In this document: positions 1 through 64,000 of the stretch, one piece after another
How the letters are laid out: the number at the start of each line of letters is the position of its first letter
Position numbering within the stretch: the stretch's first letter is position 1
Made by a program: the position numbers and the translations under genes
Notes under the pieces: model-generated
The model's database searches: none
The model's input: only the letters and a program-made list of their open reading frames with translations
Told to the model about the DNA's origin: nothing
NCBI GenBank assembly: GCA_043756005.1
Contig: JAYUTB010000008.1
Coordinates: 2,316-66,315, forward strand
Origin: Spiroplasmataceae bacterium
GTDB lineage: Bacteria > Bacillota_I > Bacilli_A > Mycoplasmatales > JAYUTB01
DNA length: 64,000 nucleotides
Direction of reading: 5' to 3'

Positions 1-125
1 ATAGGATTGTAATAACCGACATTTTCAATAAATTTACCATCTCTCTTTTTACGAGCATCAATGGCAATAATTCTATAAAATGGTTGATTTTTAGCACCAA
101 TTCTTGTTAATCTTAATTTAACCAT
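1..125 (-). CDS. rpsP: 30S ribosomal protein S16, N-terminal part (gene runs off the left edge)
   Basis: Reverse translation from ATG (comp. 123-125) gives [41 protein letters not shown], the conserved S16 N-terminus. The frame continues past position 1. Confidence 0.85.
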
Positions 126-176
126 CGTTTTTCCTTAAACATAATTATATTAATATTATATATATTTTTTCAAATT

Positions 177-1838
177 TTACTCAACTTGATCATGGTTATT
201 ATCTCTTAATGCGCCTTCAATTTTCATATTTCTAATCACCGCAATATTAACATTGCCAGGAATATTAATTTCATGATCACTTAAAATTCGATTTTTAACT
301 TCTTTTAAAACATTGTGCATTTGATATTCACTAATTTTATCTGGATCAATCATAATCATAATTTCTCGACCCGCTTGTAAAGAATATGAATTTTTCACGC
401 CGTCAATTGAATTACAAATTGCTTCAATTTTAACCATTCGTTTAATAAAATTTTCAACTGAATCTTTTCGGGCACCAGCTCGAGCAGCTGAAATAGTATC
501 AGCAGCCATTACTAAAATGGCGTAAGGGCTAGTCGGTTCAACGTCACCATGATGGGCTTCAATCGCATTAATCACTATTTCTGATTCAGCATATTTTTTA
601 GCTAAAAATACACCTGATTCAACATGCGAACCAGGATTTTGTAAATCGGTAACAGCTTTTCCGATATCATGTAACAGTCCACATCGCGTTGCTAACAAAC
701 GATCTAAACTTAATTCAGCGGCCATACTACCCGCTACATTAGCCACTTCAATAGAATGATTTAATACATTTTGTCCATAACTGGTTCGATATTTTAATTG
801 GCCAATATGTTTAATTAAATCTTCATGTAAGTTAAATAATTGCAATTCTTCAACAGTTTGTTTGCCAGTTTCCAAGATCATTTCTTCAACTTCAGCATTA
901 ACTTTATTTCAGCATTCTTCAATTTTTACCGGTTGAATACGACCATCTTGAATGAGCGCTTCTAAAGTTTTGACAGCGATTGCTCTTCTTAATGAATTAA
1001 AAGAAGAAATTTTAACTTGTTTAGCAGCTTCATCAATCATTAAATTTGTGCCAGTAATTAATTCAAAACACTTAATATTTCTACCTTCTTTACCAATTAT
1101 TTTCCCTTTAATCTCATCATCGGGCAATTTGACAATCGAAGTAGTAACTTCATTAATAACGCTTGCAGCATATTTATTAACGGCTAAAGTAATTAATTCA
1201 ACCGCCACATCTTTTAATTTTAATTTTAATGCAATGCGTTTGTTTTTGGTTAATTTATTTAAATCTTCCATAAAATCTTGCTCGACTTGTTCAAAAACTT
1301 TTTGTTTAGCTTCTTGAGGAGTTAAATTGGCTAATTTAAAAACTTTATCATTTCAATCCTTTTTTGATTGTTCAGTGGCAAGCAAACTTTTTTCTACTTT
1401 AGCTTCACGAGATTCAACATTCAATTCAAAAGCTTTAATAATTTTTTCTAAACCAAGTAATTCTTCTTTTCGTTCATTATATTCTAATCTAGCTTCATGT
1501 TTTTGAATGTTAATTTGTTGTTTTAATTCACGATTTTGATGTTGAATAGTTTTTTCCATTTGCTGTTGTTGTTCAGCAAATTGATCAATGTTTTGTTTTA
1601 ATTTGTTTTTTTCTAATTCAATGTTTTTTTTTGCTTCATTTAATAAATTTTCAGATAAATGTAAAATATTATGTTTATGTTTATGAATCTTTTTAATTAA
1701 AGTTTTTTCTTTAGTTGATAATCAATATTTTTTTAAAAAACTACCAAGAAAAAAACTTATTATTATACATGATGCTAAGATTGCGACAAAAGTCCAAATT
1801 ACTATTGGCTCAATACTTAATAAAGTGTTTAAAAACAT
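177..1838 (-). CDS. rny: ribonuclease Y
   Basis: Track ORFs 177-881, 909-1271 and 1353-1559 share one frame and are joined by TGA(Trp). The product has an N-terminal TM helix, a coiled-coil, a KH motif (GKIIGKEGRNIK) and an HD motif (LLHDIGKA). ATG at 1838, TAA at 177. Confidence 0.9.
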
Positions 1839-1939
1839 AAAATCTACTAACTAAAATCAGGAAAAAGTTACAAAAATGATTGACAACAAGTAATTTTGAA
1901 AATAACAAGTACAGGTTAATTTTAACACAAAATTACAAA

Positions 1940-2974
1940 TTAAATAATAAATTTATTTTGTAATTTTGTTTTTAAATCGTTGAACATTTTTGGGTCTTCA
2001 ATTAATTTTTGGCGAAGTTTTGCTTTACCTAAGGCAACATTAATATCATCAATAAAATATCAATTACCTTTTTTAATAATGAAATCATTTTCCAAACTTA
2101 AATTAATTATTTCCATAATTTGACAAATGCCCATGTCAAAATATACTAAAATATTAGCAATTTTAAAAGGTGGTGACATTTTATTTTTAACAATTTTAAC
2201 TTTAGCAATATAACCAACAACATTAGCGCTGTCATCTTTAACTTGTTCTATTCTCCGTACATCAAGTCGTAATGAAGCGTAAAAACGTAACGCCCTTCCG
2301 CCTGGGGTAACTTCATTATTTCCAAAAGATACCCCAATTTTTTCGCGCAATTGATTAATAAATAATACTGTGGTTTTTGTTTTAGCAATTACACCACCTA
2401 ATCTTCTTAAACACTTTGACATTAAACGGGCTTGCGCACCAATGGTTTGGTCGGAAACTTCACCATCTAATTCAATTTGTGGCACTAACGCAGCCACCGA
2501 ATCAATCACAATCAAATCAAATTCATTAGATTTTAATAATATTTCAACAATATGTAGCGCTTGTTCGCCTGAATCAGGTTGCGAAAAATACAGTTGATCA
2601 ATATTAATATTTAATTTTTGCGCATAAGCAGGATCTAACGCATGTTCAACATCTATAAAAGCCGCTTTACCACCTTTTTGCTGCGCTTGACTGATAGCAT
2701 GTAATGACAAAGTTGTTTTGCCTGATGATTCTGGACCATAAATTTCAACAATTCTTCCTTTAGGATAACCACCAATCCCAATACATTTATCTAACAGTAA
2801 ACTTCCACTTGGAATAACATTTTTTTTATCAAATTTTAACCCTGGGTTGCTACCAAGGGTCATAATAGTTCCTTTACCAAATTTTTGTTCAATCAGATCT
2901 ATAAAAGCAATATTAGGTACTTTTTGTTGGATTTGCATTTCCGGTTCTTCTAAAATTAAATGCTTATCAATCAT
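1940..2974 (-). CDS. recA: recombinase RecA
   Basis: Track ORF 2060-2974 carries Walker A GPESSGKTT and RecA-type core motifs. The TGA at 2060 is read as Trp and the frame continues to TAA at 1940-1942. Confidence 0.95.
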
Positions 2975-3042
2975 TTTATAAAAATTCTTTCTTAATCAAA
3001 TCTACTAATATATTAGTAATTGATTGAAAAAAAACCTTATTT

Positions 3043-3540
3043 TTAATTAATAATTTTGTAAAGTAATGCTATGCCGGCTCAGGCTAATTGCTTTTGAATC
3101 TCAGTCCGTGAGCCAGTTAAAAAATATTTTTCAGTAGTAACTTGATTTTGATAAACAACACTAATATATGATAAACCAACCACATTAACTTCCATAGTAG
3201 TCGGTCCAGCATTGCCAGTAAATCCAATGCCAATGTCAGTTTTAAATTTACTCAATGCTGAAGTTGCTAAAAATGCTGCGCATTCTGCAGAAATAATGTT
3301 TTCATTAATTACAAACGATTCAGGCAAACCAACGAGATTTGTTTTAATATCAGGTGTGTATGAAATAAAACCCCCCTTATAAAATTGACTAGCCCCAGCT
3401 TGTGATGTAATAAAACTTGCAAATAAGCCACCAGTAACACTTTCACAAGAAGATAAAGTAAGTTTATGTTTCAGACAAAACTGAAAAATATATGAAAGTT
3501 GTTTTTTACGTTGCTTAATAATTGCCAACACTTGTTTCAT
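3043..3540 (-). CDS. cinA: CinA-family C-terminal (PncC-like) domain protein
   Basis: Track ORF 3079-3540 contains SCESVTGGL and GNAGP segments typical of the CinA C-terminal domain. It extends through TGA 3079 to TAA 3043. It is in frame with upstream pgsA (see finding). Confidence 0.75.
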
Positions 3541-3558
3541 ATAAACAACACAACTTCC

Positions 3559-4149
3559 TCAAGTTAAACATAGACTGATTGACAACATCGTAATATTGAT
3601 AATCAGTAAATAAAAATTATAATTCTTGTTTTGATCTAAAAATTGTACCAAAAAAAACACTAATAACACCGTTATCATTTGCGCCACGGTTTTTAATTTT
3701 CCCCAAATGTTTGCTGACACAACTAAATAATGATTTGAAAAAAACACTGCAACACGCATATAATCAACGATAACATCTCTTATAATAAATAAGATAATTA
3801 CCGTAATAACTACATATACAAATCATTCAGGTTTTGATGTAGTTAATTTAAAACACAATGCCGCTAAAGTAGCATTAATTAATATTTTGTCAATTAATGG
3901 ATCTAAAAATTTACCAATAACCGTGATTTGATTTCATTTACGGGCTAAAAAACCATCTAATCAATCACTAGCTGCGGCAATTAAAAATAATGTCATAGCA
4001 ATTCATAAAAGATATGGAGCAGCTGGTTTTCAATGAAATAAAACACAAAACACCACACCGATTGATAAAAATAAACGAATGACACAGATGACATTAGGAA
4101 TATTTCAAAATTTAATTAATGGTGGTTGAATTGTTTTTTTTTGTAACAT
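3559..4149 (-). CDS. pgsA: CDP-diacylglycerol--glycerol-3-phosphate 3-phosphatidyltransferase
   Basis: ATG at 4149. The CDP-alcohol phosphatidyltransferase motif [27 protein letters not shown] is present, with several TM helices and many in-frame TGA. The listed 3' end is a TGA that is probably Trp here. Confidence 0.85.
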
Positions 4150-4477
4150 AATTTAAAAACAATACTAAGTTGTTGTAATAAATAATTTAATCATCTATTT
4201 AAAAATCATCGGCTTCTTTTGAAATTAAACAATGAAACACGCTTTTACAAATGTTTTCATCACATTTGCGACGCCGTTTTAATTCAACTGCATTCATATC
4301 ATCACCCTACCTTTACTTTATATATTACGTTGTTTTGATATGTTATATCAACAAACAACTAATATTATTTAAACTGTTTTTTATAAATTTCCTAAAAATT
4401 TATAAAAAACATCATCATCAGGAAAGTAAAGTGGTGAACAACCTCAATAAGCCACATTTTGTATTTTTAAATTTAAC

Positions 4478-4826
4478 TTTAAAAACGTTGATTATTTATC
4501 TATTAGTATAAATACTAATCCGTATCTTAGTTCAGTTACTAAGAAACGACTCCTCTACCATAAAATTGTTTGAGTTGCTCGCTTGTGGGGTTTACCGCGT
4601 TTCACTTTTTAAATTTCTCTAAAAAATCGTCACTGTGGCACCTTAAAAATCAATCAACCATGGTTAATAAAAACTTTAGGTTAATCAATTTGCCGTTAAG
4701 AGGTGGGTGACCTCCTACTTAAAGTTATTGATTCCTTTAACACAATCATTATAATCATCGCAGATTATACGCGAGGGTGGACTTTCCTCTAATTTTTTTT
4801 AAAAAATCAGCAATCAACTTTCTGGC
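4478..4826 (-). ncRNA. rnpB: RNase P RNA (ends approximate)
   Basis: The reverse strand carries the universal AGAGGAAAGTCC box (comp. 4779-4790) preceded by a P3-like hairpin, plus GTGCCACAGTGACG and AAGATACGG segments. GTTGATT (comp. 4812-4818) can pair with AATCAAC (comp. 4487-4493) as a closing helix. Confidence 0.85.
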
Positions 4827-4862
4827 TGTTCACCAGTAATTAATATTAACATAAAATATGAA

Positions 4863-5651
4863 TTAACAAGCAAATGTTAATAATTTTTGTTTAGTCCTAA
4901 TATAATACAGCAAGATCGAAGTTGCTGCCGCAACATTAAGTGATTGTGTAATACCTAACATGGGAATATGTAAATGAATATCAAGATCAGGTAATAAATT
5001 AGGTGTAATCCCTTTGCCTTCATTACCAACAATTAATACAAGTGGTAATTGATAATCAATCACCTTTTGATAGATTGCATCAATCAGTTGCGAAGCTAAT
5101 GTCGCCCCAACGATTCAATATCCAGCGGCTTTTAATAACTTAATTGTTACTTTTAAATTCACCACTTGACAAATATTTATAAAGTTAACAGCACCAGCTG
5201 ATGTTTTAAAAACTGTAGCATTTACTGGTGATTGACGATGCTGTAACATAATCACCCCATCCACATTCATAATTTCACTAGTTCTAATAATGGCGCCTAA
5301 GTTACCCGGATCTTGAATCTGATCCACCATTAATAATAATGGATGGGTTTGGTGTTTGGAAAAATCAATTAAGGCGGGTAAGTCAAGATAAGTAAATGGT
5401 TTGATGTCAATCACAATCCCTTGATGTTTATCAGTCTTAACCAGCGTAGTTAACTCATCTTTTGTTAAAACAACTACCTTAAGCTGATGGCTTTGACAAA
5501 GCGCTACAATGTGATCATTATGATAATTGCCTTCTGATAAAAATAACTGATTAATTTTATGGGGTGTTTTTGCAACAACTTGCAAAAACACCTGTCGTCC
5601 AAAAATATATTGATTTGGTAAAGTTTGCTGAATATTTAATATTTTCATCAT
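4863..5651 (-). CDS. rlmB: SpoU/TrmH-family RNA 2'-O-methyltransferase (RlmB-like)
   Basis: Track ORFs 4863-5063 and 5115-5651 are one frame joined by TGA. SpoU motifs DQIQDPGNLGAIIRT and LIVGNEGKGI are present. Confidence 0.85.
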
Positions 5652-5704
5652 AAAAATAAATTATAACAGTAAAGATATTGTAAAATGTAGTTAAGCAGGT
5701 AAGG

Positions 5705-6661
5705 ATGTTAATATTAGCAATTGAATCAAGTTGTGATGATTTAAGTATTGCCATAACGCGTCATAAAACTGTGTTAGCATGTGTTACTTATCATTCAGTA
5801 TCATTACATCGTCAATTTGGAGGCATTATTCCAGAAGCTGCGTCACGTGATCATTTACATAAATTACATGATGTGTTAAACAAAACATTATTAAAAGCTA
5901 ACATTAGTATTAATGAACTTGATTATGTAGCTTACACAAGTCAGCCTGGCTTAATTGGTAGTTTATTAATTGGTAAAGTAATGGCGCAAGCGATTGCTAG
6001 TTTAATTAACAAACCTTTAATTGCATGTAATCATCTGGAAGGTCATGTATATAGTGCAATGTTACATCATCAATCATTTACCTTTCCCATGATCGCGTTA
6101 ATAGTTAGTGGCGGCCATACGCAATTATATTATTTAAAAGCTCATGGCGATTTTCAGGTAATTGGTGAATCAGTTGATGATGCCGTGGGCGAATGTTATG
6201 ATAAAGTTGGGCGGGCTTTAAACTTGCCATATCCGGCGGGCAAAGAAATCGATCGTTTAGCAGCTCACTATCAATGACCAGCCAAATATTTATTCAAGCA
6301 CCCACACTTTAAAAATGTTGCTCAAACTGATCATCATTTTAATTTTTCATTCAGCGGCTTTAAAACACAAAGTTATCAAATTATGCAACAACAAATCGCT
6401 GACTTAGATGTTAATAATTTTGCATACAGCTTTCAAACAAGCATGATTAATTATATTATGCACATTGTTACAAAGGCCATTAATAAATATCAACCCACCA
6501 TGCTGGTGATTGGTGGTGGGGTGGCGTTAAATTCTTTATTGCGTAACAAAATTAAAAACTTACCGATAAAAACGTTAATCCCTTACAAAAAATATTGTGC
6601 TGATAATGCAGCTATGATTGGCTTATTAGCTTATATTAAAATCACTCATGGGCAAATTTAG
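5705..6661 (+). CDS. tsaD: tRNA N6-adenosine threonylcarbamoyltransferase TsaD
   Basis: MLILAIESSCDD..., NHLEGH and SGGHT motifs of Kae1/TsaD. Track ORFs 5705-6277 and 6383-6661 share a frame and are joined by TGA codons. Confidence 0.9.
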
Positions 6662-7619
6662 CATGAGTTATTTAAAACAATTATTTAAACATTTAAACAA
6701 AGCGATGATGATTACTAGTTTTTTAATTGGCTGTAAAAATAAAAATTTAATAGATCAAATTGCCGTCACCACCATCCAAGATGCTTTAAATAAATTAAAC
6801 ATTAAAGTAAAAGTTGTTATTGGAGAAGGCGTCCTTGATAAAGCACCAATGCTTTATCAAGGAGAAATATTAGGCAACCACGCCAGTAAAAAAATTGTTG
6901 ATTTAATTGTTGATCCAATTGAAAACACTACGGGGGCAGCTTATGATAATGAAGCAGCAATGAGTTGTTTTGCAATGATCAAACATAATACTATTAAAAT
7001 GTTAATCCCCGAAATGTATATGGAAAAAATATTTGTTGGACCAGCACTTAAAACAGTTATTAATTTAGCTAATGGCTTAGCTTGAAACGTTACCGCAATG
7101 CAGCACGCCTTGCACAAAACAAAGCTAAAATGTGTCATCTTAAATCGACCCCGTCATGAGCAAGCAATTAAAGATTTACATACTTGAGGTGTGGAAACTT
7201 ATTTAATCAATAACGGTGATGTAATTGGGGCGATTGATGTAGCACTTGGTGAATATGATTTTTTATATGGCATTGGATGTACTCCCGAAGGATATTTAAA
7301 GGCCGCTTTAGCAATTAGCTTACATGGTAAATTACAATTTAAATTAACCCCTATTAATCAGATATGATTACCCACTGACGAACACTTTACACAACAAGCG
7401 TCAAATGAAGCTGAGTTTTTTAAACACCATCCACTAACCTTAACTACTTGTTATGAAGATATTGACTTAATTAGTGATAACAATCCAGTATTTTTTGCTT
7501 TTAGTCTTAATAAAAGCAAACTAATCCCACCAATTTTAAAAACCAAATCATGGTTTTATATTACTAGATTTGTTGTTAAAAACAATAAAATAGCTATTAA
7601 AAAAGCTAAAATAAAATAA
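6648..7619 (+). CDS. glpX: class II fructose-1,6-bisphosphatase (GlpX-like)
   Basis: VVIGEGVLDKAPMLYQGE, VDPIENTT and YMEKIFVGP resemble GlpX signatures. The frame continues through several TGA to TAA 7617-7619. It overlaps the tsaD end by 14 nt. Confidence 0.75.
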
Positions 7620-7624
7620 AATGT

Positions 7625-8656
7625 ATGATATTTAAAACGCCAACGGTTTGATTAAGCATCAAATCAATTTTCAAAATCACAAAAGCAAATGTTTTTCGTG
7701 AACCAAAACAAAAAAAACATCGCATTATTAAACAAATCATCGTTATTTTTTTAATTACTTCAATCATCCCAATCAATTATCAGGTTTTTTATATTAATAA
7801 AAATAGTCTTGTAATTGCTTTAGCGCCGGGCATCAGTGGATGTATTCAACTGATTGAAAAATTATGATTAAAAACAAGTATGATTTGGCGTTTTTACTTA
7901 GCATTTTTTGTGATAAATATTCCCATCTTTATATTTAGTTTTATGAAATTAGGAAAATGTTTAGCACTTTATACTTTTTTAATTCCTTTATTTACTTTGT
8001 TTTGAACTTTAATTTGACAATGAATTCCTGGTTTTGATCAATTAGGCAACATAATTAGAATAAAAGGTGATAACAAATGAATACAAGAATTTATTAATTT
8101 AACTATTTATGGAACGATTGTTGGTATAATATATGGTTTGTTATTAAAAGGAGGGGCTACAACAGGTGGTTTTGATACAATTTTTACTTATTTTTCTTTA
8201 AAAAAACAAGTTAATTTTATAAAAACAATTAAAATATTTAATATTTTTACAATCATAATTTTTATAATCATTAAGATGTTATGAGAGAGAGAAAAATTTG
8301 ATGATGAAGTTAAAAGATTATTAATCTGATCAATTTATCTTGTTTTTTTAATCACATTTGTTATGGGAAAAATTTTTGTAAGATTTAATTTAATTAATTT
8401 AAATATTATTTCTAATAATGCCGCCATTATTAAAGAAATGTTATATAAAAATAATTTTATTCATGGTGGTATTATATTTTTTGGTAAAGGTTTATACAAC
8501 AGTGATCAAAATCGAGAAATGATTACCACAGTCATTTCAATGATTGAATACGAGGATGTATATAATATCATTAAAACAACTGATGCTAACGCAATCATCT
8601 ATTGTACAAATATTCACAAAATAAGCACTAACTTTATATCTAAAAAATATGATTAA
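7625..8656 (+). CDS. YitT-family membrane protein with C-terminal DUF2179-like domain
   Basis: ATG at 7625. Multiple TM helices, a GGATTGGFD motif and a C-terminal soluble domain (track ORF 8363-8656), all in one frame with TGA=Trp. Confidence 0.7.
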
Positions 8657-9512
8657 AAAATTACAAACTTTTTGGAATAACAATTTTACTACTATCAAAC
8701 AAATTCTTACGATTGTTGTTTGTTCTTTTATAGCGGCATTAGTTTATCCGTTATTAATGATAGGACAACAAATCGATAAGGGAACAGAACTATATGTTTT
8801 ATCGCCCGGGATGTGGGGGTTTTTTAATTTAATAACAGAAACTTTTTATACAAAAATTTTACATTATACTAAAGAAAAAATTAATTCATTAAATTATGCA
8901 ATATTTACGACCACAGGTTTTGTTATTTTAAACATTCCTATATTAATTTTTATTTTTTTCAAAACCAATAAAAATTTTTTTATTTATACATGTTTTATTA
9001 TTTTTTTAAACACAATATGAAGTTGAATATTTTGATGTGGTGAAGATTTATTTCAAAATTTAAATACAAAGATCAATACAAACGATAAATCACTTATTTT
9101 TATTAAGATTCTTGTAGGAGGTATAATTTGAGGGATTGTATATGGTTTGATGTTAAAAAATGGTGGTACCGCCGGCGATTTAGATACAATTATTATTCAC
9201 AAAACACTAACCCATCGTTATGGTTTTGATTTTTTTTTAAAATGTTATTATATATCTACCGAATTACTTTGATTTTTGATTTATCAATTTTATTTCGAAA
9301 AAACAGGCCAGTTAATGATTATTAATTCTATTGTAGTAAGTTTTATTGCTGGTTCAGTAATGGGACAAATTTTTCGATACTTTAGTAAAAAAAATACTAA
9401 TGATAAGTCAAATAAAATCTACAATTGCAATTTTTTATACAAAAATATAACATTAATTGTATCAATGTTTTTTGTGCTACAGATAATTTTACAATTAGAT
9501 AAAAACTCTTAA
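8649..9512 (+). CDS. YitT-like membrane protein paralogue lacking the C-terminal domain
   Basis: Track ORFs 8649-9020 and 9276-9512 share a frame joined by TGA. It has a GGTAGDLD motif equivalent to GGATTGGFD of the upstream gene. Its start overlaps the upstream stop (ATGATTAA). Confidence 0.6.
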
Positions 9513-9534
9513 AAATGATCAATAATTAATAAAT

Positions 9535-10881
9535 ATGATCAAAAAATATAAAAAAGTCGCAACAATCATGATTTTTCAAAAAAAAATCAAACCGAACACA
9601 ATGATCCATATTGATGGTACCGTGTCAACAAACCGTAACAGCGGTAAAATTGGTTTTATAGCAATCACTGATGGATTAAGTTTAACAACCATTCAAGTTG
9701 TTTATAAAATCGAAACCATAGCTAATTTTAATAACATTAAACATATTTTAACTGGCAGTTCCGTTAGTGTGTTTGGAACATTAATCAACACCAAAACCTG
9801 AGAAATTCAAGCCGATCAAATAATTATCTTAAACGCTACCGATGAGCATTATTTATTACAAAAAAAACACCATTCTTTAGAATTGTTAAGAACACAACCT
9901 CATTTACGATCAAAAACCAAAACTTTTTATTGTATCTTTAAAATTAGAAGTGTGGTTTGTCAATTAATTCATCAATTTTTTATGAAACATCAGTTTGTGT
10001 TAGTTAATAACCCAATTATGACTAAAAATAATTGTGAAAGTGGTGCCGAAACTTTTGCCATGAATGCAAAAAATAATGATCAGTTTTTCAAAAAAATGGA
10101 TCATTATTTTTTAACAGCAAGTGGTCAATTAGAATGTGAAGCGTTTGCACAAGCATTCAATAAAACATATACATTTGGACCAGTGTTTCGAGCTGAAAAA
10201 TCAAACACTTCAGTACATGCTGCTGAATTTTGAATGGTTGAATTTGAAATAATTAATGGCTTAGTAAAAGATTTAATTAAATGAACAGAAAAACTGATTA
10301 AATTTATTATTAAAAATGTATTAAAACATTATAACGCAGAAATGAATTATTTGGCCAGTAAATATGATGTCGATCTCATTAATAATTTAACAAACATTGT
10401 TAAACATAAATTTAAAATTATTTCATATCAACAAGCCATTAATTTACTAAAAAAAGCTCAAAACGTAACATTTCAATATTCTCACCTTGCGTTTGGAGTT
10501 GATTTACAAAAAGAACATGAAAAATATCTCTGTCATTTGTTTAAAAAACCAGTTTTTATCTATAATTTTCCAAGTGGTATTAAATCTTTTTATATGAAAC
10601 ACAATGCCGATCAACAAACTGTGGCTTCGGTAGATTTATTAATACCAATGATTGGTGAATTAATGGGCGGTAGTGAACGAACCAGTGATATTAATCAATT
10701 ATATAAGCAAATGATTGCTAAACATATTGATCCAGCACATTATGAATGATATTTAAATTTAAGAAAATCCGGATATATAAAAACAGCTGGTTTTGGTTTA
10801 GGATTAGATCGACTATTAATGTTACTTACTGGCATGAAAAACATTCGTGATGTGATACCATTTCCAATTACTTATGAATAA
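9535..10881 (+). CDS. asnS: asparagine--tRNA ligase
   Basis: Three track ORFs in one frame. N-terminal OB fold and class II motifs including [23 protein letters not shown] at 10879-10881. Confidence 0.9.
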
Positions 10882-10886
10882 ATGAA

Positions 10887-12374
<1,488 letters not shown>

Positions 12375-12377
12375 ATT

Positions 12378-14147
12378 TTAAGATAAAATAAGATCCGCTA
12401 CATCCATTTTGACATGATTGGTCGTAATTTTATCAATTTTGCCATTTTTTACAAACACAACCGTATCAGCTAACGAAGTGATGTTTGTATTATGAGTTAC
12501 CATCACAATTGTGGTTTTTAATTTTTTATTAATATTAACTAGGATATTTAACATAATCCGTGACGTATTATCATCTAGTGCGCCAGTTGGTTCATCACAA
12601 AACAAGATAATTGGTTTTTTAGCTAACGCTCGAGCAATAGCCACTCGTTGTTGTTGTCCCCCTGATAATTGATGCGGAAATTTATATTTATGTTCAGTTA
12701 AACCAACCATCTCAATAATATCATCAACATTGGTTGATTTATCAGGATTTAAATAAGCACCTAATTGAATATTTTCCATCGCTGATAAATTATTTAAGAG
12801 ATTGTATTGTTGAAACACAAAGCTAATATTTTTTCTTCTAAATAATGTTAAATGAGCATCTTTTAAAAAAGATAAATTGTAATTATTAACAAACACATCA
12901 CCTTGCTGAGCTTTATCAAGTCCAGAAATAATATTTAATAACGTCGTTTTACCAGATCCAGAAGAACCTAAAATAACTACAAACTCGGATTGACGAATTT
13001 TAAGATTAATATCACTTAATATGCGGCGGGGCGTTACACCAGTTAAAAAATATTTATCAACATTATGTAATTCAATAATATTATTGACATCTGGTAACAA
13101 ATCACCACTAGTGCTATAAGATATTGGCTTTGGTGGCGTTTTAGAGAATTGCTTACTAGATTTTGGTTGAGGTAGAGCAGCTTCAAGTTCGTTGTCTGAA
13201 TTAATTTGATCTTCTATTGTTGATGATTCGTTAATTATTGGAGTTTTTTTAGAAAATCATTTGCGAGATGATGGTTTAGGTAGAACAGCTTCAAGTTCGT
13301 TGTCTTGATTAATTTCATGATTTAATGGTAATGATTCTTCAATGGTGGGTTGTTTTTTGGAAAATCATTTGCGCAATTTTGGTTGAGATAGAACAACTTC
13401 AAGTTCGTTGTCTTGATTAATTTCATGATTTGATGATAATGATTCTTCAATGGTGGGTTGTTTTTTGGAAAATCATTTGCGCAATTTTGGTTGAGATAAA
13501 AATGTAGAATCAACTTCATTAACTGGTTCAAATTGATTAACTAACGGTAATGAATGATCAATGATATTATTTTGAAGTTTTGAATATTTAGCAATTCGTT
13601 TATTATATTTAATGATTTTAGAAGAATATTTACGAGTTAATAAGTTATTTATTTTGATTAATTTTTTATAATCTGAAAACAAAATAATGTTTTGTTTTTC
13701 AATAAGATCTAAGTTTTGTGAATCATTTACATTGTAAAGTAAGTTTTTTTGTTTAATAAGTTTGTCGTTAGTGATGGATGATGAAAATTCATCAATGATG
13801 GGTTGTTTTTTAGAAAATCATTTGCGCGATTTTGGTTTAGATAGAGCGGTTTCAAGTTCGTTGTCTTGATTAATTTGAGCTTCTATTGTTGATGATTCGT
13901 TAATTATTGGAGTTTTTTTAGAAAATCATTTGCGAGGTTTTGATTGAGGCAGCGCAGCTTCAAGTTCGTTGTCTTGATTAATTTCATGATTTAATGGCAA
14001 TGATTCTTCAATGATGGGTTGTTTTTTAGAAAATCATTTGCGCGATTTTGGTTTTTGCAAAACAGTCGATTCGAGCTCGTTGTCTTGATTAATGTCATTA
14101 TCAGATGATAATTCATTAATTATTGGAGGGTTTTTAATTTTTTTCAT
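12378..14147 (-). CDS. ABC transporter ATP-binding protein with about 350-aa repeat-built N-terminal extension
   Basis: The C-terminal 240 aa hold Walker [10 protein letters not shown], signature LSGGQQQRV and Walker [10 protein letters not shown] checked codon by codon that the same frame stays open (TGA=Trp) up to ATG comp. 14145-14147. The start overlaps the ftsH stop by 14 nt. Confidence 0.85.
13141..13508 (-). repeat. 108-nt (36-aa) coding tandem repeat, block A, about 3.5 units
   Basis: The unit [35 protein letters not shown] recurs. Its TGA-Trp codons sit at 13257, 13365 and 13473, an exact 108-nt spacing. Confidence 0.9.
13797..14130 (-). repeat. 108-nt (36-aa) coding tandem repeat, block B, about 3 units
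   Basis: Same unit as block A. The TGA-Trp codons are at 13818, 13926 and 14034. Confidence 0.9.
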
Positions 14148-16071
14148 CTATATCACCAACTGGTTCATTAATAATTTCGTTTAGTTTATTTTTTACTTCA
14201 ATGGCTTCAGTAGGTAAAGCAAGGTTTTTAGAAATATATTCAATTTGTTCAGCATTAATAGTTTCTAATAATAGTAATGATTCTGCTAACAATGCTAATA
14301 AATTCATATTTTCATTAATCAGTTTTTTAGCATGTTCATAACAATTATGAAGAATTTTTTTAATTTCAACATCAAGTTTGCTGTAATATTCTTCAGATGA
14401 AGATTTAGTGAAAAAGCCTTGCTGATTATTAAGGTCAGTAGAAGCTAATCCTAATGAATCAGACATTCCAAAGTTAGCAATCATCCGTTTGGCAATGGTA
14501 GTTGCTTTTTCTAAATCATTGTGAGAACCAGTAGTAACTTCACTAGCTCCAAACATAATTTCTTCAGCCGCTCGACCTCCTAATAAACCGGTAATCATTG
14601 ATAATAATTCACTTTTTGGGATATAAAAAGATTCTTCTTTAGGAATGGAAATTGTATAGCCACCAGCATCACCTCTTGGTACAATTGTAATTTTTTGGAC
14701 TTTTGAAGCACTTTCTAATCTTAAACCAATTAAAGCATGACCAGATTCATGAAACGCCACAATTTTTTTTTCTTTCGGAGAAATAATTTTAGAAGTTTTA
14801 GCAGGACCAGCTACTACCCGATCAATCGCTTCGTCTAAATCAATAAGTGTGATGGTTTTATTATTTTTACGCACTGATAAAATAGCCGCTTCATTTAAAA
14901 CATTCTCTAATTGAGCGCCACTAAAGCCAGGCGTTCGTTCAGCTAATCTTGTAAAATTAACCGCTACCGAAACATTTTTATTACGTGCATGGAGTCTTAA
15001 AATTTCTTCACGTTCTTTAACTGTTGGTAAAGAAATTTTAATGATGCGATCAAATCGTCCTGGTCTAGTTAGCGCCGAATCTAATGATTTTTCTAAATTA
15101 GTGGCGGCAATCACCACGATATTTTGATTGCTTGAAAAACCATCCATTTCCGTTAATAACTGATTTAACGTTTGATCACCAACACTACTTCCAAATTGAC
15201 CACGACTGCGTCCAATTGAATCAATTTCATCAATAAAAACAATACACGGTGCTTTTTTTTTAGCATCTTGGAATAACGTTCGTAATCTTTTAGCCCCTAA
15301 ACCTACAAATACTTCTTCAACTTCTGAACCAGAAATCGCTAAAAACGGCACTTTAGCTTCACCAGCGATTGCTTTTGCTAAAAGTGTTTTACCGGTGCCG
15401 GGCGGTCCAGCTAATAGAATACCTTTTGGAGTACGCGCCCCTACCGCTAAATATTTTTTACCATTTTTTAAATAATCAACAATTTCTAAACATTCTTCTT
15501 TTTCTTCAATCATCCCCGCCACATCTTGAAAAGTTAATGTACTTATTGCTTTACCAACCCCTAAATCATCACCCCCTAAACCAAACATCTTACCACCTTG
15601 CACCGTTTTCAGTTGTTTAAACATTGAAGCAGCTGACATAATAATAAATGCTACAAATAATAAATGAAATCAATTTTTACTAAAAAAAGTTGATATTGGT
15701 GTTCATTCTGATATATGACGGGCATTTTCAACAGTTCATGAATAGTTTAGAGAAGTTGTTGCGGTTGTTGAGTTTTTTTCTGTTGAATTTGTTATTGTTG
15801 TTAATTTTTCAAATTTTTTAAGATCATTTTGAGTTATTGTTACATAAAAAGGTGTAAAATCTGATTTGTTTGCGGGTTTTTTAACTAAAAGAATGTCAAT
15901 TCAGTCAGAAGAGTTATGATATCGAGTAACAAAATGGCTTTTGTCTAAAGCTTGTAAAGCTATATTTGATTTGTGTTCTGGAACATTTCACCTTTCCACC
16001 ATTAGATAACCAAAAAAAACACAGACAACACTTAATATAATATATAAATGAATTTTTTTATTTCTTAACAA
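14134..16071 (-). CDS. ftsH: ATP-dependent zinc metalloprotease FtsH
   Basis: Track ORF 14134-15639 has AAA+ Walker [10 protein letters not shown], Walker B IVFIDEID and zinc site HESGHA. The frame continues upstream through TGA to a TM helix. No in-frame ATG precedes the TM helix; the likely start is TTG (comp. 16069-16071), 8 nt after GAGG. Confidence 0.9.
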
Positions 16072-16238
16072 ATCAATGACCTCAATAAAGAAACTAAATT
16101 AATAAATACGTCTAATAAAATAATATTAATTATAACATAAATTAAGCTTCACTTGCAAAGTAACATCAAGTTGATGCTTATTGAACCAAACCAACCATTG
16201 ATATTATAACGTTGCACTTCATGTAAACATAAAAGATA

Positions 16239-17972
16239 TTAAATGTGTTCTAATGGTTCAATACCAAAAATGTTTTGTAAAATAATTTTAACAGTATGCT
16301 TAACAACTAAGATTAAAGCTAATTTTTGTAACATAAGTTTTGGATGAAGTGGATCAATGATTTTAGTAGTTGCATAATAACTATGAAAATATCGACTTAA
16401 TTCATGTAAGTAATTTGATAACAAATGTGGTTTAAAACTTTCAACACTTTTTTTAAACACTTCATTAAAATAAATCAAATGTTTAGCTAATAACGCTTCA
16501 TGTGGTAAGTTTAAATCTTCAAAACTATTAACCGCCATAATTGTGTCAATTGCCAAACCGGATTTTTTAATTAATTGATGACATCGCGCATATACATATT
16601 GCACATAATAAAAATCATTACTCATGTTTTTTTCAGCCAAAGCATCAAGATTTAATTCAAAATGCGTGTCAGCGGGTTGGGCAATTAAAAAGAAACGTAA
16701 TGCATCTTTACCAAGTAAATCTAATACATATCGTAACGTAATGGAAGTTCCCGAACGTTTTGACATTTTAAAATCTTCACCAGCTTTACTAATTCGTACC
16801 ATTTGCATTAAGACAATATCTAAAATATTATGATGACCAACTACCGCTAAAGATTGTTTCATTCTACGTGCATAATCATGATGATCGGCACCCCAGATAT
16901 TAATTAATCGATCAACTGATCGATTAAGTTTATCCACATGATAAACAATATCTGGTAACAAATAAGTATAAGTTCCATCAGACTTAATTAATACTCGGTT
17001 TTTTTCATCACCTAATTGTTTAGTTTTTAATCATCAGGCACCGTCAACAAATTCAATTTGTTCGTTAGCTTTAAAAATAGTAATCATTTGTTCAATTTTG
17101 TGATTACTATAAAAAGAACTTTCATTGGTTCATACATCAAAAAAAACCCCATAATCTACTAAATCTTTTTTAATCCGATCAAGTAAATAACCAACGGCAA
17201 TACTTCTTATTAAATCAGTGATTTTAATATCAGTGGTTCAATCAATTTTAAATAAATACGGATTAAGTTGATTTAACTTTTTATCAGTTAATGATGGTAA
17301 ATCATAACTTAATAATGTATCACCATAAATACCAGTAATAAATTTAGCAACGTCATTGATTTCATCACCTAAATAAGTTTTGTCAATATCGCATGGTTTT
17401 TGAAAAATATCGCAATATGATTTTCACACTGATTCAGTTAAATTTTGAATTTGATTACCAAAATCATTTACATAATATTCTTTGATAACAGTATGACCTG
17501 CTTGCTTTAAAATATTACTCACCACATCACCATACACCGCATTACGGGCATGACCAACATGTAATAAGCCGGTTGGATTAGCACTGACAAATTCAACGTT
17601 ATATGCAAGTGGCTTGGTTACATTAATATTAAATAACCCATCATGATGAAACTGATTAATGACTGAGTACAATACTTGGTTAGTTAATGTTAAATTAATA
17701 AAGCCCTGATCAATGATAATCTGCGCAAATCATAAATTATTTTTAAATAACTCAGTTTTTAAATAAACAGCAACGTTTTCATGATGAACATTAGTTACTA
17801 ATTTATTTAATATTAAAGCAATGTTTGAAAAAAAATGGCCATGGTGATTATTTTTGGAACAAAAAATATTGATTTGTTCAATATTAATAATATTGGGTCA
17901 CTTTTCATTAATAACTTTATAAAAAGCGACTTTTAAATTATCAATAATTGATGTTGATTTATTAATTAACAT
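16239..17972 (-). CDS. argS: arginine--tRNA ligase
   Basis: Track ORFs 16239-16961 and 17424-17672 plus connecting segments form one frame. It has a class I HIGH-type motif (SANPTGLLHVGHARN) and a KMSK-type motif (FKMSKRSG). ATG at 17972. Confidence 0.92.
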
Positions 17973-18057
17973 AATTGCATATATTATAATATAAAGTATA
18001 TATAATAAATCTATATAAATATCTAAAAAAATTTTAAATATAAGGAAAAATTAAAAT

Positions 18058-19131
18058 ATGATTTATAATAAAAAAACATTCTTATTAAGAAAATCTGCAT
18101 TATTGTTTGTTTTAATGCCGGTAGTAGCGATTATTACTACAGCTATTGATGAAAAAATAGATGGAACATTGATTAAAGATATAAAAGAAGAAGAAATGAA
18201 GAAATGAACAAATGCAAAAATTAAAGCATTTACGTCTGAACAGATTCGATGATTAACACCGGAACAAGTTGGATGATTGAAGAAAAAACAATTTTCAAAT
18301 TTAATAGCAAAAAAAACATTTACTGATAATGAAGTTAAAGATTTATCGCCATTTGAAATATTTATTTTATCTAAAACACAAATTGGATGATTTAAGGAAG
18401 CACAAATTGGATGATTTACGAAAGAACAAGTTGGATGATTAACAAAAAAACACTTTTCAACGTTTAATAAAAAAGAATTTAAAACTTTGTCGCCTTTTGA
18501 AATATCTATTTTATCTGAAGAACAAATTGGAGGATTTACAAAAGAACAAATTAGAGAATTGACTAAAGAACAAATTGGATGATTAACACCGGAACAAGTT
18601 AAATGATTGAAGAACAAACAATTTTCAAATTTAATAGAAAAAAAACCATTTACTAATAATGAAGTTAAAGATTTATCGCCATTTGAAATATTTATTTTAT
18701 CTAAAACACAAATTGAATGGTTTAAGGAAAAACAAATTGAATGGTTTAAAAAAGATCAAATTGGATGATTAACGTCTGAACAGATTTGATGATTAACGCC
18801 GGAACAAGTTGGATGATTGAAGAAAAAACAATTTCCAAATTTAATTGAAAACACGTCATTTAATATTAAAAATTTATCACTGTTTGAAATATTTATTTTA
18901 TCTGAAGAACAAATTGGAGGATTTACTGATGTACAAGTTAAATGATTAACATCTGAACAATTAAAAATGTTTAATTTTAAATTAAATCATAACAGTAAAT
19001 GAGATCAAACAACATGAATTGTTATGTATACATTATTATCATTATCTGCAGCGACTATTGCTGGAATTATAATCTTAATGAAATGAGAAAAAATCAAAGC
19101 AAGTTGTACAAAAAGCAAACTAAGTGATTAA
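18058..19131 (+). CDS. repeat-rich membrane-anchored surface protein (xEQ[IV]xW[LF]T octad repeats)
   Basis: AAGGAAAAA lies upstream of ATG 18058. The product has an N-terminal TM/signal helix, about 20 short repeats arranged in 3 larger super-repeats, and a C-terminal TM helix. The frame is open only with TGA=Trp (at least 15 in-frame TGA). Confidence 0.8.
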
Positions 19132-19214
19132 AAATAATTAATTCTTTATTAATTAAATAAAGTTTTAAAAAAAATTGTTAATATAAAAAATTACAAATTG
19201 ATAAAATACATTAT

Positions 19215-19924
19215 ATGTAATGATTATTGCTATTGATTATTCCCGTAATTAGTATTTTAATAACATATATTAAAAATAAAAAACCAACAGCTAATATAAA
19301 AATTGAGACTTTAACTGAGAAAGTAATAGGACAATTACAAAAACAACAAATTGAATGATTGAGAACATATCAAATTAAATGATTACAAGAAAAGCAAGTT
19401 AAAGGATTTAGTAAAGAACAAATGGGATAATTTACGAAAGATCAAGTTGGTGAATTTACCGAAAAACAAATTAAAGGATTAACCTATGAACAAATAATAG
19501 AATTTACTAAAGCTGGTTTTTTATTATTAAAAGAAAAATTTACCGATTTCATTAATAAAACAACATTTACTAATGATGAAGTTAAAAAATGATCACCGTT
19601 TGAAATTACTATTTTATCTGAAGCACAAATTGGATGATTAACCCGAGGCCAAATTCAATTATTAACCCCAGCACAAATTAAGATATTAACTAACAACCAA
19701 ATTAAACAAATGCAAACAAAATTTACCGATTTAATTAATAAAACATCATTTACTGATGCTGAAATTAGAAAATGATCACCATTGAAATTACTATGTTAAC
19801 ATCAACGCAAATTAAAGGATTAACTAACAACCAAATGAGATGATTTACTGAAGAATAAAGTAAAGCATTAACACTACCACAAATTAAGGCATTTACTAAA
19901 ATTACTTGCATGTATGATTTATAG
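19215..19924 (+). pseudogene. decayed paralogue of the 18058-19131 repeat protein
   Basis: Same repeat types (QIKWL, SPFEITILSEAQIGWLT). The start reads ATG-TAA. There are in-frame TAA codons at 19428-19430 and 19856-19858 and a 1-nt deletion near 19781 (CCATTGAAATT versus CCGTTTGAAATT). Confidence 0.7.
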
Positions 19925-19965
19925 AGCTTTTATTACCAACAATAATCATCGTTATGAAATAACAA

Positions 19966-21696
19966 CTACGTTGTTAACATTGATCTTTTTTTATCAAGAT
20001 TAATAATATTAACAAAACTAACATCATAATTAATTAATCAAGCTAAAATACTTTGATGAGGTGATTTATTAAAATTAGCAATCACTAATATTTTCATAGC
20101 TTTTAATTTAGTTAATATTTTAGCAAGGGTAATTCTTTTAAAGGCATTAACTAATAAATCAGCTAACACATCGACGTCTAACATTACCATATCAAGGTTT
20201 TTTATGATACATAAAAAACTAAAGAACTTCTCAATTAAATCATTATTTAATAACAATGCTGATTGACAAGCTAATGATTTAATTGAGCTTAGTAAATGAT
20301 TAAAATTAGCTAATGAACCAGTTTTTAATAACGCACTATTAATTAATAACGCAACGTTTAATTGATCATGTTTAAAAAATAAACTAGCCATTTGGTTGTT
20401 AATAAAATCGGTAACTTCAAGTATATTCGTTATAAAAAACCGATTATGATGATCTAAAAATAAGGGCAATAAAACTAATTGTTCCTTTGAAAATAGATCG
20501 TTAACTTTGAAAAGATGTTTTAAAAAAATTAGATAATTTTTTTTTCAATCATCATCTTTTTGAATAATATAATTTAAAAATTGCTTAACTAATTGTTTAT
20601 CAAACACTTTATTCATGACATTGATGACATGATTAATATTGTTAAGCAAAATGCAAAACATTTTAATATTTAATAAATTAGTAATTGCAAAAATATTATT
20701 TATCACAAAATCAAACTGATTGATGAGTGAGGTTTTTTCATTAAAAAAATTTTTAATGGTTTGGAAATTGATGATATTTTGATGATTAATGGTTGAATTA
20801 TCGAAAACATTAAACAGGCGATTAGTATTATTGAGTAAACGATGATGTTGTGCTAATAAATATTCATATTGAGCTAAAAAACTATTAACATCATGGTGGC
20901 GCGTAACTCAACACGCTTTAAAAATGACATTATTTTTAACATCAATACCTTCTTCAAATAATAATTTTTTTATAAAATGATTGATTTGTAAATTAATAAA
21001 ATATAATTTAACTTGATTTTGACAAATGATTGTGAAATGATTGGTAGTTTTGTTTCAAAAAATTTTATTTTTTTTAAAAAAAAATAAAATTTTTTGATTA
21101 AACTGATCAATTTGTGCGGGTGTTAAAAAAGTATTAATAACATGATTAATATTAAATTGATAAACAATGATTAAAAAATGTTTAAAAAAGGTACGATGGA
21201 ATGTGTTAATAAAATGAAAAATATCACTATTATCATTGATATGAGTAAGCTTTAACATTGAATGATTAATTAATAGTTGATTATGAATATTTCAGTAAGC
21301 CGATATTTTACCAATCACAATATTTTCTTTAGGTAATAGTTTTTGAAATGTAACATTATAATATACATCAGAAGTCGAAAACTTAATAATTGCATGAGTT
21401 TGATCAATCATTTGTTTGGTTAATCAACTAGTAGTAATTTGTTTGAATTTTTCACGTGCATCAATATCTAATAAATCATTAAAAGCAAATCATGGTAATT
21501 CATTAGTATTAAGTTCAAAAAATGAATCATAAAAATAAAATTTTTTATATTTTAAATCAATACTAAAACATGACGATTCGAATGATAAATGATGAGTGAC
21601 ATGTTGTTTGTTACTGTTGCAGACATAAAAACATACTAATCCCGCACTTAATAAAAGCAACAATACTACAATGATATTAATAATTAATATTCACAT
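19966..21696 (-). CDS. hypothetical membrane-anchored protein (576 aa)
   Basis: Track ORFs 20038-20469 and 21055-21258 plus connecting segments share one frame with TGA=Trp. N-terminal hydrophobic helix MWILIINIIVVLLLLLSAGLV. The ATG lies 15 nt downstream of the cls stop, so it is probably co-transcribed. No motif recognised. Confidence 0.55.
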
Positions 21697-21710
21697 AAAA
21701 AATATTTATT

Positions 21711-23249
21711 TTATAAAAGTGCCTCAAACAATAGCAATAACTTTACCATAACTTTATGTGGTAATTTTAAAGTAAAATGCTTTGCTTGCACAATATAAGC
21801 TAATGAAAAATTTTGCATAAAAATATTTGCTAGCGTTTGATTAACCATTAAACCAAATGTCATCATCGACGTTTGATGATCATGAAAAAAACTTCGATAA
21901 TCCATGTTGGAAGTGGTTACTAACGAAAAATCATCATCAAATAAAATAGTTTTAGCATGATTAAAGACATGACTTGATTCATATATTTTAACACCAGCTA
22001 ATAATAAATCATCATAATAAGTGCGTGACAAGTCTAATAAAAGTATTTTATCAGTTACGTTAGGCATTAAAATTCGAACATCTACACCTGATATAGCAGC
22101 ATTTTTTAAAGCAATAACAATATCATTTGGTACAATTAAATAAGGGGTAGAAATTCAAATTCTTTGTTGCGTAGTATTAATAAATTTTAATAATAAATCT
22201 TTATAAATAATTTCAGTAATGTGGGGGCCGGTACCGATCACTTGATTAAAATTAATTGTTGTTAAATCTAAATTAGCTGATAATAGATTATTTTTTAATA
22301 ATATTGGTAAAGGTAAATGTTGTTTAGTTAATTCATATCAATCTTTTAAAAATATTAAGGCTAATGAGGTGACGGCACCACCTGTAATGCGTACTTGCAT
22401 ATCTTGTCAACAACCATATTTAGCCGATAAATTAATATAATTATCACCAATATTATACCCACCAGTATATCCAATAACGCCATCAATAATCACATCTTTA
22501 CGATGACACCGATAATTAGTTTTGTAACTAAAAAATGGTCAAGTAACATAATTGTAAAAACAAATTTCAATACCAATATTTTTCATGTTGCGTAAATTTT
22601 TATTAAACAAACCAAATCATGAACCAAAATGATCAAGGATTAAATAAATTTTAACGCCTTCACGATATTTTCTAATTAATAACGCTTCAAATGCTTTAAA
22701 ATAATAACCGTCATGAATAATAAAATAATTTAAATAAATAAATTTTTGAGCATTTGCAATGTCTTCAAACAATGCAAAAAACTTATCAATCCCATTATCA
22801 ATTAATTTAAATGTTAAATTTTGATAAAAAGGAAATTTTGTATAATTAGTCACAAAATTAATTAATAAGCTTTGCCTAGTTGATAAATCATGATTGTTAA
22901 GTAATCATTGCGTATCAGTTCATTGTTCATGATCAAATCACAATTTTTCTGCTAATAACACTTGGTCATATGTTTTACGACCTTGATATTTTTTATTAAA
23001 AATAATAAATCAAAACAGGCCAAGCATTGAAAAAACATTAATGATTAAAAATCAAGTTATTTTAAAACATGAATCACGTTTTAAATAAAAAATATATCAG
23101 GTACAACCAAAAATTAAGCAATAATTAACTAAAAAATAAATTCATAGATAACGAAGGGGAATAAAATAAAAAATACAAAAATAAAATCCACACGTTAATG
23201 CTAAAAATAAAAAAATGGTAAAAAATACAAAAAATAATTTTTGTTTAAT
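21711..23249 (-). CDS. cls: cardiolipin synthase (phospholipase D family)
   Basis: Two HKD motifs (HRKDVIIDG... and HAKTILFDDDFSLVTTSNMDYRS) and N-terminal TM helices. The pieces are joined by TGA. No in-frame ATG precedes the TM helices; the likely start is ATT (comp. 23247-23249), 8 nt after GAGGAAG. Confidence 0.85.
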
Positions 23250-23297
23250 AGTTTAATCTTCCTCTTGATAAGCTTTTTAAAAAAATATCAATTAATA

Positions 23298-23390
23298 TGG
23301 TGGAGTAAGGGGGATTTGAACCCACGCGTCATTTGCACAACCTACCTCATTAGCAGCGAGGCCTCTTCAACCGAACTTGAGTATTACTCC
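23298..23390 (-). tRNA. tRNA-Ser (anticodon GCU)
   Basis: The reverse strand GGAGTAATACTCAAG...CCTCG-CTGCTAA-TGAGG...GGGTTCAAATCCCCCTTACTCCACCA gives a cloverleaf with a long variable arm, anticodon loop CU-GCU-AA and an encoded CCA. Confidence 0.92.
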
Positions 23391-23665
23391 AATCATTACT
23401 AACGCACTAAAAAATTATAAAACAATCTTAGTTTGTTAAAATAATTATATATACATTATAAAAATAATAACAAACGACATGCACATAGAACACAATATTC
23501 AATTGTAATGTTTTAAAAACGAGTAATTCAAATTAAAAACATAAAAGAAAATTATTAAGATTTGTCTCTTTAACAAATGTTTCACTAAAGTGGGTATATT
23601 CACATGTTAGTGAATTCAAACGATATTGTTCAATTGTTTTTTATTTATCAAAAAATCATAAAAAT

Positions 23666-23697
23666 TTGACTTTATATATATATCATTTAAGTAAGGT
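23666..23697 (+). promoter_or_regulatory. promoter-like TTGACT + (TA)5 tract + SD upstream of the 23698 gene
   Basis: TTGACT at 23666-23671, (TA)5 at 23673-23682, then TAAGG before ATG 23698. This is a short version of the cassette seen at 35876, 47434 and 27493. Confidence 0.5.
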
Positions 23698-25343
23698 ATG
23701 TTTATGAACAAATTACTTAAATTATTCCCGATTGCAATAATTGCGCCTATGTTGGCGTTGACTTTTACTTCAGCAGTTGTTACACCTAAAGCTGAGGGTC
23801 ATTTTAAATATATTAACAACTCCATTACATTTAATGGTAAAACTTATTCAACCGATAATTTCAACTCACACAATCAAAGAATTTTAAAAATCAGTAGTGT
23901 GGAAATTATTATTGATAAACCGACAAAAGATTTTGTTTTTTACACAATTAATGGTGTTGATTATTTATATGTTGAAAAACAAAACACACTAATTAATTTA
24001 TCAACCAGTACAAAAGATTCTTACGTAATATATGGTGGAAAACTAAAAGTTTTTAATATCTTGGGGGGGTAGATTATATATTATATTGATATGGATCGCA
24101 CTGAATTTTTTCAACCATCGATCACCTAAAATATTGATACCCTACTGATGAAGTAAATTCTGTTGAAATTCTTGATGGCACTCACATTCAATTGAAATTG
24201 AATAATTCAAAATATGTTTGTTTAAATTTAAACTTACACAATAAAGTTATATCAAGTGATAATTCATTTTGAAAAGTATTTATTGATAATGAAACTGTAT
24301 TTTTAGGATATATATTTTATAATGCTGATTTAAATGAGCATCCAATTTTTAAAACTCCAATATATATGTCTGTATGAGAATACTCAAATATATACATTAA
24401 AAAAGACTTATCTGGGGGCTTGTTTGATTTCACAACAAGACTTACTTCAAAATCTATACAAAAATGCTCGTCTTATAAACCAATAACAATTGACGGCATT
24501 AAATTATTCATGGTAACTGTTGATAATAAACAAGAATTTTATGATGTTGATTTAAATAAAAAAGATGAATACAGTATTAAAATTCTTCACAATAACAATT
24601 ACATTGAACGAACTGTTGCTGATGTTAAAACGTTATTCAAGTTTGATGATGGCGCAAAAATTACATCAATCCTAGATTACAAAAAACTTGAAGAACGAAC
24701 CGTTGATACCGTTAAATTATTAATGGTAACTGATGCAAGTGATGGTGTAAAATTTTATAAGGATAGCGATCAAGCTTTAAATGGTAACTACACAACAATC
24801 AAACCGCAAGACACAAAGTACATTAAACGAACCGTTGATGGTGTGAAAACTTTATTCAAACTTGATGGCACATCAATTACAGATTACAAAGAACTTGAAC
24901 CACGAACGATTGATACCGTTAAATTATTGATGATAACTGATGCAAGTGACAATGTAGCATTTTATAACGATAACGATCAAGTTTTAAATAAAAACTACAA
25001 GTCAAGCACTCTGCATAACACAACTTACATTGAACAAACCGTTGGTGATGTTAAAACGTTATTCAAATTTGATGATGGCGCAAAAATTACAACAATCTCA
25101 AATTACGAAAGCATTAAACCAATAAAAAGCTTATTTAAAAAGAAATACTTAGAAGTAACTAACATTGAAAAAACAGTTGATTGATATAGTAGTATTAGTG
25201 AAGGCAAAAAAGATGATTTTAAAAAAACCTCTGGTATTATAAAATATCAGACTCCAATTGTAATTGGAGCTTCGGTTGGTTCAGTAAGTGTTGGTGCTTT
25301 AATTACTGCATTAATTTTAATTATTAAAAAACGTAAAAAATAA
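23698..25343 (+). CDS. variable surface protein, split by a frameshift at a G7 tract (apparent OFF state)
   Basis: The signal-peptide ORF 23698-24072 stops just after G7. The frame starting at 24069 is open (TGA=Trp) to TAA 25341-25343 and ends in a TM helix plus KKRKK. One extra G fuses the two parts (about 548 aa). Confidence 0.75.
24063..24069 (+). repeat. poly-G (G7) homopolymer at the frameshift point
   Basis: The sequence CTTGGGGGGGTAG can be read directly. Confidence 0.95.
24601..25110 (+). repeat. coding tandem repeats of about 205-220 nt (YIExTVxDVKTLFKxDG...TVDTVKLLM[VI]TDASD)
   Basis: About 2.4 units are visible in both protein and DNA (24601, 24823 and 25027 all begin TACATT[GA]AAC[GA]AAC). 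Confidence 0.85.
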
Positions 25344-25629
25344 ATAATAATCATTTACCAACATTAGCACAACTTGTCAATATTTGAATTTTATTAAAGT
25401 TATCCACGAGCATTATTTGATTTTAAAATTTTATGAATCAATGTTAGTTAATAAAATCTTTATATTACCAGTTAATGGTGTTATAGCGTATGCTAAACGA
25501 GTAAATAATGTTTAAAATTCTTAACAAATATCAATTGATGATTATGTCATATTAATAATAGCTTAAAAAATAATATAAGTTTTTGTTAAAGCTTGGTTAA
25601 TATAAAATGTAATGATAAAAGTTATTTTC

Positions 25630-25661
25630 ATGTTTGCGTGATAAATTTATCACGCAAACAT
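25630..25661. other. 32-nt perfect palindrome (possible terminator or protein-binding site)
   Basis: ATGTTTGCGTGATAAATTTATCACGCAAACAT is self-complementary with no loop. It lies downstream of the 23698-25343 gene. Confidence 0.7.
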
Positions 25662-25780
25662 TACTAGCAATTGATAGATAAGTTGAGTTTATTATGGTTC
25701 AGCCGTTCCTTGATCAATATTTGATGTTGTTATGATAAAAATATCTTCTTTTACATAAGTTGTTTTTACTTTTTATATAT

Positions 25781-26353
25781 AAAAAGGAAATTTTGTATAA
25801 TTAGTCACAAAATTAATTAATAAGCGTTACCTAGTTGATAAATCAGGATTGTTAAGTAATCATTGCGTATCAGTTCATTGTTCATGATCAAATCACAATT
25901 TTTCTGCTAATAACACTTGATCATATGTTTGACGGCCTTTATAGTTTTTATTAAAAATAATAAATCAAGTTATTTTAAAACATGAATCATGTTTTAAATA
26001 AAAAATATATCAGGTACAACCAAAAATTAAACAATAATTAACTAAAAAATAAATTCATAGATAACGAAGGGGAATAAAATAAAAAAATGGTAAAAAATAC
26101 AAAAAATAATTTTTGTTTAATAGTTTAATCTTCCTCTTGATAAGTTTTTTTAAAAAAATATCAACTAATATTGTTGAATAAGGGGATTTGAGCCCATCCG
26201 TCATTTGCACAACCTACCTCATTAGCAGCGAGGCCTCTTCAATCGAACTTAAGTATTACTCAAATCATTACTAACGTACTAAAAAATTATAAATAATCTT
26301 AGTTTGTTAAAATAATTATATATACATTATAAAAATAATAACAAATGACATTC
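25781..26353. repeat. degenerate second copy of 22826-23483 (cls 5' end + tRNA-Ser + flank)
   Basis: The two regions align by eye along their whole length, with scattered substitutions and two deletions of about 40 bp. The copies are direct repeats bracketing 23484-25780. Confidence 0.9.
26171..26262 (-). pseudogene. tRNA-Ser(GCU) relic inside the duplicated segment
   Basis: The anticodon arm is identical to the 23298-23390 copy. The 3' CCA is changed to ACA, the acceptor stem is altered, and the T-loop reads GCTCAAAT instead of GTTCAAAT. Confidence 0.65.
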
Positions 26354-26516
26354 AATAAAGACAACAACAATAACACCAGATAAAGCTAATTTTTTTAAAA
26401 AATTAATTACTAATAATTCTTTGTTATGCATAAAATGAATAACAATTTAATTAATCTTTGAAATTATAAATAATTAATAAAACTCAAATCGCTTTTATAA
26501 CAATTTGTTTGTATAT

Positions 26517-27423
26517 TTTATTTTTGACGTTTTTTAATAATAAAAACTAATGCTGTAATTAAAGCAATAATACCTAGTGAAACAGGTAATCCAATTGTTA
26601 AAAGTTGGTTATTTGTATCAGTTTTTGACGTTTCTTGAGCTTTTGGTATTGGTTGAGTGTCTGAAGTTTTTGGTTTTTCTTGAACTTTTGGTATTACTTT
26701 AGTTTCTGAAATTTTTGGTATTGGTTGAGTTTCTGAAGTTTTTGGTGTTGCTGGAGTGTCTGAAGTTTTTGGTATTGGTTGAGTTTCTTGAGCTTTTGGT
26801 ATTGGTTGAGTGTCTGAAGTTTTTGGGGTTGTGGGTTTGTTTATTGTTACATTTTTAACAATTGTATTTTGAAATTTTAATTCAATTTGATCATTTGGTA
26901 ATTCGTTTATTGAATCAATATCATTTGCAATTTCATAACTGATTGAATGGTCTATTTTTGAAAATAAAATTTTTTGATCTTTAATATATGTTATTCAATC
27001 ACCTTCAGTTAAAGAAAAAACTTTTGGAAGATTTTTAATCTTATCATCTGCTTTTCCGGTTGTTAAATTTATAAAATAATTAGAAGTGACTTTGGAACCA
27101 AAACTATCTATAAATAAATAATCATTTTTATCAATCGTCAAAAAGAACATTTTGGTTTTGTAGTCTTTTACATCATCAGGAATATAATAAAAATCATCTT
27201 TATTTAAAATAATTGCATAATATAGATTACCTCATCCCCCTCATTTTCTTTTCTCTATTTTATATGTTTTGTCATTATATTCAATTTCTTCTATAATTCT
27301 TTTATTGTCACTAAATGTTTCAAAATCAGTGAATGATTTTTGCTTAATATCTGCTGAAAATAAAGTAATAACTAAAACTGGTACAACAATAATTGGTAAT
27401 ATATTTTTCAATAATTTTTTCAT
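26517..27423 (-). CDS. surface protein with Pro/Thr/Lys-rich repeats; C-terminal membrane anchor out of frame
   Basis: ATG at 27423, signal peptide MKKLLKNILPIIVVPVLVITLFSA. The frame checked codon by codon ends at TAA 26533-26535. The anchor SLGIIALITALVFIIKKRQK* (to 26517) lies in the adjacent frame after the A4/T4 run at 26579-26582. Confidence 0.7.
26590..26830 (-). repeat. imperfect 27-30-nt coding repeats (PIPK[TA][SQ][DE]TQ)
   Basis: GGTATTGGTTGAGT[GT]TCTGAAGTTTTTGG-type units are repeated about 7 times. Confidence 0.8.
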
Positions 27424-27493
<70 letters not shown>

Positions 27494-27584
27494 ATTTGAT
27501 TGATTTAGTTTGATATTTTAGAGGTTGTTATGTTATTTTTAAAATCAAAAAACTAACTAATGTTTAATATGTTAAAATTTATGC

Positions 27585-28778
27585 ATGAGTTATAAAAAAT
27601 TATTTACTAGCGAATCAGTTTCAGAAGGTCATCCTGATAAAATATGTGATCAAATTTCGGACGCAGTATTGGATGCTTGTTTAACACAAGATTCACATAG
27701 TCGAGTATCATGTAATTTGTTTATTACCGCCGATCAAATTTTGATCGGCGGTGAAATAACTACCAATGCCAAAATTAATTTTAATGAAATTATTCAAACA
27801 GTTTTTGATGACATTGGTTATAAGATTACTTTAAATAAAACTCCATCAATCAAAAACGAACGACATAATTTTCAAACCAACATTAGTGTTCATCAACAAT
27901 CGCCAGAAATTCATAAAATGGTTAATAACCTTGATCATCATATGAAATATGGCGATCAAGGGATTGTATTTGGTTATGCAGTTAATGAAACTGATAATTA
28001 CTTACCTATAGCATATACATTAGCCAATGAACTTTTAAAAAGAGCTACTTATTTAAGAAAAAACGATCAATTTCATAAAGCTTTACCTGATATGAAATCA
28101 CAAGTAACAGTTCGATATACTGATAATCCATCTTGTCCGATTCAAGTTGAAAAAGTAGTATTAAGCATTAATCATTATCAACACGATTCTAATGAAACGC
28201 GTGATCAATTTCGTCATTTTATTAATACGGAAATTATTGATCATGTATTGCGTCAATTTAATTTAAACATTGATTGTGAAAAGTATATTAATAATAATGG
28301 TGATTTTGTATTAGGAGGGCCATGAGCTGATAGTGGATTAAGTAATAAAAAAATTGTAGTCGATACTTATGGAGGAGGCGGTAGATGTGGAGGGGGGGGT
28401 TTATCAGGTAAAGATCCAACAAAGCCAGATCGCAGTGGTAATTATTTAGCTAGATATATTGCTAAAAATATTGTCGCTACAGGATTAATTAATAAACTTG
28501 AAATTCAATTAAGTTTTTTAATTGGATCTGAAAGTCCAATTGCAGTAGCAGCTGATACTTTTCATCATGCTAAAGTTACGGAAGCAATGATTTTACAAAT
28601 CATTGCGCAGCATTTTGATTTAACTTTGCAAGGTTTTATTAATGATTTAAAACTTTTAAGACCCATTTATCGACAAACAAGTGTGGGGGGTCATTTTAGT
28701 AACGCTACTTTTCCTTGAGAAGCAACTGATAAAACAAGCGCCATTAAAAAAACACTGTTAACATTAATCGGTTCATAA
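27585..28778 (+). CDS. metK: S-adenosylmethionine synthase
   Basis: FTSESVSEGHPDKICDQISDAVLD at the N-terminus, and GGG...SGKDPTKPDRSG further in. The frame continues past TGA 28323 to TAA 28776-28778. It contains an in-frame G8 run at 28392-28399. Confidence 0.95.
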
Positions 28779-28780
28779 AC

Positions 28781-29263
28781 ATGGTACAAGCGTTTAATAA
28801 TCAACAATTAGAATTAATAATTCATAATCGAACTAAAAATAATATTTTAAATGAATGATTTACTGATATTTGACTGATTTTTAATACTTGTATACAACAT
28901 TTAAAGATTACCAAACTATCAAGTATCAGTTTAGTAATTGTTAAAAAAAGAAGTATGCAAACCTTAAATAATAAATATAATGTTGCAACAAAGCATCAGC
29001 AACATGCTGATGTATTAAGTTTTCCAGCACAAATTGAAACAGCTGATAATATTAACCAACTTGGTGATATTTTTATATCAGTTGATAAAGTGATTACTCA
29101 ATCATTAGCTTATCATCATTCCATTAGAAGAGAATTTTGTTTCTTGTTTTTACATGGTTTGTTGCATTTATTAGGTTATGATCATCAAATTAACGCCGAA
29201 GAAGTCATTATGTTTCAGATCCAAACTAATATTTTAAAACAATTAAATATTAACCGCCATTAA
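28781..29263 (+). CDS. ybeY: rRNA maturation endoribonuclease YbeY
   Basis: The zinc motif HGLLHLLGYDH is present. ATG 28781 follows metK directly. The N-terminal part is joined through TGA codons. Confidence 0.88.
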
Positions 29264-29366
29264 AATTGCATAATTTGTCATATTTTGATATATAAATGTC
29301 ATAATTAATGACGTGCTTTATAAACTACACTTTGTAAAGCACTTTATTTAATAATCATTATCACGA

Positions 29367-29669
29367 TTAAAAATTATTTTTTCATTGCGTTAGCACATTA
29401 ATAAATAATATTACAAACGTTTCCGTTAAAAAGGCAATCATGATGCCTAAACAAAATCATTTTAATGATTTGATTGTTTCTTGTCTTTCTAAGCCTTGCG
29501 TGGCATATATTTTAATACCAATAATAATGCCACGAATTACCGCAAATAAACTAGTAATCACTAATAAAGCAGAAATAATACCATTACAAATGTTTTTAAT
29601 AGTGATTAATAATTCATTATTCGCTAATGTCATATTCATCATGGTCGTCATCATCAGTTCATGCATCAC
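29367..29669 (-). CDS. small two-TM protein, last gene of the T4SS-like cluster (possibly pilin/VirB2-like)
   Basis: Track ORF 29457-29669 extends through TGA to TAA 29367. About 100 aa with two hydrophobic helices. It overlaps the 3' end of the upstream gene. Confidence 0.5.
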
Positions 29670-32001
29670 TTTCTAATTGATCAGCATTAATAATCAATGC
29701 TCTTTTATTTCTGTTACGGATATAAAAACAAATGATAATTAAACCCACAAAAAATATCATCGATCCGGCTACTACGCCAAACAAGATCATCAGATTAGTT
29801 CAGGTGATTTGTTCATCAAGTTGAGCTTGATATTTGTTATAAGCATTAATGATTATTTCCTCATATTTTTTTTGTAAATTTAAATAATTGTCACGGGCTG
29901 CTTTAGATATTGGTCGGGTTCAATTATGGAGTTTTAAGATAATTGCTTCTTTAGTTTGCCAATCTTTAAAGTGGGCGTTTTTAAAACCATCATCGATTTG
30001 TGCTGTTAAAAAAAGCTTGGCTTTAATAATCGTTTTTTCTAAGATGCCTTTGGTTCAATGATTTCAAAAATTACTGAAAGTAATAAAAGAAGATATGGTT
30101 GTGTCGTTGATATCTATTACATCACGCACAATGTTTTGATGTTCATAACCGTTGACATTTAGTAATTGATGTTTTATAAAAGCGGCGGTTAATTGGGGAT
30201 GATAGTTAGTAATATTTGTTAATCAACTGTGCATTTGATGATGATGTTGATTTTTAATAATATTAAGTTGATGAGTTAACATTTGATGATCAAGTTGATT
30301 GATGGTGGCATCATCAATGTTAAAAAACTTGACTCATGTTAATTGACGAGGTGTAATATTGTTGGGTACTTGATCACTACCAAGTTGTAAATAAAAATCT
30401 TGGTGTTGGTGGTTGATTTTAACAACGGTTAATTTTAATAAAGTAGTATTTAAACCTGGTTGATTATATAAATTTTTATTGACAACCTGATCACTGAGTG
30501 GTAATGGTTTTCAAATATCTTTTTCTTTGATCGATAATTGGGTTGATTTTATAAAATGAGGAAATTTATTTTGCAGCTGGATTTGTTGATGGGGGGTGTA
30601 ATAAATTTTGACCGTTTGCTGATCAATGGTTCTTCATACATAATCTTTAATTAAATTATTTTTGGCTCAAAAAAAATTTTGAGCTAAGGCTTTATTAAAT
30701 AATGTAAAATTGATAATTTTAGTATTACCATATTGATCGTTAACAACGATTTTATAATCATTAGGTTGCGTAAAGGTAAACATGATTTGATTATTTTTTA
30801 AGGTAATTTGATATGGTAGTTTGGGTGATGAATTTTTAATCACAATTTTGTTAGCAATTGTGATAGCTGGTTCACCATTAATGATGATGTTTTTAAGAGT
30901 ATTATCAAGTAAAATATGTCAATTAATTTGATCGTCAAAGTAATATGCAGTTTTTTTAACATTTTGTTGATCAGTAAAATAAGTAATTAACTGATCGGTA
31001 GTGTTGTGATAATGATATAAATATTGATAAATATTATTGTGTAAGGTAATTTTTGTTTTATCAAAGCTGTTAATATAAAATGGTTTTTGAAGAGGCGGAA
31101 TTAATTGATTATTGATGGTTACAAAGAAATAATAATGTTTATCAACGTGTTGACTGTTGATTTGATCAACTAACATGGTCGTTTGAAATTGATTTTGTTT
31201 GGTGAAAGTGAGTTTTTGTTTTTTTCATGGTGATTTATTACCAGCACGAAAATTTAATTCAAAAAATAAATGTTTGAGAACTTGATTAGTAAAATGTTTG
31301 CTATGATGAGTTAGTTTAAAGGTTAGTTTAAATGGTTTATTTTTGAAAATTGGTTGAGGTTGCTGGTTAAGACTAGTAACATTTGTTTGATGAACATTAT
31401 CATCAACAGCAGTAATATTTAGTTGCAGATCATTGAAATCGACCAATAAAGCATAATCTTTTTTTAACAACGATGTGTTATCGCTCGGATATCAAGTGAC
31501 TTCTTTGCCATCTTCTGATAAAGGTTGATCTTTAGGATATCGATATCAATACCACACACCACCACTGGGTAGTCATAAATTAACTCGTAAATTACTTAAA
31601 TACATATTTTTTTTATCAAATCTGATGTCGGGGGCGTGAAAATTAGCTCAGGATACTTTTTGAGCAGGCTTGTCTAAATCAGTAATTGATTTACGATATC
31701 AAGCTTTACAATGTTGTGTTCTTTCGCCACGCAATCATCCATAAGCGACATGACATTTATTAATGGATCAATCAACTCAATCATCTTTACGAAAATAAAG
31801 ATAATTATCATTAATACGCACTTCTTGTCAATGAGCTGAATCTTTAAGCAGTTGTTTTTTCTTAAAAGCACCACTCACTAAATACCAAGCGTTATTTTCT
31901 CAGATGACAGCAACATCAGTATGAATTAATAATGATTGGTTTTTTATAGGTGGGGAGAGATGTTGCGATGATAAAAAAAAATTATTATTAATAATCACCA
32001 A
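29617..32001 (-). CDS. large Trp-rich protein with C-terminal TM anchor and acidic tail (about 794 aa)
   Basis: A single frame traced codon by codon from TTG/GVG near 31996-32001 to TAA 29617, with many TGA. It includes track ORFs 30919-31176 and 31225-31470. C-terminus: MILFGVVAGSMIFFVGLIIICFYIRNRNKR...DDDDHDEYDISE. No family recognised. Confidence 0.6.
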
Positions 32002-32029
32002 AGTTGTTTAATAAATTTAATAGTACGAA

Positions 32030-33091
32030 TTATTTTTTAAACACCCCTCTTTTTAATTTTTTAATGATGCTACTCATTTGTTGTGTTTCGTAACTTAAAT
32101 TTCCTTTTATTTTGAAAACTTGATCATAAACATGTTGCGCTCTTACTAAAAAAATGCCGGAGGCAATCAATAATAATAATTTTAAAATGACATTTGCAAA
32201 AAAATCATCTTTGTTAAAAATCATGAAATGATTGATGGTATATAATTTACTAATGACTGATATAAAAATAAATAAATTCAGATTTAAACCAAAAATTAAT
32301 AAGGTTTTTGACACAAGGGTGGTTTGTCAATTTTTAAAATGCTTACCACCATCATAAGCAATTCACGCAATTGCCAGTGGTCCTAATAAAAACAACAGTA
32401 ATATTTCAAACATTCTTTGAATTAAACAAAGACACATTGATGTTAATGTTCAAATAATAACACCTGCTCCAATCATCACTATGATGTTGTGAAATTGATG
32501 TTTTTGATCATAACTTCATTGGTAGTTTAAAGTAATATTAGTGATCTCAGCTTCGGTCATTAATTGATGAGGTGTAAAACCGGATTGATAAATTTTATCA
32601 GCAATAATATTAGTATCTAAACTGTTATGATGTTGAAAAATAGCCCCCATTAACAAAAAAATATAATTATTAATGGTGATAAACAACATTGGAAAGGTAA
32701 TGATAAAAATAATAGCCACAAAAACATGTTTAATAATATTGTTTATTTTTCATGATTCTTGATTAGTAAATAAAAGATTAATTACTTTTAATATTGCCGC
32801 TAACATAATGACACCACCTGCTAGGATGGAAATAATCATATAAAAGAGATTGTGCTCGTTCATGTTTAATTCATGTAACATTCATTTAAAAAATTGTTCG
32901 CCTAATAAATAGTTAAAAACTATACCAATTTTTTGCACGATTTTTAATAGAAACATGGTAATTTGAAAAATCAAATTATAAAACCATGTATTTCATCATG
33001 CTGCATTTGGTCCAATATTTAATGAAGTACATATGATCAGCAACACGATTATCAAAAACATTTTTAAACAATAACGACCGCGTCGTGACAT
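32030..33091 (-). CDS. polytopic membrane protein (VirB6/TrbL-like position)
   Basis: ATG at 33091. Track ORFs 32030-32314 and 32516-32719 share a frame joined by TGA. At least 6 hydrophobic helices. It lies directly downstream of the VirB4-like gene. Confidence 0.6.
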
Positions 33092-33101
33092 ATTATTAAA
33101 T

Positions 33102-35597
33102 TTAAAACAGATCTTTTTCATATTGATCAACTGTAATTTTTACTTTATTCATGATATTGTCTGAAGCAATTAATAAACACTCACCACGGTGTAATTGATT
33201 AATTTGTGAAATCACCAGTTGGTTTTTAATTGATTTTTTTAAAAGAGTATCAAAATTATTAACATCACCATCATTTAAATTAAAAACCAACATGGTTTGC
33301 GCGTTGTTTAAAATACTTTCGGTTTTAAAACTATGGCTAATATTGACGAAATCTTTAATGTTTTGACTAATAATAATTGTGCCACCTTGATATTTTCTAA
33401 TGCGTTTTGTTAAATTAAAAATAAAATTAAGGGGTTGATAGTGATAATTATCGGCAAATTGATTGATTAAAACATGAGCTTCATCAATCACAATGTATAT
33501 ATAATGAGATTGTTGATTGAGTTGATTAGCTAAGCGATTTTTTAAAACTTCTTTTTCAACATAATAAAAAATTAAAAACAACAATGCTTTACTAAATGAA
33601 TTGTTATAACTAGTTTGTAAAGAACTAATATCAAATAATGTAATACTTTTTTGTAAATTTAAATTAGTATGACAATTAAAATAACTGGTTTTGGTAAGTA
33701 AGGGTTTGAATAATTCAGCTAATTCAAGATTAATTTTGGTTGCTTCACAAACTAAGCAATTATATAAATCTTGCAAAACTGGAAAATCAGCGCTGGTTAA
33801 ATAAGCAAGCTCACTAAAATTATCAATTTCTTTATCTTTATACATTTGATATAAAAAAGTCGTTAATACATCAAGTTTGGTTTTATTTAAAAAAGGAAAT
33901 AAAATATTAAATCAGATTTGTAAAAAAGCAATATGATTGTCCAACTTTAAATGATTGTCAAAATATATTTCAAAAGGATTAATATAAATATTTTTATTTT
34001 GAAAATCAATAATATCACCTTTTAATGAAGTGACAATGTTGCGATATTCTTGTTCTGGATCAATAATGATGATTTTGTTTTGATTTAAAACAGCTTGTTT
34101 AATAATTTTTTTAGCCGCAATTGTTTTTCCTGAACCACTTTTACCAAGAATAACGATATTATGATTAATCCGTTGTTGATTTAAAAGATCAGGATTAAAG
34201 ATAATATGACTTTGATTTTGTTGATTAATACCTAATATTAAACCTTGTTTATCTTGATATTTTTCATATGCAAAAGGTCAAAACGCAAATCAAGTAGTTG
34301 ATAATATTTCTTGATGATGATAATTATAAAATAATGGGCGAGGTTGATTTCATTGCAGGCATTGTTTTAAAGCAGTGGATTGTTCAAAAAATAATTCGTT
34401 AATCATGAAGTTTTGTAGTTGTAATTGATTAGTAATTTGAGTAAATGTTTGTTTTAATTGTTTTTTGTTATCGGCTTTGATAACAAAAAACAAATTAGTT
34501 GCATAAATTTCTTGATTAGTGGTAGCAACTTCATTAATAATTTTTTCAAAATTTGTTTGCAAAGAATGATGTTGATTAATCAATTTGTCGGTAGTGTCAG
34601 TTGCTAAATTATTGATGGCTTTGGTAACTTGTTTTTGAAAATTAAGTTTATTAATGGTGTGTCATGACATGTAATAGTTTAAATTAGCTAATGATTCATA
34701 TTTTGATAATCATTGTGGCGAAATATGAACTGGGTAATCTTCAATAGTAAAAAATTTATAATAAGTAGTATTAATTTTTAAGCAATTAAATTTACTAGTA
34801 ATTTTAACGTTCAAATCGGTAACGTTATAAAAATTTAATAATATTTTGATAGTTTCAGGAGCGGCCAATATTTTTGGAAACAACGGCAAATCATGATTAT
34901 TTAACAAAGCTTTATGTTCTTCAAAAGCAATTTTTAAATTTTTTTGATCAGGACTAGTTAAAATAATACTTATTAAAGGTTCAGTTAAAGTGGTTGTTAA
35001 GTTTTGGTATTTTGCTAATTCCAACATTAACAAATGTTTATAATCTTGATTGGTAACTATTAATTGTTGAATGTAATCAATTTGATCTTGTCAATTTAAT
35101 GGTTGGGTTAATTTAACAATATTAATGTTAATGTTATGTTTTTCGATTAATTTGAATGAATTAGTGATGATTTGAATTAATTGGTTTTTTTGCTGATCGT
35201 TAAAATTATGGAGATTATAATGATTGATAGTTAAAAACATTACGTAGTTGTGATTGATTTTAATAGTTTCATGGTTATTAAGTGGTTCTTGAAAAATTGA
35301 TCAGATTTTATTAAAAGTTAGGGTTTTTATTTTTTTAATTAAAAATAAAAACATGAGAATTAATAATTTATAACCTTTGATGTTGAAGGTGGGAATATTA
35401 ATTACCAACATGAAACATAAACTAAATCAAAAACACATGATCATGATTTTGATTCAAAATAACACATGAAATTTAAAAATTAAAAAAGCTAGTAAAATAA
35501 AGATAAAAATTAAACAACCATCGGGCAATGTAAAATTTTTAAAAATCTTTAATTTAATTTTGTTAATTTTTTTACATATTAAATATTCATGATTCAT
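33102..35597 (-). CDS. VirB4/TraE-like type IV secretion ATPase with N-terminal TM (VirB3-like) segment
   Basis: Four track ORFs in one frame (831 aa). Walker A ILGKSGSGKT, IIIDPEQEY and Walker B YIVIDEAHVL are typical of the VirB4/TrsE/TraE family. Two to three N-terminal TM helices. Confidence 0.85.
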
Positions 35598-35875
35598 ATA
35601 ACAACCACATATTATATATCTCTTAAAATGCAAACTTTTCCTTAAATATTTTTTTTATTTAAAAAAAATATTTATATAACGCAATGAAAATAATCTATGT
35701 TGGGAGATAATTATAGGTAAACAAAAACTAATTAATGTTTATTTTGATAAAAAACAATGCAAGATGTGTAATAAAAATTATTTATTGTTGGCCTTTTTAA
35801 TATGTTGATAAATAGATTGTTTAACGATGGAATGGTAATTATTGGTGATGTTTTAATCAAAATCAACATAAAAAC

Positions 35876-35935
35876 TTGACTTTATATATATATATATATA
35901 AAATAAAAATAACTTATGTAAAGGAAGTTATTTTT
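35876..35935 (+). promoter_or_regulatory. promoter/leader cassette with (TA)9 and SD-overlapping hairpin
   Basis: TTGACT 35876-35881, (TA)9 35883-35900 (17-nt spacer to TAAAAT), AAATAAAAA, hairpin AATAACTT/AAGTTATT 35908-35932 overlapping AAGGAAG, ATG 35936. Confidence 0.7.
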
Positions 35936-36178
35936 ATGAAAAAATTATTGAAATTTACAAACCTAAATAAAGTAGTTTTATTTAGTTTGGTGACAATTCC
36001 GGTAGCTGCTATTTTAATGACGGCAAATGCTTGTCAAGGACCAACAGGACCAGCAGGATCTAAAGGTGAAACAGGAGCAGTAGGACCTAAAGGTGAAACA
36101 GGAGCAGTAGGATCTAAAGGTGAAACAGGAGCAGTAGGACCTAAAGGTGAAACAGGAGCAGTAGGACCTAAAGCGTAA
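35936..36178 (+). CDS. small collagen-like (Gly-X-Y)n putative lipoprotein
   Basis: [33 protein letters not shown] (signal peptide ending in Cys) is followed by 15 uninterrupted G-X-Y triplets ([18 protein letters not shown]...). SD AAGGAAG lies upstream and a strong terminator follows. Confidence 0.75.
36065..36172 (+). repeat. 27-nt tandem repeat x4 (GETGAVG[PS]K)
   Basis: GGTGAAACAGGAGCAGTAGGA[CT]CTAAA starts at 36065, 36092, 36119 and 36146. Confidence 0.95.
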
Positions 36179-36210
36179 AGTAAGTTAAATTTAACTAATA
36201 ACTAAACCTA

Positions 36211-36248
36211 ATGTTAGAGTTAAAATTTATAAATTTTAACTCTAACAT
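36211..36248. terminator. 18-bp perfect stem hairpin
   Basis: ATGTTAGAGTTAAAATTT-AT-AAATTTTAACTCTAACAT, located 33 nt after the collagen-like gene stop. Confidence 0.8.
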
Positions 36249-36660
36249 GAAATTAAGCTGTTAATTAATATTATTTAATTTTAGAAATCTTTTTTAAAAT
36301 TTTAAAAAAGATTTCAATTTTATTTGTGTTTTAATAATCTTTGTATATTTATATTATCACTGATTTTTTTAATATCATAAATCAATATTATATAACAATC
36401 GCCGTTATTTGAAATCTATAACTATTATAAAATAACAATCTTTTTTTGTATATTTATAATTTTTTTTAAGGACATCTTTTGTAATAATTTTGCCAATTAT
36501 ATGTCCACCTTTTAATGATTAATAACCTGTGCTAGTGATTTTAATTTGTATTCTTAAAAATACCCGTCTACAATAACATCATATTTAATGTTTGTTACAT
36601 CTACTCTACAATATTAGTTTTATAATAAAAAAAATTGATATCAACATTTGCTTCTAACAT

Positions 36661-36899
36661 TTATTGTATAGAAGATATACATTGTTTTTCATTTTTCAAT
36701 CCTACAATATAAAGTCTTTCTCTGTTTTGAGGCATATTTGAATAATTAGTTGTATTTATAATTTTGAATTTGATGTATATCTTAAATCTATTAATTTGTT
36801 TAAAATAGTAGCAAACGTTTCTTCGTTTTTATGAGGTTTTAAATTTTTCACATTTTCTAAAAAATTTTGGTTGTAATTTTTGAACAATTTTAAATACAT
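36661..36899 (-). pseudogene. relic of a C5 cytosine DNA methyltransferase (motifs VI-VIII only, frameshifted)
   Basis: Reverse frames give ...NFLENVKNLKPHKNEETFATILNKLIDLRY then, after a frameshift, IKFKIINTTNYSNMPQNRERLYIVG. These are the ENV and PQxRxR motifs of Dcm-type enzymes. The N-terminal AdoMet/PCQ motifs are absent. Confidence 0.6.
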
Positions 36900-36914
36900 C
36901 AAAAATTAAATCAC

Positions 36915-38333
36915 TTATTGATGATGTTTTAATCAAAAATCATCATCAAAACTTGCTTCGTAGTCTTTAAAAACACCAGTTTCTTGATTGAAATATAAAT
37001 CAACATTACCGACGGTGCCGTTACGATTTTTTGCTAAAATTAATTCAGTAAAGTTCGGATCGAAATTTTCTTGTTTAGTTTGATCATCTTGATAGTTGTC
37101 GTCGGCTTGGGTATCTTTATGATAATAACCGGGTCGATATAAAAACATAATTAAATCAGCATCTTGTTCAATAGCACCACTATCTCGTAAATCAGACATA
37201 ATTGGTTTTTTATTTTCACGACGCTCTACATATCGCGATAATTGTGATAAACAAATAATCGGAATAGCTAAACTACGTGATAATTGTTTTAATTTACGTG
37301 ACATAAAACTAATTTCACGATTACGATCCATATAATCAGTTTTATCAATACTTAAGAGTTGTAAATAATCAATTACAACTAATGAAATATCATGTTTGGT
37401 GGCTAATTGTTTTAAAAAAATATTAATTTTGCTTAACGTAATCGTTGGATCATCAACAATAATAATTTTGGTTTGTTTTAAATTTTCTGAGGTAATAGTA
37501 ATTTGATTTCATTGTCCGGTGGTTAATTTTTTACCATATTTAACACTTGATATATTAATTTTTGACGTAATTTGGAGAATTTTTTCTAAGATTTGATCAT
37601 AAGAAGTTTCTAAAGAAAAGAACACCACGACATTATCTAAATCTAGTTGCACCGCATTAATGACAAAATTTAATGATAAAGTAGTTTTACCCATACTTGG
37701 GCGAGCAGCTAAAATGATTAAGTTGCCTTTTTGAAAACCAGCCGTTAATCGATCTAATTTAGCAATGCCACTACCTAATCCGATAAATTCATAACTGGAG
37801 GCTTCTCACAATTTTAATTGTTCTTGTAACGTTTCGATTTTATCACTAATAAAATCATAAGATTCAATTTTAGTATCTTCAATGAGTTTTTGAAAATAAT
37901 CATGAACATTAGTTAATACTTCACTAATTGGCATAGTTGAATTGACTTGCGTTTCAATGAATTTGATACCTAGTTTTAATTTTCGTTTAATCGACCGATC
38001 CATTAAAATGTCTACATATTCTTTTAATAACACATCAGAATCAATAAAATTTTCAATTAAATAATTTAAATAATGAAAAACATCAGCACTTTCTTTTCAA
38101 AAAGTTTGTTTGATTAAATAATCTTGTAAAATAGTAACATCAACTGTAGTTGAGTCTTCATATAAGGTTTGTAACGCTTTAAAAATTGATTGGTGCTTTT
38201 CACTGTAAAAATCATGAACCGTAAGTTTAGTAAATACTTGATGACAATTATAAGGATTATAAATTAAAGAACCTAAGACACACGCTTCGGCTTCTTCAAA
38301 ATATAAATTTGCAGGAGGATTATTAATTATCAA
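36915..38333 (-). CDS. dnaB: replicative DNA helicase DnaB
   Basis: Four track ORFs in one frame. Walker A ARPSMGKTT and the RecA-like C-terminal domain are present. The TGA at 36933 is Trp and the true TAA is at 36915. The likely start is TTG at 38333, right after the rplI stop. Confidence 0.92.
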
Positions 38334-38339
38334 CCACCA

Positions 38340-38792
38340 TTAAATAATTTCCTGAGCATGAATAATGACTGTAAGTTCAGCAGTGATTTGTTTATTAAGT
38401 TTAATTGGTACTTTAGTTATACCTAACTTATGTAAATTACCGTGATGATGTAGTTGATGTTTATTAATGACAATACCATGTTTGTCAGCTAACTCTTTTA
38501 ATAAATGTTTATGAGAAATGGCTCCAAAAATATGATGATCTTTAGTTTTTAATACAAATTCCAAATTAATTGCTTCAATTTGAACTTTAAAAGCTTGTAA
38601 TGTGACGATGGTTTCATCAACCATCGCTTGTTCAACAATATTGCTCGCTTGTAATTGATGTTTGTTGACAAGTGTTGCTAGCTTGGCAAGCCGATTAGGA
38701 ATTAAACAATTATGAGCATAACCTGTTGATACAACAACAATATCACCAGCTTTACCATAATTAGCCAAATCTTTTAATAAAATAACTTTCAT
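38340..38792 (-). CDS. rplI: 50S ribosomal protein L9
   Basis: MKVILLKDLANYGKAGDIVVVSTGYAHNCLIPNRLA matches the L9 N-terminal domain. Confidence 0.9.
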   Translation of the reverse strand: MKVILLKDLANYGKAGDIVVVSTGYAHNCLIPNRLAKLATLVNKHQLQASNIVEQAMVDETIVTLQAFKVQIEAINLEFVLKTKDHHIFGAISHKHLLKELADKHGIVINKHQLHHHGNLHKLGITKVPIKLNKQITAELTVIIHAQEII

Positions 38793-40819
38793 TAAGCACC
38801 CACTACTTTAGATAATATCGTAATTAACTGCCGTTTTACTTTTTTAATATCGGGTTCATTCATAATTTTAACCGCTCCAGCGTTATAATGACCACCACCT
38901 ACATTGTCAAATTGTTCTAATATAACTTGAATATTAAAGGCGGTTTCGTGTTTGCTGCGCCCCGAAATAATAATATGTTGATTAGCATCATAAGCTAATG
39001 CAAAAACGGCTTCAATTGATTGGGTAGCAATAAATTGATTAGCAATCTTGGCGATAAATACTTTTGAATATTGTTTAGTAGCGCGCGCATCCATTAAAAT
39101 TAAAATATTATTATTAATAATTTGATGATTACTTAAAATAAAATCAGCCATCGATAACATTTCATCTAGATCATTGGTAAGTCATTGATTGACAACATCA
39201 ATATCAGCCCCTCATGATTGTAATAACGCCGATGCTTTTAAAGTATCATGACTGGTATTTTGTTGATAGCGATTCGTATCAATCAAAATACCCGCTAAGG
39301 CAAAATTTCAAATCGCTTTGTTCATTTTTTTCTCTCAGTTTTGATATTCAATTAAACTAACTAACAATTCACTTGTTGAAGAAACAAGCGGATTAATATA
39401 TTCAAATGTACTTTTGATGGAATTAATTGATTTATAATGATGATCAATCACAATAATTTTATCAGTTTTTAAAATAGAATTGATGATTCTAATCAAATCT
39501 TTTTGATTAACATCAACTACAATTGACAACGTATTAACCGTAACTTGTTTAGGGACAAGTTCAGGATGAATCACCCGTTTTGCTAAAAGTGGATGTTGGG
39601 CTAATAAATCAGCAAAGGCTTTTTTAGTAGCATCATCTAATTCACTTTGATCAATGACAATTGATGAAGGCTTACCAATCAATTCACAAATGTTATCAAT
39701 GATTAAACAAGCGGCTAATGAATCAAAGTCGGCATTAATATGACCAGTTACAATAATATTTTTAGCCATACCAATTTCTTGTTGTAATGTTTTAATTAAA
39801 ATACTTAAATTTTCATGAAAAAAATCGACTTTAACTTGTTGTTTTCCCGTAAAATAAGTCATAAAATTTTGTTCACTTTGAATGACAACTTGGTTACCAC
39901 CGCGTAATTTAACAGTTTTTAAATTATTTTGCGCAATTTTAAAATTATCAAATAAAGTTGTTGATTCAAAACCATAAACAATACTAATTGATAAAAATAA
40001 ATATAATTGAAATTTAGTATTAATGTAATGAGGAAATTCTTCTAAAAAATTAAAATTATTAGCGTGCATTAATTCATATTGTGATTTATTAAAAATAAAT
40101 AAATAAGATAAATGTGAATTAGCAATTAATAACGCTTCATATTTTTCTGATAATTTTGTAAAAAACCCTTTAATATCGGCTTCTAAGGCAATGATATTTA
40201 AATTAGTTAACTGGCGATGCAACGTATTATTGTAATTATCAATATCAATCAACATGATAATTTTATTAATATCTTGTAATTGTTTTTGTAATAGTTGGGG
40301 TTTTGAAATATCAACCATTACTAAAGATCGGGTTTGTTTGAAAAATTTAACTATAAAATGTTTATCTTTAATGTTAATTTCTTGGACTTGTTCGTTACTA
40401 ATCGCCACACTTAATTGAGGTGATAATGTATTAATTTTTAAACCTTCAATATCATAGCCTAAAATATGACACGCTTGATTAGTTCATAAAATACGATCAT
40501 GATCATCTAATAAAATTAACAAATTATCAATTTGATGATCTAATATTTCATGAACATTTTTATTTTTAGATGATAATTGTTGTTTATTCATTAATAAGAC
40601 ATGTTTAAACACATAATAATAAACTGATAACACAATTAAATTAGTGATTAGTAATGATAGATTAATAATAATTCAATGTTTATAGTTAAAATTAACAGTT
40701 GTAAAAATTTGCAGTGAAAAAAGAATTGCAAAAACTAAACAGTTAATAAAACAACTTAATGAATAAAAAATTCAAGGTTGTTTGGTAATTTTGATTAAAT
40801 AATGATTATTTCAACGCAA
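38792..40819 (-). CDS. gdpP: GdpP-like DHH/DHHA1 phosphoesterase with N-terminal TM helices
   Basis: Track ORFs 38792-39160 and 39335-40408 plus upstream TM segments share one frame. DHH motifs (GHINADFDS, VIDHH) and DHHA1 (GGGHYNAGA) are present. The position between rpsR and rplI is conserved. The likely start is TTG at 40819. Confidence 0.8.
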
Positions 40820-40824
40820 ATTAA

Positions 40825-41151
40825 TTAATTCACATAAGGCAACAAGGCCATGGTTCTAGCTCGTTTAATAGCACAAGCAACTCTTTTTTGATACTTTAAT
40901 TTTAAACGCGTTTTAAACCTTGGTAAAATAAACAAGCCGGGCGAAATAAATTTTTTTAATAAATAAATATCTTTATAATCAACATAAAATAAATTATTTT
41001 CTTTAAAGTGACATATTTTAGGCGGACGTTTTGGTTTAAAAAAACGTGATTGTGGAAATTCAGGATCAAATGATGGTTTAGTACGCTTATCGTCATAACT
41101 ATTACTGTTTTTTTTGAGATGATGCTTATTAAAAGTTCTTTTTTTTATCAT
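40825..41151 (-). CDS. rpsR: 30S ribosomal protein S18
   Basis: The C-terminal region ...YVDYKDIYLLKKFISPGLFILPRFKTRLKLKYQKRVACAIKRARTMALLPY is S18-like. Confidence 0.9.
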   Translation of the reverse strand: MIKKRTFNKHHLKKNSNSYDDKRTKPSFDPEFPQSRFFKPKRPPKICHFKENNLFYVDYKDIYLLKKFISPGLFILPRFKTRLKLKYQKRVACAIKRARTMALLPYVN

Positions 41152-41160
41152 AATATTTAA

Positions 41161-41709
41161 TTACTCATCAGTTTTTTCAAATGGAGTTTCAAAAAAACCA
41201 TCGTCTTCATCGGCCGGCGTTGGCGTTGGGGGATTATCTACGGGAGGTGTATAAGCGTTTCATGAGCTGTTAGCAGGTTGAGTATAATTAATGTGTTGAT
41301 AATTATTGGGAGTTTGGTTTTGATTGGGTTGGTAATTATAATTATGATTGTGTTGTTGTAATAAATCTTCTTCTAATTGAATACTTGACACAACTACTTC
41401 AGTAATAAAATTAAGTTGGCCATTATCAGTTAAATTATTGTTGTTAGTTGATGATGATGGATCATCATTCACCACACGATTAGATTTTAAACGACCATCA
41501 ATTAAAGCTTTTTTACCACGCCGGTTAACATTTTGACAAACTTTTTGCGCTAATTCTCCTCAAGCCACACATCTTACTAAATCATAAAATTCACGACCTT
41601 GATTAACTCGTTTAACATCTAAATTAAACCGACAATACAAAATCCCATTATTAGTTTGTTTTATAACAACATCATCTTTAAAAGCGCCAAATAATATCAC
41701 TCGATTCAT
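41161..41709 (-). CDS. ssb: single-stranded DNA-binding protein
   Basis: MNRVILFGAFKDDVVIKQTNNGILYCRFNLDV... forms an OB fold, followed by a Q/N-rich linker and an acidic tail DEDDGFFETPF. It extends through TGA to TAA 41161. Confidence 0.88.
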
Positions 41710-41710
41710 A

Positions 41711-42154
41711 TTAAACATCCTCAGTTTCAGCATTTATTTTTAATTCCAATGGTACATCAAAAATATTTTCAAACATATCAACGGCTTGATCATCATCCAA
41801 TTTAGGTTTCTTAAGATTTAATAATTTCTTTCGTTCATCAATGATGTGTTTTTGAGTTTCTCGTTTTAAACCTTGTTCATTATCTAAATTAATAACCATC
41901 ATGCGTAAGAAATCTTGATCAAAAGCCAACACTCGTTTCATTTCTTTAATTTCTTCAAACGTTGCTTTAAGGGTAATCACTAAATAATAACCTTCTAAAA
42001 AGTTTTTTATTTTATAAGCAAGTGGTTTAACTTGTCAATCGTCTCATTTGATGATGTCACTTTTGATAAAAAAATTTTTAATTTTATCAAAAGTGACATC
42101 AACATCAATGGTCGGCTTCATTAAATACATAATTTCGTAATTTACTGTTTTCAT
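41711..42154 (-). CDS. rpsF: 30S ribosomal protein S6
   Basis: MKTVNYEIMYLMKP... at the N-terminus, and the rpsF-ssb-rpsR gene order. Pieces are joined by TGA. Confidence 0.88.
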
Positions 42155-42241
42155 ATTATTATTTTATTGCAAAAAAACTTATTTCCTTATTTTTTTAATA
42201 AGCTTCATAACATATTATATCATTTTTAAAAATGATTAAAT

Positions 42242-43243
42242 TTATTGATCAACATCATTAATTGATGGAAATTTAATCATTTTTAAAAAGGTAATCAATG
42301 CATCTAAATCAATAAAATTAAGACTATATTTATTTTTATTTTTAGTTACTCACAATCCGTCTGGATCAGCTTCTCCTAAAAAATCACTAAATAATTGCAG
42401 ATGATGATTAAGTCGATCTAACTTTCGTTGTTCTAGTTTTTGTTCACTTTCTTTTAAAATTTGTTTGACGGATACATTAGCTGATTTAATTAATTGTTTG
42501 GTTTGTATGATATCTAATTGCGTCAGTGATAATTTATTTAATAATTGATCTAAAAATAACTTGTTATCATGATAAGGTAAAATTAAGCGAGCACATTCAA
42601 TACTTAATTCTCCTTTAAAAATAATTTGTTGTAAGATAAATGGTAATTTTAAAAAATTAAACGATTCTTCAATATCATCACGGGGCAATCATCGCGCAAT
42701 ATCAGCTTCACTTATCCCAAATACATCTTGTAATTTTTGATAAAAGATACCAAGTTCTAAAATATTTAAACAATCAATTACAATTTGTTTTTGAATAATG
42801 TTTCAAACCGCACTGGTTTGTAGCTTTGCTGATTCACCAATTTTTAAAACTAAACACCGGATTGTTGCTTGATTAATGTTACGAATGATTTTATAATATT
42901 TAACACCAATTAATAATTCGTATTTGTGACCATCATCAAACACAATAATTGGATAATAATTATTGTTTTTAATCGAATTCATAAATAAATTATTCTCATT
43001 CAGATTGCTGGTTTTTTTTAATTGATGTGAAACTAAATTAATATGAGCAATTGGTAAATCTTTGATTAAATTTAATAAATAATTGGGTTGATCAGTAGTT
43101 AATGATGATTGATAGGGTGGGGTTGATGCATCAGGTCGAAGATGAGTCGTGTAATTCAAATAATCAAGTTGGTCTTGTAATTTTTGATTAAAAAGTGCAT
43201 CGATTGAATTAATAATGTTTTTTTGATTCTTTTTATTTGCCAT
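42242..43243 (-). CDS. parB: ParB/Spo0J-like partition protein (divergent)
   Basis: Track ORFs 42350-42688 and 42803-43243 share one frame. Its start overlaps the parA stop. Size and position fit ParB, but sequence similarity judged by eye is weak. Confidence 0.65.
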
Positions 43244-44024
43244 GGTTGATTTCTTTCGCTAAACTTAAATAAGCTACGGCGCCGGCAGCTTTTTTATCAT
43301 ATTGAAAAATATCTTGATAATTGGCTGAAGCGTCACTTAAAGCAATGTTACGAGGAATATATGCTTTAAAAACTTTAGTAGTAAAAAGTTTTTTGACTTC
43401 TAAGACAATTTTACTAGCGGTAATTGAACGATCAACCACCATCGTTAATAGTACCCCTAAAATATCTAATTGATTATTAACGGTATTTTTAATTGAAAAA
43501 AACAGATCAATTAATTGTGTTAATCCTTCTAATGAATAAAATTCAGTTTGTACCGGAATAATAATTTTATCCACTGATGCTAAAATAACTTTATTTAAAG
43601 ACACTAATGATGGTGAACAATCAATAAAAATATAATCATAGGCAACTTTTAGTAACGTTAATTGATATTTAAAATGGTCAATTGATCCATGAAAGTTATT
43701 AGCAGTAATTTGTTCCATATGAGCTAAGCGATTGGTAACGGGTATTAAATCAACATTAGTCGTGATATTTGGTATAACAGCTGTAAAAGGATCAATGTCA
43801 GCACATAATACATTATAAATCGAACAATCAATGGTATTTTTTTGAACTCCAAAACCAGTTGTACAATTACCTTGCGGATCCATATCAATTAATAATACTT
43901 TTTGTTTTAAAATGCCTAAGGCGGCTGATAAATTGACTGCCGTAGTTGTTTTACCAACCCCACCTTTTTGATTAATAACCGCAATAATTTTATTAATAAT
44001 AAAAATACCTAATCATCTATTCAT
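43233..44024 (-). CDS. parA: ParA/Soj-family ATPase
   Basis: Deviant Walker A NQKGGVGKTTTAVNL and the LLIDMDPQGN motif. ATG at 44024. Confidence 0.88.
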
Positions 44025-44059
44025 TAATTATTTTAACATAAAAAAATGTTTTATAATGA

Positions 44060-44088
44060 TTGACAAATTACACATGATAGTGTATCAT
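44060..44088 (+). promoter_or_regulatory. near-consensus sigma-70-type promoter
   Basis: TTGACA (44060-44065), a 17-nt spacer, then TATCAT (44083-88) preceded by TG. It lies 43 nt upstream of the Cys-rich ORF. Confidence 0.6.
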
Positions 44089-44130
44089 AGTATTGATCTT
44101 ATATAAATAAGATTAAGGAGTTATAAATAT

Positions 44131-44235
44131 ATGAATTGTTTGAGAAAAAAAAAATGTTGTGAAAAATGCTTGTGTAATTGTGATTGTACAATAAAAGAAG
44201 AATCATCAGATTGTACAAACGGTACTTGCGAATAA
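44131..44235 (+). CDS. 34-aa cysteine-rich peptide (9 Cys)
   Basis: AAGGAG (44115-44120) sits 10 nt before the ATG. The product is MNCLRKKKCCEKCLCNCDCTIKEESSDCTNGTCE*. The ORF is below the 60-aa cutoff of the track. It abuts the convergent purB stop. Confidence 0.5.
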   Translation: MNCLRKKKCCEKCLCNCDCTIKEESSDCTNGTCE

Positions 44236-45528
44236 TTATTTAAATATTTTTTGATAAAAATGATCAAGATTATTTAAAAAATATGCTTGATCAAACAACT
44301 CATTAAGTGTTGTTTGATCAAGCATATCGTTAATATGATGCTCTTCAAGCACTAATCGGTAATCTTGTTGTTGATCAATCGCTTGAAAAGAAGTAGTTTG
44401 AATAAAATCATAAATTTTTTCACGGGTTACGTTAGTTTTAGCTATTAAAGCTAATAAGATTCTTTGTGAAAAAAAACTTCGATGGGCACGAGCAATGTTT
44501 TTATTAATATTGGGTACATTAATCTGTAAACCATCAATGACATGGTTCATTCTGATTAACGCAAAATGAATTAAATGAAACGTATCTGGAAAAATAATCC
44601 GTTCATTAGCGGAATTAGAAATATCACGTTCATTTCATAATAAATTGTTTTCAAATGTTACGCTACAGTTGCTTCTAATTAAGCGAGCTAAACTACAAAT
44701 ATTTTCACAAAAAATCGGATTTTTTTTATGAGGTAATGAACTAGAACCGGTTTGCGTCGTTAAAAATGGTTCTTGGGCTTCATTAATTTCGCTGCGTTGT
44801 CATAATCTTATTTCAATCGCAATTTTTTCTAAACTAGTGGCTAAATTAGCTATTAATGATCAAAAAAATGCCAAACGATCCCGTGATATAATTTGATTAT
44901 TAACATTCGCCACTGATAAAGCAAGTTCATCAGCAACAAATTGTTCAATGACTGGTTGCACATGGATAAAATTACCTAACGTTCCCGCAATTTTAGCAAT
45001 TGTTACGTCAGGCATCGCCCACTGCAAACGACCAAGATGACGGTTAATTTCATCATATCAATAAGCAAATTTTAAGCCTAATGAAATTGGTTCTGCAAAA
45101 ATACCATGCGTACGACCCATGATTAATTGTCATTTATATTGATCCGCTTTACTTTTTAAGCTGGTTAATAAGTTATGCATTGCTTCAAAGACAACCATTA
45201 ATGATTGTTTAATTTGTAAACTATACGTGGTTTCAACAAGATCACCAGATGTTAATCCAAAATGAATTCATTTATGAGAAGGCAATTGATGCTGATTTAA
45301 CATTTTTAAAAAAGCAACCACATCATGTTGCGTGATTGTTTCTCAATGATTCATGATCGCTACATCAACGGTTGTTGATGTAGCGATCGCTTGATAATCT
45401 TGCTCACTGATTAAACCAAACTTAGTTCAGGCTTGACAAACTAATAGTTCAATTTTTAATCAAATCGCTAAAGTGGCTGATTCTGATCAAATCTTACCGA
45501 TCGCTGGGGTTTGATATCTTTTAATCAT
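44236..45528 (-). CDS. purB: adenylosuccinate lyase
   Basis: MIKRYQTPAIGKIWSE..., GSSSLPHKKNP (the fumarate-lyase signature SSxMPxKxN) and the C-terminal ORF 44236-44550, all in one frame with TGA=Trp. Confidence 0.88.
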
Positions 45529-45530
45529 CA

Positions 45531-46139
45531 TTAATTGTTAAGTTTAACAAATTCAGTTTGTAAGGCTGCTTTTAAATCACGGCGCAAAGATGTTGTATCA
45601 ATACCATGCAGTGTATCATGTTGTAATTGAGCTAATAAAGGTTGATATTTAACAAATAACGATTGACAATGAACTAATACTGTATTAGCTTGTGCAAGGT
45701 TTAAAAAATTACCTACTTCAACATGATTGCTATTAACTTGCAAATTTTTATAATTTTCAAAAAAATCTTTAATTTCTAATTTAGTATGATTTGATAAATC
45801 AGTAATATCGTTAAGCTGATCAAATCTCGGATCATTCGCTACCACACCAATTAATTTAGTATCACCTTCACCATTATCGATCATGTCTAGTGCGCCAACT
45901 ATCTTAACAGCCACATGACAACCTGGAAAAGTAGGATAAGTTGAAACAACAATAATATCTAATGGATCACCATCAAAATCTAACGTTTGCTGAACAAATC
46001 CATATTCACCTGGATAAAAATTAGCTCCATATAAAACACGATCTAAATGCATCTGACCAGTCATCGCATTAAATTCATACTTATTACTTGAAAACTTTGG
46101 TATTTCAATAACCACATCGATGATTAATTTATGAGACAT
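45531..46139 (-). CDS. ppa: inorganic pyrophosphatase (family I)
   Basis: VIEIPKFSSNKYEF, DGDPLD and the GEGDTKL segment are typical of family I enzymes. Confidence 0.92.
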   Translation of the reverse strand: MSHKLIIDVVIEIPKFSSNKYEFNAMTGQMHLDRVLYGANFYPGEYGFVQQTLDFDGDPLDIIVVSTYPTFPGCHVAVKIVGALDMIDNGEGDTKLIGVVANDPRFDQLNDITDLSNHTKLEIKDFFENYKNLQVNSNHVEVGNFLNLAQANTVLVHCQSLFVKYQPLLAQLQHDTLHGIDTTSLRRDLKAALQTEFVKLNN

Positions 46140-46365
46140 TTATAAAACCTTGTAATAAAAATTAAACAAATATTGATTGTGTTGTTAATTAACAAAAATC
46201 AATATATTAATTTTATACTAATAAATCTTGATAATCATGAATTAATGTTTTTTAATAATGAGATAAAATCATTAAACATCATTTGATATGATTTTGTAAT
46301 GAATGATTTACTGCATATCAGATTAAAACATTCATAAAATACAAAAATCGCCATTCAATTTTTGA

Positions 46366-46391
46366 TAGCTGTTATCAATTGATAACAGCTA
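46366..46391. terminator. 26-nt perfect palindrome downstream of the 46425 gene
   Basis: TAGCTGTTATCAATTGATAACAGCTA. Confidence 0.65.
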
Positions 46392-46424
46392 AATTGTAAT
46401 GTTTAAATATGATGTTATTTAAAT

Positions 46425-47382
46425 TTAGTTGTTGTTTTGAGCTGCTTTTAATTTTGCATCGGCTTCATCTAATGTTTGTTGAGCTGTTTTTAATTTTGCA
46501 TCAGCATCGTCTAATTTATTTTTACTTTCTAATCAACTTGATGAGTTGTTGAAATTTAAATTTGCAAAATCAATTGTTTGGTTAAATTTACTTAAAATAG
46601 GTTTGATATATGATGGAGAATATATATTATTCAATACTTGTAAAACATAAATTGATGATCAATTTTGATTTTTGATTGCATTAATTACATTAAATTCATT
46701 TTTTACAAACATAATATTAAAATTATTATCACTCGATTTTGGAATGAATAATGCAAGTAATTCTTTTAGTGCTGTTGTTTTTGTTTTTTCATCGGTTGCG
46801 TTAATTCATTTATCTAATAATGTTTTTTTAGCAGTATCTGTTGCAGGCATTAATGCTGTAAGTAATGTTTTTAGTGCGTTTATTTTTTCTGTTTCATCGG
46901 TTGCGTTAATTCATTTATCTAATAATGCTTTGTGATCTTTTGCTAATGCTTTAAGTAATTGTAGTAAAGAATTTTCGGTTGTTGCGATATTTGATGCTGG
47001 ATTTATAAATAATTGAAAATATGTTCTGCTTTTATCTCCACTTTTTGATAAAATTTTATTTAAATTTGTTGTTAAATTAGATTGTTCGGTTTGTAAATAA
47101 AATTTATAATTAAATATTGATTTAAGTAAATCTAAATCTAAAATTTTAGAATTTAAGAAATTTGAATTTATAATATTAAAATTTTGTTGAGCATGTTGTT
47201 GGTTTGTTTTTGCATGTTGTTGGTTTGTTTTTGCATGTTGTTGGTTTTTTATTGCATCATCTAATTCTTTATCAACACCTCAACAATTTTTTGCTGATGT
47301 TGAAATAACAACTGCCGGTATTGTTATCAAACTAAATAAAACAACTTTATTTAAGTTTGTAAATTTCAATAATTTTTTCATA
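46425..47382 (-). pseudogene. putative surface lipoprotein, frame broken inside the signal peptide at a T5 run
   Basis: ATG 47382 gives [16 protein letters not shown]. After removing one T at comp. 47338-47342 the frame reads LFSLITIPAVVISTSAKNC... and stays open to TAA 46425. It contains NQQHAKT x3 and LLDKWINATDE x2 repeats. Confidence 0.7.
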
Positions 47383-47434
47383 AAAACAACTTCCTTTTCA
47401 TAAGTTGTTTTTATTTTATATATATAAAGTCAAG
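47383..47434 (-). promoter_or_regulatory. promoter/leader cassette with (TA)5 and SD-overlapping hairpin
   Basis: On the reverse strand: TTGACT (47429-47434), T, (TA)5 (47418-47427), AAATAAAAA, hairpin AACAACTT/AAGTTGTT (47386-47410) overlapping AAGGAAG, ATG 47382. Confidence 0.65.
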
Positions 47435-47820
47435 TTTTAAAATATGTAACTGGATTTAGGTTTAATTTCTCTTGTAATAATATTTTACTGATGATAATGC
47501 TAGTAAATAGGTGATTAATTTAAATGAATTAAAATGACTTTTAATGAATGTTAAATATTAACTTACGTTAATTGTTTTCATTAATTTAATAATAATATAT
47601 TAACTGGTAGTTTTGTTTAAGTTTTTATATTTTTTAATATATATTTTTCTAAAACAATAATTAACTAAACGATCTGAAAATAAAACTTGATATGTTTGTC
47701 ATATTTACCATTATTTATTACTAAATAAAATAATACTTTTTATGAATTTGATTCAATACAAACAATTGAATGGATAAAATATAATAATTGTTAACATTTA
47801 TATAAATGTTAAATTTTATA

Positions 47821-48356
47821 TTATTTTTTACGTTTTTTGATGATTAAAATTAATGCAGTAATTAAAGCGATAACTAATATTAAGCCGCCCCCGCAATAAT
47901 TGGTATCTTATATTTTGTTCAAATTAATTTTATTTTATCAGCTTTGTTTGTTGTTAATTTTAAATCAGTTGTATATAAAGTTTTAATATTATCAACTGTT
48001 TTTTCAATGTAATTTGTGTTGTTGTGATTTACGATTGTATATATTTTACTTTCAATACCATTAACATCATAAATTTTATCAGCTGTTATGAACAATTTAT
48101 CATTATCAATTTTAATTAAATTATTTTTAATGTATTTTTTAGTTTTATCTTTGTTAGTTACTTCAATGGCTTGGTTTGTTATTGTTCACCCATCTTTTAT
48201 ATACATTAGTGTTTTGTTGTCTATAGTTGCTAAAATTATTCGCAAATCAAGCAGAGTTAATGTTGAAATACTCGTGTAATTTTCTATTAGATAAAACAAG
48301 TTCTTTGCATAGTATAAAGTTTTAGTTTTATCTTTATTAGTTACTTCTAAACAATG
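47821..48356 (-). pseudogene. C-terminal remainder of the 48357-49775 surface-protein gene (cut off by TAG and by a frameshift)
   Basis: The frame stays open after TAG 48357-48359 down to TAA 47880 and keeps the same repeat type (YIEKTVDNIKTLYTTD). The TM anchor LILVIALITALILIIKKRKK* (to 47821) is in the adjacent frame beyond the C5/G5 run at 47888-47892. Confidence 0.6.
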
Positions 48357-49775
48357 CTAAAACAATTTTGTTTGTTGAGTAATTTCGCCAATGTAGCTTT
48401 TTGTTTTGACTTTTAAGTCTGCTGTATATAAAGTTTTATTTTCATCCTTGTCAGTTGTTTCTAAGTAATTGATTGTTAAATCCGATTCCAAGATAGAATT
48501 TTGTTGTTTAAATTCAAATATGCGTTTTTTAATTGAAGTGTAATTTGTAATTGAATTTGTACCATCCATTGTATATAAAGTTTTAACATTATCAATTGTT
48601 TTTTCAATGTAATCTGTGTTGGGTGGTTTGGTTGTTTTGTATAATGTGCTTTGTTTTAAATCAACATTATACAATTTTATTTCTGTATCAAAAGTTACTA
48701 TTAATAATTTGTCAGTATCAAGTGTTTTTTCTTCGATGGTTTTGTAGTTTTCTATTTTTTTAGTTGAATCACTTAAAAGATATAAATTATTAGTTTTATT
48801 ATCGTTATTTTTTGATATGTATTTGATGTCAAAATATTTTTCAAGTTGATAAATGTTTTTTAACACTAAATCAGTATCAAAAAATTTATTTTCTTCACCA
48901 ATCGTTGTCATAAATAATTTTGTGTTATCAACAGTTATTTTTTTAATATCGTCAGTGTAGTTTTCAATTTTGTTTTTTAAGTCTGTTGTATATAAAGTTT
49001 TCGTACCATCTACGTTAGTTGATTCTAAGTAGTCTTTACCATCAACTTTTTTTTGTGAAATTGTTTTGTATTCGTTTGTTCAATTGTCGAAATTATACAA
49101 TAATATTGTTTTTCCAGAAATTGTTATTTCAATATATTTAATATTATTTATTTGTATAAATTTTTTAGATGCGTCTACTTTTTTAAAAGTAGTCATGTTG
49201 TAAACACATTCAGCATCATTAATATTTAATATTAAATAATTGTTTGGAAAAATTGTGAATTGTTTAGTAATGTTACTAATTTTCATGATTTTTTTTGTTG
49301 GATCGGTGAAAAGATATAAATCAAATGTGGGAGATGTATGAAATTGATATTTGATATAATATATATTAAAGTAATCTATTAATACATAATCTGGTGTTGA
49401 AATCTCTAATGTATGGAATAAAAAATTTTTATTTTTAACAGTTGTTGTTTGAATGTCACCTGAATATTGGGTTTTTTGATTTGCATTTTTTGTATATAAA
49501 GTTTTTGTCTTGTCAAGGTTATCTTTGATTATGTAATCTATACCAAAATGTTTTTTGTTGGATAGGTTTTTGTTGATGATGGTGGTTTGTTGGTTGGTAA
49601 AAATTCAATTGTCGGAGGTTCCAGTAATGTTATATAATATGCCGTCTATAGTAACAGATTTTATTGAAGGCTGAGATGTATTTTGTTGAACATCAGCACT
49701 CATTAATAAAGCTGATACTAATATCATTGGAGTGGTAATTAATAATGGCGATAGTTTGTAAAATATTTTTTTCAT
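48357..49775 (-). CDS. surface protein of the KTLY-repeat family (truncated form, 472 aa)
   Basis: ATG at 49775, signal peptide MKKIFYKLSPLLITTPMILVSALLMSA. Track ORFs 49080-49286 and 48357-48911 share a frame joined by TGA. It has repeats Y[IL]ExT.D..KTLYT like the 23698 gene. Confidence 0.7.
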
Positions 49776-49780
49776 ATACT

Positions 49781-50659
49781 TTATTTACCATAACCAATAA
49801 AAACAATACACCCTGGTCCGACATGAGCGGTAATTGTGTTAGCAAGTCGGAGGTATGAAATATTTTTAATACCTTTGCGCATAGCAAGTTCATGCGCAAA
49901 TATTTTTGATGATTCAATGTCTTGAGCTTGTGAATAAGCAATGACTAAATTATCAATTTGATTAACATCACCATGAAATGTAATTAATGCGTTTAAAGCT
50001 TTGTCACAAGCAAATTTAAATGTTCGTGACATTTGATATTTATGAATACCTTTTAATGAATATTCTAAAATAACTTTAAATTGGATGAGGTCAAGAATTT
50101 CAGTGGCTGATTTAATGAAACGACCACCTTCTTGAATAAAGCTAATATTAAATGGTATAAAATAAGCAGAAGTTAGACTTCGTAGCGTTACTACATACTT
50201 ACAAATTTTGATAAAGCTAAAGTTAGGTAAATTAATTAAGGCATTTACTTTTAAAACAATATTTTTTAAGATTGGACCAGCAGCATTAGCATCAATTAAT
50301 AAAACTTTATTTTTATACTTTTTTTGAGTTTCTAAGTATTTTTTAACGACACCATATTGTGAAGATAATAATGAGTCAATCGGTATATAAATAATTTGAT
50401 CATAATCGATTAATAGTTCATCAAAGGTTGCAATTAATGTATTAATTGGTACAAAACTAGTACTAATTTTACTATTAATGTTATTAGCTAATAATTCATC
50501 AAACGGATTAGCACTTTCTAAATCACCTTCATCATCAAAACTAATATGTTGCGCATGATTATCAAACATTATCGTTAATGGCAGTACTTTAATATTATAA
50601 AAAGCTGGTTCATTATTTAATAAATTAGCTGATGAATCGGTAACAATAATTCTTTTCAT
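49781..50659 (-). CDS. DegV-family fatty-acid-binding protein
   Basis: MKRIIVTDSSANL... at the N-terminus, with length and pattern typical of DegV. Confidence 0.85.
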   Translation of the reverse strand: MKRIIVTDSSANLLNNEPAFYNIKVLPLTIMFDNHAQHISFDDEGDLESANPFDELLANNINSKISTSFVPINTLIATFDELLIDYDQIIYIPIDSLLSSQYGVVKKYLETQKKYKNKVLLIDANAAGPILKNIVLKVNALINLPNFSFIKICKYVVTLRSLTSAYFIPFNISFIQEGGRFIKSATEILDLIQFKVILEYSLKGIHKYQMSRTFKFACDKALNALITFHGDVNQIDNLVIAYSQAQDIESSKIFAHELAMRKGIKNISYLRLANTITAHVGPGCIVFIGYGK

Positions 50660-50692
50660 AAATAATATTTATCTAATTATAACATTATATTT

Positions 50693-51652
50693 ATGATTAT
50701 TTTTCGGTATTATATTAAACATAACAATGGTATTTTTAACAATCATCTAAAGGATATTGACAAAATTAAAACATTAACAAATAAATTATTACGTGGCGAA
50801 GTGGTTGTTAAAAACATTAAACAGCAATGTTTAGCATTTCAAAAGTTATATTTAGCAGATATAAAGCTAAATATGACGATTATTAAGTTTAATAACTGCA
50901 ATGATTCAATTAACTCTTATATTGATAATATTGTTAAAACATGCACGGCAATGGATATTAATTATCATATTAACACTCTTGATGCACTAACCATAACCGA
51001 AACGCAATTCATTGATATGATTAAATCATTAAATGAGCAATCAGCAATACATGGTTATATCATTCCCTTACCATTACCATTCACTATCAATATGAATAAC
51101 ATTTATCAATCTATCGCACCGCTGAAAGATGTTGATGGATGTTCCCTAATTAATTTAGGTCAATTAATTAAACAACAACCACCATTAATTGTACCCGCTA
51201 CCGCGGCAGCAGTCTTAAGGCTCATAAACCATTATCAAATTAAGCTGATCAACACTTACGTAGTAATTGTGGGAGCTAGTATGCAAGTTGGCAAACCATT
51301 AGCTAATTTATTATGACAACATCATGCAATCGTAACCATTTGTAATATCTTAACAAAGAATTTAAAAACATATACGCAACAAGCCGACATATTAATTGTG
51401 GCAGTTGGAAAAATTAATTTAATTACCCGTGATATGGTTAAAGTAGGATCAATAGTAATTGATATTGGTTGTAATTATAATGATCAAGCAACATTAGTCG
51501 GTGATGTTGATTTTGCAGCAATTAAAGATCACGTAGCGGGCATCACGCCGGTACCCGGCGGCATTGGCCCAATTACAAGTATCATGTTGATGATGAATTT
51601 ATTAAAACTTTATGCTCATCAACATCAATTACCAACTGATTTATTAGATTAA
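50693..51652 (+). CDS. folD: bifunctional methylenetetrahydrofolate dehydrogenase/cyclohydrolase
   Basis: [30 protein letters not shown] and [11 protein letters not shown] motifs. Two track ORFs are joined by TGA. The N-terminal about 25 aa look like an extension, so the start is uncertain. Confidence 0.85.
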
Positions 51653-51777
51653 TAAAAATTATAGGTGTAACGTTTTAAAAAAGAGTAATTTAAAGTAAAC
51701 ACAATCATTATATTTTCCTTTTATAAAGGTAGTTTTATTAGATTTTTTGTATCTTTTAAATAATAAAAAATCTAATA

Positions 51778-51854
51778 CTAAAGCGTATGCTAAACGAGTA
51801 ATCGAAATTTGTCTCTTTAACAAATTTCGATTACTCGTTTAGCATACGCTTTAG
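51778..51854. repeat. 77-nt palindromic element (35-bp perfect stem, 7-nt loop)
   Basis: CTAAAGCGTATGCTAAACGAGTAATCGAAATTTGT-CTCTTTA-ACAAATTTCGATTACTCGTTTAGCATACGCTTTAG. Partial copies lie at 23517-23578 and 25485-25529. It sits between convergent genes, so it may also act as a terminator. Confidence 0.9.
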
Positions 51855-52226
51855 GGGTGGTTTTTTACCAAATCATTTTGCTAATAAAGTTGGTGCTTTA
51901 GTGGTAACAATGTTAACGGCTCGTTCTAACAACACTTTATTTTCTTCTTCTAAGTCTAATTTACGTTGTGTAGCTTTTTTAATAAAACTTAAGTAAGTAG
52001 CTTGACAAAAACTGTTAAAGGTTAACGAAAGAAAAATTGAAAATAAGGCTTGATAAGCAAAGATACGATAATTAATTACTGGAGATGATGGATTTGTTTT
52101 CATGATTTGGTTAATTAATACGATTCAGATTATTAAAAAAATGATTGATAACAAAAATGAACATCCAAATACCACCAACACATATTTAACGTTATGTTTA
52201 TGAAAATGATTTAAAATATTATGCAT
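51831..52226 (-). CDS. small hypothetical membrane protein (131 aa)
   Basis: ATG at 52226. Two hydrophobic helices. Track ORF 51873-52103 extends through TGA; its last 8 codons lie in the right arm of the palindrome. Confidence 0.45.
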
Positions 52227-52255
52227 TTAATGGCTGTATAAAAATGTATTTAATA

Positions 52256-52331
52256 TGGTACCCACGATAAGACTTGAACTTATGGCCACATACTTAGAAG
52301 GCATGTGCTCTATCCACTGAGCTACGTGGGC
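52256..52331 (-). tRNA. tRNA-Arg (anticodon UCU)
   Basis: The reverse strand GCCCACGTAGCTCAGTGGATAGAGCACATGCCTTCTAAGTATGTGGCCATAAGTTCAAGTCTTATCGTGGGTACCA gives a clean cloverleaf with anticodon loop CU-UCU-AA. Confidence 0.92.
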
Positions 52332-52377
52332 ATGTAGACATGCTTTGGATAAACTAATTGTAAATTATTTTTAATAT

Positions 52378-53697
52378 TTATGAATTATTTTGTCACAAAA
52401 ATTCAAAAACTAAATTTTCTTTCATTTTTTCAGTTACAATTTTTCGAAATTGTTCCACATTATTTGGATCTAAAGAACCTTCAATGTTTTTTAAATCTTC
52501 ACTGTTAAAATGATTTGGCATATCCATTTTTTCTAATTTAAAAATTTCAGCAACCATTAATTTGATCACAAATTTTCGTTCAGCATCAACAATTAATTCT
52601 TGATCAATCGCTTCTTCAGATAATTTTGTAAATAATCGATATTCATTATAAGTAATTTGTTTTGTCTTTAATTTGCCAATAAATTCCTCTTTAAGAGCGG
52701 GTAATTCTTGCATAATCACCGCTTCAGCAATATTTACTTTACTTTTATCAAAAATTAATTCAATAATTTTTTCATGAAAGGCATCTTTGACTAATAAAGT
52801 TGCTTCTTTTTCGATTTGTTGTTTGATTCAATCAACACATGCTTGTTCGGTAATATGTTTGGTTTTATAGAAAGTATTAAATTTATTTAAAAAAACTTCA
52901 TTGATGGCAAGAGGTGGCAATACACAAATCTTTTGGATTTCGACAATTAATTCAATTTTTTTAGCAGTTTGTTCTTCAAACTGAGGTATGTCAAATACAA
53001 TTTTGTTTATTGACCCAACTTTTTGATTGAGAGTGGTTTTTAAAAAATGATTAACAAATAATTGTTCATATTCGTTAGTTTTATGCAAAATTGCTGTATC
53101 AAGAATAATCATTTTTTGTTCATTCATAAAATCTTGAATTAAAAACTTTAAAAATACATTAGTAACTGCTGATGCTTCAACAATTCTAAAAAAAACTACA
53201 TCACCATGGGCAATAGTTGCTTTTTCAAGTGTAGGAGTTGGTAGATATTTATGCAATAAAACATTGATTTCGGTAGCAACGGCTTCATCACTGATGGGCG
53301 GAATTTCTTTAGAAATCCCCGTTTTTAAACCTTTATATTTACCAATCTTAATGGTAGGTGTTAATGCAAAATTAAAATGTAATTCACATTCTTTATCATC
53401 AGCTTTGATAATATCAATTGATGGTCTATTATAAGGAACAATGATGGCATTTTCAAGGATTGCTTGCTCATAAGCTTTATGAGCAAAGAGATTGATGGCT
53501 TTATTAACAAGTTGCGTTGTGGTTAAATACCCACTTGCTAAATCTAATGGGGCCTTTCCTGGACGAAAGCCAGGCACAGTTACTGATTCAACTAATTTTG
53601 CTTTAGCTTCATCCATGACCGCTTGTCATGTTGCACCATCAATATTAGCAATATATTGACCGGTGGTATTTTCAATATTTTTAGCCGTAATTTTCAT
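52378..53697 (-). CDS. tig: trigger factor
   Basis: The N-terminal ribosome-binding motif GFRPGKAP is present. Track ORFs 52393-52719 and 52828-53616 share one frame. It extends through TGA to TAA 52378. Confidence 0.88.
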
Positions 53698-53730
53698 ATG
53701 TTACTCCATTTGGGTTTTTATTAATTATAA

Positions 53731-54465
53731 CTAAAAATTTAATTTTTTTAAAGCCAACATTACTGCTTGATGATTAATTATTATTTGATCATCAATATCA
53801 AGTAATGTTGGTTCATTTAATATATGTAAAGTATGTTTGATTAATGCTATCGCTCAAACATCAGCACTGATTGCGGTTGTTATAAAAGGATAATGATGGT
53901 GATAATAATATTTAAAAGTTTCTAACGCCATATAATAAATAGCCGGATTGGTTTGATAACATTGTTGTTTAATAAGTGGTTTTAATAATAAATATAAGGC
54001 TGATTGATCAACATCAACAAATTCAGCAATATTTATCTTCACTAATTGATGGTGCAAATAAACATTGATCCAGCCATGTTGACCATGGTTTTTCAATAAC
54101 TTTACAATTGCAAATTTATGATAATTAAAAAACAACTGATTAATTAAATAAAGTTTTAAAGTTGCTATAAATGGTTGTAAATCATGACGATGTTTGTTTG
54201 ATAAATAATGAAAAACAATCGGATGTATTTCTTGATCTAATGGGTTGTGTAATATATCAATGATGGTGGCATTATTTTCTCAATCAATCAACCGATTTTT
54301 AATCATATTAATATTAAAAATAATGGTTTGATAATATTGATGATAGGTTTTAATATCTAAATCATGATCATCAGCATCAATGGTAATTAATCATTGATAC
54401 GCTTGTTGAAAAGAGGCTGATTTAATCAGTAAAGAGATGTTTTGTAAAATAATTGTATTAAGCAT
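53731..54465 (-). CDS. hypothetical protein (244 aa)
   Basis: ATG at 54465. One frame with TGA=Trp that includes track ORF 53854-54135. No motif recognised. Confidence 0.45.
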
Positions 54466-54563
54466 GTTGATGAAATTTCCAATTGATTATGATGTTAATA
54501 AATTAAAAAAATATAAAGTGTTAATTAAAAAGTATAATTTAGTTCAATATCAATTATAACATT

Positions 54564-54959
54564 ATGAAAAACAAATCAATGGCACTAATGAGAGAAGCGA
54601 TGATGCATTTTTTATATACTCATTTTTTATTAAACACTTCTGTAGCAGATAGTCAATTGCAATTAAATCAGGATCCAAATTTTAATGATTATCAATTACA
54701 AAAAGTAACATTAATTTTAACAAAATTACATCATATTTTAAATATGATTAGCCAGCACATGAAAATTGATTGATCATTTGCAAGATTAGCTTGTATTGAT
54801 AAAGCCATCTTAGTGATTGCCACTTATGAAATAATTTATGAAAAACTTGATTACAAAATTGCCATCAATGAAGCAATAAAAATGAGTAAAAAATATGGCA
54901 ATAGTACTGATTATAAATATATTAACGGGGTGTTAGAAGCTATTAAGACTCATCAATAA
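54564..54959 (+). CDS. nusB: transcription antitermination factor NusB
   Basis: REAMMHFLY..., DKAILVIATYEIIY and INEAIKMSKKYG...YINGVLE match the NusB pattern. The frame continues past TGA 54771 to TAA 54957-54959. Confidence 0.8.
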
Positions 54960-54979
54960 ACAAGCGTTTATTGATGAGT
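54948..54979. terminator. bidirectional hairpin terminator (14-bp stem)
   Basis: ACTCATCAATAAAC-AAGC-GTTTATTGATGAGT followed by TTTT. It lies between convergent nusB and the 54992 gene. Confidence 0.8.
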
Positions 54980-54991
54980 TTTACAATGATC

Positions 54992-56233
54992 TTAATTAGG
55001 AACAATGATTTTTTCGTGTTTTAATTTTTTAATAATTAAATCGGCTTGCAAATTATTCAATTTAAAGTAAGTTTTTAACATCATTATGGTAATTAAAGAT
55101 CACCGTTTTTCAATGATTAAAGCTTTTATTTTCTCATAAGTATCACTAGTGACGTGTTGAGCAAATGTTGCTTCAAAATCAGCATCTTGTTCTAACATTT
55201 TGTGTTCTTCAAAAACAGTTTTATATTCTTGATTAATAAATGAAGTTGGTTTCACTAATTGTTTTGGTTCAAGGTAATTTAAAAAGTTTTCTTTATCAAT
55301 ATCGCCAGTTGGCCCAATATAACGATCTTCAAATTTTGCTTTAACATTTTTTTCAGCTTGATTTAATTTGACTTCGACTGGATATTCAAAGTTGTTTTTA
55401 ATAGTATCCGGTTTATTAATAAATGATGGTGGTTTTAAATCAACAGCATATTTATTTTCTAATTCACGATTTGATTTGATTTGAGCTAAAAATTTTTGTT
55501 GATCGCTATTTAATGCGCTTTTTGAATTTAGCGCAGGTTTTTTAAAAAATTTTGGTTTAGATCTAAATTTCATTAAACATATACAAATAAACATCACGAT
55601 AAATGTCGTTACATATGGAATTACCATAGCCGCAACAAAATTTGTTTTTATAGCTAATGTACCAGCTACAAAATAACCAACAAAGCCTGTTCAGTTGGTA
55701 GCTATTTTTAGTTGTTCCATTAATGGTTCATTAGAGGCTTTAATTTGACCAATTAAGGATTTTGCATGGTTAAGTATTGATTTTACGTCAAAAGTATTAT
55801 AATTTTGTAACATTGCATGATTATCAAATTTGATTAATTGTTTTGTATTTGAATGAAGTAAAATTTGACCTAACGTTTCATTAGGTTTTGAAGCTTGTTC
55901 AGCAATCGTGATCATTGTACTATTTAAACAAATTTGTAATAATACAACACTACACAACATGATACTTAAACTTAATAACAGCGTACTAATACGAATTTTG
56001 GTAATTAAATATATAAAAAATATCGTTATGACGCTGATATATAAAAATCATTTAAAATATCCTAATAAGATATGAAAAGCTCAATCAGAAGCTTGACCAA
56101 GCAATGTTAATCTGAAAAAAATCATGCAAAATGTTGTAATAACAAAAAAACATGTTAAAATTTTACAAATGCGTGCAAAACTAAACCATGATTTTTTAGG
56201 CGCTTTTGTCAAATTATTAGTATTATATTTCAT
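54992..56233 (-). CDS. membrane protein with possible FtsK-gamma-like C-terminal winged helix
   Basis: ATG at 56233. Track ORFs 55100-55627 and 55691-55960 share a frame. About 5 TM helices, a linker, and the C-terminus DTYEKIKALIIEKRWSLITIMMLKTYFKLNNLQADLIIKKLKHEKIIVPN. Confidence 0.5.
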
Positions 56234-56316
56234 AAATTAATTCCTTTATTTTTAACAATTATACATTATTATTTACATATTTTTAAAAACTAATGCAACC
56301 CATAAAATATAATTAA

Positions 56317-58053
56317 TTAATAAAAACCAACTTCTAATATAACAATTGGGGTTTTTTTAGCAACCCGAAACATATAATCTAAAATTGGTTTAGTTAACAT
56401 TTCTTTGATAAAAGTTGCGTCAGCTGATGGAGGATCAATTTGAAATCTAGGTAATAATACGGTTTCAGTTAATTTATCAATGATTTTTTTTATTTCAGCA
56501 TTTACTTTATGTTTAATGACAAAACCATTATCAACTACACCTTGAATTTGAATATCAACATTGGTAACCACCTCAAAAGTTTTTTTAGCTAACATAAAAT
56601 TAATACTTATAAAACCATCACTTAATAAGTTTTGACGATCTTGAATGATGCGATCTTGTTCAAAATATCATTGATACGGTTGATGCATTAATAATCAATC
56701 AGGTTGATTAATGAATGTAGGTTTAGTAACTGGCAGTTGGTCATGGCTTAATGGTAAGTGTAAGCTGGTTTGATTATCCATTAATAATAAGTGGTTTGGT
56801 AAAATAGTGGTGTTGGGCATGATACTTTTCATTAATAAAAAATCACCATAAAAACCAGTAATCGGAATAACATATTGGGGATTAATTAAATTTAAAATAA
56901 TTTTAATGTCTTGTAAAGAAGGTAAAAAACTAAATGGTTTGTCAGTATCACAAGTGGTTAATGAGAAGTCAAGCTTCATCGCCTCTTCAAGAAATAGTTC
57001 ATAACACCATTCTTGACCAAATAATAATTTACTGGCCAAGACAACTTCATCGGTTGGTAAAAATGTAAATGCTGATGAATTTGTACAACAATCATGTAAA
57101 AAATTAAAAATGGTTTCCGGTTGATCAGATAAAATAATAATTTCCGGTTGCGCGGTCTGATTAATGATGTAATTGGGTGGTTTGTTATGTCAGTTTGCAA
57201 ACATGAGATGTTTAAAATCAAATGATTGCATACTTTTAAAAAAATCAATCATAGCTCAAAGCTGATGATTATAAATTCAAACTTTGATTGATTTTTTTAA
57301 TTTATTATAATAATTGAAAATTTCAAATAAATACCACAATTGATTATGAAACACAATAAAAATATAACGCATATCAATATTAAAATTGGATTGTAATCAT
57401 GGCGTAATTGAATAATGATGCAGAGAAGTTAATGAATTATTAACTCCTCCCGCGGGTAAAAATAAATGAGTAATTGATTGTTGTGATAATTTAAATAAAG
57501 TATGATAATTACCCGTAAATAATGGATAATCAACCACCACATCTAACATAAATTCACTTAACAAAACAATTTTAAAAGCATCTTTTTCAATCAAAAACCC
57601 CATCGTTTGTGGAGTCATAGAAAATACTGCTAAACTAGTGATTTTAATCTGCCCCGATGATTGCTGAATAATGATTTCCGAACCGTGAGTAAGTTCATAA
57701 AACGTTGGCGTAAGATTAATATGTAATGTCGCTAATTGCTGTTTAATAATAAAGGTTACAAATGGACTGGCATAAATTGGTATGTTATGAGTCATTTGTT
57801 GTAAAAAGACAAATAACCCACCGATTTTGGTATGAGCACTACTACTCACAAAAATGCCTTTAATACGGTGTTGATTAGCTAATAAATAAGATTGATCGGC
57901 AATGATTGCATCAATGCCGATCAATGTTTCATAATAATCACTTAATTTAAAGCCGATGTCGAAAACAATAATGTCTTCGTCGATTTGAAAGAAATAAAGA
58001 TGTTTATCTCGTTCATCGATCCCCCCGAGGGCAAAAAATTGAATATTAGCCAC
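56317..58053 (-). CDS. RNase J-like metallo-beta-lactamase-fold protein with degenerate catalytic motif
   Basis: GTG start at 58053. IQFFALGGIDE...IKGIFVSSSAHTKIGG aligns with RNase J ...FALGG...GLFITHGHEDHIGG. Three track ORFs in one frame. It lies immediately downstream of pnp. Confidence 0.75.
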
Positions 58054-58060
58054 GCGACAA

Positions 58061-60205
58061 TTATGTTATTTTTTCAAGAAATTTAAAAGAAATGCGTTCT
58101 CTTTCGTCAATATGACCAACTTCAACCAATACTTCATCATCAACATCTAACATGCTATCAATTTTAGTATTTTCGGCAGCATTTTTTTTATCAAAAAAGA
58201 TTAAACCACCGACACCATTTGGTAAGTGCACAATAATGCCAAAGTTATTTTTTTTCACAACTTTACCTTGCGCTTGCATACCAACTTTCATAATGACACT
58301 GCATTCTTCAATTTTGGCAATGGCCATATCAATGTATGTTTCGTCTTGATGATACACATATACTTTTCCGTCATCATTAACATTAATTCTAACATTATTA
58401 CAATCTTTAATAATTCGATTAATATTTTTTCCGCCCGAACCAATAATATTTTTGATTCGCGTTGTTGGTACAGTAATGCATTTTACTTTATCAACGTCCT
58501 TAGATACGCCTGGTCTAGGCTTTGAAATGATTTTATTCATATTCTCGAGTATTTCCGTTCTCCCTTGTTTCGCTAACAATAGCGATGCTTTAATTATATC
58601 ATATTCTATACCATCGATTTTTAAATCTAATTGAATCGCACAAATCCCGACTTCTGTACCAGCGATTTTAAAGTCCATATCTCCAAAAAAATCTTCTTTG
58701 CCTTCAATATCAAGTAATAATTGATAATCATCACCAACTTTAATTAAACCAACGGAAATACCAGCAATATGTTTAGTAATTGGTGCGCCAGCTAACATTA
58801 ACGCTAATGAAGACGCACAAATAGCGGCTTGTGAAGTAGAACCATCGGATGATAATACTTCAGAAACAATGCGAATTGTATATGGAAATAATTCATTATC
58901 AGGTAATACCGCTGATAATGCCTTTTCCACTAATAAACCATGCCCAGTTTCACGTCGATTAATCGCACGATTTTTAGTAATTTCGCCCACTGAAAAGCCA
59001 GCAAAATTATAATGATGAATAAATGTTTTTTCAGTGGTATCACTTAAATCATCAATCGTTTGTCTGTCAGTTAATGAAACAATCGTGGCCGCTGATAAAA
59101 CTTTGGTATCACCTCGAGCAAATAAAGCGCTCCCATGGACTGATGGTAATACATCACCAACACTAGTAAGGGGTCGTAATTGATCGAGTTGACGACCATT
59201 AAGTCGAGTTTTAGTCGTCATGATTTTACTTCGTAATGCGGTTTGAAAAGATTGATCAAATAGTTGTTTCACAACATCAATGACCACTTTTGTTTCTTGC
59301 AGATTGGTACATACTATTTGGGATAGGATGTTTTTGGTAATAGTGGCTTTTAATGTATTTAAGGTTGCTTTATGAAGGTCAGTTTGGTTAAAGATAACAT
59401 CATGGATAGTTTGTTGGACATCAGCGGTAAACAACTTGGTAACTTGATTAATAATGGATTGGTGATATTGATAATCATTAATTTGCGCATCAATATTAAT
59501 CATTGTTAATTGTTGAATAATATCCATTTGATGATTAATGTATTTTTTAATAGCTTGTTGAGCTAATGTAATTGCATCAAGATACACAGCTTCGCTGATT
59601 TCTTTCGAACCAGCTTCAATCATGACTACTTTATCAACGCTACCCACCACAAATAATTCTAAAGTAGATGATAACATTTGCGTTTGATCAGGATTAACAA
59701 TTAATTGACCATCCACTTGACCAATTTTAACAGCTCCTAATAACGCTTTAAATGGTAAATTAGTCGTTGCAATGACTAAAAATGACGCCATAAAAGCTAA
59801 TAATCTAATATCATATTGTTTATCAACTGATAAGACACTATTAATGATTTGCACTTCTTTACGACACCGCTCATCAAACATTGGTCGCATTGCGCGATCA
59901 ATTAATCGTGCACTTAATACGGCATGATCACCTGGTTTACCTTCTCGTTTAAAAAAACCACCCGGCACGCGTCCGACCGCATAAAATTTTTCATCAAAAT
60001 TCACACTTAATGGAAAATAATCTTTGGTTTCAGTTGGCGTAGCACAAACTAACGTAGTTAAGATAACGCTATTACCGCAGGTAATTAAAATACTATTATC
60101 AGCATTAACAGCCAGACTATTTTGTTCAATGATAAATGTTAGTCCATTAAAGACTATTTCAATTTTTTTAGCTTGTTTGTTTAATAAAGATTGGTGATCG
60201 GTCAT
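58061..60205 (-). CDS. pnp: polyribonucleotide nucleotidyltransferase (PNPase)
   Basis: An uninterrupted 714-aa ORF with two RNase PH domains, a KH domain (IGSGGKNI) and a C-terminal S1 domain. Confidence 0.95.
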   Translation of the reverse strand: MTDHQSLLNKQAKKIEIVFNGLTFIIEQNSLAVNADNSILITCGNSVILTTLVCATPTETKDYFPLSVNFDEKFYAVGRVPGGFFKREGKPGDHAVLSARLIDRAMRPMFDERCRKEVQIINSVLSVDKQYDIRLLAFMASFLVIATTNLPFKALLGAVKIGQVDGQLIVNPDQTQMLSSTLELFVVGSVDKVVMIEAGSKEISEAVYLDAITLAQQAIKKYINHQMDIIQQLTMINIDAQINDYQYHQSIINQVTKLFTADVQQTIHDVIFNQTDLHKATLNTLKATITKNILSQIVCTNLQETKVVIDVVKQLFDQSFQTALRSKIMTTKTRLNGRQLDQLRPLTSVGDVLPSVHGSALFARGDTKVLSAATIVSLTDRQTIDDLSDTTEKTFIHHYNFAGFSVGEITKNRAINRRETGHGLLVEKALSAVLPDNELFPYTIRIVSEVLSSDGSTSQAAICASSLALMLAGAPITKHIAGISVGLIKVGDDYQLLLDIEGKEDFFGDMDFKIAGTEVGICAIQLDLKIDGIEYDIIKASLLLAKQGRTEILENMNKIISKPRPGVSKDVDKVKCITVPTTRIKNIIGSGGKNINRIIKDCNNVRINVNDDGKVYVYHQDETYIDMAIAKIEECSVIMKVGMQAQGKVVKKNNFGIIVHLPNGVGGLIFFDKKNAAENTKIDSMLDVDDEVLVEVGHIDERERISFKFLEKIT

Positions 60206-60433
60206 CTAATGTTTAAAACCTTGTTAGTAATACAAAAATAAATTATGAAGTAAATATCAAAAATTTAAATCGCTAATTAAGAGTTTATCATATAAATTAG
60301 TAATTAGTTAAAATAATTAATCTGATAAATATTTTAATGATTGATATTTATTTAAAAATAATAATTTTCAAATGTTGATTTAATCAAGCTAATATTGATA
60401 TATTAAATCAAAAAAAGTTATAATTTTTTTGTA

Positions 60434-61774
60434 ATGAACAACAAAATTATCAAACCAGAATATATATTTGATGCTTTTTATAAAAATATTTATATTGAAG
60501 ATCAAGTTATCAAAGAATTATTAAATACTAAAGAAATGTTGAGATTACATCATATTAAACAATTAGGGTTAATTTATCCTTTTTTCCCTTCAGCAGTTCA
60601 TACTCGTTTTTCTCATTCGTTAGGTGTTTATTATATTGTTGATCGCATATTTAAAGAGGCATATTTTCAAGATCCATTCAATAAAAAAGATAAATTAATA
60701 ATCAAAATTGCTTCATTGTTACATGATGTTGGCCATGGACCTTTTTCTCATTCATTTGAATCCCTTATTAAAAATTGTCAAGATACACAATTTAACCATC
60801 ATGAAGGTTATAGTGTTAAAATTATTCAAGATGTCAATAGTGATATTAATAAAATTCTTACTAAATATAAAATCAACATTAATAAAGTCGTTGAATATAT
60901 TAAACCTTCAAATGAATCGTATCAATTAAATTTGATTTCATCAATTATTGATGCTGATCGGTTAGATTATTTAAATCGTGATAATTTGTCTTTAGGATTA
61001 GATATTGGTAAAATCGGCATTGATTATATAATTCAATCAATGTATTTTAAGCGTGATAATAAAAAATTAATGCAAATATATTTTACATCTAAAAGTAAGT
61101 CCAGCATTGAAAGTTTTTTGTTTAATCGCCGCCAAATGTATCAAGCTTTATATTTTTACCCAAGCAGTATGTTAATGGATGTTATATTACAAAACATCTT
61201 TCAAAGATTAACTGAATTATATAATCAAGATCAAACAAAATTTTTAACGAGCACCAATTTAAATCAATATTTTTTACCATTTATTAAACCAATTTTAGAA
61301 AAAAAACCAATCCCAATGAATGTTTATCAATATTTAGAAGACAACTTTATGGACACTTTGTTAAATTCATTACTAGCAAGTACTGATCAAATTATTAGTT
61401 TTTTAAGTTTTGTTTGAAAAAACATTGTTGTTTTTAATAAAAATAACCTTATTACTAATAAACAAAATTCTAAAAACGATTTAGATATAGCAAATATTGA
61501 AAGAATACTTTTAAAGCAAAACCATCATCACATAAACAAAACACTTCCTTGAGATGAATATTTATTAGGTGTTAAGTCTATTGCAGATAAGCAAGTTAAC
61601 GATGTTTCACAAAAAATCATGTTAATTAATGATGATTATGATGTTGATCAAGCGGTAAATTTTTATGAGATTAATAATGATATTGATTGAATAAAAATCC
61701 AAACTATTCCAACGAAAACAATCTTTTTTAACTTATCTAATTTTAAGTTGACCAGTGATATCGAACCTGATTAA
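60434..61774 (+). CDS. HD-domain phosphohydrolase (dNTP triphosphohydrolase-like)
   Basis: RFSHSLGV...LLHDVGHGPFSH...DADRLDY are HD-superfamily motifs. The frame continues past TGA 61415 to TAA 61772-61774. Confidence 0.8.
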
Positions 61775-62532
61775 AGATGTTTAACCACTAAATTGAATCG
61801 TTGTTGATGGTTTTGTAAAACCAGCTGGTTTGTTTTAATTGTTTCAATGCCATCGACAAAAAAATAAGTATCTTTAACAAAATGATGTTCATCAATTACA
61901 ATCGTTAATATTTGTGATTGATCTAAAATAAAATTTTTATAAGTAATGGGGGTTAATCCATCACACGGAGCAATAATTTTCACATTTAATAAAGGGGTCT
62001 TGGCTAGAATGGTTGCCCCATCAATTGCTTTGATATATCCTGATGAACCAAGGTTAGTTGAAATAACAATGCCTGAAGCTTGATAATTTGCTAATCATTG
62101 ATCATTAATAAATAAATTAAAGGTAATGGTATTTTTTAAGTTAATAATTCTTAATTCGTTAACACTCAATTGTTGCTTAATGATTTTATTATTTTGCATA
62201 AAATTAATTTGCAACAATTGACATTGATCAATGACAATTTTATGATTAATAATTTGCTCGATAATTTGATCAATGTCATCAATTAACCACCTACAAAAAA
62301 AACCAACACTTTTGTCATTAGTTTTAATAGTAATAAATTTACTATTATTTAATAAATGATTGTATTTGTTAATGGCTCATAAAAAATTACCATCACCACC
62401 TAATACAAAAATTCAATTTGGATTTACTTGATCATTAATAAAGTTATAAGTGTGTAATTTATCAATTAATATTGTTTGAATATCAAGGGATTGTGATTTA
62501 TGTTCATTAATAGCAATGGCGTATGTAAACAT
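61771..62532 (-). CDS. nadK: NAD kinase
   Basis: FVLGGDGNFL, NxGxxGY-like STNLGSSGYI and a C-terminal beta domain. Track ORF 61771-61983 plus upstream segments share one frame. ATG at 62532. Confidence 0.85.
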
Positions 62533-62600
62533 TTTTTTATCATAATCCTCAAATTTTTTTAATAAATTTCATTTTTTTTTAGCTATTGTTTTAATTTGTT
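62531..62600. repeat. about 70-bp direct repeat, copy A (copy of the trpS 3' end, now the nadK 5' leader)
   Basis: ATTTTTTTATCATAATCCTCAAATTTTTTTAATAAATTTCATTTTTTTTTAGCTATTGTTTTAATTTGTT matches 62975-63044 with a few mismatches. Confidence 0.9.
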
Positions 62601-62818
62601 ACAGCAATAATTAATATTTTTTTGATTCAGAAGTTAATTGTATTATATTTTTTAATATTTTTTTTCTAAACTAATGTTAAAAAAAATAAATTAAAAAAGT
62701 ATATAAATATCTGAAATTTTATATAAATGATAATTACTGATAATTAAATTGTGATTTAAATTTATTATCTATTATATAAACTATAATAATTATGAATACA
62801 TAAATATATTTACAGTTC

Positions 62819-62974
62819 TGTTAAAATAGGTAGTTGTTATTAACAAGCATAAAAATTAAATCTGGATTCACGTGATTATTAATAAAGTTCGGAGGTTATC
62901 AATGGGTGACTAAAGCAGTTTTAAGAATTGGCTTTTGTTTTTATGCTTGTTAATAACAACTACCTATTTTAACA
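62819..62974. repeat. 156-nt element: 37-bp perfect inverted repeat around an 82-nt loop
   Basis: The left arm 62819-62855 (TGTTAAAATAGGTAGTTGTTATTAACAAGCATAAAAA) is the exact reverse complement of the right arm 62938-62974. Confidence 0.95.
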
Positions 62975-63044
62975 TATTTTTTATCATAATCCTCAAATTT
63001 TTTTAATAAATTTCATTTTTTGTTTAGCGATGGTTTTAATTTGT
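62975..63044. repeat. about 70-bp direct repeat, copy B (authentic trpS 3' end)
   Basis: See copy A. It overlaps the last roughly 21 codons and the stop of trpS. Confidence 0.9.
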
Positions 63045-63991
63045 TTTTCATTAGTAATGATTGTTTTTAATACTTCATTATTAGCTTGATAAAGTTTGGT
63101 TCGATCTTGAATATTTTTGAATGCATCGTTAATAATATCAATTAATGTATTTTTTAAATCGTGATAATTTTTATGTTGAAATATATCTTCGGCATCTTTG
63201 ATTGTTGTTTCTGAAAATAAACAAAAAATTTTAAGCAAATTGCTGACCCCTGGTTTATTAATCGGATCAAAATAAATTTTATTTTCTGTGTCAGTAATGG
63301 CTTTCATAATTTTTTGTTTAATGATGTCAGGTTTGTCAGCTAAGTTAAGTTTGGAAAATTCATTATCATCTGATTTTGACATTTTTTTTAATGGATTTTG
63401 TAAACTCATAATTTTATCACTTAATTGGTTATCAAATGCTTGCAAGCGGGTTGGTAAAGTAAAGACGGTGGTATTAAATTTATGATTGATTTTTTCAGCT
63501 AAGTTTCTTATAAATTCAATGTGTTGGGTTTGATCAATGCCGGTTAAGACAACATCACTATCAAACAATAAAATATCAGCACTCATTAAGATTGGATAAA
63601 TTAATATACCAGTTGGAATAGCAATACTTTGATTGGCATGTTTGATTTTTTTATCTTTATATTGGGTCATATTATTAAGTTGTCCCACCGTGGTGTGACA
63701 ACTTAATAAATAATGCAATTCACTGATTTCGGGGATATGTGATTGGATAAAAATCTTTACTTTTGTACTGTCAATGCCACAAGCTAAATAATAATTAATA
63801 ATGGTTTGGGTTTGGTGTTGTAATATTGATTGATGCACATTATCAGTTGTTAAAGCATGTAAATTAGCAACAAATAATATAATTTCATAATCATTTTGTA
63901 ATTTAATAATTGGTTTAATAACACTAAAATAGTGACCAATATGCATTTCTCCAGTACTAGTAATGGCACTAATTAATTTAAGTTTTTTCAT
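62981..63991 (-). CDS. trpS: tryptophan--tRNA ligase
   Basis: Class I HIGH-type motif (GEMHIGHY) and KMSKS (KKMSKSD). The TGA at 62993 is Trp and the frame ends at TAA 62981-62983. Confidence 0.92.
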
Positions 63992-64000
63992 ATATTTTAA

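Follow-up and report, generated by a model that had tools for sequence, protein, structure and literature searches.

The closest described systems are the Vmm and Vmc surface proteins of mycoplasmas and, with respect to the protein sequence, the collagen-like proteins of other bacteria. Vmm (Persson et al. 2002) is encoded by a very small surface lipoprotein gene that is turned ON and OFF by dinucleotide insertions and deletions in a repetitive promoter spacer. In the M. mycoides cluster, poly-TA tracts of N = 10-16 are described directly upstream of lipoprotein genes whose products contain repeat motifs behind a conserved signal peptide. The Vmc genes of M. capricolum (Wise et al. 2006) are clustered, and the Vmc-related families of M. 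mycoides subsp. capri have the canonical lipobox AVIAC; none of the proteins is reported as collagen-like.

Bacterial collagen-like proteins such as Scl1 and Scl2, Lcl and BclA contain Gly-X-Y triplets without hydroxyproline, which are rich in charged and polar residues and variable in number, and are attached to the cell surface. Their long collagen region is accompanied by a trimerisation (V) domain, and they are fixed to the wall by LPXTG or another anchor; in the case of Scl2, which melts at ~36 °C, the V domain nucleates folding. Gly-X-Y proteins that serve as variable-number tandem-repeat (VNTR) markers are described for a Mollicute as well, namely for ‘Candidatus Phytoplasma solani’.

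Here, we analyzed an 80-amino-acid ORF within a window of 64 kb, i.e., the whole stretch of DNA under study. TA-tract switches, tiny variable lipoproteins, bacterial collagen-like proteins and collagen-like VNTR proteins in another Mollicute are already known; what is new is the combination of these features, the complete lack of a non-collagen domain and the host lineage. We consider it moderately probable that the ORF represents a contingency gene, i.e., one subject to phase variation, which encodes a surface protein in a deeply divergent mycoplasma-like bacterium; the product is most likely lipidated. All readings of the ORF presented below are based on the sequence of a single assembly.

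The locus and its host lineage

The window has a GC content of 27%. TGA codons occupy invariant Trp positions of MetK (FPWE) and RecA (GNWY), showing that the host reads TGA as Trp, and class-B RNase P RNA was found in the window using Rfam. The genes just upstream of the ORF, located on the opposite strand, belong to Mycoplasma-type ICE families according to NCBIfam (Mbov_0397 VirB4, 431 bits over the full length; Mbov_0396 membrane protein, 107 bits against a cut-off of 70; Mbov_0395 pilin-like protein). Together, the TGA usage, the Mycoplasma-type ICE genes and the class-B RNase P point to a Mollicute-like host. The best non-self match of MetK among 5.8 billion proteins reached 49-50% identity, and no relatives were found by a DnaB scan of 185,579 GTDB species genomes or in scans of JGI metagenomes. 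The lineage is essentially unsampled, with a single NCBI assembly and two SRA runs (SRR23617201 and SRR22198335) as its only records. Three Logan contigs (L001-L003), recognised by identical copies of the L9 and MetK genes, match the window at 100% identity; they stop at 35905 and 36286, flanking the ORF, and the breaks fall at both TA tracts and at a palindrome. The ORF is located between the ICE module and a decayed region with a DNA-methylase remnant, with dnaB lying downstream in convergent orientation. The features of the locus are as follows:

35876-35881 (+): -35 box TTGACT, first element of the cassette (promoter scan; the same in paralogues B, C and F)
35883-35900 (+): (TA)9 tract occupying the promoter spacer and proposed to act as an ON/OFF switch by strand slippage; the spacer equals 2n-1, giving 17 nt
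35899-35904 (+): -10 box TAAAAT, the first two bases of which are the last TA of the tract (promoter scan)
35907-35933 (+): leader hairpin with a 9-bp stem and a 9-nt loop, AAAGGAAG lying in the loop and 3′ arm (weak fold, -4 kcal/mol)
35936-36178 (+): complete coding sequence, 80 aa and TAA (ORF list and translation)
35936-36031 (+): signal peptide, aa 1-32, ending N-A (translation, alignment, signal-peptide search)
36032-36034 (+): Cys33 codon, proposed diacylglyceryl site and first mature residue; sole Cys in the protein, invariant
36038-36172 (+): collagen-like region of five 27-nt units starting at 36038, 36065, 36092, 36119 and 36146 (TRF, Pfam, translation)
36211-36248 (+): 17-bp hairpin with a 4-nt loop, 33 nt 3′ of the stop codon (fold)
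36284-36315 (unstranded): perfect AT-rich palindrome followed by AAUUUUAUUU (fold); Logan contigs L001 and L002 end here

The translation consists of a 32-aa signal peptide, Cys33, a Gln, 15 uninterrupted Gly-X-Y triplets and an Ala before the stop codon, in exact agreement with the preliminary description of a signal peptide followed by G-X-Y triplets. The triplets are arranged as GPTGPAGSK, GETGAVGPK, GETGAVGSK, GETGAVGPK and GETGAVGPK. Tandem Repeats Finder reports 4.9 copies with a period of 27 nt, 95% matches and a score of 234; the repeats are near-perfect, and not perfect as had been stated. Four of the units vary at one C/T site alone (Pro/Ser), with the first unit deviating at 5 positions. 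All five substitutions in the first unit leave the GG of the Gly codons intact, for which we calculated a chance probability of ~28%. The Pfam Collagen model (PF01391) matched residues 35-78 with 34.5 bits compared to a gathering cut-off of 27.2, and the ORF contains the only run of at least four Gly-X-Y triplets in all six frames of the window. The predicted mature peptide has 48 aa and 4.25 kDa. Both the Pfam scan and the translation revealed no non-collagen domain in the mature part, which is made up of Cys-Gln, 45 collagen residues and Ala.

Among the five other frames at the ORF, four are filled with stop codons, and an antisense frame is open over 95 codons that include no ATG, GTG or TTG. 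Accordingly, the forward frame is the only usable one. An antisense gene was rejected based on the missing start codon, and a known RNA was rejected because the Rfam scan showed no match at this position.

Database searches placed the protein on its own. An exact look-up of the 80-aa sequence gave no match, and P0001, whose sequence is identical, is encoded on an NCBI contig of 66,997 bp and forms a singleton for which no orthologue was found. A further 37 proteins matched via Gly-X-Y only, none of them with the signal peptide; the repeat unit is 8/9 identical to GETGAQGPK in two collagen-like proteins (P0002, P0004). The NCBIfam models for Scl2, Scl1 and Lcl scored 27-33 bits, far from their cut-offs of 325-500, and aligned over the repeats only, thus giving no membership in a named adhesin family. 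The ‘Candidatus Phytoplasma solani’ proteins, likened here by their description, share with the 80-aa protein Gly-X-Y triplets in a Mollicute and serve as VNTR markers, but they are larger membrane proteins with extra domains and an association with mobile-unit regions, and no TA-tract switch is described for them.

Downstream of the stop codon, the preliminary description had placed a terminator with an 18-bp stem. A strong hairpin of 17 pairs is indeed present (36211-36248), reaching -20.4 kcal/mol and a z-score of -4.4 in an 84-nt context. Its role as a terminator could not be established, since no U-tract follows and a terminator scan of the locus was empty; it may act as a transcript stabiliser or as a terminator. 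The palindrome at 36284-36315 looks more terminator-like and is a possible bidirectional terminator common to the 80-aa ORF and the convergent dnaB.

A dispersed promoter and signal-peptide cassette

The region upstream of the collagen-like repeats occurs repeatedly in this genome. The pattern TTGACTTT-gap-TATATAAAATAAAAAYA has three exact matches in the window compared to zero expected, and a fourth, more divergent copy is found 5′ of ORF F. In the following, the 80-aa ORF is referred to as copy A. Its DNA identity with paralogue B extends from AAAACTTGACTT and the -35 box through the leader and the signal peptide and ends just past the Cys codon, with nothing conserved on either side of this stretch. 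The paralogues in the window are:

23666-24072 (+): paralogue F, TTGACT-T(TA)5 (tract at 23673-23682), 9-nt spacer to TATCAT, 124-aa ORF with signal peptide
26518-27493 (-): paralogue C, cassette with TTT(TA)13 (tract at 27459-27484), 27-nt spacer, 301-aa protein
46425-47433 (-): paralogue B, cassette with (TA)5 (tract at 47417-47426), 9-nt spacer, 318-aa protein (ORF 46425-47381), signal peptide ending ...SAKN before C33

Paralogue B carries the in-frame repeat NQQHAKT, and the protein of paralogue C contains no Cys but a 27-nt repeat coding for TSDTQPIPK and a C-terminal transmembrane anchor. F/G and D are apparently broken members of the family. A HMMER search with residues 1-35 against 1.84 billion representatives retrieved only four carriers of the signal peptide, which are A, B and two proteins encoded on other NCBI contigs of 66,147 bp and 11,688 bp (P0174, 195 aa; P0176, 432 aa). 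Their signal peptides are 67-74% identical, while the mature parts are unrelated and several contain in-frame repeats. Overall, copies of the cassette are spread across three or more contigs.

The promoter of copy A, consisting of TTGACT, a 17-nt spacer (T + (TA)9) and TAAAAT, scores 10/12 in the promoter scan. Long TA tracts are found at only two places in the 64-kb window, where 0.14 matches were expected. Comparison of the four copies shows 9 TA units in A, 5 in B, 5 in F and 13 (after TTT) in C, with spacers of 17, 9, 9 and 27 nt, respectively. Copy A therefore has the best-spaced promoter of the family, and the good ribosome-binding site AAAGGAAG (35920-35927), ending 8 nt 5′ of the ATG, likewise bears out the strong Shine-Dalgarno sequence of the preliminary description. 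The leader hairpin is found again in paralogue B with the same fold and a compensatory change from U-A to C-G; in paralogue C, an 8-bp stem of other sequence retains the same geometry.

Based on these features, we propose that expression is driven by a reusable cassette made up of TTGACT, T(TA)n, TAAAAT, the leader hairpin with the ribosome-binding site and a signal peptide of 32 aa that ends at Cys33. If TA units were gained or lost by strand slippage, the promoter spacer would shift in steps of 2 nt. At n = 9, the spacer would have its optimal length of 17 nt and copy A would be ON, while the paralogues with 9 or 27 nt would be OFF. Judged from spacer length, A is the only copy with functional spacing and reads as ON, whereas B, C and F read as OFF. 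With (TA)5 tracts, B and F are a long way from the ON length, so not every copy need be able to switch. The product would be exported, most likely modified with diacylglyceryl on Cys33 and cleaved, resulting in a surface lipopeptide, Cys-Gln-(Gly-X-Y)15-Ala. Slippage of the near-identical 27-nt units would be expected to add or remove 9 residues, i.e., three triplets, at a time; because such steps disturb neither the frame nor the Gly register, the gene could be variable in length in addition to phase. By analogy with other variable lipoproteins of mycoplasmas, the product may serve as a variable surface coat or antigen, and its collagen-like sequence could also mimic or bind host molecules that recognise collagen. 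Should the organism live in association with a host, a collagen mimic that can be switched at its surface might play a part in adhesion or immune evasion.

In Vmm and Vmc, the established design likewise combines a TA spacer with a signal-peptide cassette and in-frame repeats, a likeness that the preliminary description understated. In common with these systems, (TA)n lies between -35 and -10, and the mature region contains in-frame repeats, which is also the case for B and C. Vmm reportedly has a mature part of 36 aa, so that the small size of the product alone is not odd. The differences are equally clear. Compared to Vmm, the host lineage is distant, the lipobox is a different one and the mature part is collagen-like; compared to the clustered Vmc genes, the copies here are dispersed and their sequences unrelated. 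A search with the signal peptide found nothing outside this genome, thus giving no homology to vmm or vmc. The cassette pattern was found at 10 loci in 185,579 species genomes. Five of these were inspected and proved to be chance matches with no TA tract (four 5′ of pilin-like genes and one 5′ of an unidentified gene on a contig of 45% GC); the other five loci come from unrelated taxa. Based on these comparisons, the gene appears to work like Vmm and Vmc, but it is neither their sequence homologue nor a member of their family. The occurrence of a candidate (TA)n switch and cassette in a lineage whose housekeeping proteins show no more than 50% identity to any sequenced protein suggests that this design arose more than once or that it far predates the M. 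mycoides cluster.

Folding of the collagen-like peptide

The composition of the triplets is typical of bacterial collagens. Five X positions are taken by Pro and five Y positions by Thr, corresponding to the usual bacterial preferences, and of the 14 Y-Gly-X junctions, 4 read KGE; such triplets build salt bridges between chains that slow down unfolding. Three chains of the mature peptide might assemble into a triple helix, which we regard as possible but doubtful. In helical form, the computed length is about 13 nm (12.9 nm), corresponding to 2.6 nm per unit at a rise of 0.286 nm per residue. As a free peptide, such a sequence would probably form a marginal helix.

An alternative, a little short of being probable, is that the same gene and switch produce a flexible, extended lipopeptide brush with no helix at all. 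The Gly-X-Y pattern would then be a by-product of the amplification of a 9-aa unit, and the product would be an antigen or shield that varies, as in other mycoplasma variable lipoproteins of low complexity. In favor of this alternative, one 27-nt unit gave rise to all 15 triplets, and other members of the family carry unrelated repeats (NQQHAKT in B, TSDTQPIPK in C). In contrast to Scl2, the protein offers only 15 triplets and no trimerisation domain, and no machinery for hydroxyproline is expected. This explanation accounts less well for the 8/9 identity of the unit to units in other collagen-like proteins and for the typical collagen composition, to which we add a KGE salt-bridge motif in every unit (counted, as above, at 4/14 junctions). 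Furthermore, the tethering of many copies would raise the local concentration and align the N-termini, in favor of helix formation.

While Scl, Lcl and BclA proteins have long collagen regions and non-collagen domains, the 80-aa protein is limited to 15 triplets and a predicted N-terminal lipid anchor, with nothing else in the way of a domain. Its closest analogues are three small proteins from unrelated bacteria (P0008, P0027, P0034), in which a signal peptide with a lipobox Cys is followed almost immediately by ~14-19 KGE-rich Gly-X-Y triplets. These uncharacterised proteins differ, however, by their canonical lipoboxes (VGC, AGC, AAC) and an extra C-terminal domain of 40-75 aa, which in P0027 and P0034 contains several Cys and could trimerise the chains. 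By analogy with synthetic peptides, N-terminal lipid tethering could offset the missing trimerisation domain, as lipid tails raise triple-helix stability in collagen peptide amphiphiles. Such amphiphiles (Yu, Berndt, Tirrell and Fields 1996) also combine a short collagen-model peptide with N-terminal lipid tails, but they are man-made and usually contain hydroxyproline; they provide an analogy for a possible mechanism, not for the family.

In its most specific form, the idea is that the lipid anchor replaces the trimerisation domain: three in-register chains with diacylglyceryl-Cys33 would nucleate a minimal homotrimeric helix of ~13 nm, free of hydroxyproline, with four sets of KGE salt bridges per chain and slippage steps of 2.6 nm. 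We consider this unlikely. If it is true, a wall-less cell would be displaying, under the control of an ON/OFF switch, a collagen module smaller than any other self-sufficient one known, and the protein would represent a natural counterpart of the synthetic collagen peptide amphiphiles. The predicted combination of a lipidated Cys and 15 triplets is the simplest natural test of whether tethering and salt bridges alone can hold a hydroxyproline-free helix, which is relevant to the minimal requirements for collagen folding and to collagen-mimetic biomaterials.

Anchorage and origin of the protein

The preliminary description had classified the product as a lipoprotein. The n-region of the signal peptide contains 4 Lys in residues 1-12, and the hydrophobic stretch covers residues 9-33. 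The canonical lipobox reads [LV](-3)[ASTVI](-2)[GAS](-1)C(+1), and in reported variants the Cys is always present. With A-N-A-C, the 80-aa protein fits this motif at -1 and at the Cys only, having Asn at -2; the paralogues, with A-K-N-C and A-K-D-C, carry Lys-Asn or Lys-Asp at -2/-1 and fit at the Cys alone. Mollicute lipoboxes are relaxed, an example being AAKC in the Vsp and Vpma proteins of M. bovis and M. agalactiae. Calibration on the lipoproteins of the window itself was discarded, the sole candidate, at 6648, being the cytoplasmic GlpX, and neither lgt nor lsp was found in the 64-kb window.

Alternatively, signal peptidase I could cut after ...LMTA or ...ANA and release a collagen-like peptide of ~50 aa in soluble form, the Cys of which, close to the N-terminus, would be free. 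The junction between A-N-A and the Cys obeys the -3/-1 rule, the lipobox fails at the canonical -3 and -2 positions, the paralogues have Asp or Asn at -1, and a signal peptidase I motif (x-[ST]-A or A-N-A) is aligned in all seven exported proteins compared. Against this alternative stands the distribution of Cys33. Each of the four signal-peptide carriers, ranging from 80 to 432 aa, has exactly one Cys, invariably at position 33, and no second hydrophobic segment, whereas the exported neighbours C, G and E are devoid of this Cys and end in a transmembrane helix with a Lys/Arg tail. The same four proteins are thus the only ones with no C-terminal anchor. The homology of the cassette, moreover, stops at the Cys. 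Considering this complementarity between Cys33 and the C-terminal anchor and the end of the cassette homology at the Cys, lipid anchoring at Cys33 is, from the sequence, fairly likely to be the better reading, and secretion of a soluble peptide appears rather improbable. The lipoprotein assignment is upheld here by the sole, invariant Cys33 and the lack of any other anchor in the four proteins, and weakened by a lipobox that is canonical only at -1.

Regarding its origin, the repeat uses the codons GGA, GCA, ACA and GTA, while the housekeeping genes prefer T-ending codons. This codon choice may point to a foreign or recent origin, and the gene is possibly recent and unselected. Following this line, a duplicated cassette could have landed beside, or captured, a foreign collagen-like fragment, e.g., of a phage fibre, leaving an ORF under no selection. 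The atypical codon usage, the GC content of 48% compared to 27% for the window, the singleton status of the protein, the position between the ICE module and the decayed region with the DNA-methylase remnant, and the resemblance of F/G and D to broken family members are all consistent with such debris. It would be surprising, however, to find in debris the one copy with the optimal 17-nt spacer, an intact ribosome-binding site, frame and stop codon with a strong hairpin directly after them, and repeat units that are near-identical and in frame; we assign this explanation a low probability.

It is very improbable that the ORF is an accessory gene of the adjoining Mycoplasma-type conjugative element, coding for a surface lipoprotein for mating-pair contact: although it lies 340 bp from the Mbov_0397-family VirB4 gene in divergent orientation, and the surface lipoprotein CDS14 of ICEA in M. 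agalactiae is needed for conjugation, the protein shows no similarity to any NCBIfam ICE family, its gene is located outside the ICE operon orientation, and the same cassette is present at three non-ICE places in the window and on two other contigs.

Leader structures of the collagen-like gene and its cassette paralogues

The promoter, leader and signal-peptide cassette of the gene for the 80-aa collagen-like protein (paralogue A) recurs in the window, among others in paralogues B and C, and the leaders of all three were predicted to fold immediately 5' of the ATG into a stem of 8-9 bp closed by a 9-nt loop:

35907-35933, leader hairpin of paralogue A
47381-47410, minus strand, leader hairpin of paralogue B
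27424-27451, minus strand, leader hairpin of paralogue C
35957-35991, inverted repeat within the signal-peptide coding region of the collagen-like gene

Between A and B, the stems differ by a compensatory change from U-A to C-G, and the stem of C is built from another sequence with unchanged geometry. The predicted energies are weak in all three cases; the hairpin may serve as a 5' stabiliser or as a structure modulating the ribosome-binding site. The inverted repeat further downstream (15 nt, 87% complementary, 5-nt gap) is mostly kept in paralogue B.

Logan contigs, i.e. public short-read assemblies of the same organism, stop at window positions 27457, 35905, 36286 and 46816, which represent both long TA tracts, an AT-rich palindrome and the interior of paralogue B. 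Since the contigs end exactly at these sites, public short-read assemblies systematically lose these contingency loci, candidate phase-variable genes.

Among the proteins matched in the homologue search, P0008, P0027 and P0034 are small, uncharacterised and encoded by unrelated bacteria. In each of them, a canonical lipobox cysteine is followed almost at once by 14-19 collagen triplets and then by a short C-terminal domain, which contains multiple cysteines in P0027 and P0034. These proteins hint at a broader, unstudied class of mini collagen lipoproteins.

Repeat-built and possibly disrupted genes

Tandem repeats also shape several longer proteins encoded in the window, and further open reading frames appear split or decayed:

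26518-27423, minus strand, coding region of paralogue C, in-frame repeat at 26641-26826
18058-19131, plus strand, 357-aa exported protein with ALTTAQ repeats (Pfam PF20080, 63 bits)
12378-14147, minus strand, 589-aa repeat protein, repeats at 13160-14136
23698-24072, plus strand, F, signal peptide and N-terminal domain
24366-25343, plus strand, G, 207-nt repeats and C-terminal anchor
48357-49775, minus strand, D
47880-48206, minus strand, open reading frame downstream of D
36756-36902, minus strand, 48-aa open reading frame between the collagen-like gene and dnaB, weak Pfam match to C5 DNA methylase

Paralogue C, which lies back to back with metK and has a (TA)13 promoter, carries approximately seven in-frame copies of a 27-nt unit (9 aa, TSDTQPIPK) and ends in a transmembrane helix followed by KKRQK. 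The 357-aa protein is coded by 24/48/144-nt tandem repeats and likewise has a transmembrane anchor at its C-terminal end. In the 589-aa protein, 108-nt tandem repeats (...RKWFSKKQP...) make up the N-terminal half; the C-terminal half, judged by eye from a stretch of 21 residues, looks like an ABC-type ATPase, and the combination of the two is an unusual fusion.

F and G look like the halves of a single disrupted gene. D and the open reading frame downstream of it have a TVDxVKTLY-type repeat in common. Both pairs may represent pseudogenes or frameshift-switched surface proteins. The 48-aa open reading frame, which falls within a 0.7-kb spacer that has decayed, is probably what remains of a former gene.

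Genomic neighbourhood and source lineage

29367-35597, minus strand, compact Mycoplasma-type conjugation (ICE) module
4445-4825, minus strand, class-B RNase P RNA (236 bits)
23301-23390, minus strand, tRNA gene
52259-52331, minus strand, tRNA gene

The ICE module, flanked by metK-ybeY on one side and the collagen-like gene on the other, encodes an Mbov_0395-like pilin, the membrane protein Mbov_0396, the VirB4 ATPase Mbov_0397 and a membrane-anchored protein of 662-793 aa assigned to no family. Neither TraG/VirD4 nor a transposase was found near the module.

No relatives of the organism were found among the GTDB species genomes, and its MetK shows at most 50% identity to any of the 5.8 billion proteins searched. 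A single NCBI assembly and the SRA runs SRR23617201 and SRR22198335 are the only known sources of this lineage, which reads TGA as tryptophan and has a GC content of 27%.

Follow-up and report, generated by a model that had tools for sequence, protein, structure and literature searches.

A small open reading frame of 34 codons and a TAA stop (MNCLRKKKCCEKCLCNCDCTIKEESSDCTNGTCE; 44131..44235, plus strand, TAA at 44233-44235) lies between purB and parA and encodes a peptide containing nine cysteines. The initiation signal of this ORF and the usage of its non-cysteine codons are like those of the genome's genes, and it is probably a translated gene. The best explanation for the locus as a whole, which is put forward tentatively, is a lineage-specific gene for a metallothionein-like peptide, divergent from parA. 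A metal-thiolate function of the peptide, considered separately, is a reasonable possibility that falls short of an even prospect.

In this explanation, plus-strand transcription would begin in the parA-proximal control region and proceed divergently from parA. Translation would start by way of a strong Shine-Dalgarno sequence, unusual where most genes are without one, and the product would be a soluble cytoplasmic peptide of 3.8 kDa. Its nine thiols would most likely fold round metal ions to give a thiolate cluster like a single metallothionein domain, and the peptide would thereby buffer or sequester Zn(II) or Cu(I). The transcript would probably end at or before a strong hairpin in the 3' end of purB, and a run of ten adenines in codons 5-8 would make the output sensitive to slippage.

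A first-pass annotation of this DNA had described TTGACA and TATCAT hexamers 17 nt apart, AAGGAG placed 10 nt before an ATG, and a 34-residue ORF with nine cysteines between parA and purB, and all of these elements are present. Its proposal of an unannotated small gene is upheld in part. The Shine-Dalgarno sequence, the non-cysteine codon usage, the frame specificity of the cysteine codons and the free gap all speak for such a gene, whereas the arguments drawn from the promoter and from the cost of cysteine do not stand.

The purB-parA gap and its surroundings

The source genome has a G+C content of 27% and reads TGA as tryptophan (translation table 4). Under this table fragmented ORFs join into full-length genes, and both purB and parA are intact. 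The window, meaning the whole 64-kb stretch of DNA that was analyzed, contains the gene string ppa-purB-(gap)-parA-parB-like-rpsF-ssb-rpsR-gdpP-rplI-dnaB, all of it on the minus strand. The purB gene (44236..45531, minus strand) encodes an adenylosuccinate lyase of 431 amino acids with 49% identity, at 100% coverage, to Spiroplasma PurB. The parA gene (43233..44024, minus strand) encodes a soj-type ATPase of 263 amino acids with matches to the Pfam families ParA, CbiA and AAA_31. The gap between these two genes, both on the minus strand, measures 211 nt and is empty apart from the small ORF. Being on the plus strand, the ORF diverges from parA, a distance of 106 bp separating the two start codons, and converges on purB. 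The purB stop codon (44236-44238, minus strand) abuts that of the ORF directly with a gap of 0 nt, which corrects the earlier statement that the ORF ends one base before it.

On the other side of the gap, a putative extended -10 box of parA (TGTTAAAAT, 44030..44038, minus strand) can be read from the sequence 5 nt upstream of the parA ATG. Such proximity would imply a leaderless parA mRNA. The parB-like gene (42242-43243, minus strand) encodes a protein of 333 amino acids with a faint HTH_ParB signal only, and no homologue but the protein itself was found among 5.8 billion proteins. Canonical parS is absent from the window. No metal-responsive regulator or metal transporter adjoining the small ORF was identified. 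At the far end of the gene string, by dnaB, a called gene of 47 amino acids (window position about 36756-36899) gives a weak match to the Pfam family of C5 DNA methylases and is probably a methyltransferase remnant.

Initiation signals and codon statistics

The Shine-Dalgarno sequence of the small ORF is AAGGAG (44115..44120, plus strand), 10 nt upstream of the ATG at 44131. This hexamer occurs four times in 128 kb (both strands), and only the copy at 44115 falls outside a gene. Among 371 ORFs of 28-60 codons, the small ORF is the sole case with a Shine-Dalgarno match of at least 5 nt at positions -4 to -18. The real genes that are led by such a sequence (at 18058, 35936, 46425 and 54992) use AAGGA-N8-11-ATG, while rpsP at the edge of the window has a spacing of N6. 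The signal of the small ORF thus has the same geometry as in the real Shine-Dalgarno-led genes, and the match is longer. If every ORF of 15 codons or more that starts with ATG and carries a Shine-Dalgarno sequence of at least 5 nt is considered, about half are known genes. The spurious members of this set are confined to the interior or the antisense strand of genes, but the small ORF has a free gap to itself.

The majority of genes in the window are without a Shine-Dalgarno sequence (e.g. those at 4863, 16239, 27585, 43233 and 60434). In 18 of 49 genes a -10-like hexamer ends no more than 12 nt before the start codon, suggesting that leaderless or very short-leader mRNAs are widespread in this genome. 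The few genes that do bear the signal include the members, with AAGGA-N10-ATG, of a family of paralogues that have their N-terminus in common and are putatively secreted or exposed at the surface. Representatives of this family occur at 35936-36178 (plus strand) and 46425-47381 (minus strand), and also at 23698, 26518 and 48357.

A somewhat unlikely alternative is that the ORF is untranslated, that the 211 nt of the gap serve in the regulation of parA or of the purB-parA junction, and that AAGGAG is coincidental. The uniqueness and correct spacing of the Shine-Dalgarno sequence argue against such a coincidence. The promoter-like sequence is more easily accommodated by this alternative. TTGACA (44060-44065) and TATCAT (44083-44088), separated by 17 nt, form an 11/12 match (44060..44088, plus strand) with a predicted transcription start for the small ORF near 44095. 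There are 12 matches of this quality in the window against 8.9 ± 2.6 in shuffled sequence, so chance would account for such an element in an AT-rich genome. It fits expression of the ORF but is no evidence by itself. The promoter and Shine-Dalgarno sequence had together been called the best in the window; the Shine-Dalgarno sequence does exceed chance, and the promoter is one of 12 equals.

Promoters in the Mollicutes depend mainly on the -10 box. A perfect TATAAT hexamer (44052..44057, plus strand), as read from the sequence, is an equally plausible -10 box toward the small ORF, alongside TATCAT. In the computed fold, a weak stem-loop with 8 bp (GAUCUUAU-AUAA-AUAAGAUU, 44095..44114, plus strand) immediately precedes the Shine-Dalgarno sequence, at what would be the 5' end of the transcript, and is possibly a 5' stabilizer. 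The succession of promoter-like sites, stem-loop, Shine-Dalgarno sequence, ORF and a very stable hairpin further on also speaks for a gene.

The small ORF has the highest cysteine fraction among the 839 ORFs of at least 20 amino acids in the window, and the next most cysteine-rich of these are all spurious. TGT and TGC make up 0.9% of the codons in the ~50 genes of the window versus 3.06% in the five non-coding frames, i.e. cysteine codons are 3.4 times commoner in non-coding frames than in genes. There are four places in the window where at least nine cysteine codons fall within 34 codons of some frame. High cysteine content alone therefore marks non-coding frames in this genome, and the earlier argument that cysteine codons are 'expensive' in AT-rich DNA is overturned by the same figures. 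These observations favor untranslated DNA, in which case the cysteine codons would be a by-product of TG-rich motifs (ATTGT and TTGTACAA repeats, and A10/T10). However, nine of the ten TGY triplets within the ORF are in a single frame, and that frame is open and begins with ATG. In addition, when 44025..44300 was shuffled 20,000 times with dinucleotides preserved, no ORF that reached 30 codons contained nine or more cysteines, and the frequency with seven or more is 6e-4. Both results count against the untranslated reading and indicate that the clustering of cysteines exceeds chance.

The remaining codons can be scored separately. The 25 non-cysteine codons of the small ORF score +0.43 log2-odds per codon, compared to 0.38 ± 0.18 for segments of real genes, and this score is in the top 1.1% of spurious ORFs. 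Such gene-like usage counts against untranslated DNA. With the cysteine codons counted, the score drops to the median for spurious ORFs, and 99.8% of real-gene segments score higher, so that the codon score overall is unremarkable, as untranslated DNA would have it. In weighing the case for a gene, the Shine-Dalgarno sequence and the non-cysteine codon usage are strongly positive, the cysteine content is neutral, the free gap speaks slightly in its favor, and the missing homologues and the A10 run speak slightly against it.

Repeats within the ORF and a hairpin in purB

The A10 tract spans codons 5-8 of the ORF (AGA AAA AAA AAA; 44145..44154, plus strand) and corresponds to T10 ~125 nt upstream of parA. 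It is the sole homopolymer of at least 10 nt in the 64-kb window, in which there are 11 runs of 9. Removal of one A results in a product of 20 amino acids, and addition of one A in a product of 15. The length of the tract is the same in three independent read-set assemblies. This feature could reflect either weak coding constraint or a slippage or phase-variation switch. Such a run is not to be expected in a gene under constraint, and the tract counts against the small ORF as a gene; the location of the longest homopolymer of the window inside the ORF is correspondingly a point in favor of untranslated DNA.

The second half of the ORF contains two exact copies of GATTGTACAA (44182-44191 and 44209-44218, plus strand), each of which supplies Asp-Cys-Thr codons and each of which includes the palindrome TTGTACAA. 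Six copies of this palindrome occur in the window, and three of them (43859-43866, 44184-44191 and 44211-44218) are grouped on either side of the parA start in a stretch of 360 bp, with positions of about -160, -187 and +158 relative to it (P ~0.002 for the cluster). The extended consensus is ATTGTACAAT. The divergent ParB-like protein may use these copies as operator or partition sites. Their clustering near parA indicates that part of the ORF may be constrained as DNA, besides or instead of as codons, and the presence of two copies within the ORF is an argument for untranslated regulatory DNA. However, the palindromes account for only two of the nine cysteine codons, canonical parS is lacking, and no known regulator binds such sites. 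The sequence TTGATCAA was also considered as a motif specific to this locus and was rejected. It occurs in 20 copies against 4.2 expected, but these are spread across the window, and the excess probably derives from the GAT-CAA codon pair.

A very stable hairpin (44281..44327), with a stem of ~20 bp, is situated within purB codons 402-417. It follows the ORF stop by ~45 nt, and its arms contain a perfect match of 17 nt (ATGCTTGATCAAACAAC / GTTGTTTGATCAAGCAT). The 126-nt segment that includes this hairpin folds at -35 kcal/mol, with z-scores of -6.5 and -6.7, and none of 200 shuffles folds as well. On the minus (purB-sense) strand the hairpin is followed by a U6 tract (44276-44281), 12-13 codons before the purB stop, and the combination resembles an intrinsic terminator on that strand. 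The hairpin is also an uncertain candidate for the 3' end or terminator of a small plus-strand transcript; this role is inferred only, since the canonical U6 is on the purB-sense strand and not on the plus strand. A translation-masked terminator, a processing site and the 3' end of a small antisense unit are all possible functions. The start of the ORF (44131-44143) is 92% complementary to the left arm of the hairpin (inverted repeat I15).

This complementarity is one reason to consider RNA as the product of the locus, a quite improbable alternative. A plus-strand transcript of ~230 nt, antisense to the 3' end of purB and to the purB-parA spacer, would modulate expression of purB or parAB by pairing or transcriptional interference, and either the ORF would be incidental or the transcript would act both as an RNA and as a message. 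The plus-strand unit is wholly antisense to the ppa-purB-parA-parB string, enters purB and reaches an exceptionally stable hairpin within its coding sequence, all of which fits such a transcript. However, an antisense RNA has no need for a strong Shine-Dalgarno sequence or for in-frame cysteine codons, and the 146 nt of leader plus ORF are not unusually structured (z = -0.58). Rfam gives generic hairpin noise only.

The arrangement of the ORF and hairpin also recalls the attenuator leader peptides trpL and hisL, which are likewise short ORFs dense in one codon type and followed by a strong hairpin. The complementarity of the ORF start to one hairpin arm adds to this likeness. The differences are that the small ORF has no gene downstream on the same strand, where only antisense purB is found, and that the U-tract is on the opposite strand.

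A known RNA family was rejected as an explanation of the gap, as the Rfam matches amount to sub-threshold miRNA-model hairpin noise. A pseudogene remnant was likewise set aside, the four minus-strand frames of the gap being without a Pfam match. Elsewhere in the window there are an RNase P RNA of class B (4445-4825, minus strand, 236 bits) and two tRNA genes (23301-23390 and 52259-52331, minus strand). There are also two perfect intergenic palindromes, one of 32 bp (ATGTTTGCGTGATAAATTTATCACGCAAACAT, 25630-25661) and one of 26 bp (TAGCTGTTATCAATTGATAACAGCTA, 46366-46391), which could be terminators or protein-binding sites.

The peptide, its possible relatives and its significance

The cysteines of the 34-residue peptide are at positions 3, 9, 10, 13, 15, 17, 19, 28 and 33, giving the spacing C-x5-CC-x2-C-x-C-x-C-x-C-x8-C-x4-C, with one CC, one CxxC and three consecutive CxC motifs. 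The peptide has a mass of 3.84 kDa, a pI of 6.1, a GRAVY value of -0.68 and 26% cysteine, and contains no phenylalanine, tryptophan, tyrosine or histidine. There is neither a signal peptide nor a hydrophobic segment. The absence of a signal peptide had already been noted on first pass and is confirmed by the N-terminus, MNCLRKKKCC, which is without a hydrophobic core, together with the GRAVY value. An AlphaFold2 model from the single sequence, with no metal, is of low confidence (pLDDT 64.8, pTM 0.28).

In composition the peptide corresponds to a metallothionein, being smaller than ~10 kDa with cysteine in the range of ~15-35%, few or no aromatic residues, and CC, CxC and CxxC motifs. The vertebrate metallothionein beta-domain has ~30 residues and nine cysteines, and fungal copper metallothioneins have ~25 residues. 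By comparison with these single-domain proteins as generally described, and not by alignment, the peptide is alike in its size, its 26% cysteine, its lack of aromatic residues and histidine, its CC, CxxC and CxC motifs, its hydrophilic character and its lack of a signal peptide. It differs in having no Pfam family match and in belonging to a Mollicutes-type bacterium. The Pfam Metallothio_* models, including the prokaryotic SmtA type, do not match the peptide at E-values up to 10, nor do any in NCBIfam. Since none of these HMMs matches, the peptide falls outside all sequence-defined metallothionein families. The metallothionein likeness proposed on first pass therefore holds for composition and fails for family membership.

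Among characterized bacterial metallothioneins, SmtA/BmtA and the Pseudomonas proteins form Zn4Cys9His2 and Zn3Cys9His clusters, and MymT is the copper metallothionein of Mycobacterium tuberculosis (PMC7387436). SmtA and the PflQ2 metallothionein, like the present peptide, have nine cysteines, and all are small, cytoplasmic, cysteine-rich bacterial peptides (PMC7387436). However, proteins of the SmtA/BmtA type have roughly 50-80 amino acids, histidine ligands and a zinc-finger-like fold (PMC7387436), whereas the peptide has 34 residues, no histidine and no HMM match. The loci show a similar mixture of likeness and difference. The smtA gene is divergent from its neighbor with a shared operator-promoter, much as the small ORF is divergent from parA; the divergent neighbor here, however, is ParA and not a metal-sensing repressor. 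The papers that a literature search turned up on metallothioneins together with Mollicutes deal with host metallothioneins only, and none with one from the Mollicutes themselves.

It is also possible, although unlikely, that the peptide is real and serves another role. It could be a zinc-knuckle-type micro-protein that binds a partner (e.g. ParA/ParB or the ribosome), a thiol redox buffer, or the precursor of a RiPP, bacteriocin or toxin. All of the coding evidence cited above for the preferred explanation applies equally here, and the gene is divergent from parA. Some features of the peptide would also be compatible, namely that CC-x2-C and C-x4-C could make a single Cys4 zinc site, that a basic N-terminus (LRKKK) is combined with an acidic C-terminus, and that serine and threonine are mixed with cysteine in the C-terminal half. 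However, nine cysteines exceed what a single zinc site needs, and the low confidence of the AlphaFold model is a further point against this role.

For a precursor peptide specifically, there is a likeness to those of SCIFF/ranthipeptide and lanthipeptide systems, which are also short, with cysteines in a C-terminal half containing serine or threonine and with a charged N-terminal part. The difference is that neither SCIFF nor any other family in NCBIfam or Pfam matches the peptide, and that no maturase or exporter flanks it. The neighbors are ppa, purB, parA, parB-like and rpsF, with no radical-SAM, lanthipeptide or export genes among them. To our knowledge, SCIFF- and lanthipeptide-type systems are not a feature of Mollicutes. 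The lack of a signal peptide or hydrophobic segment, in addition to the lack of maturation or export neighbors, likewise disfavors the toxin or bacteriocin that had been suggested earlier as an alternative to a metal-binding peptide. An association with ParA fares no better, as none of 80 other ParA loci has a comparable divergent, cysteine-rich mini-ORF, and a ParA-companion mini-ORF as a general rule was rejected on the same grounds.

Searches with the peptide itself were uniformly negative. A phmmer search of 1.84 billion representative proteins returned zero matches, the peptide itself included, and an exact look-up of its sequence found no record. The absence of the peptide from the protein search means that no gene caller has called the small ORF. 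Pfam, NCBIfam and PHROGs gave nothing, tblastn against plasmid and phage DNA gave nothing, and the best match in the PDB (E = 4.3) is an unrelated tick protein. A metagenome scan with the eight-cysteine codon pattern gave, among the matches listed, mostly (TGT)n microsatellites, and the three non-repeat matches among those listed had no non-cysteine residue in common with the peptide. That the small ORF has neither homologue nor annotation would be expected of untranslated DNA.

The flanking genes provide few relatives for comparison. ParA gives a 100% self-match followed by a next match of 49% identity, and a scan of genome collections with ParA gave non-Mollicutes ParA loci at 38-46% identity, with no relative among the matches listed. 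The relatives of PurB are Spiroplasma-like at 45-49% identity, and these have the synteny prs-pth-purA-purB-hpt with no parA neighbor. No syntenic relative of the purB-parA gap was found in the collections searched. No polymorphism was seen in Logan contigs assembled from three sequencing runs, which match the window at 100% identity for as much as 10.5 kb. With one NCBI contig and three Logan read-set assemblies as its only known sequences, the source organism seems to represent an isolated lineage of Mollicutes type.

A more far-reaching scenario, which is speculative and has a low likelihood, combines several of these features. The ORF would encode an unseen kind of bacterial metallothionein-like micro-protein (34 amino acids, nine cysteines, no histidine) from a wall-less Mollicutes-type lineage with a reduced genome, for which no such protein is known, the A10 tract would act as an on/off switch through slippage, and the mRNA would also be an antisense regulator of purB-parAB. 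Such a gene would tie metal or redox status to expression of the chromosome-partition gene.

The significance of the locus depends on whether the small ORF is a gene. If it is not, the ORF is a useful cautionary example. High cysteine content alone is a mark of non-coding frames in AT-rich genomes, and whether such a candidate is a gene should accordingly be decided by its initiation signals and by how far its cysteine codons keep to one frame. Should the metallothionein-like gene prove real, no Mollicutes-type minimal genome would have yielded a metallothionein-like peptide before it, and its product would exemplify a functional micro-protein overlooked by every annotation pipeline, given its absence from 15 billion predicted proteins. 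The niche of the source organism is probably host-associated, and the retention in a reduced genome of a gene with its own strong ribosome-binding site would suggest a need for metal or thiol buffering in that niche.

What the first reader, a model, noticed from the sequence alone, without database searches (positions are those of the whole stretch)
51778..51854. 77-nt element with a 35-bp perfect stem; relics of it flank the phase-variable gene 28 kb away
A 35-bp perfect inverted repeat is extraordinary in this genome. The element sits between convergent folD and a small membrane gene, whose last 8 codons are encoded by its right arm.

Pieces of the same sequence occur in the same orientation on both sides of the 23698-25343 gene:
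- AAACGAGTAAT ... ATTTGTCTCTTTAACAAAT at 23517-23578 (19-nt exact match to the loop region).
- AGCGTATGCTAAACGAGTAA ... CTTAACAAAT at 25485-25529 (20-nt exact match to the left arm).

So this is a dispersed element family. It could be a REP/MITE-like palindrome, a recombinase site or a cassette boundary, rather than just a terminator.
Basis: seen in the sequence. Interest (0 to 1): 0.6.

Follow-up and report, generated by a model that had tools for sequence, protein, structure and literature searches.

The report
Perfect hairpin from insertion-sequence end repeats
A 77-base perfect hairpin between two converging genes of an uncultured mycoplasma-like bacterium is the only intact two-armed copy of a small, decaying repeat family that most likely descends from the end of the genome's single insertion sequence; it is real and tidy, but of an ordinary kind.

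Summary
Window 51778-51812 and 51820-51854 form a perfect 35-bp inverted repeat with a 7-nt loop. It is the longest perfect hairpin in the 0.5-Mb genome; the next is 23 bp. The two partial matches beside the 23698-25343 gene are real.

A whole-genome search found five more loci, giving 8 loci and 9 arms. All arms share one sharp outer boundary, (C/T)TA(A/T)AGCG. They run inward for variable lengths of 25-79 nt, and their flanks are unrelated. Six loci lie beside or inside surface-protein genes.

One of the two longest copies matches the palindrome at 48 of 48 bases. It lies 90 nt beyond the stop codon of the only transposase found in the assembly, an IS3-type rve protein of 429 aa, with its tip pointing outward.

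My best reading (about 0.5) is that these are relics of an insertion-sequence terminal repeat. The window copy would be a probably immobile mini-element, now serving as an RNA hairpin at the 3' ends of two convergent transcription units. It also supplies the last 7 codons and the stop of a small membrane ORF.

Against this, there is no second IS end and no target duplication, and most copies have one arm. No close relative exists, and the tool for finding sequencing runs was closed. The scan had not noted this element before.

The parts
51778..51812 (+). Left arm of the palindrome (35 nt). Its outer end coincides with the family's common boundary.
51813..51819 (+). 7-nt loop CTCTTTA. Read on the - strand (TAAAGAG), it is the loop of the small 6-bp hairpin ATTTGT/ACAAAT found in the 79-nt units on contigs C13 and C10.
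51820..51854 (+). Right arm (35 nt). Read on the - strand together with the loop, it is 48/48 identical to the copy beside the transposase (C13:20954-21001). It also encodes LKRMLNE plus the stop of the small ORF.
51736..51777 (.). Second, AT-only hairpin directly abutting the left arm: 13-bp perfect arms at 51736-51748 and 51765-51777 with a 16-nt loop. Origin unexplained.
51831..52226 (-). 131-aa hydrophobic ORF (TGA=Trp) with no Pfam match. It is the last gene of the tig-tRNA-ORF string and ends inside the right arm.
50693..51652 (+). folD (319 aa). Its stop is 125 nt upstream of the palindrome.
23517..23534 (+). Relic A, arm piece AAACGAGTAATTCAAATT (16/18 to arm positions 15-32). It is inverted relative to, and directly abuts, the inner end of the unit piece listed next.
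23531..23580 (-). Relic A, inner part of the 79-nt unit (unit positions 29-78), 98% identical to the C13 copy. Its own arm has decayed. It lies 33 nt beyond the end of cls/tRNA-Ser duplication copy 1 and about 120 nt upstream of the surface-gene start.
25482..25513 (+). Relic B, a single arm (TATAGCG-type tip) 139 nt downstream of the surface-gene stop codon.

Best explanation
The repeat family is what remains of the terminal inverted repeat of an IS3-type insertion sequence. One transposase gene of that type survives, on contig C13.

Most copies are single-end relics: the IS tip is kept and the inside is deleted to varying depths. The window copy keeps two 35-nt ends, tips outward, joined across the end's own small hairpin. 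The joint falls inside the 6-nt microhomology ACAAAT. It therefore arose either by internal deletion of a full element (the way type I MITEs form) or by fold-back copying of one end; the sequence cannot tell these apart.

The copy lacks a TG tip and a target duplication, so it is probably no longer mobile.

What it does today is inferred, not shown. Transcribed from either strand, it folds into a hairpin of about -60 kcal/mol at the meeting point of two convergent transcription units. There it would stop or stabilise transcript 3' ends, and it is a plausible RNase III substrate. It also gives the small membrane ORF its last seven residues and its stop codon.
For: - Family structure: 8 loci with 9 arms share one outer boundary within 1-3 nt, have inner ends at 25, 33, 40, 48 and 79 nt, and have no significant flank homology.
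- Link to the transposase: the only rve transposase in the assembly is C13:21121-22410(-), 429 aa, with HTH_21, rve and rve_3 domains. By inspection of the sequence its DDE motifs read FTDTT, HSDRGSEF and IIEKYF...K. Its stop codon is 90 nt from the inner end of a 79-nt copy whose tip points outward, as expected for a right-end repeat. My rough estimate of the chance of such a placement is about 0.003 (8 loci x 170 nt / 0.5 Mb, correct orientation).
- Recent copying: that copy and the palindrome are 48/48 identical, while the other copies differ by 6-20%. The youngest copying event therefore links the transposase-adjacent copy to the window.
- No other candidate enzyme: eight other transposase or recombinase families gave no match.
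- Insertion into a gene: copy C4:3642-3673 sits inside a surface-protein coding repeat, in register, and replaces about 16 nt. This is what insertion followed by microhomology deletion would leave.
- Size: a 35-nt arm fits IS3-family end repeats of 20-40 bp (established knowledge).
- Hairpin strength and uniqueness. RNase III is encoded at C10:57333.
Against: - No matching left-end repeat lies upstream of the transposase start: best local score 48, against 41.8 +/- 3.7 for shuffles.
- No target-site duplication flanks the palindrome (ATA on the left, GGG on the right).
- The TG that precedes the C13 tip is absent from the palindrome, and its spacing varies in the other copies.
- Six of the 8 loci have no detectable second arm.
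- C10 and relic A both end near unit position 79. That is unexpected for independent random deletions.
- Nothing between position 79 and the transposase stop is repeated elsewhere.
- The terminator scan finds no canonical intrinsic terminator here, because the U6 runs start 7 nt after the stem on both strands.
Confidence: 0.5

Rival explanations
1. An independent palindromic repeat, REP-like or a mobile terminator, that has nothing to do with the transposase. The IS3-type element merely inserted beside one copy; some IS3-family members such as IS1397 target palindromic units. The family would have spread with, or been tolerated around, surface-protein genes.
For: - No left-end repeat lies beside the transposase.
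- The repeated unit stops 90 nt short of the transposase gene, and C10 and relic A end at the same unit position, about 79.
- Six of 8 loci lie in surface-gene intergenic DNA, some 75-140 nt after a stop codon.
Against: - No Y1/RAYT-type transposase is present.
- There are only 8 loci, and most have one arm.
- It does not explain the sharp outer boundary combined with variable inner ends, the copy inside a coding repeat, or why the transposase-adjacent copy is the one identical to the palindrome.
Confidence: 0.2
2. The repeat is ordinary paralogous intergenic DNA of the surface-gene family: a single-armed unit carrying a weak 6-bp hairpin. At the folD junction a replication template switch (fold-back at ATTTGT/ACAAAT) turned a quasi-palindrome into a perfect 35-bp one. 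The same process was proposed for the other long inverted repeat in this window.
For: - The single-armed 79-nt units contain the seed hairpin ATTTGT-TAAAGAG-ACAAAT, and the palindrome is exactly that hairpin extended.
- The arms are 35/35 identical, which points to a recent event.
- C10 and C13b sit at like positions in paralogous intergenic regions.
Against: - Both arms of the palindrome stop within 0-3 nt of the family's common outer boundary. That would be a coincidence for a fold-back, which should run on into unique flank.
- A recent copy from the C13-type sequence to a housekeeping junction on another contig is still needed.
- The rest of the unit (positions 49-79) leaves no trace beside the palindrome (z = -0.35).
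- Flanks of the copies are otherwise not homologous.
Confidence: 0.17
3. The arms are recombination sites that mark the boundaries of movable surface-gene cassettes. The lone transposase, which has a fused reading frame and no left end, would be a domesticated recombinase that acts on them.
For: - The copies are enriched at surface-protein genes.
- Relics A and B lie near both ends of the 2.3-kb surface-gene segment between the duplicated cls/tRNA-Ser copies.
- There is a single intact transposase gene without a recognisable second end, next to a 1394-aa surface gene.
Against: - The copies are at inconsistent positions and orientations relative to gene starts and stops.
- They are decayed to different lengths, whereas functional sites should be conserved.
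- No alternative junctions are available to inspect.
- No tyrosine or serine recombinase of the kind used by known mycoplasma switching systems is present.
- The best copy sits at a housekeeping junction.
Confidence: 0.06
4. Assembly artefact: a chimeric or fold-back join created the perfect palindrome.
For: Perfect palindromes can arise from amplification chimeras.
Against: - The palindrome sits in the middle of a 67-kb contig with unique, coding flanks on both sides.
- The small ORF ends neatly inside it.
- A separately built Logan unitig of run SRR23617201 runs from folD 30 nt into the left arm at 100% identity and stops there, as expected where a repeated 31-mer begins. This run may hold the same reads as the assembly.
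Confidence: 0.03

Closest known systems
Type I (IS-derived) bacterial MITEs, e.g. MITEAba12 of Acinetobacter (PMC6382973); general definition in PMC11602168
   Same: It is short and non-coding, with long terminal inverted repeats that match the end of a co-resident insertion sequence. It lies at gene ends and can supply stop codons.
   Different: It has no target-site duplication. Only one complete and one half-decayed two-armed copy exist, and copy number is very low. The parent IS shows only one matching end. The arms make up almost the whole element (35 + 7 + 35).
Correia repeat-enclosed elements of Neisseria (from memory; cited within PMC6382973)
   Same: A reconstructed long form of about 106 nt (arm, 26-nt middle, small hairpin, arm) would be of similar size and shape. 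Correia elements sit in transcripts, are cut by RNase III and can terminate or promote transcription; that is the kind of effect proposed here. The tip of the older copies (TATAGCG...) looks superficially like the Correia tip.
   Different: Correia elements number in the hundreds, have TA duplications, and no parent IS is known for them. The tip resemblance was not tested and is probably chance. No locus here carries the full long form.
Solo terminal-repeat relics of insertion sequences in reduced, host-restricted genomes
   Same: The outer (tip) boundary is sharp and the inner truncation varies. The copies diverge from one another, and a single remaining transposase gene is present.
   Different: Two relics end at the same inner position (about 79), and one relic carries an inverted arm abutting that position.
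Template-switch (quasi-palindrome correction) mutations
   Same: A short pre-existing inverted repeat (ATTTGT/ACAAAT) sits exactly at the centre of a longer perfect one.
   Different: The arm ends coincide with the repeat family's boundary instead of running into unique flank.
Bidirectional intrinsic terminators between convergent genes
   Same: It is a strong hairpin at a convergent junction, with an A-run upstream and a T-run downstream. The genome has canonical examples, such as C1:111340-111378.
   Different: The stem is 35 bp at 34% GC, against the usual 5-20 bp GC-rich stem. The U runs start 7 nt from the stem, and the scan does not call it. The median fold energy across 36 convergent junctions is only -6.3 kcal/mol.

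Membership tests
MITE (miniature inverted-repeat transposable element) | Terminal inverted repeats of at least 10-15 bp (PMC11602168) | tested here: met
   35-bp perfect arms.
MITE (miniature inverted-repeat transposable element) | Small (50-800 bp) with no transposase gene inside | tested here: met
   77 nt in total; only the tail of a flanking ORF overlaps it.
MITE (miniature inverted-repeat transposable element) | Target-site duplication of 2-10 bp flanking the element | tested here: not met
   The flanks are ...TCTAATA on the left and GGGGTGG... on the right. No direct repeat appears at any plausible boundary.
MITE (miniature inverted-repeat transposable element) | Several dispersed copies of the complete two-ended element | tested here: not met
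   Only the window copy is complete. Relic A keeps part of a second arm. Six loci show no second arm (z < 1.7).
MITE (miniature inverted-repeat transposable element) | Terminal repeats identical or similar to those of a co-resident IS that can mobilise it | tested here: inconclusive
   The arm is identical to the sequence 90-170 nt beyond the 3' end of the only transposase gene. No matching repeat lies at the 5' side.
IS3-family insertion sequence (the C13 element) | Transposase with an rve DDE core plus N-terminal helix-turn-helix | tested here: met
   Pfam rve E = 1e-13, rve_3 E = 2.5e-7, HTH_21 E = 4e-4. The nearest named homologue is an IS3 family transposase; identities are 32% or lower.
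IS3-family insertion sequence (the C13 element) | Two imperfect terminal inverted repeats ending 5'-TG...CA-3' | tested here: not met
   A TG precedes the C13 tip (agTGACTAAAG), but no left repeat was found within 890 nt upstream of the start codon.
Canonical intrinsic (Rho-independent) terminator | GC-rich stem of about 5-20 bp followed at once by a U run | tested here: not met
   The scan finds 0 sites in 50500-52500. The stem is 35 bp at 34% GC, and the U6 run starts 7 nt downstream on each strand.
REP/BIME elements with RAYT transposase | A Y1 (RAYT) transposase gene and many short imperfect palindromes | tested here: not met
   No Y1_Tnp match; only 8 loci. The assembly is 89% complete.
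Site-specific inversion sites of mycoplasma variable surface-gene loci (vis/RS type) | A Xer-like tyrosine recombinase gene, with a conserved site at a fixed place in the 5' region of each variable gene | tested here: not met
   No Phage_integrase or Resolvase match. Copies lie upstream of, downstream of and inside genes, in both orientations.
Template-switch (quasi-palindrome) product | A perfect inverted repeat centred on a pre-existing short inverted repeat of a single-copy template | tested here: inconclusive
   The seed hairpin is present in the single-armed units. The arms end at the family boundary, and no remainder of the unit lies beside the palindrome.

The most novel reading that the evidence does not exclude
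The arms are working recognition sites for the lone transposase, which has a fused reading frame and no left end. That transposase would have been domesticated to cut, join or invert DNA at surface-protein gene boundaries. This would be a transposase-derived antigen-shuffling system in a mollicute lineage that lacks the Xer-type recombinases other mycoplasmas use for this purpose.
Probability: 0.06. Interest if true: 0.75.

Novelty: new member of a known kind. Interest (0 to 1): 0.3.

Why it matters
It adds an IS-end-derived palindromic repeat to a deep-branching mollicute lineage that has no sequenced close relatives; the nearest genomes held share only the order. It shows in miniature how a dying insertion sequence leaves material that the host may reuse: a transcript-end hairpin, a new C-terminus for a small protein, and a disrupted surface-protein gene. 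For annotation, it explains why assemblies of this organism break at these sites. It also marks the 3' end of the small ORF as element-derived. It does not reveal a new mechanism unless the low-probability domesticated-recombinase reading turns out to be true.

Tried and rejected
- Scan of genome contigs with the 16-mer TATGCTAAACGAGTAA: 80 single hits in unrelated phyla, as chance predicts for a 16-mer in 596 Gb. Uninformative and a wasted scan.
- Forty same-order relatives searched with a 106-nt reconstructed long form: only weak AT-rich hits to the middle part, none to the arm.
- Metagenome scan with a 24-nt arm pattern: 0 hits.
- Phage and plasmid collections: nothing, or AT-rich chance hits only.
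- Rfam: only sub-threshold microRNA-hairpin look-alikes over the palindrome.
- Earlier notes of this scan, searched by sequence: nothing.
- Left IS end upstream of the transposase: not found.
- Second arms next to the single-armed copies: not found.
- Homology of outer flanks between copies: none with z > 2.5.
- Remainder of the unit beside the palindrome: none in the expected orientation.
- The arm as a decayed piece of the surface-protein coding repeat, or the unit's middle as a relic of the ...KKRKK* gene end: both were suggestive by eye. Neither is picked up by nhmmer at E <= 10, so I dropped both.
- The arm as an outward promoter: TTGATT-N17-TATAAT is present in the C10 copy and faces a surface gene 135 nt away. 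Only 2 of 8 copies face a gene start, so I did not pursue it.
- Exact-protein look-ups for the small ORF and trigger factor: not on record.

Full report
**1. The observation**

Window 51778-51854 reads CTAAAGCGTATGCTAAACGAGTAATCGAAATTTGT-CTCTTTA-ACAAATTTCGATTACTCGTTTAGCATACGCTTTAG. This is a perfect 35-bp inverted repeat around a 7-nt loop. As RNA it folds at -60.8 kcal/mol on the + strand and -62.0 on the - strand, with z about -15.5 against dinucleotide shuffles.

I counted all perfect hairpins with loops of 12 nt or less in the whole assembly (501,793 bp, 15 contigs, about 28% GC). There are 76 with stems of 14 bp or more. This one is the longest by far; the next is 23 bp at 8% GC.

The genome reads TGA as Trp, because folD is intact only under table 4. 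The element lies between folD (50693-51652, +) and a 131-aa hydrophobic ORF (51831-52226, -). That ORF follows trigger factor and a tRNA on the - strand. Its last seven sense codons and its stop (CTA AAG CGT ATG CTA AAC GAG TAA, giving LKRMLNE*) are the right arm read on the - strand.

**2. The relics and the family**

The exact 20-mer at 25485-25504 and the exact 19-mer at 23560-23578 are confirmed, with blastn E = 2.7e-5 and 1.1e-4 over the whole genome. No match to the 20-mer appeared in 100 shuffles of the window.

The whole genome holds more copies. I built a profile from them, and nhmmer run without filters recovers exactly these and nothing else below E = 0.1:

| Locus | Position | E-value | Length / note |
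|---|---|---|---|
| C13a | C13:20953-21030 | 1.4e-22 | 79-nt unit |
| C10 | C10:11500-11576 | 5e-21 | 79-nt unit |
| Palindrome | both arms | - | window copy |
| C7 | C7:2197-2236 | 1e-8 | 40 nt |
| Relic A | window 23531-23580, - strand | 1.3e-8 | 50 nt |
| C4 | C4:3642-3673 | 1e-6 | 32 nt |
| Relic B | window 25482-25513 | 3.1e-5 | 32 nt |
| C13b | C13:10380-10416, - strand | 1.4e-4 | 37 nt |

That gives 8 loci and 9 arms.

With every arm oriented the same way, the copies start within 1-3 nt of one another at (C/T)TA(A/T)AGCG. They run inward for 25, 33, 40, 48 or 79 nt. Their outer flanks show no significant similarity: no pair reaches z > 2.5. Their wider flanks share only the conserved ends of surface-protein genes.

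The two 79-nt copies show what lies inside the arm:
- the small hairpin ATTTGT-TAAAGAG-ACAAAT;
- then CTTAATAATTTTCTTTTACGTTTTTAATTT.

The palindrome read on its - strand is 48/48 identical to the C13 copy up to ACAAAT. It then turns back into the reverse complement of the arm.

Relic A carries unit positions 29-78. Directly abutting position 79, overlapping in AATTT, it has an 18-nt arm piece in the inverted sense (16/18). So a second, longer two-armed form once existed. No other copy has a detectable second arm.

**3. Surroundings of the copies**

Six of the 8 loci touch members of the KTLY-repeat, C-terminally anchored surface-protein family:
- C13a is 311 nt downstream of a 1394-aa member.
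- C13b and C10 each lie between two members, 74-92 nt after one stop codon and 125-135 nt before the next start.
- Relics A and B flank the frame-shifted member at 23698-25343.
- C4 lies inside a member.

A crude motif count finds about 19 such ORFs, covering about 5% of the genome. The association is therefore far from random, although some copies (C10 and C13b) may have been duplicated along with their genes. C7 follows a different signal-peptide repeat protein. Only the palindrome sits at a housekeeping junction.

In C4 the arm is embedded in register within a coding repeat. About 16 nt (coding ...NLDLKN...) are replaced by the arm core plus 4 nt. Short matches at both joints (TATA and CAAAATT) accompany this, and the frame is broken.

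Relics A and B sit 33 nt and about 240 nt inside the two ends of the 2.3-kb segment that separates the duplicated cls-5'/tRNA-Ser copies (22816-23483 and 25771-26354).

**4. The transposase**

Ninety nt beyond the inner end of the C13 79-nt copy lies the stop codon of a 429-aa ORF (C13:21121-22410, - strand). It has Pfam rve (1e-13), rve_3, rve_2, HTH_21 and HTH_28 domains. Its homologues are IS3/InsO-type transposases at 32% identity or lower. By eye it carries the D, D and E motifs (FTDTT, HSDRGSEF, IIEKYF with K seven residues on).

It is the only rve match in the assembly and is single-copy at both DNA and protein level. I searched eight other families: Phage_integrase, Resolvase, Y1_Tnp, DDE_Tnp_1, Transposase_mut, the TnpB zinc-ribbon domain, DEDD_Tnp_IS110 and DDE_3. 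None gave a match. The caveat is that the assembly is 89% complete.

The tip of the adjacent repeat copy points away from the gene and is preceded by TG, as expected for the right end of an IS3-family element. Tip to start codon is 1,460 nt, a normal size for that family. By my rough estimate, a chance placement like this has a probability of about 0.003.

Against this, no matching left end exists within 890 nt upstream of the start codon. Nothing between unit position 79 and the stop codon is repeated elsewhere.

**5. How the palindrome formed**

The joint between the '48-nt end' and the inverted arm lies within ACAAAT. That hexamer is both unit positions 43-48 and the complement of positions 30-35. 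Two routes give exactly this sequence:
- deletion between two direct ACAAAT copies of a full element with identical 35-nt ends (type I MITE formation, PMC6382973);
- fold-back of a nascent strand on the small hairpin, followed by copying of the arm (a template switch).

The same ambiguity holds for relic A, where the microhomology is AATTT.

I lean to the two-ended origin, because both arms of the palindrome stop at the family's common tip rather than running into unique flank. In addition, no trace of unit positions 49-79 lies beside it.

The element fails two MITE criteria. It has no target duplication (ATA versus GGG), and there are no further complete copies. A second, AT-only 13-bp hairpin (51736-51748 / 51765-51777) abuts the left arm and remains unexplained.

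**6. What it does now (inferred)**

Any transcript crossing 51778-51854 in either direction will form a 35-bp helix.

On the + strand the A6 run upstream pairs with the U6 run downstream and lengthens the helix. However, the right-hand T-run is simply the Lys-Lys-Pro-Pro coding sequence of the small ORF.

The consensus scan calls no intrinsic terminator, because the U runs begin 7 nt after the stem. Most of the 36 convergent junctions in this genome have little structure, with a median of -6.3 kcal/mol.

A role as a transcript-end barrier, and as an RNase III substrate (rnc is present at C10:57333), is therefore plausible but untested. The effect on the small ORF is direct: its C-terminus and stop are element-encoded.

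**7. Outside evidence**

The nearest genomes held share only the order, and none carries the arm. Metagenome, plasmid, phage and Rfam searches were negative.

Two Logan unitigs of run SRR23617201 match the assembly at 100%. They end 30 nt into the left arm and 38 nt into the C13 unit, as expected where repeated 31-mers begin. This is weak support for the assembly, since the run may be the assembly's own source.

**8. Verdict**

- Most likely (about 0.5): relics of an IS3-type terminal repeat, with the window copy a dead two-ended mini-element reused as a hairpin and a stop codon.
- Independent palindromic repeat beside which the IS inserted: 0.2.
- Paralogous intergenic unit made perfect by template switching: 0.17.
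- Recombination sites for a domesticated transposase: 0.06.
- Assembly artefact: 0.03.

This is a new member of a known kind and of modest interest.

Noticed in passing
G000 contig C13:21121-22410 (- strand), outside the window: This is the only transposase gene found in the assembly. It is IS3-type, 429 aa, with a fused reading frame and DDE motifs intact by eye. No left terminal repeat lies within 890 nt upstream. It sits between a 1394-aa surface-protein gene and small unknown ORFs.
   Followed up: partly
G000 contig C4:3555-3762, outside the window: A 32-nt arm copy is embedded in register within a KTLY-type coding repeat of a surface-protein gene. It replaces about 16 nt and breaks the frame. 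Short matches (TATA, CAAAATT) sit at both joints.
   Followed up: partly
G000 contig C10:11440-11500, outside the window: A run of eight C lies in the 135-nt stretch between the repeat tip and the start of the surface-protein gene at 9941-11365(-). In this copy the arm read outward gives TTGATT-N17-TATAAT facing that gene. Together these may be a slippage tract and an element-borne promoter.
   Followed up: no
window 51736-51777: A perfect AT-only 13-bp inverted repeat with a 16-nt spacer has its second arm directly abutting the left arm of the big palindrome. Its origin is unexplained.
   Followed up: no
whole assembly G000: Profile searches found no tyrosine recombinase (Xer/integrase type) and no serine recombinase in this 89%-complete genome.
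   Followed up: partly
window 62819-62974: A second long inverted repeat (42-nt arms, 95% complementary, 72 nt apart) lies here.
   Followed up: partly
G000 contig C7:2431-5649, outside the window: A 1072-aa ORF directly downstream of the C7 arm copy looks, from motifs seen by eye, like a fused helicase-methyltransferase restriction enzyme (type ISP/IIG-like). I did not test this with profiles.
   Followed up: no

What the first reader, a model, noticed from the sequence alone, without database searches (positions are those of the whole stretch)
62531..63044. Insertion between trpS and nadK: 70-bp target duplication enclosing a 37-bp perfect inverted repeat
The 3' end of trpS (62975-63044) is duplicated at 62531-62600, immediately upstream of the nadK ATG. 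There it supplies the nadK SD (GAGGA lies within the trpS C-terminal codons). So trpS-nadK were once contiguous or overlapping.

The intervening roughly 375 bp is AT-rich. It ends in a 156-nt element (62819-62974) whose 37-nt arms are exact reverse complements around an 82-nt loop. The loop contains GGAGG plus a 3-codon mini-ORF (ATGGGTGACTAA). The right arm abuts the trpS stop region.

The element could be a MITE-like sequence, a structured RNA or super-terminator, or the footprint of an integration event. It is the third insert in this window flanked by a long duplication of neighbouring sequence (also 22826/25781 and 35839/36915). That points to a common, possibly homology-driven, insertion mechanism.
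Basis: partly seen in the sequence, partly recalled or inferred. Interest (0 to 1): 0.65.

Follow-up and report, generated by a model that had tools for sequence, protein, structure and literature searches.

The report
Decayed junction duplication with inverted-copy hairpin
Between two housekeeping genes of an uncultured mycoplasma-like bacterium lies a rearrangement scar: the gene junction was copied once, the spare halves decayed, and a later copying error turned part of the dead gene fragment into a perfect hairpin. It is a tidy example of known mutation processes, not a mobile element or a new system.

Summary
The reported sequence features are real. There is a 45-nt exact repeat (68-70 nt at about 94%) and a perfect 37-nt inverted repeat around an 82-nt loop.

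The interval is not a foreign insertion flanked by a target duplication. The duplicated unit is about 300 bp. It covers the last ~70 nt of trpS plus the first ~228 nt of nadK, so 62749-62975 is a dead nadK 5' fragment with at least five stop codons.

The right hairpin arm is the decayed copy of nadK codons 1-13 (25/37 identical; none of ~8,600 control positions reached this). The left arm is its exact reverse complement and overwrites 37 nt of the pseudogene. Intact nadK has no such hairpin. This pattern fits a replication template switch, and the arm has no other copy anywhere I could search.

A Logan contig ends exactly at the k=31 branch point the repeat predicts, so the duplication is present in raw reads.

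In eight relatives nadK lies upstream of trpS, usually divergent. The tail-to-head junction here is therefore a lineage-specific breakpoint.

A function for the hairpin is unproven. It has no sense-strand U-tract and is atypical for this genome. The GAGGA Shine-Dalgarno idea is weak. A TATGAT -10 box built from the last trpS codons is a better candidate reason for the conserved repeat. Overall interest is low to moderate.

The parts
62981..63991 (-). trpS (tryptophan-tRNA ligase), 336 codons with TGA=Trp. It ends ...KKIWGLW-TAA.
   Evidence: Table-4 translation. Pfam tRNA-synt_1b E=1e-61. The C-terminus aligns with homologs and G334 is invariant.
62977..63045 (-). R2: the trpS-proximal repeat copy. 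It holds the last ~21 trpS codons, the stop codon and an A-run.
   Evidence: 45 nt exact plus 21/23 identical to R1. It encodes the conserved C-terminal helix.
62749..62975 (-). psi-nadK: a decayed copy of nadK codons 1 to about 74, with at least 5 in-frame stops.
   Evidence: Colinear local alignment to 62312-62532, score 84 against 45 +/- 6 for shuffles. Per-segment identities are 25/37, 34/39 and 20/35 with empirical p from <1e-4 to 0.002.
62938..62974 (.). Right inverted-repeat arm. It is psi-nadK nt 2-38 and is the source copy.
   Evidence: 25/37 identical to nadK 62495-62531 in the colinear register. None of ~8,600 control positions reached this.
62819..62855 (.). Left inverted-repeat arm. 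It is an exact reverse complement of the right arm and overwrites 37 nt of psi-nadK.
   Evidence: Perfect 37-nt match. Its similarity to the nadK stretch it replaces is borderline (17/37, p~0.05), with the only contiguous run in the terminal A5. The offset of 444 is kept on both sides.
62856..62937 (.). Hairpin loop. 62851-62889 is 87% identical to nadK 62407-62445. 62890-62937 is 40% G+C and of unclear origin.
62601..62748 (.). Spacer of 11-12% G+C with no detectable homology. It holds one promoter-like site on the - strand (62670 to 62642, TTTAGA-17-TATAAT).
62533..62600 (-). R1: the nadK-proximal repeat copy (psi-trpS 3' end). It contains the -10-like TATGAT at 62539-62544, ending 6 nt before the nadK ATG.
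   Evidence: Exact 45-mer. -10-like hexamers 3-20 nt before the ATG occur at 15/49 genes against 10-13% of random positions.
61771..62532 (-). nadK (NAD kinase), 253 codons, intact, with a GGDG motif.
   Evidence: Table-4 translation. Pfam NAD_kinase_C at 21.8 bits, just under the cutoff. tblastn to NadK in 8 relatives, E from 1e-20 to 1e-34.

Best explanation
The interval is a multi-step rearrangement scar, not an inserted element.

1. In this lineage trpS came to lie tail-to-head against nadK, with the trpS stop, 5 nt, then the nadK ATG. In relatives nadK lies upstream of trpS and is usually divergent.
2. A segment of about 300 bp spanning that junction was duplicated in direct orientation. 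It held the last ~70 nt of trpS and the first ~228 nt of nadK. The start-to-start distance is 444 bp.
3. Each gene kept the copy it needs. trpS kept the codons of its conserved C-terminal helix (R2). nadK kept the same 45-70 nt as its immediate upstream region (R1). The last trpS codons, TTA-TGA-TAA, form a TATGAT -10 box 6 nt before the ATG, which suggests a leaderless or short-leader promoter. This step is inferred. The redundant nadK 5' fragment next to trpS decayed into a pseudogene.
4. Much later, one replication template switch copied psi-nadK nt 2-38 as a reverse complement into the pseudogene, leaving 82 nt between the two copies. This created the perfect 37-bp stem. The return junction lies in a shared A5 run.

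Any transcript running from trpS toward nadK would fold into a hairpin of -56 kcal/mol starting 6 nt after the trpS stop. I consider this most likely a neutral by-product. At most it acts as a 3'-end stabiliser, a processing site or a roadblock.

Shown: the duplication, the nadK ancestry of the right arm, the absence of the hairpin in intact nadK, the presence of the duplication in raw reads, and the derived gene order.

Inferred: the order and mechanism of the events, the promoter role of the repeat, and neutrality.

The confidence of 0.7 applies to the origin (a junction duplication plus a later inverted copy of nadK sequence). Confidence that the hairpin is functionally neutral is lower, about 0.55.
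For: - Colinear homology of 62749-62975 to nadK 62312-62532, with per-segment statistics.
- psi-nadK carries at least five stops.
- The right arm is 25/37 identical to nadK codons 1-13. The left arm is an exact reverse complement whose similarity to the nadK stretch it replaces is borderline (17/37, p~0.05), with the only contiguous run in the terminal A5.
- Intact nadK has only background complementarity at these positions (12/37) and folds no better than shuffles (z +0.84).
- Arms are 37/37 identical while psi-nadK is only about 63% identical to nadK. If the arms were as old as the duplication, 37/37 would have probability of about 0.68^37, or 6e-7. The inverted repeat is therefore much younger, or it is being homogenised.
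- The Logan contig L081 matches 63991 to 62992 exactly and ends at the last unique 31-mer.
- In 8 of 8 relatives nadK is upstream of trpS, and in 7 of 8 it is on the opposite strand.
- The arm and the loop have no hits elsewhere.
- Template switching is documented to create perfect stems tens of bases long in a single event (PMC8794818).
Against: - The 148-nt spacer (62601-62748) shows no homology to trpS or nadK, so a simple tandem duplication is not demonstrated.
- The right part of the loop (62890-62937) is 40% G+C, which runs against AT-biased decay, and it is barely similar to nadK.
- The left arm replaces exactly 37 nt, which a template switch does not require.
- Microhomology is seen at only one of the two switch junctions.
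- No close relative exists (the next TrpS is 44% identical), so the order of events rests on comparing the two copies within this genome.
- The 45-nt exact identity could reflect gene conversion rather than selection.
- The inverted repeat itself has no confirmation independent of this assembly.
Confidence: 0.7

Rival explanations
1. The hairpin has been taken over as a functional RNA element. It would act as a terminator or insulator, a 3'-end stabiliser or an RNase III site that separates trpS expression from nadK. nadK would then be driven by its own promoter in R1 or the spacer. This is compatible with the same origin.
For: - The stem starts 6 nt after the trpS stop and folds at -56 kcal/mol, z -8.6.
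- The arms are perfect although the surrounding pseudogene has decayed.
- Long AT-rich hairpins occur at a few other gene ends, such as 51766-51866 between convergent genes.
- On the + strand the stem is followed by TATTTTTTAT, so it could stop antisense transcription.
Against: - There is no U-tract after the stem on the trpS strand (GAACUGUAAA), and the terminator scan found none.
- The 82-nt loop is far outside terminator norms.
- Most co-directional gene pairs here have no hairpin (median best perfect stem 8 bp).
- Perfect Watson-Crick pairing with no G-U pair looks like recency or DNA-level homogenisation rather than RNA-level selection.
- There is no Rfam match and no homolog on which to test covariation.
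Confidence: 0.2
2. A MITE-like or other mobile or foreign element inserted between trpS and nadK and generated a long target duplication.
For: - A 37-bp terminal-inverted-repeat-like structure.
- Direct repeats on either side of the interval.
- ICE-like genes elsewhere in the window.
Against: - The arms and part of the loop are homologous to the adjacent nadK gene, in colinear order.
- The direct repeats are 45-70 bp and do not abut the left arm, which lies 218 nt from R1.
- There is a single copy in 64 kb and zero hits in metagenome, viral, plasmid and phage collections.
- No ORF of 30 aa or more lies inside the interval.
Confidence: 0.03
3. The interval is the footprint of Campbell-type (single-crossover) integration, followed by decay, of a small circular DNA that carried a trpS-nadK junction fragment. 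Alternatively, unequal crossing-over was followed by replacement of part of the unit. The spacer and the G+C-richer loop patch would be what remains of the non-homologous cargo.
For: - Direct repeats flank DNA of undetectable origin: the spacer at 62601-62748 and the loop patch at 62890-62937.
- Two other loci in the window show gene-end duplications flanking inserted genes.
Against: - The cargo would be only about 150-200 nt and has no coding capacity.
- The loop patch sits inside colinear psi-nadK without changing the 444 offset.
- Nothing matches known plasmids or phages.
Confidence: 0.1
4. The 37-bp inverted repeats flank an invertible 82-bp DNA switch (an inverton) that carries a promoter aimed at nadK.
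For: - Perfect inverted repeats long enough for recombination.
- The loop holds TTGATA-16-AATAAT (10/12 match) pointing toward nadK.
Against: - Promoter-like sites occur at chance frequency here (11 found, 10.8 expected).
- nadK is a housekeeping gene.
- The loop is in the ancestral, nadK-colinear orientation.
- No recombinase gene was seen among the immediate neighbours, though this was not surveyed exhaustively.
- The arms have a simple mutational origin.
Confidence: 0.03
5. The inverted repeat is an assembly or amplification artefact, for example a chimeric fold-back.
For: - The inverted repeat itself has no independent confirmation.
- The source is a fragmented assembly (contig of 66,997 nt).
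Against: - The direct duplication next to it is confirmed by the k=31 contig break in SRR23617201.
- The inverted copy sits in register inside otherwise colinear sequence, unlike typical chimeric joins.
Confidence: 0.05

Closest known systems
Template-switch mutations (TSMs), including quasi-palindrome-type replication template switching (Monttinen and Loytynoja 2022, PMC8794818)
   Same: - A reverse-complement copy of nearby sequence (82 nt between the copies) replaces the resident sequence in one step and gives a perfect stem.
- There is a microhomology (A5) at the return junction.
- The mechanism can also keep arms identical over time.
   Different: - At 37 nt with an 82-nt loop, this event is at the large end of reported cases.
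- There is no pre-existing imperfect palindrome in the parental sequence (12/37 complementary).
- The ancestral state is inferred from the intact paralogous copy in the same genome, not from a phylogeny.
- The second junction shows no microhomology.
Segmental or tandem duplication leaving truncated pseudogene fragments (duplication followed by degeneration)
   Same: - Two colinear direct copies of a gene junction.
- Each gene keeps one intact copy, and the redundant halves decay toward A+T.
   Different: - The copies are separated by 148 nt of untraceable DNA.
- The segment both genes need (TrpS C-terminal codons and the nadK upstream region) stayed 100% identical over 45 nt while neighbouring sequence fell to about 63-68%.
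MITEs and intergenic repeat elements (REP/BIME, Correia, RUP, BOX)
   Same: - A small, non-coding, inverted-repeat-bounded hairpin-forming element.
- It sits in an intergenic region just after a stop codon.
   Different: - Single copy.
- The arms derive from the neighbouring gene.
- There is no short target-site duplication abutting the arms.
Rho-independent (intrinsic) terminators, including bidirectional ones
   Same: - A stable stem-loop right after a stop codon.
- An A-run precedes it, and a T-run follows it on the opposite strand.
   Different: - The stem is AT-rich and 37 bp long, and the loop is 82 nt.
- There is no U-tract on the trpS sense strand.

Membership tests
MITE / transposon-derived repeat | Terminal inverted repeats | tested here: met
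   37-nt perfect arms. However, they are homologous to nadK codons 1-13.
MITE / transposon-derived repeat | Short (2-10 bp) target-site duplication directly abutting both arms | tested here: not met
   The flanking bases differ (C at 62818, T at 62975). The only direct repeats are 45-70 bp, and R1 lies 218 nt from the left arm.
MITE / transposon-derived repeat | Multiple dispersed copies | tested here: inconclusive
   One copy in the 64-kb window and none in metagenome, viral, plasmid or phage collections. The rest of the source genome could not be searched.
MITE / transposon-derived repeat | Sequence unrelated to the flanking host genes | tested here: not met
   The right arm, part of the loop and the left flank are colinear with nadK.
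Template-switch mutation product | The target segment is an exact reverse complement of a nearby source segment | tested here: met
   62819-62855 is the reverse complement of 62938-62974, with 82 nt between them.
Template-switch mutation product | The source is ancestral, and the target replaces ancestral sequence (shown by an outgroup or ancestral state) | tested here: met
   Intact nadK serves as the outgroup. The right arm is 25/37 identical to it. The left arm is 17/37 (p~0.05), with the only contiguous run in the terminal A5, and the offset of 444 is kept on both sides. There is no phylogenetic outgroup.
Template-switch mutation product | Microhomology at the switch points | tested here: inconclusive
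   An A5 run (CATAAAAA|TT against ACAAAAA|TT) lies at the inner junction. None is visible at the outer junction.
Tandem duplication | Two colinear direct copies | tested here: met
   62312-62600 and 62749-63045, offset 443-445.
Tandem duplication | Head-to-tail adjacency, with the whole 444-bp unit homologous | tested here: not met
   62624-62748 is at background identity to trpS 63068-63192 and to nadK 62180-62304, both at nucleotide and purine/pyrimidine level.
Intrinsic terminator | Short G+C-rich stem, 3-8 nt loop and a U-tract immediately 3' on the sense strand | tested here: not met
   The scan found 0. The stem is 22% G+C, the loop is 82 nt, and the tail is GAACUGUAAA. A T-run follows only on the + (antisense) strand.
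Invertible promoter (inverton) | Both orientations present in reads, and a dedicated recombinase | not testable with these tools
With arms longer than k, both orientations give the same k=31 graph.
Integrase att-site duplication | Direct repeats flank an element that carries an integrase or its remnants | tested here: not met
   There is no ORF of 30 aa or more in 62533-62980, and 228 of 376 nt are psi-nadK.
Known structured RNA (Rfam) | A match to a curated covariance model | tested here: not met
   No hit at E<=1 in 61500-64000 and none at gathering score.

The most novel reading that the evidence does not exclude
The hairpin is a newly born functional RNA element. A perfect 37-bp stem was made in one step by a template switch inside a dead nadK fragment, and it is now kept because it insulates trpS from nadK. 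The twin copy of the nadK promoter inside the trpS 3' end could also transcribe it as a discrete structured RNA of about 160 nt. Alongside this, the 45-nt repeat would be a case of duplication resolving an overlap between one gene's last codons and the next gene's promoter.
Probability: 0.15. Interest if true: 0.5.

Novelty: new member of a known kind. Interest (0 to 1): 0.27.

Why it matters
If the reconstruction is right, the locus is a clear bacterial example with an internal control. It shows how a long perfect RNA or DNA hairpin can arise in one step from non-functional DNA, because the source (the nadK 5' end) is still identifiable in an intact copy 444 bp away. It also shows how compact genomes tolerate rearrangement when one gene's end doubles as the next gene's start signals: duplicate the shared piece and let each gene keep one copy. 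It does not reveal a new mobile element, defence system or RNA family. For genome scanning, it is a warning that a "target duplication plus inverted repeats" pattern can be produced without any transposon.

Tried and rejected
- **MITE or foreign element.** Rejected: the arm is unique and derives from nadK.
- **Quasi-palindrome correction of an inverted repeat already present in nadK.** Rejected: complementarity in intact nadK is at background, 12/37, and its fold is unremarkable. A weak G-U proto-stem lies about one nucleotide off register and is not significant.
- **Strict 444-bp tandem unit.** Could not be shown: the spacer has no trpS or nadK signal at nucleotide or purine/pyrimidine level, or by gapped alignment.
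- **GAGGA as the nadK Shine-Dalgarno.** Judged weak.
- **GGAGG plus mini-ORF as a meaningful feature.** This occurs at chance frequency.
- **Canonical terminator.** None found.
- **Rfam families.** None found.
- **Junction in close relatives.** Impossible: the nearest TrpS is 44% identical.
- **My first downstream-hairpin survey.** It used a 140-nt window that truncates the trpS hairpin, so it serves only as a genome-wide baseline.

Full report
**Setting.** The window is 27% G+C and reads TGA as Trp, so it is Mollicutes-like. On the minus strand, trpS (63991 to 62981, 336 codons, Pfam tRNA-synt_1b E=1e-61) is followed by nadK (62532 to 61771, 253 codons, GGDG motif). The lineage is isolated. 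The only identical TrpS sequences are a 1,027-nt Logan contig and one NCBI contig of 66,997 nt, and the next best protein is 44% identical.

**Observation check.**
- 62533-62577 equals 62977-63021 exactly (45 nt).
- Arms 62819-62855 and 62938-62974 are perfect 37-nt reverse complements around an 82-nt loop. They are the only two matches in the window, and none appeared in 100 shuffles.
- The element folds at -56 kcal/mol as RNA (z -8.6) and -36.6 kcal/mol as DNA (z -11).
- With code 4, trpS ends at TAA 62981-62983, 6 nt from the right arm.

**What the 'insert' really is.** The repeat finder reported a second match at the same 444-bp offset, 62851-62889 against nadK 62407-62445 at 87%.

A local alignment then showed that 62749-62975 is colinear with nadK 62312-62532, which is codons 1 to about 74. 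The score was 84 against 45 +/- 6 for shuffles.

Per-segment tests in the fixed colinear register gave:

| Segment | Identity to nadK | Empirical p |
|---|---|---|
| Right arm | 25/37 | none of ~8,600 control positions reached it |
| 62851-62889 | 34/39 | none of the controls reached it |
| Left flank 62784-62818 | 20/35 | 0.002 |

The copy has at least five in-frame stops. So about 228 of the 376 'inserted' bases are a dead nadK 5' fragment. The event was a direct duplication of a junction segment of about 300 bp, not a 70-bp target duplication around foreign DNA.

The remaining 148 nt (62601-62748, 11-12% G+C) match nothing. I tested trpS, nadK, the rest of the window, plasmids and phages. 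A clean 444-bp tandem unit is therefore not demonstrated.

**Origin of the hairpin.**
- The right arm is psi-nadK nt 2-38 (ATGTTAAAATAGG... against nadK ATGTTTACATACG...).
- The left arm is its exact reverse complement. It occupies exactly the 37 nt where nadK codons ~41-53 should be. Its similarity to those codons is borderline (17/37, p~0.05), and the only contiguous run is a terminal A5. The 444 offset is preserved on both sides.
- Intact nadK shows background complementarity at these positions (12/37) and folds no better than shuffles (z +0.84). The hairpin is therefore new in the pseudogene copy.
- This is the signature of a replication template switch, a mechanism documented to create perfect stems tens of bases long in a single event and to keep arms identical (PMC8794818).
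- psi-nadK is only about 63% identical to nadK over the homologous blocks, yet the arms are 37/37 identical. The inverted repeat is therefore much younger than the duplication, or it is being homogenised. If it were as old as the duplication, 37/37 would have a probability of about 6e-7.

**Is it real?** Logan contig L081 (SRR23617201, seen in two samples) matches window 63991 to 62992 exactly. It stops at the last 31-mer that is unique. The next 31-mer occurs twice in the window. Logan assembles at k=31 (my own knowledge), so this is the expected graph branch if both repeat copies are in the reads. The duplication is therefore not an artefact of this assembly. The inverted repeat itself has no independent confirmation.

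**Why this junction?** In all eight fetched relatives with a detectable NadK near trpS, nadK lies upstream of trpS, and in seven it is on the opposite strand. These relatives are Spiroplasma, Erysipelotrichales and Bacilli MAGs. One of them has RNase J, PNPase, nadK(-) and trpS(+). The window has the same order with trpS flipped, plus an HD-domain gene. The tail-to-head trpS-nadK junction is thus a lineage-specific breakpoint. Both junction copies show stop, then 5-6 nt, then ATG, so the tight junction predates the duplication.

**Why 45 nt stay identical.**
- The trpS-side copy encodes the conserved C-terminal helix of TrpS, and G334 is invariant.
- By contrast, -10-like hexamers ending 3-20 nt before the ATG occur at 15 of 49 genes against 10-13% of random positions.
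- nadK has TATGAT (62539-62544) ending 6 nt before its ATG. It is built from the trpS codons TTA-TGA-TAA.
- I infer that the repeat persists because one copy serves TrpS and the other serves nadK initiation. Gene conversion is an alternative I cannot exclude.

**Function of the hairpin.** It begins 6 nt after the trpS stop. On the trpS strand it is followed by GAACUGUAAA, not a U-tract. The terminator scan found nothing and Rfam has no match. Genome-wide, most genes have no notable downstream hairpin (median best perfect stem 8 bp), and the few long stems sit at convergent gene pairs such as 51766-51866. I therefore rate a neutral by-product as most likely. An acquired role as an insulator, stabiliser or processing site is a live but unproven alternative.

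**The 'common mechanism'.** The two other cases are also direct duplications of gene ends.
- 22824-23495 and 25779-26364 include a cardiolipin-synthase 5' end and tRNA-Ser(GCT) in both copies.
- 35839-35878 and 36915-36955 are the dnaB 3' end.

Both enclose real surface-protein genes, and the second lies next to a TraG/VirB4-like gene. They share an outcome with this locus, not demonstrably a mechanism.

**Verdict.** The locus is a new instance of known mutational processes: segmental duplication, pseudogene decay and a template-switch inverted repeat. It sits at a lineage-specific rearrangement breakpoint. Interest is low to moderate.

Noticed in passing
window 22824-23495 and 25779-26364: Direct duplication of about 600-670 bp (83% overall, blocks at 94-98%). 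It contains the 5' end of a PLD/cardiolipin-synthase gene and a tRNA-Ser(GCT) in both copies (23298-23390, 26173-26263). It brackets two signal-peptide/TM surface-protein genes. Rfam scores only the first tRNA copy.
   Followed up: partly
window 35839-35878 and 36915-36955; 33102-35597: The last 40 nt of dnaB are repeated (90%) on the far side of a small surface-protein cassette with collagen-like GXY repeats (36036-36173). The next gene is a TraG/VirB4-like conjugation ATPase, which suggests an ICE-like region.
   Followed up: partly
window 27383-27476, 35871-36039, 47278-47438: A shared upstream-plus-signal-peptide cassette of surface-protein genes. It carries (TA)n tracts, which makes them candidate phase-variable promoters.
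   Followed up: no
window 51766-51866: A hairpin with 47-nt arms (89% complementary, 7-nt loop), an A-run before it and a T-run after it, between convergent genes. It looks like a long-stem bidirectional terminator.
   Followed up: partly
whole window: Shine-Dalgarno-like motifs are rare (8 of 50 genes). TATAAT-like boxes ending 3-20 nt before the ATG are enriched (15 of 49 genes against 10-13% at random). This suggests many leaderless or short-leader mRNAs.
   Followed up: partly
window 56317-63991 compared with L085, L001 and L084: The RNase J - PNPase - nadK - trpS neighbourhood is conserved across distant Mollicutes and Erysipelotrichales. Here trpS is inverted, and an HD-domain gene (60434-61774, +) sits between PNPase and nadK, overlapping the nadK 3' end by 4 nt.
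   Followed up: partly
window 62890-62937: A 48-nt patch of 40% G+C inside the hairpin loop. It runs against the local AT-biased decay, is barely similar to nadK and has no match anywhere searched.
   Followed up: partly
window 13110-14186, 18165-19900, 26621-26836: In-frame tandem repeats in large ORFs (108-nt, ~330/24-nt and 27-nt periods). The last encodes PKTSDTQPI-type repeats in a surface protein.
   Followed up: no
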